Translations under genes and position numbers: made by a program
Notes under the pieces: generated by a model
The model's database searches: none
Told to the model about the DNA's origin: nothing
Seen by the model: only the letters and a program-made list of their open reading frames with translations
Shown: positions 1 through 64,000 of the stretch, piece after piece
How the letters are laid out: every line of letters starts with the position of its first letter
Position numbering within the stretch: position 1 is the stretch's first letter
Assembly: GCF_006345805.1 (NCBI RefSeq)
Contig: NC_042998.1
Coordinates: 149,172,001-149,236,000 of the forward strand
Direction of reading: 5' to 3'
DNA length: 64,000 nucleotides
From: Octopus sinensis
Lineage: Eukaryota

Positions 1-39
1 CAGGCAGTTCAATAGCTAAGTAGGTAGGTAGGTAGACAG

Positions 40-76
40 ACTGACGGACACATAAATAGATAGATAGATAGATACA

Positions 77-149
<73 letters not shown>

Positions 150-190
150 TGTTGTTGTTGTTGTTGTTGTCGTCGTCGTCGTCCTTGCTG
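40..190. repeat. Compound microsatellite (TAGA)n-(GTA)n-(GTT)n
   Basis: Directly visible tandem units. Confidence 0.95.
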
Positions 191-2301
191 TTGTTGACGA
201 TGTTGTTTAGCTTCCAGATCAGTCCTGTTCGACAGATATATCCTCAAGGACATTCTAGCCATGACCATCTCCTATTATAAAGGTTTTTAAGATTATGTTT
301 GTTCGTTCTTTCAACTCCCTGTCCTCTGAGTTCAGATCTCGCCAAGAGATTAATTTCGCTTTTCATCTTGTTTTTGAGGTCGATAAAAAGAGTACCAAAC
401 GCGTGTAGTGGTATAGTAGAGATGATAGAAGGCGGTACGTGATGCCTTGTGGTAATCGAACCGGCTGTTTGCCCTCTAAAAACAATGTCTGTAATGATAC
501 TGGTGCCCTAATCTAACCACATTTAACTGAAACAACAGCGGTGTCATGGTGACAGAGAGAATTGCATGACAGAGCATTGGTCAGTCTTCTAAAACCACCC
601 CCACCACTACCACCATGTTTAGGCCTGCGAATAAATGAGCAGAAACAGTAAATTCTTATTGACGGCATCCCCAAGATATCCATTGTATCGTTCCCCTTTT
701 TGAAGATGTTGGGATATGATTTAAGGGGACATTTATTTGTTGTTTCTACTGGGTTAAACGACCGAAAAGAGATTCTCTCAGTGGTTCGAGTGAAAGTAGA
801 ACTATCAGCAACTCTGTTCTGCGATTTTGATATCCTCAAACTGTTGGTATTTCCAAAAACTTACAGCAGAGTAGACTCCGCTAAAGGTTACCAAGCGTCA
901 TAGGTCATGTTAAAGCAGACGGTATGGTACGGATAACCTCTAAAAAGGGCACAAGAAAATGAGGTTGGAGCCATAGGAGTTAAACACATTAAAGAATAAG
1001 ATAATAATGATGATTGCAATAATATTATTAATGATTTTGTGGCATCGGCCCAGGACTATAAATTTATAAAGGATTTTGTTGATTGAATCACCACCCCGCC
1101 GCTGATAATGGCAGCCGTTTACTTTATCAACCCGGCCTACGATGAAAGTTAAGGTCGGCCTCTGTGGGATTGATCTCAGGAACTAAAGAGATGCGATTAA
1201 GATACTACGAAGCATAATAATAATATTGATTAGTAACATTTGTAACGGAGAAAACATTTTGGTGAAGGGCAGAGTCGATTAAATAGACATCAATAGTTTA
1301 TTGGCACCGGCGGAACAAATGAAAGCCAACTTGACCCTGATGGGAGGAACACAGAACGTAAAGGAACGTAAGTAAATACAAGGCTAGAAATTCGAAAGAA
1401 AGGAAGTCTATCGACTGATCAATCCAAATAAGTATTAGTAATGCTTTTTTATTAACCTTCCTCGATGGGGTGAAGAAAATGGTTGTAGTGGTGGTGGTGG
1501 TGGTGGTGGTTGTTGTGGTGGTAGTGGTGGTTGTGGTGATGGTGGCGGCGACGGCGGTGGTGGTGGTGGTGGGTCATGTTGCTTTTGATGATTTTTGCTG
1601 AAGATTTGGTCTAGAGATATCGCCTCAAAAACAATCCAGCCATGATCATCTCTTTTCATTTTTTTCGGGTATAGTTTATCTCGCAGGACGACATTGCTTA
1701 AAATAACACGTTGTAATTTGAAGGACATTTGTCTGCCATTTCTTGCATGCGGAGAGATTGCATGCATGCTCTCTAATAACTGACTCGCGATAATGGTTAT
1801 GATGATGGTGGCGGTGCTGGTGGTGGTCCTGGCGGTGGATTCAGCGGCGGTGGTGGTGAGGACGACGTAATACAAAAGTTATGTGTACTAATATGATTAC
1901 GCTCCACATGTGTGTGTCTGTGTGCTGTATATGTTTGAGTGTCTCTGTGTGTGTTTGTGTGTATGGGTGTATACATAACTAAATGAACATGCGTATAATG
2001 ACTCTATATGTCATTTTGTACGTTGTGTGTGCAGTGCACACGTGATTATATATGATTGTCTTGTGTGTATTGTGTGTATTTTTGAGAGAGTCTGTGTATG
2101 TGGGAACACTACTACTATGTATGTATGTACGTATGTTTGCATGTATGTATGTACGTATGTATATATATATTTTGCATTACGTATGTATCTGAGAATGCAT
2201 ATGGGATTACATGGGCATATGCAGTCTTTTTTGTTTGTTTGTTTGTATTCACTTGTGTATGTGTGTGTATATTAATGTTTTTTTGTGTCGAAGTAGATGT
2301 C

Positions 2302-2339
<38 letters not shown>

Positions 2340-2501
2340 CGCGCGTGCACTCACGCTCGGATGTGTGTAATCACTCGCGTGTGCGTGAGTTGCTCAAAGG
2401 ATATGGGAAAGAACTGATAGATAAAGAATAATTAATTGAATTGGTCGGCTGGAGACGAAGTGTGAATCAGATTTCAAGTTGTAATGATAATAATGATGAT
2501 G

Positions 2502-2559
<58 letters not shown>

Positions 2560-2560
<1 letters not shown>

Positions 2561-2940
2561 TGCCCTGATGCAGTACCAGGCAGTGGCTCTCATGGCTTCT
2601 GATCTTAACTGATTGGAAGTGTTATCATGTACATTGTTTTGTCTTGGTATAAAAGATGGGCTACAGCAAATATTCTGCTCAATACCACAGATTTGCTTGT
2701 CAGTTGTTTGACCGTAACCAGTTGAGCATGTCCCTTAATGGCTGACGATATGTGCATCTCTGATCACGAGCAGAAGTAGTGGGGGAGCATCATAGCCATG
2801 TGTTGAGAGGGATTCTTTGGGGTTTGAATAGTTCACCTATGGAAACATGGGTGGTTCTTTCAACATCCTTAAACAACCCTTATTCAGGGACCGTTTGAGC
2901 GGGATGGGCTACTCAACCTGAAGAAAATTCTAACCAGTGG
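2560..2940 (+). mobile_element. Dispersed interspersed repeat (retroposon-like), second partial copy at ~42715-42900
   Basis: gcatcatagccatgtgttgagagggattctttggggtttgaatagttcacc...cttaaacaacccttattcagggacc recurs, diverged, at 42715-42870. Confidence 0.6.
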
Positions 2941-2941
2941 A

Positions 2942-3640
2942 ACACATCCTTTCCATAGGAAGCGGAAAAGTAAACGCTTCAGTTTGGCCAAATACGGATT
3001 AGGTCATGGTATAATGATCAAGCGATAAGTTATTAAAGAGGCGAGGTGAGCATTTTTACCTCTAAGCAAGCGCCAGTGTGCATTGCTGCGATCCAGCCAT
3101 TGAAATCGTGTCCGAAACCTGTTGCTTGTAAGACTTCCTATCGAAAGCATTTGACTGTTCAAAATTGATCAGAGCCTCACTAATACCAGATTTATTGTCC
3201 ATTCTCTCTATGATACAACACACGAGATGGAGGTTGTCGTGGATGAATCTATTGGGGATCGCACACGTTTGAGCTTCTCCGACCAAACCATCTACCACGA
3301 GTACCAACCTCTTTGCAAATACCTTGGCCCGAATTTTAAACTCTACATTTAGTAAGGTTATGGGCCGAAAAATGTCTATAATAACCCCTGTACTGGCATC
3401 CTTTCTCTGCAAAATTAACACACCTCAGTTCACAAACCTGAGAATTTTCTCGTTTTGCTGCCAGTTGTGATAGACATTTACCAAGAGATCACCAAACAGC
3501 TCTGGCATATGACTATAAAACTCATAGGGAAGACCATCTAAACCGAGCTATTTGACCCTTGTGCAGTCACTCAATATTTCTCGAGTTTCAGTTGTTGCTA
3601 TTGGCCTTTCATCTCTAACCTCTTCTTCCGAGGCCGTCGA
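2942..3640 (-). mobile_element. Decayed L1/Tx1-clade LINE ORF2 fragment (RT N-terminal part plus a piece of the post-RT region)
   Basis: Minus-strand translation gives K*LGLDGLPYEFY, RPITLLNVEFKIRAKVFAKRL, QTCAIPNRFIHDNLHL, LINFEQSNAFDR and, after a gap, YLAKLKRLLFRFLWKG; in-frame stops present. Confidence 0.9.
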
Positions 3641-3689
3641 GGTAGGTGCATAATTCATTGTGGCCTATCGCTTTCCCCGAATAGTTGGG

Positions 3690-3738
<49 letters not shown>

Positions 3739-3901
3739 GACAATATAGGACCGAGGTAACTGATCCAGAAGTTAAACACAAAAAAATAGAAGAGTGCCAT
3801 ATCATGTGAAATTCGTTGAACAATATTTCGGCATCTAGCGTACCTTCCACAGGTTCAAAATTACATGTCAGTCTTCTTTTTATTTGTGTTTAATGATTTC
3901 A

Positions 3902-4070
3902 GGTTTTGGCACAAGGCCTGCAATTTCGGGGTGAGGCTTAAGTCGATTACATCGACCCCAGAGCTCAACTGATAATTATTTTATTGGACCCGAAAGGATG
4001 AAAGGTAATGTCGATTTCGGCGGCATTTGAATCCAGAAAGTAAAGACGGACGAAATGCTTAGCGACATTT
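3902..4070 (-). mobile_element. tRNA-derived SINE, family A
   Basis: Reverse complement of the family-A body (gtcgattacatcgacccc, aaaggatgaaagg, aaagacggacgaaatgc) seen more than 10 times in the window. Confidence 0.85.
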
Positions 4071-5286
4071 CGTCCGTCTCTCGTTAGCGTGCCAGTTTGG
4101 CAACACTTTAGACTGATTCCTTTTTAATGCTCATTCCTGAAAAGACGAAAGGCAAACTTGTCGGTAGTGGGATTTTAACTCAGAAGACAGAGTCGTAATA
4201 AATACCACGGATATTCTATCAGACGCTCTACCGACTGTGCCTATTAGCCGCCAAGTTTCACATAACCATTAATATATTGCAAAAATCACCGAGGTTGAAC
4301 AATATCTGAGGCAACTTAATGCTACTGACTTATCTTCCCTTTCTATCCCCACGCCACCCTGAGTGTGTATGTATGTGTGTATGTGTGCAGAATTTACCTT
4401 TATGTTGTTGTTATTGTTAATACCTAGCTCCTGTTTGTGAATAAATGGCCTCTGGTCCTCGTGCAAGCGTCTTATCTGTCATTCAGAGCCAAGATTTTCA
4501 CCTGAACATCTAATCCAACACGACTGGACTCATTCCAGTCACATTTTGTTTTTAAACAGTTGATCCAAAACTAGATGCATTAAATGAAACGAAGTTAGAG
4601 ACACGAGGTCAGAGCATGGTAGTAACTGTTTGAAAGCCTATTATATGGTAACAGCTACTGCATTTATTATGAAAATCATGAGATGATTTTAAATGTGAGC
4701 CTGCAATCAAACCAGCCCTACATATTGGTTTCAAATTCTAGAACAAGACTAGCAATTTCGGGGGAGGGGTAAGTCGGTTACAATGACTGCAGTGTTTGTT
4801 CAACTGGTACTTATTTTATTGACCCCGAAAGGATGAAAGATTAAGTCAGCCTGTAAAAAACAAAATAGGAATTTTAAAGAAGTTTGTATTAAAATAGTTT
4901 TTAAACATCGAATGACTATGGGGTCCATCGGAATAAAATAGTAACCCAAGGGGTCCATAGATAAGAAAAAATGGTTGAGAACCCCAGCTCTAAGTGAAGT
5001 TGACAAACACTGTAACTCTAACAGTTTCACAAGAAGATAAGCGTTTCCACTCTGGCGCTTCAATTATATGTTGGTATATTCTCTCGTATGTTCAAACTTT
5101 TCTGATGTTTAGAAACAGAGACAAAGATAAATAGAACGAAGCACTTATTTAAGTGGGCTAAGTTTAAAACAAAATGACGGCCGTTAGCATTTCGCATCTT
5201 CTGGATAAAACTGAAAATTGCTTGTAATGTGTGCATAGAATATCTATTCAAATATTTCTGTATCGTTATTATCGTTATTATTACCG

Positions 5287-6545
5287 CTTGACCGTCGGCC
5301 CTTGTCCCAACCGCTGGTTGGCCAAGCTGGTGCGCTTGCCCTTTGACTTTTTGTGGAAGGGTCAGGTACCACTGGTCAGGCGATCCATCTGCTGTCAAAG
5401 GCCGCTGAACGGAGGCTTTGGCATATCGTGGTTACTGATGCGCAGGCATGCGCTCAGGCTACGGCATCTCAAGTGTTTCCTAGACGGTGAACAGGTGTGG
5501 TCGTCTTTTGTCAGATGCGACTTTCCGCAGCTCGTCTCTTTGATAGAGCTGCAAACCTGGATCAAACGCAGACCGAGAAAGGGTGCTAGGCACCTCGAGT
5601 GCCGTCAAGCTCTCTCCACCCTCCACCAAGCGGGCAATGCGATCGGTCGTAGTTCCACTCTAGCGTTCTATAGAGGGTTAGTGGAAGAAAAGTGCAACGA
5701 CGTTCTCGGGGAAACTCTAGGCGTTGACGATAATGAATTGAACAGTCTGTTTGGAAGAACTTTCGGGCCGAGGCCAATGGACAATTTCCCAAAGCCCCTC
5801 GCCTGGCAGTGCTACCGAGGGGCTCTGCCTGTTCGAGATAAACTCTACCAGTACGGAAGTGCCATCAGCCGGGCCTGCCCGAGGTGCGCCCAAGACGACG
5901 AAACCGTCCTGCACGCACTCGTCCAGTGCCCGAGTATTGCTGAACTATGGGTTTATGTCGAACAGCTACTGTCGCGTATAGGACGGATCCGGCTATCAGC
6001 TGAATCCATAGTGAGGATTACCTCCTTTAACAAGGAGGGAAAGGCCGTTTTCCTGTGTCTAGTGGCTGTAGCGAAAGAGGTGGTATGGTGGACCCGTTTG
6101 AAAGGGCTAAGGTCAGACACTTTCTTCTTTGGCCAAGGCCTCATCAACTTTTTCTAGTTTCACTTGAAAAGGAAGGTGAGAGTAGAGAGGGAAGTGCTGT
6201 CTGATAGCAAGTTTACTGAAAGGTGGGTAAATGTCGCAAGAATGGCCAGTATAAATGGACCAATTCTGAGGTTACACCTGTAGTATAAAAAAGTATTATA
6301 AAAGGAGAAAGGGGCTCTCTACCCCACTTTTGACCAGGCTTCCGTGGCTTTTATGGGTTTTTCCACGAGTAACCTTTCGAAGCGCCTCCCCCTATTGGGA
6401 ATTTCAGTTGTTATATTTTCGTTGTTATCTCTGGAATTTTTACATGGGTTTTGCAAACGGACAAAACCCTTTGTAACTTTCGTCCTGTGTTTTGTCCCTT
6501 TATGTTTTAATTAATTTCTGTCAGCCCTTGTGGCCAATAAGCGAA
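5287..6545 (+). mobile_element. 5'-truncated L1/Tx1-clade LINE 3' end (post-RT region, zf-RVT-like Cys/His knuckle, 3' UTR, (TTA)n tail)
   Basis: FDFLWKGQVPLVRRSICCQRPLNGGFG, LAWQCYRGALPVRDKL, CPRCAQDDETVLHALVQCP; premature TAG at 6155-6157, frame continues to TAG at 6281-6283; ends at (TTA)n near 6547. Confidence 0.9.
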
Positions 6546-6561
6546 TTTATTATTATTATTA

Positions 6562-6714
6562 TTGAGTGAGAGAGCAGTTCATGCCATCAAAGTGACACTG
6601 GGGTAAAATATACGAAGCCCAATTTTTCCTCAACATGACTACCCGTCTGATAAGGGTACACCTGGCACATGCATCACAACCATATGTGCGCGACATGGTG
6701 ATCTCATATCAAGG

Positions 6715-6715
<1 letters not shown>
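6562..6715 (+). mobile_element. Short interspersed repeat; inverted partial copy at ~42905-42995
   Basis: gccatcaaagtgacactggggtaaaatatacgaagccc...ctacccgtctgataagggtacacc matches the reverse complement of 42905-42990. Confidence 0.65.
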
Positions 6716-6768
<53 letters not shown>

Positions 6769-6866
6769 AATAATATCATCATCATCATCATCATCATTAT
6801 CATCATAATCATCATCACCACCACCACCATCATCATAATCATCGTCGTCGTCGTTATTGTTGTCAT

Positions 6867-7535
6867 TAAGGCGGCGAGCTGGCAGAATCATTAGTACGCC
6901 GGAGAAAATACTTAGCGGCATTTCGTCCGACTTTACGTACTGAGTTCAAATTCCACCGAGGTTGACTTCGTCTCTCATTCTTTCGGAATCGATAAATTAT
7001 GTACCAGTGAAACACTGAGGTTGATGTAATCGACTTATCCCCTCCACCGAAATAGCTGGCCTTGTGGCAAAAATTTGAAGCTATTATTATTATTATTATT
7101 ATTATTATTTAGGCGGCGGGCATGCAGAATCGTTAGTACGCCGGAGAAATTGCTTCGCGGCATTTCGTCCGTCTTTATGTACTCACTTCAAATTCCGTTG
7201 GAGTCGACTTTGTCTTTCATTCTTTCGGAGTCGATAAATTAAGTACCAGTTAAACACTGGGGTCGATGTAATCGACTAATCCCTTCCCCCCAAAATGCTG
7301 GCCTTGTGCCAAAATTTGAAGTCATTACTATTATTCTTAAGGCGGTGAGCTACTAGAATTGTCAGCGCGTCTGACAAAATGCTAAGCAGCATTTCTTCTG
7401 CCTCTACTTTCTGAGTTCAAATACTGCTGGAGTCAACTTCGCCTTTCATATATTCGGGGTTGATAAAATAAGGCACCCATTTAGTACTGGATTTGATGCT
7501 AACATTGCTAGCCTTGTGCCAAAACTTGAAAATAT
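6867..7535 (+). mobile_element. Three head-to-tail family-A tRNA-SINEs (6867-7082, 7111-7323, 7339-7533)
   Basis: Each starts aggcggYgagctggcagaatc (A-box-like), has gagttcaaattcc (B-box-like; altered in some copies) and ends in an AT-rich/(TTA)n tail. Confidence 0.9.
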
Positions 7536-8218
7536 TAATATTATTTAGCTCCAAGTCAGCCCTAATTGAGAAAGCGTTCTATCTTTGACCACTCTGTGGT
7601 TCTGTATATCCAGAATTACATTAATGCTTGAATGAGACAGTATAATTTGAAGGAGTTTAGATGCTATATCCAGCAAGTCAACCGATCGAGTCTATACTTC
7701 TACATTTTTATGAGTCGCTCATAGATTTGAATTACTTAATTACAGAACATAATTAATTTCATGATGAGATCTCACAAATTTGTTAAATATGTCAAGCGTT
7801 TCATTACGAGAGCTTTTTTGTTTTTGTTAATCTTTCAGTCAGTCTGCGAAGGTAGTGTCTATGAACCGTTCTAGAAAATCCGAGATGGCTAAGGGACATC
7901 TTGGCATAGTCGTTTTGGTGCCACCTGCTTGGCATCACTGATTGGACACTGACTTTTTTAACATGATTTTAATATTTCTCTCTATCTCTCACCTTCTGTC
8001 TCTTACCCCTCTCTATCACAGTTTCTCTCAGTCACTTTTCTCTCTCTTTCGATTTATGTGTGTAAGGATATTTCTCTTTATATGTGTGAAGCGACAGAAA
8101 GTGTTTATGTCAATCGTGTACAGTTAATATATTCTAATTTTTCTCCCTGTCTGTCTGTCTGCCTCTCTCTCTCTCTCTCTCTCTTTCTCTCCCCCTCTCT
8201 TTCTCTCTCTCTCTCTTT

Positions 8219-8402
8219 GCAGAATCGTTAGCACATCGGGCAAAATGCTTAACGACATTTCGTTCGTCTATACGTTCTGAGTTCAAATTCCGCCGTGGTC
8301 GACTCTGTTTTTCATCCTGTCGGAGTCAATAAAATAAGTACCAGTAGAATACTGAGGTCGATGTAACTGACTTAGCTCCACCTCCGAAATTTCAGGCCTT
8401 GT
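8219..8402 (+). mobile_element. tRNA-derived SINE, family A
   Basis: gcagaatcgttagcac...gagttcaaattccgcc...gtcaataaaataagtaccag. Confidence 0.85.
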
Positions 8403-8718
8403 ACTTACAGTAGAAAGGACATTTCAGCACACATACCTGTATGTGAGTATGTGTCTGTGCTTGCCTCCAGTGCCAAAAAGTGATGTTACCGAAACAGGTT
8501 GACTGTCCACTCAGCCACGCCAAATCGTCAGCGTCCAAATAGCTGCGCCAAATAATCTCATTCCGACCTGAAATTGCGTGGAGGCGAGGGAAAGAGCAAG
8601 GTATTCTGAAACTAGAGACTCGTCCGAATGCTTGCAACAGATTGTACTCCACTAAAGGCACACAAAATACCCAGTGAGAGTGTTTTAAGCCAAGTGAATT
8701 GAAATATCACATAGATAT

Positions 8719-8935
8719 TGGTTTCCAAGTTTATCACAAGGCCTGCAATTTCGTGAGAGGAATGAGTCGATTCCATCGATACCAGTGCTCAACTGGAACT
8801 TTATTCTATCGACTTCGAAGGGATGAAGGGCAAAGTCGACCTCGGTGGTATTTGAACTCAGAACGTAAAGACGGACGAAACGCTACTAAGCATTTCCTCC
8901 GGTGTGTTAACGACTCTGTCAGCACGCCATCTTAA
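8719..8935 (-). mobile_element. tRNA-derived SINE, family A
   Basis: Full-length reverse-complement copy (tttgaactcagaacgtaaagacggacgaaa). Confidence 0.85.
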
Positions 8936-9163
8936 GATATTACAGAGATAGTGAAGAGGATAATTCCCTGACTTAAGACAAATCTTAATTCTGCTTTATT
9001 ATTTTTTTATGAGCACGTATTTTGATTGGTTTTAATTATTGTCCATTACCAGATGTGTGTTATTAATTTGTAAAACAGAAAGAAACCAACATATCTGCTC
9101 CTCAGTTTTAGGCTAACCCATAATTTTTGTTTTCTTCCTGTTTAGGAGGGTTTACAAAATAAC

Positions 9164-9197
<34 letters not shown>

Positions 9198-9212
9198 ATA
9201 TATATATATAGC

Positions 9213-9256
<44 letters not shown>

Positions 9257-9289
9257 AATAATGAATTAGATGGAGAAAATGTTGTAACA

Positions 9290-9359
9290 TCGCCTGCAAG
9301 ATTCGAACGCAGTGTCTGCTGAAAACTATGCATTTGTGCTAACCACTACACCAAAGCAA
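9290..9359 (-). pseudogene. tRNA-like sequence (tRNA pseudogene or isolated SINE head)
   Basis: Minus strand reads gttgctttggtgtagtggttagcac...ctgcgttcgaatcttgcaggcga: A-box/D-arm, B-box/T-loop, ~70 nt, imperfect acceptor stem; anticodon arm degenerate. Confidence 0.45.
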
Positions 9360-9568
9360 CAGCGCAACGCTTGACCGTCTAAATTAAGTTGCTTTTATGA
9401 CATACATACATACACAAATACATACATACACACATACATACATACATGCATGCACACACACACCTACATACATATATGGTGGCTGCCCCCTCGTTATACA
9501 TACACACATACATATTTGTGTGAAAGCGCGAGGCCTAATGTTTAGAATGTGTACTCACACACACACAC

Positions 9569-9613
<45 letters not shown>

Positions 9614-10494
9614 ACATACACACACAGGCACACACAAGTATACCATCGGACGGTATCAAAATTGTCATATTACTCAGTTGATAACTGATGGCGTTTTAGA
9701 ACCTGTTTACGCTCGTTTCCTACTTTTTATTTTCCTCTGTATAATTTCATTCTGTCAGTTGTGCCACCTTTTTGATATTACTGTCACACTATATACTGTT
9801 ATTCACAGATAAACATTGATAAAGGTTGCTGCATCCCTTACCCCCATTCCCTCTATACAGTACCCTTTTGTTGTCCGCCATCTTGGTAAGCCATGATGTA
9901 GTAGATGTATCCTCAAAGATCTTCAATTTGTAACCACCACGTTTATTTTTATATATATCTAGGACTGACATTGTCCTGTATATCCTTCACATTTGAAGAC
10001 ATTTGCATGAATTTAAAGCTGGTGTTTCTAGCAACTCAAATGACAGCGTGGAGACTCTTGATGGTTCGTTAGAATAAGTAGGATTGATGTAAGGAAATGA
10101 ATATCGAATGAAAGAGAGGGTGAAGAAATATAGTTAAACGACTAGAGAATGAAAGGTGAGAAGGAAATAGATAAGGAGTAACTGAAATGAAAGAAAGGCA
10201 GAAAAACAGAATGAAAATGAGATGAACTATTTAATGTGAAGAAATTAGAACGAATCAAAGGAAATGAATAATAGCAAGGAAGAGAAAAAGAATGAAAGAA
10301 TATAAGAAAAAGAGATGAAAAGATAACAAACATGAATTATGTTGGAGTGAAAAATATATAAAGGGAAAGAAAAAAGAGAGGAAAAAATGAAAGGACGTCA
10401 AGAGGTGGTGGTGGTGGGAGAAATACAGACACAAAGACACACACACATAGATACACATACATATAAATGTGTGTATGTATGTGTGTGTGTATCA

Positions 10495-10590
10495 ACAACA
10501 TAGCACCTTGGGTAAATGTCTTCTACTGTAGACTCGAGCCGACCAAAGCCTTGTGAGTGTATCTGGGAGTCGGAAACTGAAAGAAGCCTG
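10495..10590 (+). mobile_element. Partial SINE, family B (CORE-like accttgggYaaRtgtctt segment)
   Basis: gcaccttgggtaaatgtcttctactgtagactcgagccgaccaaagccttgtgagt...gaaagaagcctgtcg. Confidence 0.8.
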
Positions 10591-10617
10591 TCGTATATAT
10601 ATATATATTATATATAT

Positions 10618-10661
<44 letters not shown>

Positions 10662-10672
10662 ACGACAGGCTT

Positions 10673-10720
<48 letters not shown>

Positions 10721-10722
<2 letters not shown>

Positions 10723-11003
10723 TAATATAAGGGTAGCAAAAAAATTCTAGAAAAAATTCTCCGCTACCAGCGGTCTAGTGAGAAAGAAAAGATAGTCTAA
10801 GACTATATAATATACATTCAACAATATAAGGAATGGCCATATAGGACATTCGACTCACTAGAAAGAGCAGCCAAAACTCATACCCCTAAATAGTTGTAAT
10901 TCTGAAATAGAAAGAGAATTACAAAAATTTAGCGGTATGAGTTTTGGCTGCTCTTTCTAGTGAGTCGAATGTCCTATATGGCCATTCCTTATATTGTTGA
11001 ATA
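10721..11003. mobile_element. Truncated fold-back copy of the HHR-monomer family (no ribozyme core retained), flanked by (AT)n
   Basis: Inverted arms 10817-10903 / 10915-11003 (attcaacaatataaggaatggcc...tgtaattct and its reverse complement); homologous to 29050-29230. Confidence 0.8.
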
Positions 11004-11021
11004 TATATATATATAATATAT

Positions 11022-11063
<42 letters not shown>

Positions 11064-11099
11064 ATATACATACATATATATGTATGTGTGTGTGTGTGT

Positions 11100-11300
11100 C
11101 TGTGTTTGTGCTTGTCCCCATTCCATCGCTTGACAACCAATGCTGGTGTATTTACGTCCCCGTAACTTAGCGGTTCAGCAAAAGAGGTAGACAGAATAAG
11201 TACTAGGCTCACAAGGAATAAGTCCTGGCGTCGATTTGTTCGACTAAAGGTGGTGCTCCAGCATGGCCGCAGTCAAATGACTGAAACATGTAAAAGAATA
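11100..11300 (+). mobile_element. 3' half of composite family B SINE
   Basis: gcttgacaacc...ttagcggttc...gaataagtact...gctccagcatggccgcagtcaaatgactgaaac; same orientation as the composite at 41820-42240. Confidence 0.8.
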
Positions 11301-11704
11301 TATATATATATACACTTTCAGTGTTTTCAAATCCAAACCAGGGAGTTCTGAGCTGATGATAGAAGTGTCGTGTTGACTAATCTTGAAACGTACGTTCTCA
11401 AATAACCTTTGCACTTGATTTTTTAATGTCTCTACCCCCATATTTGCGTGAGTTGAATTGAGCAAACACTATATGAGAGAGGTTTTCTTTAAGTATTAGA
11501 AATAGTTTAAAAAAAATTTTTTTAGCTGCTATTTCTAATGAGTTCAGTATGCGGCAAAGTAATTTATTTTACTAAGCCCTTTTATATAATGTAATAATTT
11601 GAATTCGCCTTAAATGGTCCCTTTGCATACTGAATACTTGGTGAAATTGATTAATTAATTAATTTTACCCTCAATTGTTGAAATTATATATATATATATA
11701 TAAA

Positions 11705-11835
11705 TGACGGGCTTCTTTCAATTTCCGCCCACCAAATCTACTCACAAGGTTTTGGTAGAAGACACTTGCACAAGGTGCCACGCAGTGGGACCGAAAGCGG
11801 AACGATGTGGTTGTGAAGCAAGTTTCTTAGCATAC
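11705..11835 (-). mobile_element. 5' half of family B SINE
   Basis: gacgggcttctttcaatttccg...gacacttgcacaaggtgccacgcagtgggacc. Confidence 0.8.
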
Positions 11836-11859
11836 AGCTATGTCTGCGCCTATGATGAC

Positions 11860-13579
11860 AAAGAAAAGGGAAAAAGGCAGAAATGCAGAAAGAAAACGAG
11901 GAAGAGAGAGAGAGAGAGGGGAATAAGGGAAGAAGGTACGAAAGAAATTTAGAAAAGGAGAAAAGAAATGAAGATAAAAGGAAGACGGGAAGAAACAATG
12001 GGGGTGAAGAAAGAAAGAATGAAAGAAAGAAAGAAAAAATGAGGGTGGAAAGGAAAGTATTGTAGAAAAGAAAAAAAGAGAAAAGGAAAGAAAGGAATAA
12101 AGAAAGAAAGGAATAAGTAAAAAGGGAGAATTAAAGAAAAGGTGAGAAAGAAAAAGGATTTAAAAGAGAAGTTCATAGTAAAAGAGTGAAAGAATGAAAG
12201 TTATAATGAAAGAAAAAATGAATGAAAGGAATAATGAAAAACAGAAAATGTAGAAGCAAAAAGAACGGAATATAAAAAGGAGGATAAAATTTAAAAAAAT
12301 AAAAATGAAAAAGAAGAAAGGAAATAAATAGATAAATAAAGAAAGTAAGAAAGAAAGTGGAAAAGGGAAAAGGAAGGAGAAAGAAAGAAAGAATGAAAGG
12401 AGGAGTGAAGAAGAAAGAATGGATGAAAATACGAAAGAAATATAAGAGAAGAAAAGAATGAAAAGAAAGAAAGGACGAAAAAAATGAAAATGAAAGAGAG
12501 AACGAACATAAAAAAGAAAGAAATGAGGGAAGAAGGCACGAAAAGAACGTAGAAAGAAAGAAATAAGGGAAGAAGGCACGAAAGGAATGTAGAAAAGAAA
12601 AAATGAGAGAAGAAGGCACGAAAAGAATGTAGAAAGAAAGAAAAAATGAAGAAAAAGTAAATGAAAAGAATGAAATTAATATATAAAGAAACGGAATGAA
12701 GATTGTTGAAGGAAAGAATAAATGAATGAACGACAAAAATAATTCTTTAAAGAATATCACAAAGAAATAAGGACAAAATACAGGATGGTTGTCGGAAAAC
12801 GAAAAAGGAAAGAGCAAATAAATGAACGACTTATTGGTGGAATGAGTAAGTGATAGAAACGGAATATAAATGAATAAAACGAAAGAAATGAAAAATTAAA
12901 ACGGAAGAAAGAATAATTTAGGAATGTAAGGAAAGGAAAGGAGGAATAAATAAATGAAAGAATTTATTAATGGATGAAACAATCATTGAATGAACAGAAA
13001 TTCTAATTGAATGACTAAAAGAATGAAGAAATGAAGGAAAGAGAGGAAGAAATATGAGAACGAAGAAATATATCTGAATGTTAAATGAATGAAAGAAAAA
13101 GTAAATGATAAAGACAGTTCTAGAAACAAACAGGAATGAGTAAACTGTGTTCAATTAAAAGTGGAGAAAGAATGACAGAAATTAAAGAATGAATTATTGA
13201 ATAAGTTAATGTATAAGAGCAAGGTTGACGGAAATGAAGAAATAAGCAGAAAGAAAAATGAGGGTAAGAAAGTAGGAAAATGTGGTGGAATAAGACAGAA
13301 TGAGTTGATGAAATGATAAAAATGAATGAAAGAATGAATAAATAACAGGACAGAGAAATAAACAGAAAGAAAGTGTGAGCCACTCATTTATTGGACGATG
13401 GAGTGAATAAATTGAAAGAAAGACGAAAGAAGATAGAAAAAAGTTTGAAACAAAAGAAATTGAGAGGAAAATTTGGTGAAGAAGTGTTGAATAAAAAAAC
13501 AAACAATAAATGAAAGGCAAGAATGAGTGAGAGTATCACAGCTAGTTAGATAGACAGACAGACAGACAGACGGATAGAC

Positions 13580-13658
<79 letters not shown>

Positions 13659-13673
13659 CAGATAGATAGATAG

Positions 13674-13711
<38 letters not shown>

Positions 13712-16250
13712 ATGAAGAGAAAATAAAGACAGAAGAGTGTAGAGGAATAAGAAAGGGAATGAATGAATGAATGAATGAATAGAAAAATAAACATAAAAGA
13801 TTTTATCAGGCAATGCCATTACGAATGAATGAATCAGTTGAATGAGTGAAAGAAGTAATGAGAAGAACACGAACAGGAATGAAAAACAATGTATGAAAGA
13901 AAAATATCAATAAAGAGTTAAATGCAATACAAAAAACAACCAAACGAAACCAAAACAAAACAGGGTGAATGAATGAGTGAGAAAAGAAATTATTGAATAA
14001 ATAAAACGGAAGAATAAATGAGAGTATGTTTGAAGGAAAGAAGGAAAATGAAGTCTGGAAAGAACGGAGGAATGGAACAAGAATGAGTTAGTAAATTGAT
14101 TATATGAAAGAATGAATGACAGGATAGATAGGTAAACAAAGGAATTATGCGACATAGATATTGTGAATGAATAAATCAAGTGAATACGTGTATGAATAAA
14201 TGAAAAGAGAACGAACGAAAACAGGAGAGTTTAAAATATTTGAATGATGAGGATTAGTGAAAAGATTTTGAATGAAATACAGAAGGAATGAATGAATATA
14301 TAAGAGAAGGAATTATCGAAGAAGGAAAGAATGAATGAGAGTAGGCGTCATAGATGGATTAAAACAAAGACTGAAAGAAAATGAGGGTAGGAGAGTACCG
14401 AGGATTGAGATAGGAATGAATTTATCAACTGAATGAATAAATGACAGGATAGAGAAATAAATTAAAGGCTATTACGTGATAATAGCATAACGAATGACTC
14501 AACTGAAGAAATGAATAATTTCATTCAAAACTATTTGAATGAAAAGAATGTGGAGAAGGAAAATTGAATGAAATGAAACAATGAATAAATGAACGAATGA
14601 ATGAAAGAAAGAGTGCTAGTAAATAAAACAGAAGTGGAACTTTAAGAATGAGTTAATAAATGAATGGAAATATTGTAAACAAATGAATGAAAGAGCAGAA
14701 TGAATCAATAAAAGGAATGACAAAATAAACAAATGAATAAATAAGAAAACAATGAATGAATGAAAGCGACGAAATATGCTTCATTGAAAGAAATATAAAA
14801 TAAAATGAAAGAATGCAACTGAACATGGAATGAAAGAAAAATAGAGAAGTAATGTATTACTGTATAGTAACGGATCAGAATTTAAGAAGGAGAGAAAGAA
14901 ATGAACGAAACCAGATGAGTGAAGAAATATAAACGAAGGAATTAATCAGTTAATCAATGCTTGAATGAGAGAGAAGAAATGAAGGAAAGACGGAAGATAT
15001 ACAGAAAAAAACACAAGACAGGAAAAAACTCGATAGTGAGGAAGAAACAACGAATGAACGAATATCTGAATAAGTAAAGAAAAAGATAAATTTAAGAATG
15101 AATAAATCGTCTATTTAGCAAAGGGAGAAAGGCATGAATGTGCAAATGAGCGAATGAAAAAAGAAATAAACATATAAGTGAGTGAATGATTTTAATTAGT
15201 CAATGAAAAATGGGACTACGTGGGAATGAATTATTGAATGAGTGAATGAAAAATGAATTTATTAAAGAATGAAAGAAACAAAATCAAATGAATGAATGAC
15301 TGTATGATTGAATGAAAACAGAAAATTTATAAATGAATGAATTATTGTATAGGCGATGGAAGAAATGAAAGAATGAATAAATGAACAAATGAAGCAAGAA
15401 TGAAAAAAGTGGATATAAGTGTAAAACTGAATGAGTAAATGAAAGAATTTCTGAATGAATAAATTTCTCAGCGGATGAATGAAAACCGAACGAATTACTG
15501 AAACAAAGTTAAATGTATGAATTAATAAAAACAGAAAATTTTTTAATGAATGAATTATTGAATGAAAAGCGAAGGAACCACTGAATAAATTTAAGAATCA
15601 AGGAAGAGAATATTAATGACTGAAATAGAGATGTATATAAGAATGAATTATTTAATTATTGAAGGAAAAACATAGCATGAATGAGGGTAAGAATGAATTG
15701 AATGAGTGAATGAAAACAAAAATGTATATATGAATGAATAAATAAATGAAAGAAATTATAAAAGAACAAATGAGAGAGTTAAAAAGAAAGAATTTATGAG
15801 AAGAGCAACTGATAGACATATAGAGGTATAGATATAAGTATTGTTAAAAACAACATATACATGAATTATTAAATGAAAAATGAACGAAAGACTGAAGGAA
15901 TGAATGAAGGAAAGAAGGAACGAATGAATGAACGAATTAAGGAACGAGTGAAAGAAATATGGAAATAATAAGAGAATAAAACGACAGCTTAGGAAGATAA
16001 AATTCCAAATATATAGGAGGAATAAATGAATTTTATTTCATAAATTTAAGAAACAGAATGAAAAGAAAAATGAAAGAAAATGTAAATGAATGAATGAAGA
16101 TATAAATGAAAGAAAGAACGAATGAAAAAACACGAAGGAAAACAACATGTGGCGAAAAATAGAGAAGAAATTTGGATGGAAAACACGTTGAAGATGATGG
16201 CGACTACAAGCAAATAGAAAAATTTGCCTTGAATGAACGTCTCTTAAAGA
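11860..16250 (+). repeat. ~4.4-kb purine-rich (A/G) low-complexity tract of degenerate GAAA/GAAT units with embedded (GATA)n and (GA)n
   Basis: Directly visible strand asymmetry; a short repeat gaagaaggcacgaaa recurs three times near 12528-12625; minus-strand ORFs are F/L/S-rich artefacts. Confidence 0.9.
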
Positions 16251-16369
16251 GGTTCTATGTCTATAAAAGCAACACAGACTAAAACTAACGATATTGCTGG
16301 AGCGTGGTGTTTTTAGTTTTTGTTTTTGTTATATTTTTACAAGGTTCGATCGATAGTTCCGGCGGCTTG

Positions 16370-17349
16370 TTGTACCAGCAGTGGTTAGGTGGTGGCGGAG
16401 GGAGGAGGCTGACTGTAGTCGTGGAGGCGGCGGCGATGGTGGTGGTGCTGGTGCGATAGTAGGGGTGTGGAGGTGATGCTGTAATGGTGGTGGGAGTGAG
16501 AGTGGGGCGGTAATGACCGTAGTCGTAGTAGTGGTCGTGGTGGTGGATGTCGGAGTATTGGAGGAGGGGGTGTAGTTGTAGTGGTGGTAGAAATGGTGAT
16601 GGACGTCGTAGTAGTGTTGGTGATGGTGGTGATGGTGGAAAGGTTGTTGATGGCGGTAGCGGCGGTCGCCGTGGCGAAGGTATTGGAGGTGAGGAACGTG
16701 CTGTAGTCGTGGTGGTGGTGGTGATAGCGCATAAGATAACTTGTGGTAGCGTTGTTGTTTAGCCCCTGGTCGGTCGTAAACGAACCGATGTACAATCAAA
16801 GGCGTTTCAGCCGTGACTATCCCACCTTTATCTCTATTCGATGCAGTGGGCTGCGGTTTAAAAATCATTTGCATTTAACCCCAGGTCAACACGAAGCCAG
16901 CACACTTTCGATCAACGACAATCCAGCCATGACAATCTCATCTTATTCCTACGTTCAACGAGCCCTATCCCACGTTAACCGACGCGAGCCCCTTTTTTTC
17001 TAAGTATGTAGGAGTGATTTGACTAGTATTTCTAGCAGGTTCGGCCGAAAGAGCACATTTGAGGCTCCGTTCGAGACTGTATAGGCGCCAGCAGAATGGT
17101 AGCATTGATATTACCTAAGTAATTTGAGTTGTGGTAGAAGTTGTACAAATAGGTGGGTTGTATTGGTTGTATGGGTTGTGGTATTAGTGTTCTGCTAAGG
17201 AAATCCATTACAACAGTACAGACGTTAGTATAAATGGTTGTGGTACCACAAGCGAAAAGGTGGAAGTTACAGTTGTGGTCATAGCTGAAGTGGTATTCTC
17301 TGACGCAGTATGAGGGTCTGTACCAAAGTTTATGCAGCAGTAGTAGTGT

Positions 17350-17391
<42 letters not shown>

Positions 17392-17718
17392 CGTTAGTTG
17401 TGGTATTGGAGAGCCGGATGTAAGTTAAGGTGGTAGCAGAAGTGTTGTGGTATAAGTTATAATAGTTATAAAAGTTGTGTTGGCTGCAGTATTTATCATT
17501 AGCAGTAGTAGTAGTAGAGGGTTGATGTGGTATCGGTCGAGTTGTAAGTGGTATGGTACGGGTCGTAGTACATGTAGATGTGGTGTGTTGTCAGTCCATG
17601 TTATAGTAGTGATTTTAGTAGTAGTAGTAGTAGTAGCTGTGGTGGTGGTGGTGGTGGTGGTGGTGGTGGTGGTGGTGGTGTTTGTAGGTAAAGCCGACAG
17701 ACCGTGGTAAAATTTGTG

Positions 17719-17754
<36 letters not shown>

Positions 17755-18860
17755 GTATAGTAGTAGTAGTAGTAGTAGTATAACGATGGAGTTGATGGTG
17801 GTGGTGGTGGTGGTAGTGGTGGTGGTAGTGATGGTGATGGTGATAGTGATAGAGGTAGTTGCGGGGAATTGCGATGAAGCTGGAAGATGATGACGGTGGA
17901 GGCAACGGCGACGGCGACGGCGACGGCGTTTATGTCGGCCGCTTCACTGCTGCTGCTGCTTGCTACGAGAGGAAGCCAGATATGGTGTGTAGAACGGTGG
18001 AGGTGGCAGCGGTGGTGGGTGGATTTGACGTGCTGAATGTGACTGGCTGGTGTGTCGGCTGGCTGGTGTGTCGGCTGGCTGGTGTGTCGGCTGGCTGGTG
18101 TGTCGGCTGGCTGGTGTGTCGGCTGGCTGGTGTGTCGGCTGGCTGGTGAGTGGCGGCGGCTGGAACATGGCGGATGCTGGTCGCTTGTTGTTGTTGTTAT
18201 TGGCAGTAACGGATGGATGGTGGCGGTGAATGTGGTGGTGGTGATGGTGGTGGTACTGGTGGTTTTGGCGTGACGGTGGCGTGTTGGTTGGTTGGTTGGT
18301 TGGTTGGGTGGTATAGGGACGTGTGGTGGGGTGAGGCTTCCGTGATGGTTTCGACCGCTTTTGTGGTAAAAGGCAGATGGCAGTGATGCAAGCTTTGTTG
18401 TGACGGTGGCGACGGCAACGGCGGCAGCGACGGCAGCAACGGTGACGCTGTCGGTAATGAAAGCAGTGGCGGAGGTGGAGGCAACGATAGGGGGGGAAGG
18501 GAGAGGAGAGTTAACTGGGTGGGTGGGAGTACGATGGCGAAGAGGCGGCAGTGGTTTACTGAAGCCATCGGTGGTGATCATTGCAATGATGGTGACTGCG
18601 CTAGTGGTGGTGGTACTTGCGTGGTAAATGGTATTACTGGTGGTGGTGATCATGACAGAAATGGCGGTGGTCGCGTTGACAATGGTATGACCATTGTGAC
18701 GCTACAGTGGTATTACTTATGGTGGGGATACTACTGATATCTGCGATGGTATTGATGGTACCGATGGTATGGGCAATGGTGGTTAGTAGTTGTACCATTG
18801 GTACTGGCGATGGTGCTCGTGGTGGTGGATAGTTTTAATATTGGTATGGGCGACCTTCTC
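16370..18860 (+). repeat. Degenerate (GGT)n/(GTA)n low-complexity domain
   Basis: Visible trinucleotide runs. Confidence 0.85.
18041..18148 (+). repeat. 16-bp minisatellite (ggctggctggtgtgtc), ~6.7 copies
   Basis: Units counted directly at 18041, 18057, 18073, 18089, 18105, 18121 and a partial at 18137. Confidence 0.95.
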
Positions 18861-18909
18861 TGGTGACACGCCAGTCTTACAGTTGTAGATTGTGTTATAG
18901 TTGTTATTG

Positions 18910-19230
18910 TTGCTTAGCCCCATCTCATCCTTATCTCATCCTGTCTTATCCCCTGATTAGAGCGTTAATCAATCCCAGTCATATCTAATGTGTCCTGCCC
19001 AAGGTCGGGCGTGATTTGAGAGAGATTTGGCTCTTATTTCTAGGAACTGATTGACCTATGATCAATGGCATTACCAGCCGTGGCCAGTACATCTTATCCC
19101 TATATTATCACTAGAAAATGTTGCCATATTACCAAGTGTAGTTTTCAAAGCGTAGGACGTGATTTGAGGGAGATTTGGTTGCTATTTCTAACAACCTGAT
19201 CGACTAAGTAGAGGCTGCCTTTAGTGTCGC
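18910..19230 (+). mobile_element. Dispersed repeat family (ccagccRtgaYcatc / gtgatttgagggagatttggYtgctatttct); related fragments at ~205-300, 1590-1660, 7545-7700, 16755-17100
   Basis: Shared motifs visible among these loci (acaatccagccatga is identical at ~1631 and ~16918). Confidence 0.55.
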
Positions 19231-19262
19231 GGGTTGTGGTGGTTTGGTACTATTAGTGTCAC

Positions 19263-19319
<57 letters not shown>

Positions 19320-21568
19320 GGTGGTGGTGGAAGCGGTGGTAGTGGCGTTAACTGTCCGTGCATGATCGATGCGACACCGCCGTTACCAGTCATCGTCACC
19401 GTTTGCAACACGCCATCATCGTGTGACACGACCGATATATACACCCACACCCACATACATACAGAGGTGCATAAATACATACTCGCATACATACATACAT
19501 GCATATATATATATATATATATATATACACGTACATACATGTCTATATACACGCATACATACACATGTACAGACACATATGTGTACATATATCAAATTTA
19601 ACATTTAATACGTATATATATATATATATGTGAGTGTGTGTGTGAATTACATTTAATATGTAAGGATATATATATACACATCTGTGTATATATGTATGTA
19701 TTTCCTCTCGTGGATGTATATATATATATATATACACACATACACATATATTCTGTGTGTATACGTATTTCCTATCGAGAATGTATATTTGTGTACGTAT
19801 ACACACACACATATATGTATCAATGCAGTGTATACATATATACACATATTTATATACACACGCACGTACAGAGGTATCCATCAAGCGACACCTTAACTAG
19901 ACACACACACTACACACACACACACACATACATACACATTTTACTGTCACCTTTGCCCCGCTCCCCCTAACATCTCCGTCACCATTCCCACCAGCACAAC
20001 TGTCACCTTTAACCTCGTCATCACCGTCATCACCACCACCAACGCCGCCACTGCCGCCACCAGCACCACCACCATTACCACCTCCACCACCATACATTGC
20101 TGTCACCTTTAGCCTGCAGCCAGCACCACCACCAACCGCGACACCACCTTTACCACACTCATAACCGCTGACACCTTTTACACTCTCACCGCCGCCGCCA
20201 CCACAACCACGGCACTGTACCACAATCACCACCATCACCACCATCACGTCACAACCATTACCGCCACCACCATCACCATCGCTAGATGTCAGCAGCAGCA
20301 ACAGAAACGTGTCAGCCACATAAGCTGGAAAGGAGACAGTTTATCGCCTCTCACCTCTTAACTCTTCTCCTCTTCCTGCTCCTCCCCTCTGCCAACCCTA
20401 GAGACATACACATACATACGCATATACACACACATTGGAACATATAAAGACACACACACTGAGACATATAAACACACACCGATAAAAACACATACATATA
20501 TATATATGTATAAAACCACACGCATCACTCACATACATGCTATAAATACAGACATACACGTACAGATAGAAACACATACAGAGATACATACATTCACACA
20601 CACACACACACACATATTCATTCGCGCCCCTCATTTACCCACTCCTATGCAACCCCACACATTCCCCTCAATACATCCTTCTCGCTCCCCTCCCTCCCTC
20701 TCTCCCTCTCTCATTCTCCTTTTTTCGCCTCCCTTCTCTTCCCTCATCCTTCTTTCTCCCGCAACCTTTCTCGTCTTTCTACCTCCCACCACCATCGTCG
20801 ATTCCCGCCGACGACGCCACTGCCGTCAACCCACATTTATTGCATACATACGTACATACATACATATATAGAGACATACATTTACACATACACAATCTCA
20901 CATACAGGAACATACACGAACATTTACACACAGTCATTCACTCCGTCTACTTCTTCGTGTCTCATACACTATACACACACACATTACAGAGCTACTCGCA
21001 CACACTCTTATACATATAAATTACATACATAGACACACATATACACAAACACACAGTCACATCACATGTTTTATCCTTAGTCTTTCTACGTATGTAACAC
21101 AATCATGCACATACATGCACACATACATATATACACAATATACATACTATAGATAAGACCAACGGTTCTTGCAGATACACACATAAATAAATACACATAT
21201 TCACACAGTGTTAAAGAGAGCACCACCACGCTCTCTCTCTCTCTTTCTCCCTCTCTGTCACACACACACACACATTTAAATACACATACAGGTACACAAT
21301 TCACAGTAACACCTCGTACGTACATTCGCAAACGTTTCTGTGAGTGTATAAGTATGTACTACGTATGTATGTACGTACGTACGTACGTACGTATTTATGT
21401 ATGTATGTATGTGTTGATTCATACACATACATACATACACACATATACATGAATATAGATTGTTACTCATATGAAAAGAGAGTATTATCACACTTTAAGC
21501 ACATACATGCATACATACATATACAGTAAACTATTTCTCTCTCTCACACAGACACACATATATACACG

Positions 21569-21612
<44 letters not shown>

Positions 21613-21698
21613 CATATACACACATACATATACACACATATATATATACACACATACTTATATATACACATATATACGTATATATATGTATATGTATG

Positions 21699-21751
<53 letters not shown>

Positions 21752-22217
21752 CACATACATATACATATATATACACACGCACACATAGGCACAGCTGTTG
21801 GTCTCATCACATATACTGCTTTCACCATCTCGGTACATATACATACACAATTACACATTTACACTATCATCACAGCACAACACACATACATACACATATT
21901 GGCGTCTGTGTACATATGCACGTATATATATATATATACATTATTATACTTTCAAATACACATATTGAGCAATATTACAAATTTCACAATACGCACGTAC
22001 GTACTCACACACCATGTACGCATATATATATACATATATATATATGCATAAACATATTCATACACATGCATACACACTATCCACCACCCTCCGTTTAATC
22101 GATTACTATTACGTGTCTGTCTTCAAAACATCTACCCCCCACCATTCTCTTCCTTCCTCTCCATTTCTCTCTGTCTCTCTCACACGCACGTGTACAAGAT
22201 CTTATTTACTCTCCTCT

Positions 22218-22251
<34 letters not shown>

Positions 22252-22423
22252 CATTGTCTTACACATTCCCTTTTTCACTCTGTTTTTCTCTTTCTCTCCT
22301 CTCTCTAACTTTGTTAGTGTGACAACTCTCTCTCCCTTTCTTTCCTTCGCTATCTGTCCTCGTTTCCGTCTTCTTCCCCTGTTCTCTCTTCTCTATTATC
22401 TATCGCTTTTACTTTCTTTCTCC

Positions 22424-22456
<33 letters not shown>

Positions 22457-22458
22457 CC

Positions 22459-22491
<33 letters not shown>

Positions 22492-22820
22492 TTATCTATC
22501 TATCTATCTGTTTATCCATGTATCCGGACTATGTCTTAGCATACGTATACGTGTATGTATGTGTATGTGTGTGTATATATATATATATATATACATACAC
22601 GCAAACACACATACACATATCTTGCATCTTTTACACTTGTTTCAATAGCTGGACTGCGGTCATACTGGAGCACCACCTTGACAGGTTTAGTTGAACCACT
22701 CGACTACAGCACTTATTTTCAAGTCCAGTATGTATTCTGTCGGAGCCTTTCCGCGAACCGCCACCTTACGAGAACAGTTATTAAACGGTGTAAAAAGCAA
22801 ATACAAACATAAATCACACA

Positions 22821-22881
<61 letters not shown>

Positions 22882-23372
22882 CGTCCATCCTTCGTTGAGC
22901 GAACGTGGAAAAAATTATAAATTAAAAACTCGAGAAGCAAGGACCAAAAAAAAATATTTCGAAGTTTCGCTTCAAAAATTTTTCCCATTTCATTCCTTCT
23001 TTTCCGTATTCCTTCCTTCTTTTATTTCTACACTCCTTCATTTTTAAATTTTATTTTTTTATCCATTTATTCATTCTTTCATTTTATCTGTCATTATTTA
23101 TCTTTATTCTTACGCTTCATTATAAATTTACTTGCATACACACATACATACATACATAAATACATACATACATACATACATACATACATACATACATACA
23201 TACATACATACATACATACATACATACATACGCGTATATATTCAAATTCATATTCACTAAAGATTGCAAAACTCAACGAAACCATGGTGCGAGTTTATAT
23301 AGTTAACGGAACAACACCCACGCGCACACACATTCACACATACACACACGTAATAACATGTGCAGTTATATG

Positions 23373-23455
<83 letters not shown>

Positions 23456-25144
23456 TAGATAGATTTATTTATTTATTTATATATCTGGTTAAGTATACAA
23501 TTAAAACCACTGCACGGTTTTTCCTTCTTTGGTTTGTGGTGATCTTCAATAGATATGGGGAAAAAAGGTAAAATGTGTTTATGAATTCGTATAGAGATGC
23601 TGTGTAAATGGTTAGGGTTGACGATTGTGTAGACTGATAGTGGGACAACAATGGCCGAGTGGGTTTGCTGTTATGTGGTGAAATAGAACTCAAGTTAGTA
23701 TTCTGGTGGAGGTTCTGTTGAGTAAAAGAGAACAGAAACAATAAAAGAAAGCGGCGAGGAAGAAAAAAGGAGGAGAGATCGATGAATCAATTGGGTTCGG
23801 GTGAAGGTTCAGTGTAGTTAGTTATATCGCAAAACCAGAGGACCAGAGTCCGTTGTCAAAGAAATATACCGGTTAGAGAAAGAAATCACGCCTTTTCTGT
23901 GAAGTTAGAGTTTGGAGTGTGATTGCTACTTCTTATACGTAGACTAGAATGTTTGTGTGTTGTAGAAACACCGTCTTAGTAGTTAAATGTCGATCACACT
24001 TGATCTTTATAATGGATCAGAACTTGTCATAGCTGGTTTGGCGCCCTTTCTGGTGTTCTTTAACTCCTTTATTGCATTCAAAAGTGACTTTGTGACATTA
24101 TCGATATTAGTTTTTGCAGCCCAACTTGAACTCCTCTCTCATCTGTGGAAGACGACTTCTCTATTCTAGAAATATTTCTAGAGTCGTTCTACGAAATTTC
24201 CATATTTAGTTCCTCCTCCTCTTAACGTTTCTCTTCAAAAGACTCGTCTTTCTGCTACTTCCCGTCCTTTCTTTATTAATACACTTCTACCTCTTGTAAG
24301 AAATATTTCAACTCAAATAGTTTCATTCTTCGGCCATTCCTTGTAGGGAACTATAGTCCTTGTTTTCCAAATGAACATCGTGATCCTTTTAAATCTTGCG
24401 TTGGTCATTTTTATGAATACCTCACGGCGACTACAACCAACATCGTAACATATGCCACCAACACCATCTTCCACTGCCCCTACTCCTGCGTGAAAACACG
24501 TCACAACGACCTCAACCAACAGTTGGAGAGTTGCTGCTGTTGCTTATCCAAACGCCGAGCAGTTTAAAATAAAATAACAAAATTGATGTAAATACTCATT
24601 TCTTGAACTGCTTTCTTCTGAAGATAGGCCTTTGCGCCCGAAATATAAAGGGTTCTTATAAAACTTGCGCATTGTTAGAAGCATTCTTTATTTCTCCTTT
24701 CCTTCATTTTCTCCTTCTGTACTACAGTGCTTCAAGCAAACTACAACGTTCTTTTTGTTTTACTTTTTTCTTTAGTAACAAGTGAAGTCTTTGTTTCAGA
24801 CTCTGTTTTATTACTACTTGTCGAGGACTGGGTTTTTTGAGAACCTGGAAAGAAAATTTACTCTTGGGGTTGAGAGTTCGATAATATTTTGTTTCGTCCC
24901 TATGACAGATCGATACACTGACTTTGTGAACCTTGATATTTGTGATATTTTAAAGGATTTTTGACGGTATGTTTGCGTGTAGTTTGGATACATTATAGCT
25001 CTTATAATCCTGTTTTCATCTGTCTTTACGTTCTGAGTTCAAATTCCGCCGGGGTCTTTCATCCTCTTGGGGTCGATAAAATAAGTACCCACCCCCGAAA
25101 TTGCTACCCTTGTAGCAAAATTTGAAACCATTATTATTTTTTTT

Positions 25145-25366
25145 AAGATAGGGAGCTGACTGAATCGTTATCACGCCAAACAAAATGCTTAGCAATATTT
25201 CGTTCGTTTTTACGTTCAGAATTCAAATTACGCGAAGGTCGACTTCGCCTTTCACTCTTTCGGAGTCGATAAACTAAGTACAAGTCAAGTACTGGGGTTG
25301 ATGTAATCAACCAGCCCACACCTCACACCTCACCCCAAACTGCAGGCCTTGTGCCATTATTAGAAA
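25145..25366 (+). mobile_element. tRNA-derived SINE, family A (a partial copy precedes it at 25025-25135)
   Basis: gaatcgttatcacgcc...gaattcaaattacgcg...gtcgataaactaagtac. Confidence 0.8.
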
Positions 25367-26599
25367 GGATTATGAGTGTTTCGTTGAAAAGACTGTGTGA
25401 CGACTATGTTCATGCGGTGAAACGAGACTATGTGGTTGTCTGTCCATTGACCGATGTTATCACCGTCTTTAATTCAAGAAGCTATGTCCAGAGTGATTTA
25501 CTCCATTGTGTACAAGTGAGAAAGTGGTGAGGCGTCTACATCAAATAGGTCGTTAGCGTGCATATTGTCATACTTTTTGTCTTCAACTCAAGCATTTTCA
25601 CCTACAATATCACTTTAAAAATATTTTTCAATAAGTGTATGCTTTTTTAAAATTATTATACACTTGTATGATAGGAGTGCGTTATGTGCGAGAGCGCGTG
25701 TTGTAGACCGACAAATACGGTAATTGCTTCCCGGTGTTGTTACAGGCACTGCTAGAGCACTACAAATGAATATTTTAAGTCACGAAAATTAAATGAGAAA
25801 CAACAGCAATAAATTAATTTAAATTTTCTATGGAATTTGAAACCGCATAGTTATTGTATGAAGATGTGATATTTTAAAAACCTATTTATCTCCCAGACAA
25901 CTCCCATCCAATATTTATAATACAACTTCATCTCAGGAGCTCAGAACCGTTGCCTGATATATCTGTAATACACCGCGAAAATACACCTGTTAGAAGAGGT
26001 GCTTCTTGGAAAATGATACGGAGAGGAACAATACTGGAAGAGACTGAGGTATGCCATCCACCAAGGAATATGAGAAACCACTTTGCCCTCATTTTGTGCG
26101 CTTGCTTTATACTCAAATATTCTACAACTTTGGTATAATCACCAGGACAGCATGACAAAATGACATAGAGTATCAAGCACAAGAGAGAAAAATGTATAAA
26201 CGTGTGTGCGTGTGTATATATGTGTGTGTGTGTGAATGCATGTATGTATGTATGTTAAACACACATACATACATACACGCAGGCAGGCAGGCAGGCAGGC
26301 ACGCACGCACGCACACACACACACATATATGTATATATGCCTACAGATATCGATTAACAGAAACTCAAGCTTAAAGATCAACCGCATCGACCTCAACCAG
26401 TCTGGGAGGAGCCGCCAATACTTCGGACACTACTGCACTTCCCCGGACTAAATAAATAAATAAAACAATCAGCATTTCTTGGAAAATTCGATAGAATTTA
26501 TTGTCCATTGTGTTTTTGTGTACAAAGATAACAAAAAAAAAAAAAACTCTGTTGGGTGGGGAGAAAAAACAACCCAAAATGCTACGTCTAGGAACGAAC

Positions 26600-26709
26600 G
26601 TACCATCTGCTACACCACCACCACCAACAACAACAACAACAACACCCGCATCATCACAATCATAACAGCAACAACAACAACAATAACGATGATAATAATA
26701 ATAACGATG

Positions 26710-26768
<59 letters not shown>

Positions 26769-27516
26769 CACAACAGCAACAACAATAACGGCAACAACAA
26801 CAACTGCAACAGCAAAAACAACACCAAAAACAACAACGGCAAAAACAACAACACCAACAACAACAACAATAGGCAGTTCAGAGAAGCGTGCAGAAAGCCG
26901 TGTTATCTTAACATCGCAATATCGATTTATTGGTGCACGATCAATTGTCTTAGTTTAACATTACCCGCACCCAACATCACCACCATCACCGCCACAGACG
27001 CCGCCGCCGACGCTGCCACCGCCATCACAGACCCCATCGACATCAGCCCACCGCCACTGCCGACACCGCCGACACAGCCGCCACCGACACCACTGCCACC
27101 GCAATCGTCAACAACTAGAACCACCACCACCACCGCCACCCCAACCATCACCACATCCGCCTCCACCATCGCAGCCATGAAAACAATCATTACAAGATCT
27201 ATAACTGCCACTGCCGCTGCCGCTACCGTTAGAGTTATCACCACCACGAACGCCAGCACCAGCACCAACACCACCCAACTAGCACCACTATCAACACTGC
27301 CATCACCACGGCAGACTGCAGACATCAAGACAACTATAACCAGAACCACGACTGCCGCCGTCACCACTAATACCAACAGTCACACCACCGCTGCCATCAC
27401 GGCATTCATTTACCACTACTACAGTCACCACTACCACCACCACCAAACACCAAAACCGGAGCAGGCCATCATCATATCGACCACCTCTACCGCCACCACC
27501 ACTACTACTACTACTA

Positions 27517-27588
<72 letters not shown>

Positions 27589-27640
27589 CGCTACGACTGT
27601 ACGGCAATTAATACCCCTGGCAGCAACATCCGCCACACCA
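26600..27640 (+). repeat. (CAA)n/(TAA)n/(CCA)n/(CTA)n low-complexity block
   Basis: Visible trinucleotide runs. Confidence 0.9.
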
Positions 27641-28026
27641 TACTGGTTTAATCAATAACAACATCTTCGATAGCCTTCCTGTTGGGAGTGGTGTCGTGTA
27701 TTGCGGTGTTGTCATACGACTCCCCAGTGGTGTGTGTAATGTTGCACGGGTGGGGGTAAGTAGAAAATAGGGTGTGACCCAAGTACATCCTTTCTAATAC
27801 ATACATACATGCATACATACATATACATATAGATAGATAGATAGATATAGATATATGCGTAATATATAAGTACATATACATATATATATACATAATATAT
27901 ATTATATATACATACATACATGTATATATATATATATAAATGCATAATATAAATATATATACATATACACATATATATATTACATAATATATAATATATA
28001 TATATATACACACATACATACATACA

Positions 28027-28104
<78 letters not shown>

Positions 28105-28160
28105 ATATATGTATATATTATGTATATTATATATTATATATATTATATATAATATATATC

Positions 28161-28196
<36 letters not shown>

Positions 28197-28259
28197 ATAT
28201 ATAATGGAAATATTAAAATTACTAAGTCTCTCTAAAGGAGATTACGACAGCGTTACTGG

Positions 28260-28737
28260 ATATTAATAGTTATCGCCATACTAATATGGTAGTCTATAAA
28301 TATAAGACTAAAGCTGTCGCTGATTAGCTCCAAGAGGCCATCGCCTCTAGCTAGCTATTTGACACACGAACCTGCCTCCATTACAAACCTTCTAACAGGG
28401 GAGGTCAGCAGCTTCACCTTGCTAGTCAGACATCTGCAGACATGTTTCAGGTAGATGTATTCCACTGTAACTAGGTAAATGAAATCTTCGAACAGACGGT
28501 GAGTAGCGACACCTGCGGGTCTGACTACGCTGCATTGATAAAGGGCAACAACCCTGAAACATGTCTGCATGTGTCTGACTAGCAAGGTGAAGCGGCTGAC
28601 CTCCCCTGTTCGAAGGTTTTGTAAGGACGCAGGTTCGTGTGTCAAATAGCTAGCTAGAGGCGATGGCCTCTTGGAGCTAATCAGCGACAGCTTTAGTCTT
28701 ATATTTATAGACTACCATATTAGTATGGCGATAACTA

Positions 28738-28744
<7 letters not shown>
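28260..28744. mobile_element. Fold-back element with ~190-bp inverted arms (28260-28451 / 28553-28744) and a ~100-bp spacer
   Basis: atattaatagttatcgcc...catgtttcagg is mirrored by cctgaaacatg...ggcgataactattaatat with a few mismatches; the right end abuts (AT)n. Confidence 0.9.
28531..28569 (+). ncRNA. Candidate minimal type I hammerhead ribozyme, U3-A8 core variant
   Basis: tgca-TTGATAA-aggg(caacaa)ccct-GAAAC-at-GTC-tgca; 4-bp stem I, 4-bp stem II, palindromic catg stem III. Confidence 0.5.
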
Positions 28745-28784
<40 letters not shown>

Positions 28785-28819
28785 CATACATATATACATT
28801 CATACATATATATAGATAT

Positions 28820-28851
<32 letters not shown>

Positions 28852-28892
28852 ATATATATGCATATATATTATATATATATATATATAATATA

Positions 28893-28950
<58 letters not shown>

Positions 28951-29039
28951 TATATATTCGCTTGAATTATTTGCTCCGTATGAAATTATTTTTACACTGG
29001 TGGCTGCCATGTTTTGGCGCAAAACGAATCAGTTGCAAT

Positions 29040-29845
29040 CATTAATCAATATCAGGGTAGCAAAAAATTCAAGAGAAATCTTTCGCCACCAGCGGTCCAG
29101 TGAGAAAGAAAAAATAGTCAACAGACTATATAATATACATTCAACAATATTAAGGAATGGCCTTGATAGGGCATTCGACCCACTAGAAAGAGCAGCTAAA
29201 CTCAAACCACTAAATAGTTGTAATTCAGAAACCAAAGGAAAATAAAAACATTTAAGGGTAAATATTTTTATTTTCCTTTGGTTTCTGAATTACAACTATT
29301 TAGCGGTTTGAGTTTAGCTGCTCTTTCTAGTGGGTCGAATGCCCTATCAAGGCCATTCCTTAATATTGTTGAATGTATATTATATAGTCTGTTGACTATT
29401 TTTTCTTTCTCACTGGACCGCTGGTGGCGAAAAATTTCTCATGAATTTTTTGCTACCCTGATATTGATTAATTAATGATTTTTTGGCTAATTCTGAAATT
29501 AAATCAGCAGTTTATATTTGCTGCTGATAAGTTGGCGCGGTGACGGTAGATTTTGAAAATTTAGAATATATATTCTCGAGGCGTCGATACTATCGCCTCG
29601 TGGATATATATTTCCCTGGCTTCTTTGCTGACGAGACAGGCCAGTGGCAAATAGATTTAATTTAATTTAATTAAATCGGTTTGCCAATATGTATGTCGAA
29701 ACCATGCATAGTCCAAAGATGATAAGGGTAAATATTTTTATTTTCCTTTGGTTTCTGAATTACAACTATTTAGCGGTTTGAGTTTAGCTGCTCTTTCTAG
29801 TGGGTCGAATGGCCTGTCAAGGCCATTTTTTAATATTGTTGAATA
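29040..29845. mobile_element. HHR-bearing non-autonomous element: inverted arm (29040-29253) plus ~1.25 direct copies of a ~470-bp monomer (29258-29845)
   Basis: Palindrome axis at aggg (29254-29257); aagggtaaatattttta recurs at 29254 and 29724 (470-bp period); ends in (AT)n. Confidence 0.85.
29622..29719 (+). ncRNA. Type I hammerhead ribozyme, canonical core
   Basis: tctttg-CTGACGA-gaca...tgtc-GAAAC-catgcata-GTC-caaaga; stem II carries a long hairpin insert (tggcaaa...gatttaatt...aattaaatc...tttgcca); predicted cleavage after 29713. Confidence 0.85.
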
Positions 29846-29847
29846 TA

Positions 29848-29889
<42 letters not shown>

Positions 29890-29920
29890 ATATATTATAA
29901 TATATATATGCATAATATAT

Positions 29921-30660
29921 TTCAATACGGAGCAAATACTCCAGGAGAAAATATTTCCGAAGATATTATTGACTCTATCATTCTATCATTATCTAGTGTA
30001 ACAATTAAAAATGAGAATAACAGAATCAATAATATAGGCGATTGCAGACCCAAAAAGCATTAGATAGCCGAAGGATTAAAATTAATCAGACATACTAATG
30101 TGTCTTGCTGCTGGAAATAACAGCCAAAACTCTTATTTATATCACCGGGGGAAAAATGATGTTAACTACAGAAACGTGCTAAGACAATCAGCATACATTC
30201 AAGTATTTTCAATCACGTGGACCGGTTTCTGGACTGGTATTATAGCCTAACATGCTATTAAGTTAGACATGGCCTGGACCAATCTTTGGTCGAAACATAT
30301 CTAAGTTTATCTAAGTTTATCTAACACTCCTCAGCACGCGTTACCACGATGGAAAGCCACGACCTATCACGTTGAAGTCTGCGCTACAACTGATTCGTTT
30401 TGCGCCAAAACATGGCAGCCACCAGTGTAAAAATAATTTCAATACGGAGCAAATAATTCAAGCGAAAATATTTGCGAAGATATTATTGAATCTATTATTA
30501 TCTAGTATAACAATGAAAAATGATAATAACAGAAACAAAAATATAGGCGATTGCAGGCCCAAAAAGCAATAAATAGCTGAAGGATTAAAATTAACCACAG
30601 GACATACAAGGTATGTCTACTTGCTGGAAATAACAGTAAAAATTATTATTTAAATCGCTG
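29921..30660 (+). repeat. Two diverged direct copies of a ~517-bp-period repeat; inverted partial copy at 28958-29035
   Basis: ttcaatacggagcaaata occurs at 29921 and 30438, followed by the shared aatataggcgattgcaRRcccaaaaagca. Confidence 0.75.
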
Positions 30661-31069
30661 AAAAAACTTTTTCGGTGATTTAAATCGCATACACGCACAC
30701 ACAGTCTAGCTGTGTGCCTCGTCGTTGCCGGTCAATTTTCGCTATTGGCTTTATTGGCTTTATTTCAATTTTTGTCTTTTTGTTCTATATTAGATCATGC
30801 CTTTTACAACGAATAGGCCATCTGGTCAGGACAGACTTGGACATTATCTGTGGCAATTTATGATATATCGATAAACTAAGTTTTTTTCATTTGGTGCATA
30901 GATGTAAAGATTTTTCTTAGCTTACTGCCGATGCTTTCTGAAGGTCTTACGATTCTGTCGCTCTAACGAAATTTCTTACACACAGTCATACCCCACACAC
31001 ACACATATTCATGCACGCATACACGCTCAGCGTTGCGATATGCATTTACAAAAAGTGAGAGAGAGTATG

Positions 31070-31137
<68 letters not shown>

Positions 31138-31644
31138 GAGAGAGAGGGAGGGGGATTTACAATGAGAAAAGCATAAATAAAAAAGATACAAAGACAGAGA
31201 TAGAGAGGGAGAGTGAAAGAGAGAGAGAGAAATCTTTTCTATTACTGCCACAAATTTTGAAATTTTAAAATTAAGCGAATATTTTCAGATTCGTTACTTT
31301 AATGTACTTTTTCACGCTGAATCCAATAATAAGATTCTTCTAATTTAGGAAAAAAATTATCAAAATATTAGAGGTTTAAAATTTGAAAATTTTTACCCAC
31401 TCAGAAAACAGGATTTTCCGCGCGATAGCTATCTATCATAAAATGAAAGAAAACATAACACCAACGAAGTTTCACACAAGATGAAAGCAATTACATGTCA
31501 TATCAAGAGAGAGAGAGAGAGAGGGGGGAGAAAGAGAGATGGAAAGGGGGAGAGAGCAGGTGGAGTACTATGCGAAAGAAATATACATATACAGGCAAAT
31601 CATGATAAAGATTGTGGTAAATATGTATAGAGAGAGGGGAAGGC

Positions 31645-31688
<44 letters not shown>

Positions 31689-31790
31689 CCTGATGGAGAC
31701 AGATGGTGATTGGGAGATTTGCTGATACATACATACATAAATACATACATACACTCTCATTTATATAGTTGATATATATATATATATATG

Positions 31791-31828
<38 letters not shown>

Positions 31829-31972
31829 TATATATATATTATATATATATATCAACAATCAAGGAACGGCCATAATAGGCCATTCACCCACTAGAAATAA
31901 CAGCCAAAGCTTCAACCGCAAATAAAAGTCAATTCCGTAAACAGAGAAAATTTAAAAAACATTTACCCTGTA

Positions 31973-32079
31973 ATTTCTTATACGATGCACCGTTTCGTCT
32001 GCTGTTTAATGGTAAACTAACCTGATTAAATTAAATCAAGCCAATCTTCCATAGGCCCTCAGATTCTTCAGTAAGAAAT
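31973..32079 (-). ncRNA. Type I hammerhead ribozyme (inverted arm of array)
   Basis: Reverse complement of the array HHR: atttcttatacgatgcaccgtttcgtctg...cagattcttcagtaagaaat. Confidence 0.75.
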
Positions 32080-32781
32080 AGCCACAAGTCGGAACAGATA
32101 TTTTCACGAGGCATTTCCGACCCTGCCAAGTTAATATCTGACCTAAAATTTTCAAATCATCGCACTCGCGCCAAATATTATCGGCAGCAAATAAATATAA
32201 GCCGTCGATTCCATTACGGAATTAACCAGAAAATTCATAATTAATCAATATAGGGTGGCAAAAAAATTTTGTAGAATTTTTTTGCCACCAGCGGCCTAGT
32301 GGGAAAAAATTAAATAGTCATAGACCATTTTTAAGTTCAACATCAACAATCAAGGAACGGCCATAATAGGCCATTCACCACTAGAAATAACAGCCAAAGT
32401 TCAACCGCAAATAAAAGTCAATTCCGTAAACAGGAGAAAATTTAAAAAACATTTACCCTGTAATTTCTTATACGATGCACCGTTTCGTCTGCTGTTTAAT
32501 GGTAAACTAACCTGATTAAATTTTGAACTTAAAAATGGTCTATGACTATTTAATTTTTTCCCACTAGGCCGCTGGTGGCAAAAAAATTCTACAAAATTTT
32601 TTTGCCACCCTATATTGATTAATTATGAATTTTCTGGTTAATTCCGTAATGGAATCGACGGCTTATATTTATTTGCTGCCGATAAATTTGGCGCGAGTGC
32701 GATGATTTGAAAATTTTAGGTCAGATATTAACTTGGCAGGGTCGGAAATGCCTCGTGAAAATATCTGTTCCGTATGTGGCT

Positions 32782-32888
32782 ATTTCTTACTGAAGAATCT
32801 GAGGGCCTATGGAAGATTGGCTTGATTTAATTTAATCAGGTTAGTTTACCATTAAACAGCAGACGAAACGGTGCATCGTATAAGAAAT
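32782..32888 (+). ncRNA. Type I hammerhead ribozyme, first + unit; repeated with GTA triplets at 32878, 33367, 33851, 34338, 34824, 35313, 35801 and 36291
   Basis: atttctta-CTGAAGA-atctg...cagac-GAAAC-ggtgcatc-GTA-taagaaat; 8-bp stem I, extended stem II with internal hairpin, 3-bp stem III; position 10.1-11.1 is an A.C mismatch. Confidence 0.75.
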
Positions 32889-35800
32889 TACAGGGTAAAT
32901 GTTTTTTAAATTTTCTCCTGTTTACGGAATTGACTTTTATTTGCGGTTGAAGCTTTGGCTGTTATTTCTAGTGGGTGAATGGCCTATTATGGCCGTTCCT
33001 TGATGTTGATGTTGAACTTAAAAATGGTCTATGACTATTTATTTTTTCCCACTAGGCCGCTGGTGGCAAAAAAATTCTACAAAATTTTTTTGCCACCCTA
33101 TATTGATTAATTATGAATTTTCTGGTTAATTCCGTAATGGAATCGACGGCTTATATTTATTTGCTGCCGATAAATTTGGCGCGAGTGCGATGATTTGAAA
33201 ATTTTAGGTCAGATATTAACTTGGCAGGGTCGGAAATGCCTCGTGAAAATATCTGTTCCGACTTGTGGCTATTTCTTACTGAAGAATCTGAGGGCCTATG
33301 GAAGATTGGCTTGATTTAATTTAATCAGGTTAGTTTACCATTAAACAGCAGACGAAACGGTGCATCGTATAAGAAATTACAGGTTAAATGTTTTTAAAAT
33401 TTCTCCTGTTTACGGAATGACTTTTATTGCGGTTGAAGCTTTGGCTGTTATTTCTAGTGGGTGAATGGCCTATTATGGCCGTTCCTTGATTGTGATGTTG
33501 AACTTAAAAATGGTCTATGACTATTTAATTTTTTCCCACTAGGCCGCTGGTGGCAAAAAAATTCTACAAAATTTTTTTGCCACCCTATATTGATTAATTA
33601 TGAATTTTCTGGTTAATTCCGTAATGGAATCGACGGCTTATATTTATTTGCTGCCGATAAATTTGGCGCGAGTGCGATGATTTGAAAATTTTAGGTCAGA
33701 TATTAACTTGGCAGGGTCGGAAATGCCTCGTGAAAATATCTGTTCCGACTTGGGCTATTTCTTACTGAAGAATCTGAGGGCCTATGGAAGATTGGCTTGA
33801 TTTAATTAATCAGGTTAGTTACCATTAAACAGCAGACGAAACGGTGCATCGTATAAGAAATTACAGGGTAAATGTTTTTTAAATTTTCTCTGTTTACGGA
33901 ATTGACTTTTATTGCGGTTGAAGCTTTGGCTGTTATTTCTAGTGGGTGAATGGCCTATTATGGCCGTTCCTTGATTGTTGATGTTGAACTAAAAATGGTC
34001 TATGACTATTTAATTTTTTCCCACTAGGCCGCTGGTGGCAAAAAAATTCTACAAAATTTTTTTGCCACCCTATATTGATTAATTATGAATTTTCTGGTAA
34101 TTCCGTAATGGAATCGACGGCTTATATTTATTTGCTGCCGATAAATTTGGCGCGAGTGCGATGATTTGAAAATTTTAGGTCAGATATTAACTTGGCAGGG
34201 TCGGAAATGCCTCGTGAAAATATCTGTTCCGACTTGTGGCTATTTCTTACTGAAGAATCTGAGGGCCTATGGAAGATTGGCTTGATTTAATTTAATCAGG
34301 TTAGTTTACCATTAAACAGCAGACGAAACGGTGCATCGTATAAGAAATTACAGGGTAAATGTTTTTTAAATTTTCTCCTGTTTACGGATTGACTTTTATT
34401 TGCGGTTGAAGCTTTGGCTGTTATTTCTAGTGGGTGAATGGCCTATTATGGCCGTTCCTTGATTGTTGATGTTGAACTTAAAAATGGTCTATGACTATTT
34501 AATTTTTTCCCACTAGGCCGCTGGTGGCAAAAAAATTCTACAAAATTTTTTTGCCACCCTATATTGATTAATTATGAATTTTCTGGTTAATTCCGTAATG
34601 GAATCGACGGCTTATATTTATTTGCTGCCGATAAATTTGGCGCGAGTGCGATGATTTGAAAATTTTAGGTCAGATATTAACTTGCAGGGTCGGAAATGCC
34701 TCGTGAAAATATCTGTTCCGACTTGTGGCTATTCTTACTGAAGAATCTGAGGGCCTATGGAAGATTGCTTGATTTAATTTAATCAGGTTAGTTACCATTA
34801 AACAGCAGACGAAACGGTGCATCGTATAAGAAATTACAGGGTAAATGTTTTTTAATTTTCTCCTGTTTACGGAATTGACTTTTATTTGCGGTTGAAGCTT
34901 TGGCTGTTATTTCTAGTGGTGAATGGCCTATTATGGCCGTTCCTTGATTGTTGATGTTGAACTTAAAAATGGTCTATGACTATTTAATTTTTTCCCACTA
35001 GGCCGCTGGTGGCAAAAAAATTCTACAAAATTTTTTTGCCACCCTATATTGATTAATTATGAATTTTCTGGTTAATTCCGTAATGGAATCGACGGCTTAT
35101 ATTTATTTGCTGCCGATAAATTTGGCGCGAGTGCGATGATTTGAAAATTTTAGGTCAGATATTAACTTGGCAGGGTCGGAAATGCCTCGTGAAAATATCT
35201 GTTCCGACTTGTGGCTATTTCTTACTGAAGAATCTGAGGGCCTATGGAAGATTGGCTTGATTTAATTTAATCAGGTTAGTTTACCATTAAACAGCAGACG
35301 AAACGGTGCATCGTATAAGAAATTACAGGGTAAATGTTTTTTAAATTTTCTCCTGTTTACGGAATTGACTTTTATTTGCGTTGAAGCTTTGGCTGTTATT
35401 TCTAGGGGTGAATGGCCTATTATGGCCGTTCCTTGATGTTGATGTTGAACTTAAAAATGGTCTATGACTATTTAATTTTTTCCCACTAGGCCGCTGGTGG
35501 CAAAAAAATTCTACAAAATTTTTTTGCCACCCTATATTGATTAATTATGAATTTTCTGGTTAATTCCGTAATGGAATCGACGGCTTATATTTATTTGCTG
35601 CCGATAAATTTGGCGCGAGTGCGATGATTTGAAAATTTTAGGTCAGATATTAACTTGGCAGGGTCGGAAATGCCTCGTGAAAATATCTGTTCCGACTTGT
35701 GGCTATTTCTTACTGAAGAATCTGAGGGCCTATGGAAGATTGGCTTGATTTAATTTAATCAGGTTAGTTTACCATTAAACAGCAGACGAAACGGTGCATC

Positions 35801-37112
35801 GTATAAGAAATTACAGGGTAAATGTTTTTTAATTTTCTCCTGTTTACGGAATTGACTTTTATTTGCGGTTGAAGCTTTGGCTGTTATTTCTAGTGGGTGA
35901 ATGGCCTATTATGGCCGTTCCTTGATTGTTGATGTTGAACTTAAAAATGGTCTATGACTATTTAATTTTTTCCCACTAGGCCGCTGGTGGCAAAAAAATT
36001 CTACAAAATTTTTTTGCCACCCTATATTGATTAATTATGAATTTTCTGGTTAATTCCGTAATGGAATCGACGGCTTATATTTATTTGCTGCCGATAAATT
36101 TGGCGCGAGTGCGATGATTTGAAAATTTTAGGTCAGATATTAACTTGGCAGGGTCGGAAATGCCTCGTGAAAATATCTGTTCCGACTTGTGGCTATTTCT
36201 TACTGAAGAATCTGAGGGCCTATGGAAGATTGGCTTGATTTAATTTAATCAGGTTAGTTTACCATTAAACAGCAGACGAAACGGTGCATCGTATAAGAAA
36301 TTACAGGGTAAATGTTTTTTAAATTTTCTCCTGTTTACGGAATTGACTTTTATTTGCGGTTGAAGCTTTGGCTGTTATTTCTAGTGGGTGAATGGCCTAT
36401 TATGGCCGTTCCTTGATTGTTGATGTTGAACTTAAAAATGGTCTATGACTATTTAATTTTTTCCCACTAGGCCGCTGGTGGCAAAAAAATTCTACAAAAT
36501 TTTTTTGGCACCCTATATTGATTAAATATATATATATATATATATATTTCTATGTCTGTGAATGTATATATGCATTTATGTGTGTGTGTGTGTGTATGTA
36601 TGTACGTGTTTGTGTGTATGACTGTATCTGTATGTTTACATATATATATATACATATCGTTTAATGCACAACAGAACAGGGCGCCATTACATAATGCCCC
36701 AAATCCTCCCTCCCGGCCCTCAAAATACAGGACTAGATATTGCGATGACTTGGGAGTCCATATTTTCCTGAAAGAGCTGTGAAATCTACATAGTTTGTAA
36801 ATGTCTTCAAAACTGAACTGGGACTTTGGAGAAATGTTTTCTTTTTTCGAAGAGTGAAAAGAGCATACATGCTATTCCATATAATTTACACACACACACA
36901 TATATATGGGGTGGTCGCTAAAAAAGCGGAAAATTTGAAGGCAAAACTAACAAGCATTAATTTGACCATCAATAAATAATATGTGGTTTCTGATTCGTTC
37001 TTTCTGTTTGCGAGAGTTAATATGATATCACGCTTTGTGACGCTATTCTTTTTTTTTTTTTGTTTCACCTCAAATAGATCTTGTGAAAATACAAAAAGGC
37101 ACTTCACCTTGT

Positions 37113-37660
37113 ATATATAAGGAAAAGAAAACAAGGTAGAAAATGCTAAAATAATTTTATAATGAAGAACATTTTAGTACCGGTTTCAGACTTTGCGACT
37201 TTTTCAATTTAGCGTAATGCATGAAAAACAATTATATTGTGGAAAAAATTTAATGAAATTCTTTTTAGAAGAAGAAGAAGAAGAAGAAGAGAGAGAATCT
37301 CTTCTTTTTCCACTCTCTCTTCTTCTTTTTCTTCTTCGCCTCCTTCCTCGGTTACTACTGCTGCTTAAACAAACTCATATCAAATATTCTTTTAGGACTG
37401 CTACTACCTACGACCTGCTACCAAGCCTTCACAAGAGTAAAAAAGAGAGACAGATTGACAGAAAAAAGGAAAATTTTCATTGCATTTGAAAATTATGGAA
37501 ATATTTAAAAAACATTTAATTTAATTTTTCCACATTTTAATTGTTTTTCATACTTTACTCTAAGTTGAAAAAATCGCGAAGACTGAAACCGGTACTAAAA
37601 TGTTCTTCATGATAAAATTATTTTAGCATTTTCTACCTTGTCCTATTTTCCTTATGCATA
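37113..37660. mobile_element. Fold-back element with ~150-bp imperfect inverted arms, each carrying a degenerate U3-A8 HHR motif; same family as 54078-54703
   Basis: gtaccggtttcagactttgcgactttttcaa (37178-37206) mirrors ttgaaaaaatcgcgaagactgaaaccggtac (37565-37595). Confidence 0.7.
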
Positions 37661-37795
37661 TCAACTCATGTGTTCCTTTTCAACCTTTTATACACACACA
37701 CACACACACACAAACATTCTTCCCGAGTGTCAAACTAATTCACCTGCTTGTTGTTCACTCACCTGCCTTCATCTTTTGATTTCTGTAAATTTGAA

Positions 37796-37856
<61 letters not shown>

Positions 37857-38791
37857 CATATATACATATATATATATATACGTATATATATTGTGTTTCT
37901 GTACCTCATTAGAGCTCATCTTGCTCCCATGCTTAAGGCACAATTTTCAAAATGTAAAATAAAAGTGGTCGACACTTTTGCGCATGCAAAGATATCCGCA
38001 TTTAAAAGGTTACAGACAATAAGAGCTCAAAATTGTAATCTTAATGAAAAGAAGAAAAAAGCAAAGCAGGAATGGTCAAAGCTGGAACGCTCTCTCAGTA
38101 AGCAGTCAATGTATTACTTAGCAACAAGACTCACGCTCGTAGCAGATATGTTTTCAAATGTTATTTAGAATATTATTAAATACCACCAACATAATCGTAC
38201 AAGGAATTTCACCCTTAATTCCCAGGCCTTTGCTTCCCCTTTTTTTGTTTAATCACCTATACTTTTGCATATCCACAAAATAATCTCCGAAGTTAATTAA
38301 CAATTTGAAATTTTTGTGAGACAATGCCTAAAAGTCGGCATATCTTTCATTCAGATAAATGTAATTTTACGTTTGAAATATTTTCCTTTCTCAGCTGAAA
38401 AAACCTTTTAGTGTCTATAGTAACATACTACAATGCATTACAGGAAAAGATATTATATAGAGATAAATATAGTCTATGAATACCGTTACAGGAGTTCTGA
38501 AAAATCGCAAACATTTTGATTTCAGCCCTTCGATTCCTTTCCAGTTCACGTATATATATATATATATATATATATTATATTATGTGAAATAGAAAGATGA
38601 ATAATCTTGTAGTAGATTAATCAAAAGTTTAACCGATACCTTAGTAGCAAAAATCACAGCAGTAAACAGCACGGTTGGAGGTACAGCCATCTGGCGTTGC
38701 AACCGTGCGTTGGTGCGGATAATTGAAATTAAAACATTATTGGTGAATTGAAGAAATGGAGCTGAACGCAGATTGAACAGAAATCGTTTTA

Positions 38792-38881
38792 TTTCATTCT
38801 ACACGTGTTTCGAAAGGCACAAATTACCAAAATCCGATTGAATAATGGGACCATATTGTGTCTTTCTCATCAGGAAGAAAA
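38792..38881 (-). ncRNA. Type I hammerhead ribozyme, canonical core (left arm)
   Basis: Reverse complement of 39076-39165. Confidence 0.8.
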
Positions 38882-39075
38882 AAGGAAATCCGTTGGAAAC
38901 ACAAAAACAGAACAGAGGCGGAGCAAAAAACAATCGAACTGTGCTCCTAAGAGCCCATGGCGAAACTGTCTATCATACACTGATAAACAGTTTCGCCATG
39001 GGCTCTTAGGAGCACAGTTCGATTTGTTTTTTGCTCCGCCTCTGTTCTGTTTTTGTGTTTCCAACGGATTTCCTT

Positions 39076-39165
39076 TTTTCTTCCTGATGAGAAAGACACA
39101 ATATGGTCCCATTATTCAATCGGATTTTGGTAATTTGTGCCTTTCGAAACACGTGTAGAATGAAA
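39076..39165 (+). ncRNA. Type I hammerhead ribozyme, canonical core (right arm)
   Basis: ttttcttc-CTGATGA-gaaag...ctttc-GAAAC-acgt-GTA-gaatgaaa; stem III region acacgtgt is palindromic; predicted cleavage after 39157. Confidence 0.85.
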
Positions 39166-39240
39166 TAAAACGATTTCTGTTCAATCTGCGTTCAGCTCCA
39201 TTTCTTCAATTCACCAATAATGTTATATATATATATATAT

Positions 39241-39301
<61 letters not shown>

Positions 39302-39549
39302 TGTGTGTTGTGTGTGTGTGTGTGGTGTGTGTGTGTGTGTGTGGTGTGTGTGTGTGTGTGTGTGTGTAAGTGTTTATTAATTTATTTATTTATTTCGCAA
39401 GCATTAACCTGTAACTATTTTCAGCGACAGTGGTCTCACTAAACTCTGAATTCTTGCAATAGTTATGACCCGATCCTCATTCGATGACTAACACACACAC
39501 ATACACACACATACGCCCACACACTCACACACACACACACACAGACATA

Positions 39550-39715
39550 AGATGAGCTTCTTTAAGTTTCCGTTTACCAAATCCACGCACAAAGCTTTGG
39601 GCAGCTTAAGGCTACAGCAGAAGACACTTGCCCAAGGTGCCACGTAGTGAGATTGAACCCGGAAGCGTGTGGTTGTGAAGTAAGCTTCTTACCACACAGC
39701 CACGTCTGAGCCTAC
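39550..39715 (-). mobile_element. 5' half of family B SINE
   Basis: gaagacacttgcccaaggtgccacgtagtgagattgaacccggaagcgtgtggttg. Confidence 0.8.
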
Positions 39716-39728
39716 CACAAGCCATACC

Positions 39729-39773
<45 letters not shown>

Positions 39774-40289
39774 TATATATGTACTGATCCGCGATAGAAA
39801 ATTCAACAAAAAATGTATTCCGTATGTGGTCTGCGCCTGAACAATGTGTTTGAATTCTCTCAACATATGAAACTATTAGTAGCGCTTTAATACACGTATT
39901 GTGACCTCTAATAATAATAATAATAATAATATAATAATAATAATAATAATAATAATGATATATGTATGTATGTACACATATATATATATGTATATATATG
40001 TACATATATATATATGTGCATATATATACGTACATATATATATATATATATATATACATACACACACATATATATATATTTATGCATAAATATATGTACA
40101 TATATATGAATCTATACATACATATATATATATACACATAGTAAAATCACTACCTGCTTTTATTCCAAATTGATGCAAGTTGTTTGTCCCGTCCCCCTCT
40201 GACTTTTAGTTCATGCAATTGAAAAAAAACCGCATTATTTATTTATATATAAAGATACACACGTAGACATATACATATATTTATAAATA

Positions 40290-40445
40290 CGACGGACGCC
40301 TTTCAGTTTCTGTCTTCAAAATCCACTCACAAGGCGATATTTGGCCCGATGCAGTCGTAGGAGTCACTTGCCCAAGATGCCACGCTGTGGGACTGAACCC
40401 GGAAGCCTGGGGTTAGGAAGCAAGCATCTTACCACACAGCTATAC
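40290..40445 (-). mobile_element. 5' half of family B SINE
   Basis: cacttgcccaagatgccacgctgtgggactgaacccggaag. Confidence 0.8.
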
Positions 40446-40979
40446 CTAATATCACACGAAGCAGTGTTGAATAGGAAAAAATACTTTTGATATGTTACAC
40501 GTTCAAGTATATTCGTATGTAATAAAAACTTTTGCTGTGGAGACAGTTCCTAGAGAATATTTTTCCACTTAGATGTGTGTGAAAGTGCATTCTTGGTGAT
40601 TGTGAATGATGTCGTTCGTTTTCGTCTGCCACGAAAACAAACTCCATCATTTACAGGCTGAATATGGCCACAACTGAGTGAAAATTTTATTCACTGTTTC
40701 CCAAATCGGAAGCGAAAATTTCTCGTTAAAGATGGCTGCGATTACACGTCATTGAGGAAACCCCAAAAGGCTAAAATGTACCTGGCCTTCAACTTGCCGC
40801 AGGTGGGGCTAATTTTCATCTTTTTATAGGAATAGTGTTTTTAACATAACACGGCCTTAAGAGATATTACATTAGTATGAATAATGCAGTAGCTGGCCTA
40901 TCAAGCGTATGTGTATATTGAATATGTTATATAGATGACTATTTTAATTTAATATATATGTGTGTGTTTGCGCACGCGT

Positions 40980-41025
<46 letters not shown>

Positions 41026-41819
41026 GTGTGATCTTTATCCCCTACGGACACATATGTTCTTGTATGTGTGCCCATATGTCTATGTATGTATATGTTTACG
41101 TATGAGTGTACGTATGTATGTTACTATTTAGCTTTGTTTCCCGATTTCTTCTAAATGTAGAAAGGCCCAGTTTCTAATCTAGATCTAAGGCTCCTTGCAA
41201 TTTCAGAAACACTAACAAGATGATAGTTTGTTTAACATACGGTAGGGAATATAATTTTTTATGACTTAATAGAGTTGTCGCTGTTTAGTTACGTATTTAG
41301 ACAGGGTTGTAAGTTACTTATGGAATATATTTAACGATACGGTTGTATAATGGGTAAATGTGTTTGAAAGTTATGGTTCCTTAGGTTTGTTTGTTTGTTC
41401 CCAAACTTATTTTATTACTGTTGACCGCCCGATTGAATGGTACTACCCAGGTGTCGAAACCATAATGATATCGGTGGGGCAGCTGATGATGGACGTATGT
41501 TGCATTATTGGTATGGTTGTGGAATAGCATTATAACACATTCTTTTGGTACATACATATGTGTGTGCATACATACATGCATGCAGATATTATTTATTTGA
41601 CGCTCAGAGAAGTTAGTAAAGACGTTTCAAGTATTTTCCTTTATCAGAATATTGATGGAGAGTGGAAACATAAGAACAAAGACAAGCATGCGCGTATAAA
41701 TACATGAGCCTCACCCTTCACACGTAATGGAAGGAATCGATCTGACAAAAGCTTGTCACGCAGTGTTCCAAAATTTAGGATACACTGTAGCAATGAAAAG
41801 TTTTCGTGGAAAATCTCTG

Positions 41820-42240
41820 CATGTGTGGCTGTGTTGTACGAAACTTGCTTCCCAACCACATGGTTCTAGGTTCAGTCCCACTTTGTGGTACCTTGGTCGA
41901 GTATCTTCTATTATAGCCTCGGACCGACCTAAGTCTTGTGAGTGGATTAGATAGACGGAAACTGAAAGAAGCCTGTCCTATATATATATATATATATTTG
42001 TGTGTGTGTGTGCATGTATTCGTGTGTGTGTGTTTATGTCAGTGTTTGTCCCCCACAACTACTTGACAACCGGTGCTGGTGTGTTTACGCCTGCATATTT
42101 TACGGTTCGGTAAAAAGAGACCGATAGAATAAGTACCAGGCTTTAAAAAATAAGTCTTGGGATCAATTTCTTCGAGTAAAATCCTCCCAGGCGGTACTCT
42201 AGCATGGTCGCAGTTAAATGACTGAAACAATTAAAGGATA
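41820..42240 (+). mobile_element. Composite family B tRNA-SINE with internal microsatellite
   Basis: tggctgtgttg...ggttcagtcccact...accttggtcgagtatctt...(TA/TG)n...cttgacaaccgg...gcatggtcgcagttaaatgactgaaac. Confidence 0.85.
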
Positions 42241-43019
42241 AAAGATAAAAGATTGTGATTGCAATACTGATGGGTAGCGTAACAACATACATAAACATAT
42301 AGTTGTTTCTTTAGCTACAAGTATATGTCTATCATACTCAACTTCAGCAGCAGCAGCAGCAGCAGCAGCAGCAAAAGTAGTAGCGATGCTGTTGGTATTG
42401 GTGCTGGAGTGGTGGTCGTAGTGGATTGACAGAATTGTTGAAGCTTTACGCTCTTTGTCCAGAATTTTCACGTTCCGACTTCAAACAACGCTAAGGTCAA
42501 CTTTGCTTTTCATCCTTTGGTGGAGAGGGCAGGAGAGGTCAATGAAATAAAGTACTAGTCATGTACTGGGGTTGATGATATAGACTAATCTCTGCCGTAT
42601 AAAATTGCTACCTTTGATCTAAAATTTGAAACAGTTATTACAACAATATTAATAATACTTCTTTGTGCTTTAGGCACAAGGCCTGGAATTTGCGGGGAGA
42701 GGGTAAGTCGATCGCATCATAGCCATATGTTCAGAAGAATTCTTTAAGGTTTGAATAATTCACTTTTAGAAACATGGGTGTTTCGTTCAACATCCTTAAA
42801 CAAACCGTATTCAGGGACCTTTTGAGCGGTATGGTCTACTTGACTTGAAGAAAATTCTTAACTGGGTCACTCCTGCAAGGTCATGCACTGTTTATCTTGA
42901 TGCATGTGTCTGGTGTACTCTTATCAGACGGGTAGTCATTATGGGTATATTGGGCTTCGTATATTTGTATCCCAGTATCATTTTGACGGCATGCACTGCT
43001 CTCATTCAATAATAATAGT

Positions 43020-43405
43020 AATAGTTTCAAATTTTACCACAAGAGCAGCAGTTTGGAGGGGGGTACGAGTCGATTACATCAACCCAGTGTTCAACAGGTA
43101 CTTATTTTATCGATGAAAGGCGAAGTCGAGCTCGGAGAAATTTGAACCTAGAACGTAGCGACGGGCGAAATACCTATTTCTTTACTGCCCACAAGGGGCT
43201 ACACACAGAGGGGACAAACAAGGACACACGAACGGATTAAGTCCATTATATCGACCCCAGTGCGTAACTGGTACTTATATAATCGACCCCGAAAGGATGA
43301 AAGGCAAAGTCGACCTCTGCGGAATTTGAACTCAGAACGTAGCGGCAGACGAAATACTGCTAAGAATTCCGCCCGGCGTGCTAACGTTTCTGCCAGCTCG
43401 CCGCC
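43020..43405 (-). mobile_element. Two adjacent family-A SINEs
   Basis: Reverse-complement bodies ending ccagctcgccgcc at ~43404. Confidence 0.85.
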
Positions 43406-44044
43406 TTCATCATCATCACCATCATCATCATTGTCGTCATAATCATTATCTACATTGCCGCCTCCACTAGCAACCACTATCAGCACTACCACCACCATCA
43501 AAACCATCCAACTCTAGCTTCGCTTTATCATCATCCTCTCCGGCACCTTCTCCACCACCACCACCACCACCACCACCATCGTCATGATTATCATCATGAT
43601 CACCATCATGGTCATCATCATCATCATGATTATCATCATCAGCACATCGTTTTCCTTTTGAAATGCTAACCCAATTATCAATCAATATTTCCGAAGTTCT
43701 GACCTCGAACACAGATCGATAGATCTCTCTTTATTTTGCTTTTTCTTTCTTTTTTCTATTTATAGTTTTTCACATTTATTGTCTATTATTATTTTTTTCT
43801 TTCTTCTATTTTATTTTCGTTTTTTTCTTCATGTTATTGCTTATGTTCTTTTCGTCGTTGACATTGTTATTGTTGTTGCTACAAATGCAGTTGCTATTAT
43901 TGTTTTTAGGTGGAGTTGATGTTGTTTTTATTGTTGTTATTGTTGTTACGTTGGCTGTAATTTCATTTCTATCGTTTAGTGTTGTTGCCATTGTTTTTGA
44001 TATTGTCGTTGCTTACGTTTTTGGTATTATTTTTCATATTATTA

Positions 44045-44097
<53 letters not shown>

Positions 44098-44326
44098 TTC
44101 ATTATTATTATTATTATTATTATTATTGTTGTTGTTGTTTATTGTTATTATTGCTTTCGATATTGTTCTGTGGCTATTGTTGTTGTTGCTGCTGCTACAT
44201 AACTTATTTAAAGACACAAAACTTAGAGAAAAAAATGTGATTGATAACATCCAACTAGCGGTCTGGAATTTGCATGCATACATACATACATACATATATA
44301 CATACATACATACATACATACATACA

Positions 44327-44358
<32 letters not shown>

Positions 44359-44597
44359 CACATGCATACAAGCATACAGTATACATACGTGTAAATATAT
44401 ACATACACACATGCACACGTACGTACATACATACCTTCATACATAAGTGCATGTATACAAATGGATATATAGATATACATATATGTATATAAGATGTATG
44501 TATGCATGCATCTTTTTTCTTCTCTTTTCTTCTGTTATTTGTGTCAATTATTAGACTGCAGCCATGCTGGGGGTACACCTTGAGGAAATTTAGTCGA

Positions 44598-44695
<98 letters not shown>

Positions 44696-44722
44696 GTGCG
44701 TGTGTGTGTGCGTGCGCGCACG

Positions 44723-44754
<32 letters not shown>

Positions 44755-45020
44755 AAATGGTCATCAAAGACATTGACTGGATAAGTGGTGCGAACATCAA
44801 TGGCAACTATCCTTCGCGCCTCCGATTCGCAGATGGCACTGTATTCATCGTCGAAACTACTGATCAGTCGCAGATTATGCTAACAGAGCTCGAGATATAG
44901 CTCGGCTTTGGAAGGAACCTGCTTGAGAACAAAATACATGTCAACCGAAAATGTAGCACAAGGCTCAATAGATGTGGAAGGCGATGAAATCGAGGAACCA
45001 AAGAAGAAGGTCTACATGGG
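44755..45020 (+). mobile_element. RTE-like LINE reverse transcriptase fragment (decayed)
   Basis: GANINGNYPSRLRFADGTVFIVE matches the LRFADDIVL catalytic segment; downstream ..EGDEIEEPKKKVYMG; stops present. Confidence 0.65.
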
Positions 45021-45160
45021 GCGTGGAAGCGAGTGGCTTAGTGGTTAGTGTGTTGGACTTATGATCGTTAGATTGTGCTTTCGATTCTTGGACGGAGCGA
45101 TGCGTTGTGTTCTTGAGCAAAACACTTCATTTCACGTTGCTCAAGTCCACTCAGCTGGCA
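45020..45160 (+). mobile_element. tRNA-derived SINE head, third family
   Basis: gagtggcttagtggttagtgtg (A-box-like), ttcgattc (B-box-like), tgtgttcttgagcaaaacacttcatttcacgttgctc. Confidence 0.7.
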
Positions 45161-45474
45161 ATACGGCTTTACAATTATAATGTTCATATACAGTTCATTT
45201 GAGTTCGCTGGAAAATGTTTTTTATATATAATCCAGGAATATATAAAAAATATTTTGAAAATCCTCAAACAAACTGAGAAAGTTTTTTTGGAAAATGTAC
45301 AATTCTTCCACTTCTAGTCTTTTTCACTTGGGTAGGTGATTTCAAAATTGACTTTTGAGTGTTTCCATTAACATTAGATTTGCTGCTTTGAATATCACTT
45401 TGTTTCAAACTATGTCGATAGGTATTGCTCACATCTTCATTCTCATGACATGAATATTGGTTGAAATAAACTTT

Positions 45475-48400
45475 TTATACTCTTTTTTTTGTCTAAACTG
45501 ACAATCTCTTTTTTACCATGCCTATCCAAAGTCATGGTTTTATCTCTAATTGACAAAACTTTAAAAGGTCCAGTGTATTTATATTTCAGTGAATTATGAG
45601 CAGCATCGTTACGTACAAATACATGTGTCCAAGAATTTATATCAGAAGGAACAAAAGTTTTAACATGTTGCAATCTTCTTGTAAAAGAAGGAATATCAGT
45701 AAGAAATCTTTTGAGACGAGTTACAGAATCATTAACATCTCCATTAAAAGAATTGGTTTCTTCGAACATTTGACCAGGTAGAGTTAATGTTGTTCCGTAC
45801 AAGAGTTCAGCAGGAGAATATTTTTTTACTCTTTTACTTGTTTCAGTCATTTGACTGCGGCCATGCTGGAGCAACACCTTTATTCGAGCAACTCGACCCC
45901 AGGACTTATTCTTTTGTAAGCCCAGTACTTATTCTATTGGTCTCTTTTGCCGAACCGCTAAGTAACGGGGACATAAACACACCAGTACCGGTTGTCAAGC
46001 AATGCTAGGGGGACAAACACAGACACACAAACACACACACGCATATATATATATACATATATACGACGGGCTTCTTTCAGTTTCCGTCTACCAAATCCAC
46101 TCACAAGGCTTTGGTCGGCCTGAGGCTATAGTAGAAGACACTTGCCCAAGGTGCCACGCAGTGGGACTGAACCCGGAACCATGTGGTTGGTAAACAAGCT
46201 ACTTACCACACAGCCACTCCTACGCCTAGGAGTAAATATTGTAAATTTTCTTTAACAGCACTTCTAATTCCTAACAATACCACTGGTAAGGCTTCTAACC
46301 AACTGTTAGAATCAGAATAAGTTCTTAATGAAGATTTCAACTGCCTATGAAAACTTTCTATCATGCCATTAGATTGTGGGTGATATGAAATTGTACGAAT
46401 TCTATTAATCCCCAACAATTCTGCAAAAAGGCTAGACTCAAATTGTCTACCACGATCTGTTGTCACTGTGTTTGGTATGCCGAATCTCGTCATCCAATTG
46501 GTAAATAAGGTTTTTGCTATAGTTACTCAAGATACGTCCTTGATCGGATAAGCCTCCGGCCATCGCGAAAAACGATCTATACACGTCAACAAATATATAT
46601 TATCCTCACATGGAGTTAAGAGTCCAACTATATCAATGTGGATATGTTGGAATCTCGCATCTGGATTTGCAAATGTACCTAATGGTGCTTTGATATGACG
46701 ATGTACTTTTGATTTTTGACACTGCATACATGATTTGACACAGGAACGAATATCTTTATGCATACCAGGTCCAACAAAACGACTTGATATTAATTTCAAT
46801 GAAGCTTCTATACCAGGATTAGATAAATTATGTAAGGTAGAAAAAAACAAATTTTCAATGCTTTTCAGGCACAAATGGTCTCGAAAAACCTGTAGAAATA
46901 TCACATCAAATATGTGAATTACACGAATGAATTGGCAACAATTTAAATTTTAAAGAAGTTGAATTGGAATTTTTATATAAAGAAAATTCTTTATCTGCAA
47001 CTTGATCCTTAGACATTTCTTCCAAATTTATAGTGTTTAGTGAATTTAATGCATCTACATTCATTCTAGAAAGTGCATCTGCAGCTGAAATTTCAACATC
47101 CTTGATATAATGTATATCCACAGTAAATTGTGAAATAAAATCAAGGTGTCTTATTTCTCTAGGAGAATATTTCTCCGAAGAACTTTTTAATGCATATGTT
47201 AACGGTTTATGGTCAGTAAATAAAGTAAATGACCTACCTTCAATAAGATGTCTGAAGTGTTTAATTGACAAATAAGCTGCTAACAGTTCTCTGCCGAAAA
47301 CACTGTATTTCGTTTCTGGTGCCTTAAATTTTTTGAAAAGAAAGCTAATGGTTGCCAGGAATTACAATGAAATTGCTGTAGAACGCCACCGATTCCAACA
47401 TCAGAAGCATCAACTATCAATGATAATTCTGCTTCAGGAACCTGATGGTTTAAAAGTGTTGCTTCGCATAGTTTATCTTTTATTTTTTTAAAAGCTTGTA
47501 ATTCATTCTCTTTTAAAGTTATGGATTCATTTTTCTTCCTTCTATTTTTCAACAGCTCAGTTAAGGGATATAGGATTTCAGTGACTTTAGGAATAAATTT
47601 TCTGTAAAAATTTACTATCCCTAAAATTTCTCTGAGCTTCCTTAAAGTCTTCGGTACAGAAAATTTTTTAATAGCTTTCACTTTTTCCGGTAATAGTTGA
47701 ATTCCATCTTTATCAATAAGATGGCCCAGAAAAGATATAGTGGGTTCACCAAAAACACACTTCGATGGATTTATCACAATGCCGTATTTCGTCAACCTCT
47801 TGAAAAATTGTTTTAAATGGTCTTCATGTGCTTCTTCTGATGGACTAGCAATGAGAATATCATCTATATAAGCAAATACGAAAGGTAAATTTCTTGTTAC
47901 TTTGAAAAAGTATTTGCTGCGTTCCTCAATCCGAAAGGCATGCGAAGGAATTCAAATAACCCGAATGGAGTGGTAATCGCTGTCTTCGGTATATCTTTCT
48001 CTGCAACAGGAATTTGATTGTATGCTCTAACTAAATCAATTTTTGAAAAAAATAGTACAACCACTCAAAGAAGTTGCAAAATCCATAATGTGTGGAATTG
48101 GGTATTTATCTGCTTTTGTTTTTGAATTAAGTTGCCTAAAATCACCACAAGGACGCCAATCAATGAGATTCTTCTTTACCATAACTAACGGTGTTGACCA
48201 ACTACTACTGGAAGGACGAATTATACCGAGATCCAACATATGACGAAATTCGGCCTTAGCAACCTTCAATTTTTCAGGAGATAATCTTCTCGGCTTAGAA
48301 AAACTTGGTGGTCCTTGTGTGACGATGTGATGTTTTACCGAATGCACACACTTGGTATTTAGAGTTAACTATTTCGTGATATTCGGATAATCCTTCAAAA

Positions 48401-48990
48401 TCCAGTGATAACGATTTTCTGAGGACGCTATGAAATACAATGGACTAACTGTGGCTTTTCTGCATCTCATTCCTTGAATTTTTAATGAAGTTTCTGTGTC
48501 TATCAGTTTTTGTTTTTTTTACATCTACCATTAAATGAGTGTGCCAGAAAATCTGCCCCTAATATTTGGTATGGCAAATCTGCTACTATGAAGATCCACT
48601 TATACTCTCTTCTTAAATTTACATTTAGAGTTAAACTAATCTCTCCAAATGTTTGGATTTCAGATTGATTAACTGTTTGAAGAGTCAAATAAACAGGTTT
48701 TGGTTTTTGTTTTAAAAGCTTTACAGGCCAAATTGAACAAGCTGCTCCTGTATCAACTAAAATCCTTTCTTTCTAGTTCAGATCGTAGACAAAAAACACG
48801 CGACGTTTAATGATGTTATCCACTGATTTCGTCGCATCTAATCTGTGGTTGAGAAGTTTCCCGAATTTTTTTTTTTTTCTGTTTTGGAAATCGAATAACA
48901 AATTTTGCATGATACCAACATATGGCGTTTCTCTTGGAGCTTGGACTTCTTGATCTCTTTCGCCATCTTGTATTATTTCTTTACTTAACT
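45475..48990 (-). mobile_element. Decayed Ty3/Gypsy LTR-retrotransposon gag-pol (gag knuckle, PR, RT, RNase H, IN); no LTRs recognised
   Basis: RSRSPSSKRNAICWYHAKF; ILVDTGAACSIWP (protease); [11 protein letters not shown] and FAYIDDILIAS (RT); VDASDVGIGGVLQQ (RNase H); HIDIVG, IDRFSRWPEA, TTDRGRQFES, HPQSNGMIESFHRQLK (integrase); order PR-RT-RH-IN; many frameshifts. Confidence 0.95.
45812..46228 (-). mobile_element. Full-length composite family B SINE inserted in the Gypsy integrase
   Basis: Head aggcgtaggagtggctgtgtggtaag; approximate target duplication aatatt(ta/-)ctcct; removing the SINE restores LQY-SPAELLYG. Confidence 0.9.
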
Positions 48991-49028
48991 CTTAAGGCCC
49001 ATATACAAAATTTTATGTCCTATCACAA

Positions 49029-49225
49029 ATATGTATTAATAATATCCTTAAGGCGGCGAGCTGGCCGAATCTTTAGCACGCCAGGCAAAGTGCTTAGCAA
49101 CATTTCGTCCGTCTTTACGTTTTTAGTTCAAATTCTGTCGAGGTTGACTTTGCCTTTCATCATTCTGGGGTCTATAAAATAAGTACCAGTTGGAAACTGG
49201 AAGTCAATGTAATCGACTTATTCCT
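49029..49225 (+). mobile_element. tRNA-derived SINE, family A
   Basis: aaggcggcgagctggccgaatc...tagttcaaattctg...aaataagtaccag. Confidence 0.85.
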
Positions 49226-49803
49226 TCCTCGGATAAAGATTTCAAAAATGAACTGGATTTAGTTAGTACATATTGATTCTTTTAACTTGAAGATAAAGAC
49301 ATTACGAGATTAATACAATGGAATAATAGCGTTTGAAGAAGCAGGTTTGCCATCCGAGTCTTGTAAAATTCTGGAAAATACTTACCACCGTGTGACATAT
49401 TGATACCAGAATTAACGGCAACGTTCCAGTTGAGTTATTTTATACACAAATGAAAAAAGAAAAAAATTGCCTGAAAAGAAAGTTTGTAAAATTGTCGGGC
49501 GTTTGTAATGGCAGCCTTTCAAATTCTTCGAAGACTTCCGGTATGATAGCCAGTTAAAAATATTATTTTTGCATATGGATGTTTTTCACAAAATCCAGTG
49601 ATTTGAAGTGTGATTTGAACGTACGATTGAACAAATCAGCAGCCAGTAGTGATGACAGTGACTACGACAACGACGACACACACACATTTACCCAATGTAT
49701 ATATAAACATACAGAACATATACACTTATAAAAAGTGTATATACATTCTTCTATAAATATATACATCATATATAAATATATAAGATATGTATGCATATAT
49801 AAA

Positions 49804-50031
49804 CAGGGCTGGCCAAAAGTCACCCAAAAATAAATCAAAATTCCATAAATACTATCTGTAATTCTGTATTAACTCGAATAGAAAAATGAGTCGCTCAAGG
49901 ATTTCCGTTTCCACAATTATCGTGACGTTTCATATTAAGATGCTTTAATTAAATTCATTCAGCTGTTAAGCATAAAAATCTTGGAATTAAATGGCTTGGA
50001 TTTACTGTCAGGTGACTTTTGGACAACACTA
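49804..50031. mobile_element. Tc1/mariner-type MITE with ~21-bp imperfect TIRs
   Basis: cagggctggccaaaagtcacc at the left end; ggtgacttttggacaacacta at the right end, followed by TA. Confidence 0.65.
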
Positions 50032-50055
50032 TATATACAGCTATACATACATACA

Positions 50056-50117
<62 letters not shown>

Positions 50118-50254
50118 CATACATACATATTCATATACACACACATATATATATACATATATATATACACACATATATATACTCTTATATATATACACAG
50201 ATACACAGATACACACACAGAGACACACACACACACACATATATATACACACAC

Positions 50255-50326
<72 letters not shown>

Positions 50327-51285
50327 ATATAATATAGCTCGTTCACCCATAGAATTACCAAATAGCCGATAGCATTCGAAGTCTAGGCTAAGGCATTCAG
50401 CCTGTGTGAAAAATTAAAATGTGTAAAAATTAGTTGGATGTGTTAGCATCAAAATCAAAGATTTACTTACAGGGACAGCGATTATATATCCCCTGAGGAG
50501 ATACAGCTGGATCCCATTATACAAGTAAACCATTGCTCAATTTAAATCCTGTGTATATGTGGATCTATGTTGTATCGAAACGTGCAGTGTTTATGAAATA
50601 GCTGTCTGAACGTACTCCTTCATGTTGACTCTCTTTATACAAATTTGCATATATGCATTTATAAATACATACATACATGCAAATATATACATACATCTAT
50701 ATAATATATATATATATACATATATACATACATACATATATATATATACATACATATATATATATACATATACATACATGCATATATACATAGATACATA
50801 TATATATATATCTACATATATATACATATATACACACATATATATCTCTAATGATAAAAGGCAGATTTTCTCTGCCTCCCACATAGTTTGTTTTTAATAC
50901 AATTGTACAATATAGAATTTCTTCAATTGGAATTTACCTATGATTTTTCGAAGTACATTCCATTCTATATTTTATAAATTAAAATTGGTTTTTAATTTAC
51001 TTTCTGTCGCTAAGTTTTGGTAGTATTAATTTGCGAGCGTACTTCAGTTCTCAATTGTTGAAGGAAAGAAATTGTAAGCTAAGAAGGTGTGTGTGTGTGT
51101 GTGTGTGTTTGCGTGCGTGTGTGTGTGTGAGTGTGTGTGTGGGGGGGGTGTAGGAGGTGAAGGATAAAAATATGGCAAGAAGTGGACAGATGTACATATA
51201 TACATACATCCATACATACATACATGCGTGTGTGTGTGTGCGTGCGTGTGTGTGTGTATGTATGTGTATTAATGTGTGTGTGTTA

Positions 51286-51657
51286 TCTCTATATAAAGCT
51301 GAAGTTGTCTGTGTGCGCCAGGTTTGGTAACCTTCAACTAACATTATCTCCTCCGAGACCCTGCGGCGCAAGTTGACCAAAATTGAGAGTATGATAGAAG
51401 AAGGGTTGCTCTTCCTTCCGTAGAAGATAAAATTCAAATCGGACCATGTTAACACCAAAAAGTATTTATATCAAAAAGGTGCTTTTTTCTATGAAAATCC
51501 CTATTTTTTACGATTTTTTCACTGCTGTGTCGCCACTTTTCGGTGTATTTCAACCAGAAAATGGTCACTTGAAGAGAATAACAAAATTTTTACTTTTCAA
51601 AAATTCCAATTCCAGCGGGTCGAAACAAACCCGAGCAACGCCGGGCGATACTGTTAG
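51286..51657 (+). mobile_element. Non-autonomous Helitron
   Basis: A|TC start (tctctatataaag), subterminal hairpin cccg-agcaacgc-cggg (51630-51645), TTAG|T end (variant of CTAG). Confidence 0.7.
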
Positions 51658-51758
51658 TATACATATATATATATACATACATATATATATAATACATACA
51701 TATATATTCATACATACATACATACAACATATATATATATTATATATATAATATAATA

Positions 51759-51792
<34 letters not shown>

Positions 51793-51849
51793 CAAACATA
51801 TATATATATATGCATATATATACACATACATATATATATACATATGTCC

Positions 51850-52678
51850 CAAAGAGCTGTGAGTGGATTATCACCAATATCAAAGTATAAAAAAACATTC
51901 TAAATGCTCTGAAATCATCAGAGCACCTGAATTTAGCCAGTAAGTTCAACAGACCCTTGATTAGAATCCCAGAAATGTCCACGAGGTCAATTGCAACAGA
52001 TCTCCATGTGTCAGAAGGAACAGTCAGAAATGTTGTCCACGAAGACATCAGATATTAAAATATAAGTCATATGATGTGGAAAGGTCAATTTGTCAGAAAA
52101 ACGAAAGAAAATAAATCACTACATCAGATCTAAAAGGGTCTTAAACAAACTGAAAAATCAAGCAGAAGATTTGATTTAGTTTTTTCTCAAACGAGAAGAA
52201 CTTCGACCAAGATCAAAAAGTTAACAGAAGAAATGCTAAATGGTTATGGGCAGACCCTTCTGAGGTTCCAAGTGTTATGCATCCAAAATTTGTTGCAACT
52301 ATAATGGTTTTAGGGATTGTCAGTAATAAAGGACATGTGGTGCATCCTTACTTCTTTCTACAAGGCCTTAGACTTAACTCTGCTGCCTACATTGAGGTTC
52401 TGGAAATAATTGTTAAGCCCTATATAAGCAGTGTATGCAATGGAAGATCACATGTGTCTCAGTAAGACTCTGCACTATCAAACATGCTGGAAATTTTCAT
52501 GATCACATAACATTTGATGTCCTAATTACACAGGTCTCAATCCATTAGACTATTACATGTGGAGCATTGTTGAAAGAGAGGTCAATGAACACGCCCATAA
52601 CACCAAAGATTCTTCGAAAGCTGGCATAATCAGAGTAATGTCCAAAATGGACCAGGACCACTTGATTCGAGCATGTAT
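51850..52678 (+). pseudogene. Decayed Tc1/mariner transposase, DD37D/maT-like
   Basis: FSNEKNFDQDQKVNRRN, VATIMVLGIVSNKG, Q*DSA, GLNPLDYYMWSIVE; frameshifts and stops. Confidence 0.85.
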
Positions 52679-52734
52679 ATATATATATATATATGCTCGA
52701 ATCAATATGTGTTGTATATAGGTTGAACCCACAG

Positions 52735-53000
52735 GTTAACTGTAAGGTTAGGAATGTAGTGTTTAGCTTACGATGTACTGAGGGACGATGCAGAAACATG
52801 ACAACTACCTACATAGAAGTGACTGCACGCAACATAGGAGAACGTATAAATGAGCATTGGCGAGAGCTAAAAGAAGGGAAAAGCTCGTCAGTGCTCTACC
52901 AACATTCTCACGCAGAACATGGAGGCTGGATTGATGCTAAGAGGTTAAAGTACTATCGACACATAAAACTGACTCAAGCTACAAGCAGTAGACTGACCGA
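52735..53000 (+). mobile_element. Penelope-like element GIY-YIG endonuclease fragment
   Basis: RNVVFSLRC...TTYIEVTARNIGERINEH...SSVLYQHSHAEH matches VVY..C...YIG.T.R....R..EH. Confidence 0.7.
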
Positions 53001-53992
53001 GGTTAATAGAAAATATGACATACCATCCCACATGACTAAAGACAGTAGGGACGTGAAGAGAGAGGGCAAAGGGAAAAAAGAAAAACAAAAGTAAATAATA
53101 CACAGAAACATACAGAGTAATACACACATAATAGACATATATATGCACTTATCTGTGACACTTATGAGAAACAGAGATAGATATAAAAAAAGTAAATAAA
53201 AATATATAAATCGATAAATAAATATATAAATATATCTGCCACATACCTGTGATAAATGTAAGACACAGATAGATAAATATAAATAAACAAAATTATATAG
53301 AGGACATGGATACATACGGAGCGAACCCATACACACACATAAACGCACAAATGAAACTTCATGGGCGGCCATAACGATGTCAACAACGTAACTAACACGG
53401 TCTGTAGCAGCGGCAGTGCCAACGATGGCAATAACAACAGCTACCATCATGGCAATATCATGGGCGAACACACATACACAAAGAAATAAAGAAACTAAAC
53501 TATATTTTTTTCGGGTTTTAGGATCAACAGCAACACAACGGGGTGAGAGGATGGGGCTGAGGGGAAGGCCACACTTTTGATAAAGACTATAACACACACA
53601 GAAGCATACACTCACACACATACACACACACGCACACACGCACACACGACAGACACACATACACACAAACACAAGCGAACAAACCGATGCACATCTTAGA
53701 ATAACAGAATAGAGTAGTGGAGCAAGAACACACGCAAAAACGAAAAGTGTTGCTGAAGAGGTCACAGACGTGTGACGAAAGATTTCAGGACAATGGACTT
53801 TGAGTTAAAATAATAAAATAAGAACAATAATAAACGAGTGAAGAAAAAATATGTAGCATGTCTGTTTATTTTGCAAAATAAATAAATAAATACATAAATA
53901 AAATGACCATCCCGAAATACAACAATATCTTTTTGAACACACGATTTCACATCAGGAATCTTGCAAAACAAATTGATAAACACACACACACA

Positions 53993-54028
<36 letters not shown>

Positions 54029-54029
54029 A

Positions 54030-54068
<39 letters not shown>

Positions 54069-54077
54069 TATATATAT

Positions 54078-54703
54078 ATATGAAAAAACAAGTCAAGATA
54101 GAAAATGCTAAAACAGTTTATAAGAACATTTGAGTACTGGTTTCAGTCATTTGAGACCTTTTCAACTGTAACGATTAAATAATTAAATTTAGAAAAATTA
54201 AAAGAAAAGTTTTTTAAAAGAATATTTGTATAGTGTTCAAATATAAGTTGTATTTTCCTTGTTTCTGCCTTTCTCTGTCTCTTGTTTACACTTGTGGGTT
54301 CGACAGAGAAAAGCAGAAACAAGGAAAATGCCACTTATATTTGCACACTATAAAATCCTTAAAAATCCTTTAAAATATTTTAGCCCGAAGGCCGCGGCCA
54401 TGCTGGGGCACCACCGCTGTAATGGAGAAAGCAAAGTGGCGTGAAGGCGGCGGCCACCCGCCGGGCTGACGGCGTCTTAGGCTGACGTCTCGGGCATCCT
54501 GCCGAACGGTCCCGGAGACATCCACCTGCCGACTGCAAGTCCTCTATACAAATATTCTTTTAAAAACACTTTTCTTTTAATTTTTCTAAATTTAATTATT
54601 TAATCGTTACAGTTGAAAAGGTCTCAAATGACTGAAACCGGTACTGAAATGTTCTTTATAAAATTATTTTAGCATTTTCTATCTTGACTTGTTTTTTCAT
54701 ATA
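54078..54703. mobile_element. Fold-back element (arms 54078-54279 / 54302-54703, 22-nt loop) with a ~190-bp insertion in the right arm
   Basis: Arms are readable as reverse complements on both sides of the insertion; the left end abuts (AT)n. Confidence 0.85.
54605..54651 (+). ncRNA. Candidate minimal type I hammerhead ribozyme, U3-A8 core variant (mirror copy on - at 54127-54173)
   Basis: cgttacag-TTGAAAA-ggtc(tcaaat)gact-GAAAC-cg-GTA-ctgaaatg; 7 of 8 stem I pairs, palindromic accggt stem III. Confidence 0.6.
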
Positions 54704-54867
54704 TATCAGCTCGTGTGTTCCTTTTCATCCTTATACATACATATATATTACATATATATATGTGTGTGTGTGTGTGTGTGTATATTATATATACATATAT
54801 ATATATATACATATGTAATATACATATGTATATATATATGTATATATATATATATATATATATAATG

Positions 54868-54914
<47 letters not shown>

Positions 54915-54989
54915 ATACACCACATACATATTAGATATATACAGATATATATATATACACACACGCACACACACATATATATATGTCTG

Positions 54990-55045
<56 letters not shown>

Positions 55046-55046
55046 G

Positions 55047-55077
<31 letters not shown>

Positions 55078-55132
55078 CATATATATATACATATGTATAT
55101 ACATATGATATATATATATATATATGTATATA

Positions 55133-55188
<56 letters not shown>

Positions 55189-55602
55189 ATATACATATAT
55201 GTTTGTATGTATTTATAAGCAAAATAGCCAGATGTAAGATAAAAAGAGAGATCAGAGTTGTAACTATACTAACAAATAAAGTCAATCGCCACATCAAAGT
55301 GACTGTTCCATGTTAGGACTGTTCAACCCCAGGCAGATCGTCCGCCAGCTGGTTATCGGTGCAATTCTGGACACTTTATATACAGTATATTTTGCTAGCA
55401 AGGGGAACGAACCCTTACCATCCTCTAACAGACAACAGGATCGCGAGATTGACTTAGTTTCGAGCATATCCTCAGTCGCGAGCACTCGGACCCTAGAGTG
55501 ATAGCTAGGGTTCACTCTTGCCAGCAATACATTGTAAACAAAGCGATTATTATTGTTGTTGTTGTTGTTGCCCTTGGATCTTTAAATTGCTAACTTCATA
55601 TG

Positions 55603-55652
<50 letters not shown>

Positions 55653-55678
55653 TATTATTATTATTATTATTATTAATA

Positions 55679-55751
<73 letters not shown>

Positions 55752-57005
55752 CGTTGTTGTTGTTGTTGCCCCTGGATCTTTAAATTACTAATTCCATACG
55801 GATGGGGATCTAAAATACTTAGAAAATATAGAAGCAAAGTAAATATTGGAAGTCAGGTTGTTCTTCCACAAACGGCCATGTCTTGGAAGAAACCGATTGC
55901 TGCAATGAATGGCAGAAATGGATGGTTTGTAGGTTGGGTGGGTGGGTTTGTAGGACAGTCAATTAAAGAATACCCCCCCAAAAAACCCATTACGATGACG
56001 ATCACGAGTACTGAGGCAAGAATAACGAAGACGACAACGACGATAATGATGGTAGTAGTGATGGTAATGATGATAATGATGATGCTGGTTGTGGTGATGG
56101 TGATGATGACGATCATGATGATTATCATGAAAACAGCAACGACGATAATGATGTTAGTAAAAAGGATGATGATAATACTGCTGCTGCTGCTGTTAATGAT
56201 GAAGATTATTATGATGATGGTGGTGATGGTGATGAAGCCTTCCTAAAGTCGACAAAGACGAACAGAAATCGTTAAATCTTCCCCCCTTCCTCTTCCCCTA
56301 AATCCTCCATAATCTTTCTTCCTCCTCTTCTCCACCACCACCTCTCTGATATATCCTTCCTCTGCTATTCCCCACCACCTCTTCCCTCATTTTCTGTCTT
56401 TTGTTCTTTTATTTTTCGCTCAACCTTGTTTATCGATCTTGTTTATCGTATTACCAGGTTTTTTATTGATATTTTTTTATATATTTTTCTGACTATTATT
56501 GTTTATGTCGGTCTTTTTTTTATTGTATTTTTTTGTTGCAGCTGTTCTGGTCGTTATTCTTCTTTTTATTTTCACTTGTTCTTTTTATTGTTTTTATTGC
56601 CGCTGTTGTTAATGTGTTGTTGTTTTGTTATTGTTATTGCTTTTGTTGTTGTTGTTGTGTCGTTTTTGCTGCTGCTGCCTGTAATATCGATTCTACATTT
56701 AGGGTTAGTGAGATGTGAAGACGAGTCCTTATTCGATGTCACACCGCCATATTTTGACGATAAAGTTGAGGGTGAATGAAGTTTTATTGTTAAGCATTAA
56801 GAAAAACGTGGCATCAACTGTTCTCTACTGTTGAGCCTACACACACACACACACACACTCTCACACACACACCACACACACACAAATACACACACAAATA
56901 CACACACAAGAACACACATACGTATAAATATGCATGATTATAAATACATGCATACATGCATATATATATATATGTATATGTATATATATATGTAAATCTA
57001 TACCC

Positions 57006-57047
<42 letters not shown>

Positions 57048-57167
57048 GTACATATGGATTTGTACTGACATACATAAAAATGTATATTCGATACGTGTGT
57101 GGGTTGTGTACACACGCATTTCCATACATGCCGCTATAAACGTATATTCAATATGTACGTGTATGCA

Positions 57168-57538
57168 AGGCAGTGAGCTGGCAGCATTGTTAGCACGCCA
57201 GTATTTCGTCTGTCTTTATATTCTGAGCTCCAATTCCGCCGAGGTCGACTTTTCATTTCATCCTTTCGGGATCTATAAATAAAGTGCCAGTTGCGTACTG
57301 GGGTCAATATAGTCGAATGGCCCCCTCCCTTAGAGTACAAAAGAATCGTTAGCACGCTGGGTAGAATGCTTAACGGCGTCTCGTCCTGCTTTACATTCTG
57401 AGTTCAAATTCCGTCAGATCGACTTCGTCTTTCATCATTTCGGAAACGATAAAATAAGTACCAGTCGATTACAGGAGTTAGTGTAATCGACTTACATCTC
57501 ACCCTAAATTGCTGGCTAGGTGCCAAAATTCGAAACCA
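57168..57538 (+). mobile_element. Two adjacent family-A SINEs
   Basis: gagctggcagcattgttagcacg... and gaatcgttagcacg...gagttcaaattcc. Confidence 0.85.
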
Positions 57539-57554
57539 ATGCATATATACATAC

Positions 57555-57654
57555 NNNNNNNNNNNNNNNNNNNNNNNNNNNNNNNNNNNNNNNNNNNNNN
57601 NNNNNNNNNNNNNNNNNNNNNNNNNNNNNNNNNNNNNNNNNNNNNNNNNNNNNN
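57555..57654. other. Assembly gap (100 N)
   Basis: Run of N. Confidence 1.
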
Positions 57655-58015
57655 GATAAACTCTTTACTGTCTTTACTCTTTTACTTGTTTCAGTCATTT
57701 GACTGCGGCCATGCTGGAGCACCGCCTTTTTAATCGAGCAACTCGACCCCGGGACTCATTCTTTGTAAGCCCAGTACTTATTCTATCGGTCTCTTTTGCC
57801 GAACCGCTAAGTGACGGGGACAGAAACACACCAGCATCGGTTGTCAAGCAATGCTAGGGGGACAAACACAGACACACAAACACACACACATACATATATA
57901 TATACATTTACATATATACGACGGGCTTCTTTCAGTTTCAGTTTCCGTCTACCAAATAATCCACTCACATGTGGTTGGTAAACAAGCTACTTACCACACA
58001 GCCACTCCTGCGCCT
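57655..58015 (-). mobile_element. Composite family B SINE with internal deletion in the head
   Basis: Very similar to 45812-46228 but lacks the aggctttggtcg...gaacc segment. Confidence 0.85.
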
Positions 58016-58220
58016 AAGTGAATTTATTTCTAACATGTTCTTATGGACTAAAAAATTAAAGGTATCTAATATGAAATTTTTTCTTGAAGGAAAGTTCTTC
58101 CTTGATGTCTTTGGTAGTAAAAGATATTCATAATTATTTCAGCAGTGTATCATTTGACGTCATACAAACTACAGTGAAATTTAAATATACTGTTATATAT
58201 ATACGTATAATATGTGGCTA

Positions 58221-58974
58221 AAGAGAATCTGTTCGAAAGCAACCGCAAATACCGAGTTGACATCTGCTCTTTACTCCATTCTCGCAAACTCATTTCACCC
58301 TTTTTGGATAGACTTGTGACCGGTGACGAAAAATGGATCTTCTATCGAAATGTTAAACGTCGTAAATAGCAGCTTAGTAAAAGGGAAAAATCTCAACCAA
58401 AACCGAAAAGCGAACTTCGTGGAGAAAGGTTCTTCTCTTCATCTGGTGAGATTACAAAGGAGTAATTCGCTTTGAATTGTTACCACCTAATGCAACAATC
58501 AATGCTCAAGTCTACAGTCAGCAATTAGAGCGTTTCAACGAAGCTTTGAAGAAAAAAAGACCCGCTTTAGTGAATCGAAAAGGTGTGATGTTTCATTAGG
58601 ACAATGCGCGACCCCACACTGCAAAGATCATATCACAGACGATCGAAGAGCTTGGCTGGGAAAAAATTCTCCATCCATCGTATTCTCCCAACCTTGTTCC
58701 TTCAGACTACCATTTGTTTCGTAGTTTACAGAATCATTTGGGGAACATAACTTTCGCAAGCTAGGAGGAGGTCGAAACTGACATTTCAGAGTTCTTAGCT
58801 TTGAAACCAAAAGAGTTTTACATTGATGTGATTAAAAGCTTGTAAATAGATGGAAGGAAGTCATAGATAATCAGGGAAAGTACATCGATGATTAAATTTC
58901 AATTAAATATAACATTTGATCACGTGTTTTCTTTATTCACAATTCGGACAGAACTTATGGAATGACTGATAATA
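58221..58974 (+). pseudogene. Decayed mariner (DD34D-type) transposase with 3' TIR-like end
   Basis: FLDRLVTGDEKWIFY, FH*DNARPHTA, HPSYSPNLVPSDYHLFRSLQNHL, RWKEVIDNQGKYIDD* (stop 58893-58895); terminal cggacagaacttatggaatgactgataa-TA. Confidence 0.9.
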
Positions 58975-58979
58975 TTATA

Positions 58980-59037
<58 letters not shown>

Positions 59038-59044
59038 TATATAT

Positions 59045-59086
<42 letters not shown>

Positions 59087-59429
59087 CAAAATGGACAAGA
59101 ACGCAAAACATTCGGAGAGTTAGGTGATACAAAAATGGGACAACAAAACATCCAGATAGACGATACAAAGAAAACAAGGATGGGTCATTCGAAGTTTTCT
59201 TTCTTCAGTCAAGTACCAGATTATCTTCGCAATTTCGGCTGATTATACTTGAAATTGCTCCAATCTGGTCAGCCCCAAGGGAAAACTAAGCTAAAAGCAT
59301 TAGATTCCTTGGAAGAAAGCAACGAATGTATACAAAAATGACGGGTAAAAACGGTCAATGTTACACGAATACAATAAAAATATTAACAGGACATAACAAC
59401 AGATGTCTTTAATATGTAACAAAGAAATA

Positions 59430-59745
59430 TGTGGATCTCAGAGAGGGTAATCTTAAAGCCAGGTTCAACAATCACACCTTGAGCTTCAGACACTGGGGAA
59501 AAAGAAAAACAACCAAATTATCCTGTCATTTATGGACCTTAAAAGAAAAAGGTATCAATTACAACATCCAGTGGAAGATCTTAGCCAAGTGTAAGTCTTA
59601 CAGCAACGGCGGTGGAAAGTGCGGTCTTTGTGATATGGAAAGATAACTCATCTGGAAAAGCAGCTTAGACCCCGCTACATGTCTAAATTCAAGAACTGAA
59701 CTTTATGGATCACGCCGACATATGGCTAAATATTTGTTACTTTTT
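59430..59745 (+). mobile_element. Penelope-like element GIY-YIG endonuclease C-terminal fragment
   Basis: KARFNNHTLSFRH...TKLSCHLWTLKEKGINYNIQWKILAKCKSYSNGGGKCGLCDME...LNSRTELYGSRRH matches the PLE C-terminus (C..C..E, LN.R.EL...CRH). Confidence 0.85.
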
Positions 59746-60404
59746 TGGCCTCCCGCCAAGATCTCAGATACAACCTGCTTTTTATATTGTGTCCACGTAT
59801 AAACATTTTATCTCTCTATATTTATATCAATATGTATAAATCTGAAATGCGAAAAGTTTGTTTGTCTGGTTTTGGCATTGGAACGGGTTAAAGGGCACTA
59901 GATCCCGTCAGATTGATTCCAAAATTTACAGGGACATGTAAAATGAGGTGAGGATGTAAGTGGGCTAGGTTAGAAATCCCTATCTTAAAAGGTGTGGTTA
60001 CTAGGGCAAAAAACGCACGCTTGGACAAGTCTCCTCTCATTCTCTTATCTGCATGTCTTCCTTTGTCTCTCTCTGTTTCCTCCCTTCCCATCACTTTCTC
60101 TCTATAAGGATGTTTGACAGATACTACTATCTTTCCCCGCCGCCTTCGTCAGTGATGTCACTCTTTCCCTCACCGCCTCCCTCCCCCTCTTTCTCTCTCT
60201 GTACGTCTATCTGCATTCATAGAGAGTTTTATTATCGCCACCACCACCACACAATCAGGAGAACAAATATTATGAATCAGATATTTATTGGGTTAATTCA
60301 TATGTGCGTATGTGTGTGTATCTATATATAAATATGTATATATAATGTTTATATATACAAAGTGTATATATCTGTATTTATATATTTATATATATATATA
60401 TATA

Positions 60405-60563
60405 TTTCAAAAGATGAGGAATTTTGTCCTAGAGGTCACGCCTTTCATTTGAGTAAAAAAATAGTTGCCATGCAAACTCGCCAGAACTTTTAACATAGGT
60501 GTGCATATTTTCAGCTCAACCGACCACATAATGCACACATAATATATATATATATTATATATA

Positions 60564-60612
<49 letters not shown>

Positions 60613-60748
60613 ATATGTGCATTATGTGGTCGGTTGAGCTGAAAATATGCACACCTATGTTAAAAGTTCTGGCGAGTTTGCATGGCAACTATTTTTTTAC
60701 TCAAATGAAAGGCGTGACCTCTAGGACAAAATTCCTCATCTTTTGAAA
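60405..60748. repeat. Inverted duplication with ~140-bp arms centred on (AT)n; the right arm extends into a diverged direct repeat (~60620-60860 / ~60930-61145)
   Basis: tttcaaaagatgagg...aatgcacacat is mirrored by atgtgcatt...cctcatcttttgaaa. Confidence 0.85.
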
Positions 60749-61152
60749 TGTGGCCCGATTACACCCGAATGAAATCGGCTTATATTAACCAAACAAGTAA
60801 AACAACGAAAAACTATGCCATTTTAATCCCAAGTAAGGTCGGTATCTCTGTAGGTCTACTCCATATTTGTGAAAAGGGCAGACGTTGTCTCAAAAGTAGT
60901 TATACAGGCGAAAGTGTTAGTAAATATGGTAGGATTCAGTTGAAAATTTGCACACCTATGTTAAAAGTCCTGGCGAGCTTGCATGGTAGCTTTGAGTTTG
61001 CTCAATTGAAAGGTGTGGCCTCTAGGGAAAAATTCCCTAGAATCTTTAAAGTGTGGCCCACGTAGACCCGAATGAAATTGAGTTATAATACCGAAACAAA
61101 TAAAACAATGATAATTTTTTTTAATCCCGTACAAGACTGGGTTTCTCTGCTA

Positions 61153-61894
61153 TCAATATATATATATATATAAAAGAGGCTTTGGGTCAAAATTGTGTGC
61201 ACGTTTTGCTACGTCAGAGGTTGGCAGCCACACCAGTGGTCAGATCGAGCTGAAAATTGACACAGGCATAGAAGGCGTGATGAGTTGAGTAGGTTAAAAC
61301 TCACCATCTGGAAAGATGCGGTTGCTATGGTGAGAAGATTCAAGGGGGCTCTAAACCCCTCCAGATTGACGCGATTGGCATCTAATCCTATCTATAAAAT
61401 GAAGAAGGCGAACGTAGACGCAGATTGGATTTTTATGTAAAAAGGGGTCTAAATGGGGCTGGAAGGGGATTCAAATTTACAGGAGGGGGTAACCTGAGGG
61501 GGAAAATTGATTGGGAGACGTTTTGTGTCGCTACAGTGGTTGCTTTGGTGTGAAAACTGGGATTTTATTGATTTTTGGGGACACTTGGTGGTCTAGATCG
61601 GACACCTTTTGCCCGATTTCAATCAAATTTTCAACATGGTAAATTGGAAGTGGATTTGTAATTTAAACGCGGAAATCAATTTTTTTTTATAAATGGCAGA
61701 GAGATAGATATAGAAAGATAAAGAGAAAGAGAAAGTGAGGGAAAGTCCAAGAGAAAGGAAGAGTAAGAGAGTGGGAAAATGAGAAAGGATAGAGAAACAA
61801 AGAGGGAGAATGTGGTGATAAGAAACAGAAAGGAAGAAACAGAAAGTAACAACCACAACCTCACCCGCGCGTAGAGCGGGTCACCTTAAGCTAG
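61153..61894 (+). mobile_element. Non-autonomous Helitron
   Basis: A|TC...tataaaag start, hairpin cccgc-gcgtaga-gcggg (61864-61880), CTAG|T end at 61891-61894. Confidence 0.8.
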
Positions 61895-62325
61895 TAGATA
61901 TATATATTTACATATTTTTATATATATTTTAAAATATTTTTATTGCTTTATATATTTTTACATATTTTTCTGTATATTACCTTTCCCCCTACATGTTTGC
62001 GCATGAGCGTATAATGACGTGTATATGAACATAATTGTGCGCGTATGGCTGTGTGTATGCGTTGTGTGTGGGTAAGCATGCATGTGTTTCACGCGAGTGT
62101 GAGTGAGCATATGCTTATATGCTCATGTACAAGGGTGTGCGTGCGCGCATGTGTATGTATGTACATGCGCGCATACACGATTTCTGAGTTTTTTAACTTT
62201 CACTTTCGGGTTTTTTCCCTTTATTTAACTGTCATTCTAATATTTCTTTTGCTTGTCTTAATAACGGTCATCTTCATAGTAATTTCCCTTTGTTTAACGG
62301 TCATTTTCATAGCATTTTTGTTTGT

Positions 62326-62390
62326 CTTAATAACTGACGAGATGCCAGAGCAGATTTCCGCCCGACATCCGAAACTCGAAGTTTTATAAT
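62326..62390 (+). ncRNA. Candidate type I hammerhead ribozyme
   Basis: ttaataa-CTGACGA-gatg...catc(c)-GAAAC-tcgaa-GTT-ttataat; one extra C at the base of stem II and a short stem I. Confidence 0.6.
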
Positions 62391-62555
62391 GGCAACTGAG
62401 TAATTGTCGCATACATATAAATTCCTCTATTTACATAATATTGAGGTCTCATTCACTCTTTCTTTTAGTGTAATACTATTTATTACTATTAATATATATA
62501 TATATATATATATATGCATATATATTTATAGATACATATATATGCACACACATAT

Positions 62556-63915
62556 AAGGTAATGGACGACATTCTTTTTGCTCCGCTCGTCGTTCATAAA
62601 AAATTCCGCGTTCGCAATACTTTTTTTCGTTCGGCGTTAACAGCCCTTCTTATCTTGTTTTTCCTTGTCCTGTATTTTACTGTTTATAATTTGTACTGTC
62701 GTTACTGTCCTGTTTTTGTTACTATTTTTTACCCCTCTGCGAAAAGATCTCAGAATTTTAATTGATTTGCTTTTCGCAGGAAGGAAAGTTTCTTGTCAAA
62801 GATACGTCTCGCTTTTATCCTTCGAAACGTAGAATAGATGAAACCATAGCGACTGAAGAAGGGTTTTTTCTTTGTGTTAATTGTCCTGTACTCTATTTTT
62901 TTGTTGTTTTTAAAAAATGTCCAGTTCCTTTGGTTTGTGTCTATGTTTTCGTTTCTCATTGTGTTCGACGTCCTTTTGGTGTCCTGTACTCATATATGCA
63001 TGTATATGTACATGTAGAGGTAGGTACGTACATATATGTTTATATATATGTATGTTTTATTTTATTTATAAATATATTATATGACGAAACGCACGCACCC
63101 CCTTAAGTAAGATTGTTCTTTATATCAAGTTTTGTTCTTGATATTAACTTTGACGCGCACTCTTAACCTTTCTGTGCCATCCCTTTCTCAGCCTTCATCC
63201 TTTGATTTCCCTTTTCTCTACTTAACTTGTCTCTTCCTCTCTCTCATTCTTTACTCTCTCTCTCCCCCTCTCCATTCTTCATGGTTTCCTCGCAGCCATT
63301 CCCCTTCTTCTCTCCCTTTCTCTTACTCCTCCTCCCCCTTCCCGTCGTTCACCCGCGACGAGACTTCCACCGCTGTCTTTCTGGCCTGGCCCTCTCAAGG
63401 TAATGGACGACATTCTTTTTGCTCTGCTCGTCGTTCATAAAAAATTCCGCGTTCGCAATACTTTTTTTCGTTCGGCGTTAACAGCCCTTCTTATCTTGTT
63501 TTTCCTTGTCCTGTCTTTTACTGTTTATAATTTGTACTGTCGTTACTGTCCTGGTTTTGTTATCATTTTTACTCCTCTGCGAAAAGATCTCAGAATTTTA
63601 ATTGATTTGCTTTTCGCAGGAAGGAAAGTTTCTTGTCGAAGATACGTCTCGCTTTTATCCTTCGAAACGTAGAGTAGATGAAACCATAGCGACTGAAGAA
63701 GGGTTTTTTCTTTGTGTTAATTGTCCTGTACTCTATTTTTTGTTGTTTTTAAAAAATGTCCAGTTCCTTTGGTTTGTGTCTATGTGTTTCGTCTCTCTAT
63801 GTGTTCGACGTCCTTTTGGTGTCCTGTACTCATATATGTGTGTATATGTACATGTAGAAGTAGGTACGTACATATATGCTTATATATATGCATGTTTTAT
63901 TTTATTTATTAATAT
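62556..63915 (+). repeat. Two ~525-bp direct repeats (62556-~63080, 63397-~63915; period 841 bp)
   Basis: aaggtaatggacgacattctttttgctc begins both copies; few substitutions between them. Confidence 0.9.
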
Positions 63916-64000
63916 ATGTATATATATATATACATATGTATGCATGCATATATATATGCATATATATATATATATGCAAGTACGTATGTATATATATGTG

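What the first reader, a model, noticed from the sequence alone, without database searches (positions are those of the whole stretch)
31851..36525. Tandem array of ~490-bp units, each carrying a hammerhead ribozyme: a retrozyme-like RNA element
Seen: 8 full + units, a partial ninth and ~1.4 inverted units. Each full unit has a type I HHR fold (8-bp stem I atttctta/taagaaat, CUGAAGA, extended stem II, GAAAC, short stem III with a tgca-containing loop, GUA site). Units differ almost only by single-base indels, and no coding ORF is present. Established: Penelope-like elements and metazoan retrozymes carry tandem minimal type I HHRs, and read-through transcripts self-cleave to monomers that can circularise. 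Inference: a recently amplified non-coding element made by rolling-circle reverse transcription of a ~490-nt circular RNA. The long structured stem II insert and the cephalopod-like host may be undescribed.
Basis: partly seen in the sequence, partly recalled or inferred. Interest (0 to 1): 0.95.

Follow-up and report, generated by a model that had tools for sequence, protein, structure and literature searches.

The report
Hammerhead-ribozyme retrozyme array in a cephalopod-like genome
This is a young, non-coding, 491-bp tandem repeat whose every unit encodes a hammerhead self-cleaving RNA motif: a new cephalopod-type family of the already known animal "retrozymes", with insertion scars that match the copying machinery of Penelope-like retrotransposons.

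Summary
Positions 32523-36529 hold 8.2 head-to-tail units (consensus 491 nt). Positions 31851-32522 hold 1.37 inverted units with no substitutions against that consensus. Every complete unit carries a type I hammerhead layout.

Rfam does not call it: there is no hit at gathering score. The motif is still very unlikely to be chance, for three reasons:
- A hammerhead descriptor hits only these elements in 64 kb, against 0.02 hits expected.
- A diverged relative in the same window (copy B, 29041-29842, 66-75% identical) has a fully canonical hammerhead at the homologous place.
- Helices I and II carry compensatory changes between the two.

Three independent insertions (A, B and the array) share one architecture. 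Two head-to-head arms have outer ends at the same two unit positions (~130 and ~236), mostly inside (TA)n microsatellites. This matches published Penelope-like element behaviour: both target strands extended, two internal reverse-transcription start sites, a "tail", and inverted plus tandem copies.

Best reading: a non-autonomous non-LTR retrozyme family in an octopod-like genome, a new member of a known kind. Unusual features are a 63-68-nt helix II, an A.C mismatch at 10.1/11.1 in the array, and a 106-nt "tail". Self-cleavage, circular RNA and true copy number are untested.

The parts
31851..36529 (.). Whole insertion 'C': two head-to-head arms of the 491-nt unit, lying inside a (TA)n microsatellite
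31851..32522 (-). Arm Y: 1.37 units, unit positions 440->491, 1->491, 1->130. Its 3' (outer) end is at unit ~130 (..TTGTTGAT) and abuts (TA)n. Its 5' end is truncated in the apex of helix II. No substitutions against the array consensus.
32523..36529 (+). Arm X: exactly 8 units phased from unit position 131, plus a 106-nt 'tail' (unit 131-236). Its 3' (outer) end is at unit 236 (..ATATTGATTAA) and abuts (AT)n.
32782..32888 (+). Hammerhead 1 (helix I 8 bp, CUGAAGA at 32790, GAAA at 32865, GUA; predicted cleavage after 32880)
33271..33377 (+). Hammerhead 2 (predicted cleavage after 33369)
33757..33861 (+). Hammerhead 3 (predicted cleavage after 33853)
34242..34348 (+). Hammerhead 4 (predicted cleavage after 34340)
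34732..34832 (+). Hammerhead 5 (predicted cleavage after 34826; helix I only 6 bp because of a one-base deletion)
35217..35323 (+). Hammerhead 6 (predicted cleavage after 35315)
35705..35811 (+). Hammerhead 7 (predicted cleavage after 35803)
36195..36301 (+). Hammerhead 8 (predicted cleavage after 36293)
31973..32079 (-). Complete hammerhead in the inverted arm (predicted cleavage between 31981 and 31980 on the - strand)
32463..32522 (-). 3' half only of a hammerhead (GAAAC..GUA|UAAGAAAU). The arm is cut off in the helix II loop, so the CUGAAGA box is missing.
35986..36021 (+). Conserved 15-bp hairpin GGUGGCAAAAAAA..UUUUUUUGCCACC (unit 184-219), 17 nt upstream of the arm-X terminus. Repeated in every unit, e.g. 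32574-32609 and 33062-33097. Candidate recognition element for the reverse transcriptase (inference).
31772..31852 (.). (TA)n microsatellite, left flank of the target
36526..36550 (.). (AT)n microsatellite, right flank of the target
29041..29254 (-). Copy B, arm X: unit 16->~236-240 of a subfamily 66-75% identical to the array
29255..29842 (+). Copy B, arm Y: unit 12->470->~130 (1.25 units); outer end abuts (AT)n
29622..29719 (+). Copy B hammerhead, canonical: UCUUUG / CUGACGA / GACA..63 nt..UGUC / GAAA / C-CAUGCAUA-G / UC|CAAAGA. Full-length sub-threshold match to Rfam Hammerhead_1.
10718..11000 (.). Copy A (85-88% identical to B): arm X 10927->10718 (unit ~14-22->233) and arm Y ~10916-11000 (unit ~44-60->130). 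Both outer ends lie in (AT)n. The hammerhead part is absent (5'-truncated).

Best explanation
The array is a recent insertion of a non-autonomous, non-coding retroelement of the animal non-LTR retrozyme type, in an octopod-like cephalopod genome.

Proposed cycle, with shown and inferred steps marked:
1. The + strand is transcribed as a multimer (inferred).
2. The type I hammerhead in each unit cuts after GUA (array) or GUC (copy B), giving 491-nt or 470-nt monomers. It probably acts as a dimer through its self-complementary helix III. The motif and its conservation are shown; catalysis is inferred.
3. Monomers may be circularised by a host RNA ligase (inferred from PMC7229834).
4. A Penelope-like element's reverse transcriptase/GIY-YIG endonuclease, acting in trans, cuts a (TA)n target. 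It extends both DNA strands on retrozyme RNA from two fixed internal start sites (unit ~130 and ~236). It runs across uncleaved or religated hammerhead sites, so that multimeric copies result. The two cDNA arms end up joined head to head. The architecture is shown in three independent insertions; the enzyme is inferred.

The conserved hairpin just upstream of the 236 start site is a candidate recognition element (inferred).
For: (1) Motif. All invariant hammerhead positions and type I topology are present in 9 array copies and in copy B. The descriptor is expected 0.02 times per window.

(2) Conservation. B and the array are 66-75% identical overall, yet both keep the motif at the homologous site. 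Helix I has 3 compensatory pairs out of 7. Distal helix II has 2 compensatory plus several G.U changes. In proximal helix II, 10.2/11.2 and 10.4/11.4 are swapped U-A for A-U (direct reading).

(3) Rfam and folding. Copy B aligns end to end (1-45/45) to Hammerhead_1; only the 57-nt helix II insert keeps the score low. The hammerhead-constrained fold of the array motif lies 0.8 kcal/mol above the minimum free energy.

(4) Helix III. It is weak as a hairpin (-1.2 and 0 kcal/mol) but forms a 12-bp self-duplex (-19.5 and -8.1 kcal/mol). This is the dimer mode described for newt and PLE hammerheads (PMC4209133, PMC7229834).

(5) Unit RNA. It is strongly structured, z = -5.6 and -7.1. It is non-coding with 36% GC.

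(6) Architecture. Three insertions share head-to-head arms with the same two outer termini, and five of the six outer ends lie in (TA)n. PLE insertions are described as partial tandems with an adjacent inverted 5'-truncated copy, a one-sided 'tail' and microsatellite bias (PMC8557442). A purified PLE protein extends both strands and starts reverse transcription at two internal sites that delimit the tail (PMC11167929).

(7) Hairpin. The hairpin at unit 184-219 keeps 15 pairs in A, B and C, with 2 compensatory and several G.U changes that pair only in the + strand RNA.

(8) Age. Both arms of the array are about 99.85% identical in substitutions, so it was one recent event.

(9) Partner. Octopus genomes hold PLEs (PMC13282606), and retrozymes derive from PLE pLTRs (bioRxiv 10.64898/2026.07.22.740005).
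Against: - No Rfam family reaches its gathering score.
- The array's ribozyme has A.C instead of the highly conserved G10.1-C11.1 (PMC4209133), so it may cleave poorly or not at all.
- No loop-loop tertiary contacts could be identified.
- No PLE coding sequence or PLE-type short hammerhead was found in the window.
- No relatives were found outside the window, so covariation rests on two or three sequences.
- Copy B's arm X abuts a fragment of another repeat, not (TA)n.
- The 'tail' is 106 nt, not the published 30-40 nt.
- No RNA data exist.
Confidence: 0.8

Rival explanations
1. Ordinary satellite DNA. A founder copy, perhaps once a retrozyme, was expanded to 8 units at the DNA level by unequal crossing-over or replication slippage. 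The hammerhead in this array is a decaying relic (A.C at 10.1/11.1) with no present RNA life cycle.
For: - The units are almost identical.
- The A.C mismatch is in all 9 copies.
- There is no RNA evidence.
- Rfam is below threshold.
- Multimeric retrozyme arrays are enriched in satellite-like regions (bioRxiv 10.64898/2026.07.22.740005).
Against: - The array is phase-exact: 8 units from start site 130/131 plus the 106-nt tail.
- The inverted arm has 0 substitutions and ends at the same site as in copies A and B. Crossing-over does not predict this.
- The rest of the core is intact, and the active fold is near the minimum free energy.
Confidence: 0.12
2. Assembly artefact. The copy number, the inverted arm, or both are produced by mis-assembly of noisy long reads from one or two real copies.
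For: Differences between units are almost all single-base homopolymer deletions, as in unpolished long-read sequence. PLE-type tandem/inverted structures are known to trouble assemblies (PMC8557442).
Against: - The inversion junction is asymmetric (unit 440 joined to unit 131), not a fold-back at one position.
- The same head-to-head design is present in the older, diverged copies A and B.
- The array ends at defined element termini on both sides.
Confidence: 0.05
3. A DNA transposon (Helitron, foldback element or MITE) that carries an internal tandem array; the hammerhead string is incidental.
For: - Insertion is in AT-rich targets.
- A hairpin lies 17 nt before one terminus, which recalls Helitron 3' ends.
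- There are long inverted arms.
Against: - The two termini (..TTGTTGAT and ..ATTGATTAA) are not inverted repeats of each other and are not 5'-TC..CTRR-3'.
- The arms are 5'-truncated at different internal points in each copy, as in reverse transcription.
- The hammerhead and the hairpin show RNA-type (G.U) covariation on one strand only.
- No transposase or Rep/helicase is nearby.
Confidence: 0.03

Closest known systems
Metazoan non-LTR retrozymes (Cervera & de la Pena 2020, PMC7229834; Li, Clavereau & Pollet 2026, bioRxiv 10.64898/2026.07.22.740005), which include newt satellite 2 and coral and mussel repeats
   Same: - Head-to-tail repeats of a few hundred bp, from dimers to large multimers.
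- Low GC, non-coding, no LTRs.
- One type I hammerhead per unit, with a short helix III capped by a palindromic loop.
- Unit length (491 bp) and copy number (8) are within published ranges: 51-972 bp, with most families having at most 7 units.
   Different: - Helix II is a 63-68-nt imperfect hairpin instead of about 4 bp plus a loop, so Rfam models miss it.
- The array subfamily has A.C at 10.1/11.1.
- The host is cephalopod-like, and I found no published retrozyme or hammerhead description for cephalopods.
- RNA expression and circularity are not shown here.
Penelope-like elements (PLEs) and their pLTR hammerheads (Cervera & de la Pena 2014, PMC4209133; Craig et al. 2021, PMC8557442; Frangieh et al. 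2024, PMC11167929)
   Same: - Partial-tandem plus adjacent inverted 5'-truncated copy.
- Two discrete 3' termini with a one-sided extension ('tail').
- Insertion into microsatellites, here (TA)n.
- A hammerhead with a self-complementary helix III suited to dimer action.
   Different: - No RT/GIY-YIG ORF, so the element is non-autonomous.
- The 'tail' is 106 nt rather than 30-40 nt.
- Helix I is longer (6-8 bp) than in minimal PLE hammerheads, and there is no extra nucleotide between A9 and 10.1.
- (TA)n bias was reported for Naiads, which lack canonical hammerheads.
- No sequence similarity to a PLE could be tested.
Plant LTR retrozymes and viroid-like circular RNAs with hammerheads (PMC4918200)
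   Same: A non-coding, highly structured RNA unit bounded by hammerhead cleavage sites, with a proposed circular RNA intermediate.
   Different: - The plant elements have type III hammerheads inside LTRs, with PBS/PPT, high GC and a dimeric arrangement.
- Viroid-like RNAs usually carry ribozymes in both polarities.
- Here only the + strand has a ribozyme, and the copies are DNA tandem arrays.

Membership tests
Hammerhead ribozyme, type I | Invariant core: C3 U4 G5 A6 N7 G8 A9, G12 A13 A14, the A15.1-U16.1 pair, and H17 (not G) at the cleavage site | tested here: met
   Array: CUGAAGA, GAAA, A..U, GUA|. Copy B: CUGACGA, GAAA, A..U, GUC|.
Hammerhead ribozyme, type I | Three helices around the core, with helix I open-ended and helices II and III closed by loops | tested here: met
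   Helix I is 8 bp (array) and 6 bp (B). Helix II is a 68- or 63-nt hairpin. Helix III is 4 or 2 bp with a UGCA or AUGCAU loop. The constrained fold lies 0.8 kcal/mol (array) and 5.3 kcal/mol (B) above the minimum free energy.
Hammerhead ribozyme, type I | G10.1-C11.1 base pair at the foot of helix II (highly conserved; PMC4209133) | tested here: not met
   All 9 array copies have A10.1.C11.1. Copy B has the canonical G-C. The family as a whole therefore meets this feature and the array subfamily does not; the effect on activity is unknown.
Hammerhead ribozyme, type I | Helices supported by compensatory changes between relatives | tested here: met
   Three of 7 helix I pairs and 2 distal helix II pairs are changed on both sides. 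Pairs 10.2/11.2 and 10.4/11.4 are swapped. Only two independent sequences are available.
Hammerhead ribozyme, type I | Score at or above the Rfam gathering threshold (RF00163 and its clan) | tested here: not met
   No hit at gathering score or at E<=10 over 5.4 kb. In 150-160-nt searches, B scores 17.5 bits against 34 for Hammerhead_1 (full length), and the array scores 16.5 bits against 48.5 for Hammerhead_3. The long helix II insert costs the score.
Hammerhead ribozyme, type I | Site-specific self-cleavage giving 5'-OH and 2',3'-cyclic phosphate ends | not testable with these tools
   Needs in vitro transcription or RNA-end mapping.
Hammerhead ribozyme, type I | Tertiary contacts between helix I and helix II (canonical forms), or dimerisation through helix III (minimal forms) | tested here: inconclusive
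   No recognisable loop-loop motif. The helix III self-duplex is predicted at -19.5 kcal/mol (array) and -8.1 kcal/mol (B), against hairpins of -1.2 and 0 kcal/mol. This favours a dimer mode.
Metazoan non-LTR retrozyme | Head-to-tail repeats of about 50-1000 bp, each with a type I hammerhead | tested here: met
   8.2 + 1.37 units of 491 bp, with 9 complete motifs.
Metazoan non-LTR retrozyme | Non-coding, low GC, without LTRs | tested here: met
   Longest ATG-ORF is 34 aa and GC is 36%. The flanks are microsatellites, not LTRs. No tRNA-like part. PBS/PPT were not looked for specifically.
Metazoan non-LTR retrozyme | Expressed as unit-length linear and circular RNA | not testable with these tools
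   No transcriptome is available. The unit RNA is predicted to be highly structured (z = -5.6 and -7.1).
Metazoan non-LTR retrozyme | Co-occurs with, and is related to the pLTR of, an autonomous PLE | tested here: inconclusive
   No PLE ORF or PLE-type hammerhead was found in the 64 kb. PLEs are reported in Octopus genomes (PMC13282606, PMC8557442). The host genome could not be searched.
PLE-type insertion (architecture, not coding capacity) | Partial tandem copies with an adjacent inverted 5'-truncated copy | tested here: met
   All three insertions are head-to-head pairs of 5'-truncated arms, and B and C cross unit boundaries.
PLE-type insertion (architecture, not coding capacity) | Two discrete reverse-transcription start sites, leaving a one-sided 'tail' | tested here: met
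   Outer ends recur at unit ~130 (..TTGTTGAT/A) and unit ~236 (..ATTGATTAA) in A, B and C. The interval is 106 nt, against a published 30-40 nt.
PLE-type insertion (architecture, not coding capacity) | Microsatellite target bias | tested here: met
   Five of six outer ends abut (TA)n. B's arm X abuts an inverted fragment of another repeat, followed by (AT)n.
Helitron / TIR transposon / MITE | Terminal inverted repeats, or 5'-TC..CTRR-3' ends, with defined full-length copies | tested here: not met
   The termini are unrelated to each other and are not TC/CTRR. The inner ends are variable truncations.

The most novel reading that the evidence does not exclude
This may be a distinct hammerhead/retrozyme lineage, so far undescribed in cephalopods. 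In it helix II has grown into a conserved 63-68-nt structured domain. A subfamily with an A.C pair at 10.1/11.1 is still the most recently amplified one. Attenuated cleavage would then favour multimeric templates and longer arrays, which fits 8 units in the array against 1.25 in the canonical copy B. The three insertions would be the first genomic footprints showing that a retrozyme, rather than a PLE itself, is integrated by PLE-style dual-strand priming from two fixed internal start sites. A 106-nt tail and a conserved hairpin would act as the recognition signal.
Probability: 0.3. Interest if true: 0.55.

Novelty: new member of a known kind. Interest (0 to 1): 0.45.

Why it matters
Animal retrozymes are thought to be parasites of Penelope-like elements. 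The published support is mainly co-occurrence and sequence relatedness to pLTRs. Here three insertions of one family carry the specific integration scars that biochemistry assigns to a PLE enzyme: both strands extended, two internal start sites, a tail, and microsatellite targets. That gives independent, mechanism-level support for the link.

It also gives a simple way to census such elements by their termini. The family shows that covariance-model screens (Rfam) miss hammerheads with large helix II inserts, so genome surveys probably undercount them. It adds cephalopods to the hosts of this class. The very young array is a good candidate source of abundant small circular RNA in cephalopod tissues.

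Tried and rejected
- **Rfam.** At gathering score over the whole window and at E<=10 over the region there is no hammerhead. Only sub-threshold hits appear in 150-nt searches. The mir-5728 and mir-297 'hits' are the unit hairpin and a (TG/TA)n tract, far below threshold.
- **Relatives elsewhere.**
  - Two metagenome scans were run. The first found 0 hits. The second found 7, all chance: GC-rich soil contigs with no helix I complement, some with G at position 17.
  - Two scans of bacterial/archaeal genome contigs and one of viral contigs found 0 hits.
- **Autonomous partner in the window.** ORF 52693-53094 looked GIY-YIG-like by eye but has no Pfam hit even at E<=10 and no homologues. A similar-looking stretch at 59413-59643 also has no Pfam hit. 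A relaxed scan for short-helix-II or minimal hammerheads found none.
- **Exact look-up** of a window ORF to identify the assembly: not on record.
- **tRNA/SINE origin:** no tRNA-like sequence.
- **Neighbouring ~517-bp repeat D.** A hammerhead-like string on its minus strand has a helix I and core boxes, but no helix II base pairing, no Rfam hit and z = -1.6. I rejected it as a ribozyme.
- **Helitron, MITE or foldback reading:** rejected on termini and truncation pattern.

Full report
**1. The observation**

Tandem Repeats Finder reports one array at 32523-36529: period 488, 8.2 copies, 98% matches. I cut the + strand at the predicted cleavage sites and obtained seven full units of 484-490 nt, with a 491-nt consensus. 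These units differ at 19 single-base deletion columns, nearly all in homopolymers, and at 3 substitution columns. This pattern looks like unpolished long-read error on otherwise identical units.

BLAST of the consensus against the window shows the + array and 1.37 inverted units at 31851-32522. The inverted arm has no substitutions at all against the consensus.

The unit is non-coding: the longest ATG-ORF in a trimer is 34 aa, and GC is 36%. No tRNA-like part is present. (TA)n tracts flank both ends, at 31772-31852 and 36526-36550.

**2. Is the hammerhead real?**

Each unit reads AUUUCUUA-CUGAAGA-[66-68 nt]-GAAA-CGG UGCA UCG-UA|UAAGAAAU. All invariant core positions are present: C3-A9, G12-A14, A15.1-U16.1 and H17 = A. 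The topology is type I.

Rfam does not call it. There is nothing at gathering score in the window and no hammerhead at E<=10 in the region. I therefore tested it in three other ways.

- *Descriptor scan.* I wrote a descriptor requiring helix I of at least 5 bp, CUGANGA, a paired helix II foot, GAAA, a closed helix III and UH. In 64 kb on both strands it hits only the 8 + units, the one complete inverted unit, and one further site at 29628-29713. In 300 simulated windows with the same dinucleotide content, the expectation is 0.02 hits.
- *A diverged relative.*
  - The further site lies in copy B (29041-29842), which is 66-75% identical to the array unit.
  - There the motif is fully canonical: UCUUUG-CUGACGA-GACA..UGUC-GAAA-C CAUGCAUA G-UC|CAAAGA.
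  - In a 161-nt search it aligns end to end to Rfam Hammerhead_1 (1-45/45, 17.5 bits, E 0.078). It is held below the 34-bit threshold by a 57-nt insert in helix II.
  - The array unit gets only 16.5 bits, to Hammerhead_3.
- *Covariation between the two versions.*
  - Three of seven helix I pairs and two distal helix II pairs are changed on both sides, and several more are changed through G.U.
  - At the foot of helix II, pairs 10.2/11.2 and 10.4/11.4 are U-A in one version and A-U in the other (read).

The hammerhead-constrained fold of the array motif lies only 0.8 kcal/mol above the unconstrained optimum; for B the gap is 5.3 kcal/mol.

One defining feature fails in the array. Pair 10.1/11.1 is A.C in all nine copies, where G-C is highly conserved (PMC4209133). 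Copy B has G-C.

Helix III is weak as a hairpin (-1.2 and 0 kcal/mol) but is self-complementary over 12 nt, giving self-duplexes of -19.5 and -8.1 kcal/mol. This is the dimer mode described for newt, axolotl and PLE hammerheads (PMC4209133, PMC7229834).

No ribozyme motif is found on the minus strand.

**3. The unit as an RNA**

The monomers are predicted to fold far better than shuffles: z = -5.6 for the array unit and -7.1 for copy B.

A 15-bp hairpin at unit 184-219 is kept in all three family members. It has two compensatory pairs and several G.U changes that pair only in the + strand RNA.

**4. Three insertions, one architecture**

Besides the array (C) and copy B there is copy A at 10718-11000, which is 85-88% identical to B. 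Each insertion consists of two arms joined head to head.

| Insertion | Arm X (unit positions) | Arm Y (unit positions) |
|---|---|---|
| A | ~14-22 -> 233 | ~44-60 -> 130 |
| B | 16 -> ~236-240 | 12 -> 470 -> ~130 |
| C | 131 -> (8 units) -> 236 | 440 -> 491, 1 -> 491, 1 -> 130 |

The inner (5') ends differ from copy to copy. The outer (3') ends are the same in all three..ATATTGATTAA(T) at unit ~236, and ..TTGTTGA(T/A) at unit ~130 (alignments). Five of the six outer ends abut (TA)n.

The + array is phase-exact. It holds eight units counted from position 131, plus the 106 nt between the two termini.

This matches what is published for Penelope-like elements:
- Insertions are 5'-truncated partial tandems.
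- They often have an adjacent inverted 5'-truncated copy and a one-sided tail.
- They show microsatellite bias, with (TA)n reported for Naiads (PMC8557442).
- A purified PLE protein cleaves and extends both target strands, and starts reverse transcription at two internal RNA sites whose interval is the tail (PMC11167929).

Both arms of C, and arm Y of B, run through intact hammerhead sites. The template was therefore an uncleaved multimer or a religated circle. These data cannot tell the two apart.

C is very young, with about 0.15% substitutions over 4.7 kb. B's arms differ by 2-3%.

**5. Host and partner**

A LINE-type ORF in the window (5231-6157, zf-RVT) has its best named relatives in Argonauta hians (60%) and Octopus sinensis (48%). 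An octopod-like cephalopod host is therefore likely. The best hit overall (72%) is an unnamed JGI contig.

I found no PLE coding sequence or PLE-type hammerhead in the 64 kb. PLEs are annotated in Octopus genomes (PMC13282606, PMC8557442).

**6. Comparison with what is known**

[quoted passage not shown] A 2026 preprint gives consensus lengths of 51-972 bp, finds that most families have at most 7 units, and derives these elements from PLE pLTRs (10.64898/2026.07.22.740005). The present element fits this class.

It differs in four ways:
- Helix II is 63-68 nt long, which is why covariance models miss it.
- The array subfamily has A.C at 10.1/11.1.
- The tail is 106 nt.
- The host is a cephalopod. 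The searchable literature holds no hammerhead or retrozyme description for cephalopods.

No relatives were found in the metagenome, prokaryote-genome or viral collections. Those collections hold little cephalopod DNA, so this says nothing about how common the family is.

**7. Rivals**

- *Plain satellite expansion at the DNA level.* It remains possible for the growth from one unit to eight. It does not explain the shared termini or the inverted arm.
- *Assembly artefact.*
  - It cannot be excluded for the copy number.
  - The inversion junction is asymmetric.
  - The same design occurs in the older copies A and B.
- *DNA transposon.* This reading fails on the termini and the truncation pattern.
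- *Chance motif.* This is excluded.

**8. Verdict**

This is a new family, and apparently a new host group, of a known kind of element. It has some unusual features and carries clear PLE-type integration scars.

Self-cleavage, circular RNA, the identity of the mobilising PLE and the true copy number remain untested.

Noticed in passing
window 28958-29041 and 29919-30656: A second repeat, 'D', of about 517 bp, lies next to copy B. It has unit 1 at 29919-30436 and a partial unit 2 at 30436-30656 (82.5% identical). An 84-nt inverted fragment of D (98.7% identical to 30387-30465) sits between (AT)n and the outer end of B's arm X. This may be a template switch at the unit-236 start site, or B may have inserted into a head-to-head D insertion. 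A hammerhead-like string on D's minus strand (~30225-30340) lacks helix II pairing and has no Rfam support.
   Followed up: partly
window 3062-3421 (-) and 5231-6157 (+): Non-LTR retrotransposon fragments: a weak RVT_1 match, and a 308-aa ORF with a zf-RVT domain. The best named relatives are from Argonauta hians (60%) and Octopus sinensis (48%). This is the basis for calling the host cephalopod-like.
   Followed up: partly
protein P0002 (hit of window 5231-6157): A protein 65% identical to this cephalopod-type LINE ORF is deposited as 'MAG: zinc-binding domain-containing protein [Herbaspirillum sp.]'. It probably reflects host (cephalopod) DNA contaminating a metagenome-assembled bacterial genome.
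   Followed up: no
window 45443-48368 (-): Degenerate Ty3/gypsy-type LTR-retrotransposon pol, broken into several ORFs. Domains seen: RT_RNaseH_2/RT_RNaseH, Integrase_H2C2 and rve.
   Followed up: partly
window 51891-52718 (+): Stretches that look by eye like a Tc1/mariner transposase: an HTH-like piece with weak Pfam HTH hits, and C-terminal DDE-region-like pieces with no Pfam hit. The adjacent ORF 52693-53094 and the stretch 59413-59643 look GIY-YIG-like by eye but have no Pfam hit, and the ORF has no homologue.
   Followed up: partly
window 10575-10680: The left flank of copy A is a palindrome built around a microsatellite: AAGAAGCCTGTCG-(TA)n-CGACAGGCTTCTT. Copy B's flanks also hold a ~20-nt inverted repeat (TATTTGCTCCGTATGAAAT at 28970 and its complement at 29921); that repeat is part of repeat D.
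   Followed up: no
window 12001-16000 and 16001-22000: Composition is strongly strand-asymmetric. GC skew is +0.55 to +0.67 and AT skew is +0.40 to +0.55 at 12-16 kb, flipping to GC skew -0.54 at 20-22 kb. These are long purine-rich or pyrimidine-rich low-complexity tracts.
   Followed up: no
window 36588-36658: A sub-threshold Rfam 'mir-297' match (39.5 bits against 90) lies in a (TG)n/(TA)n tract just right of the array. I take it as a low-complexity chance match.
   Followed up: no
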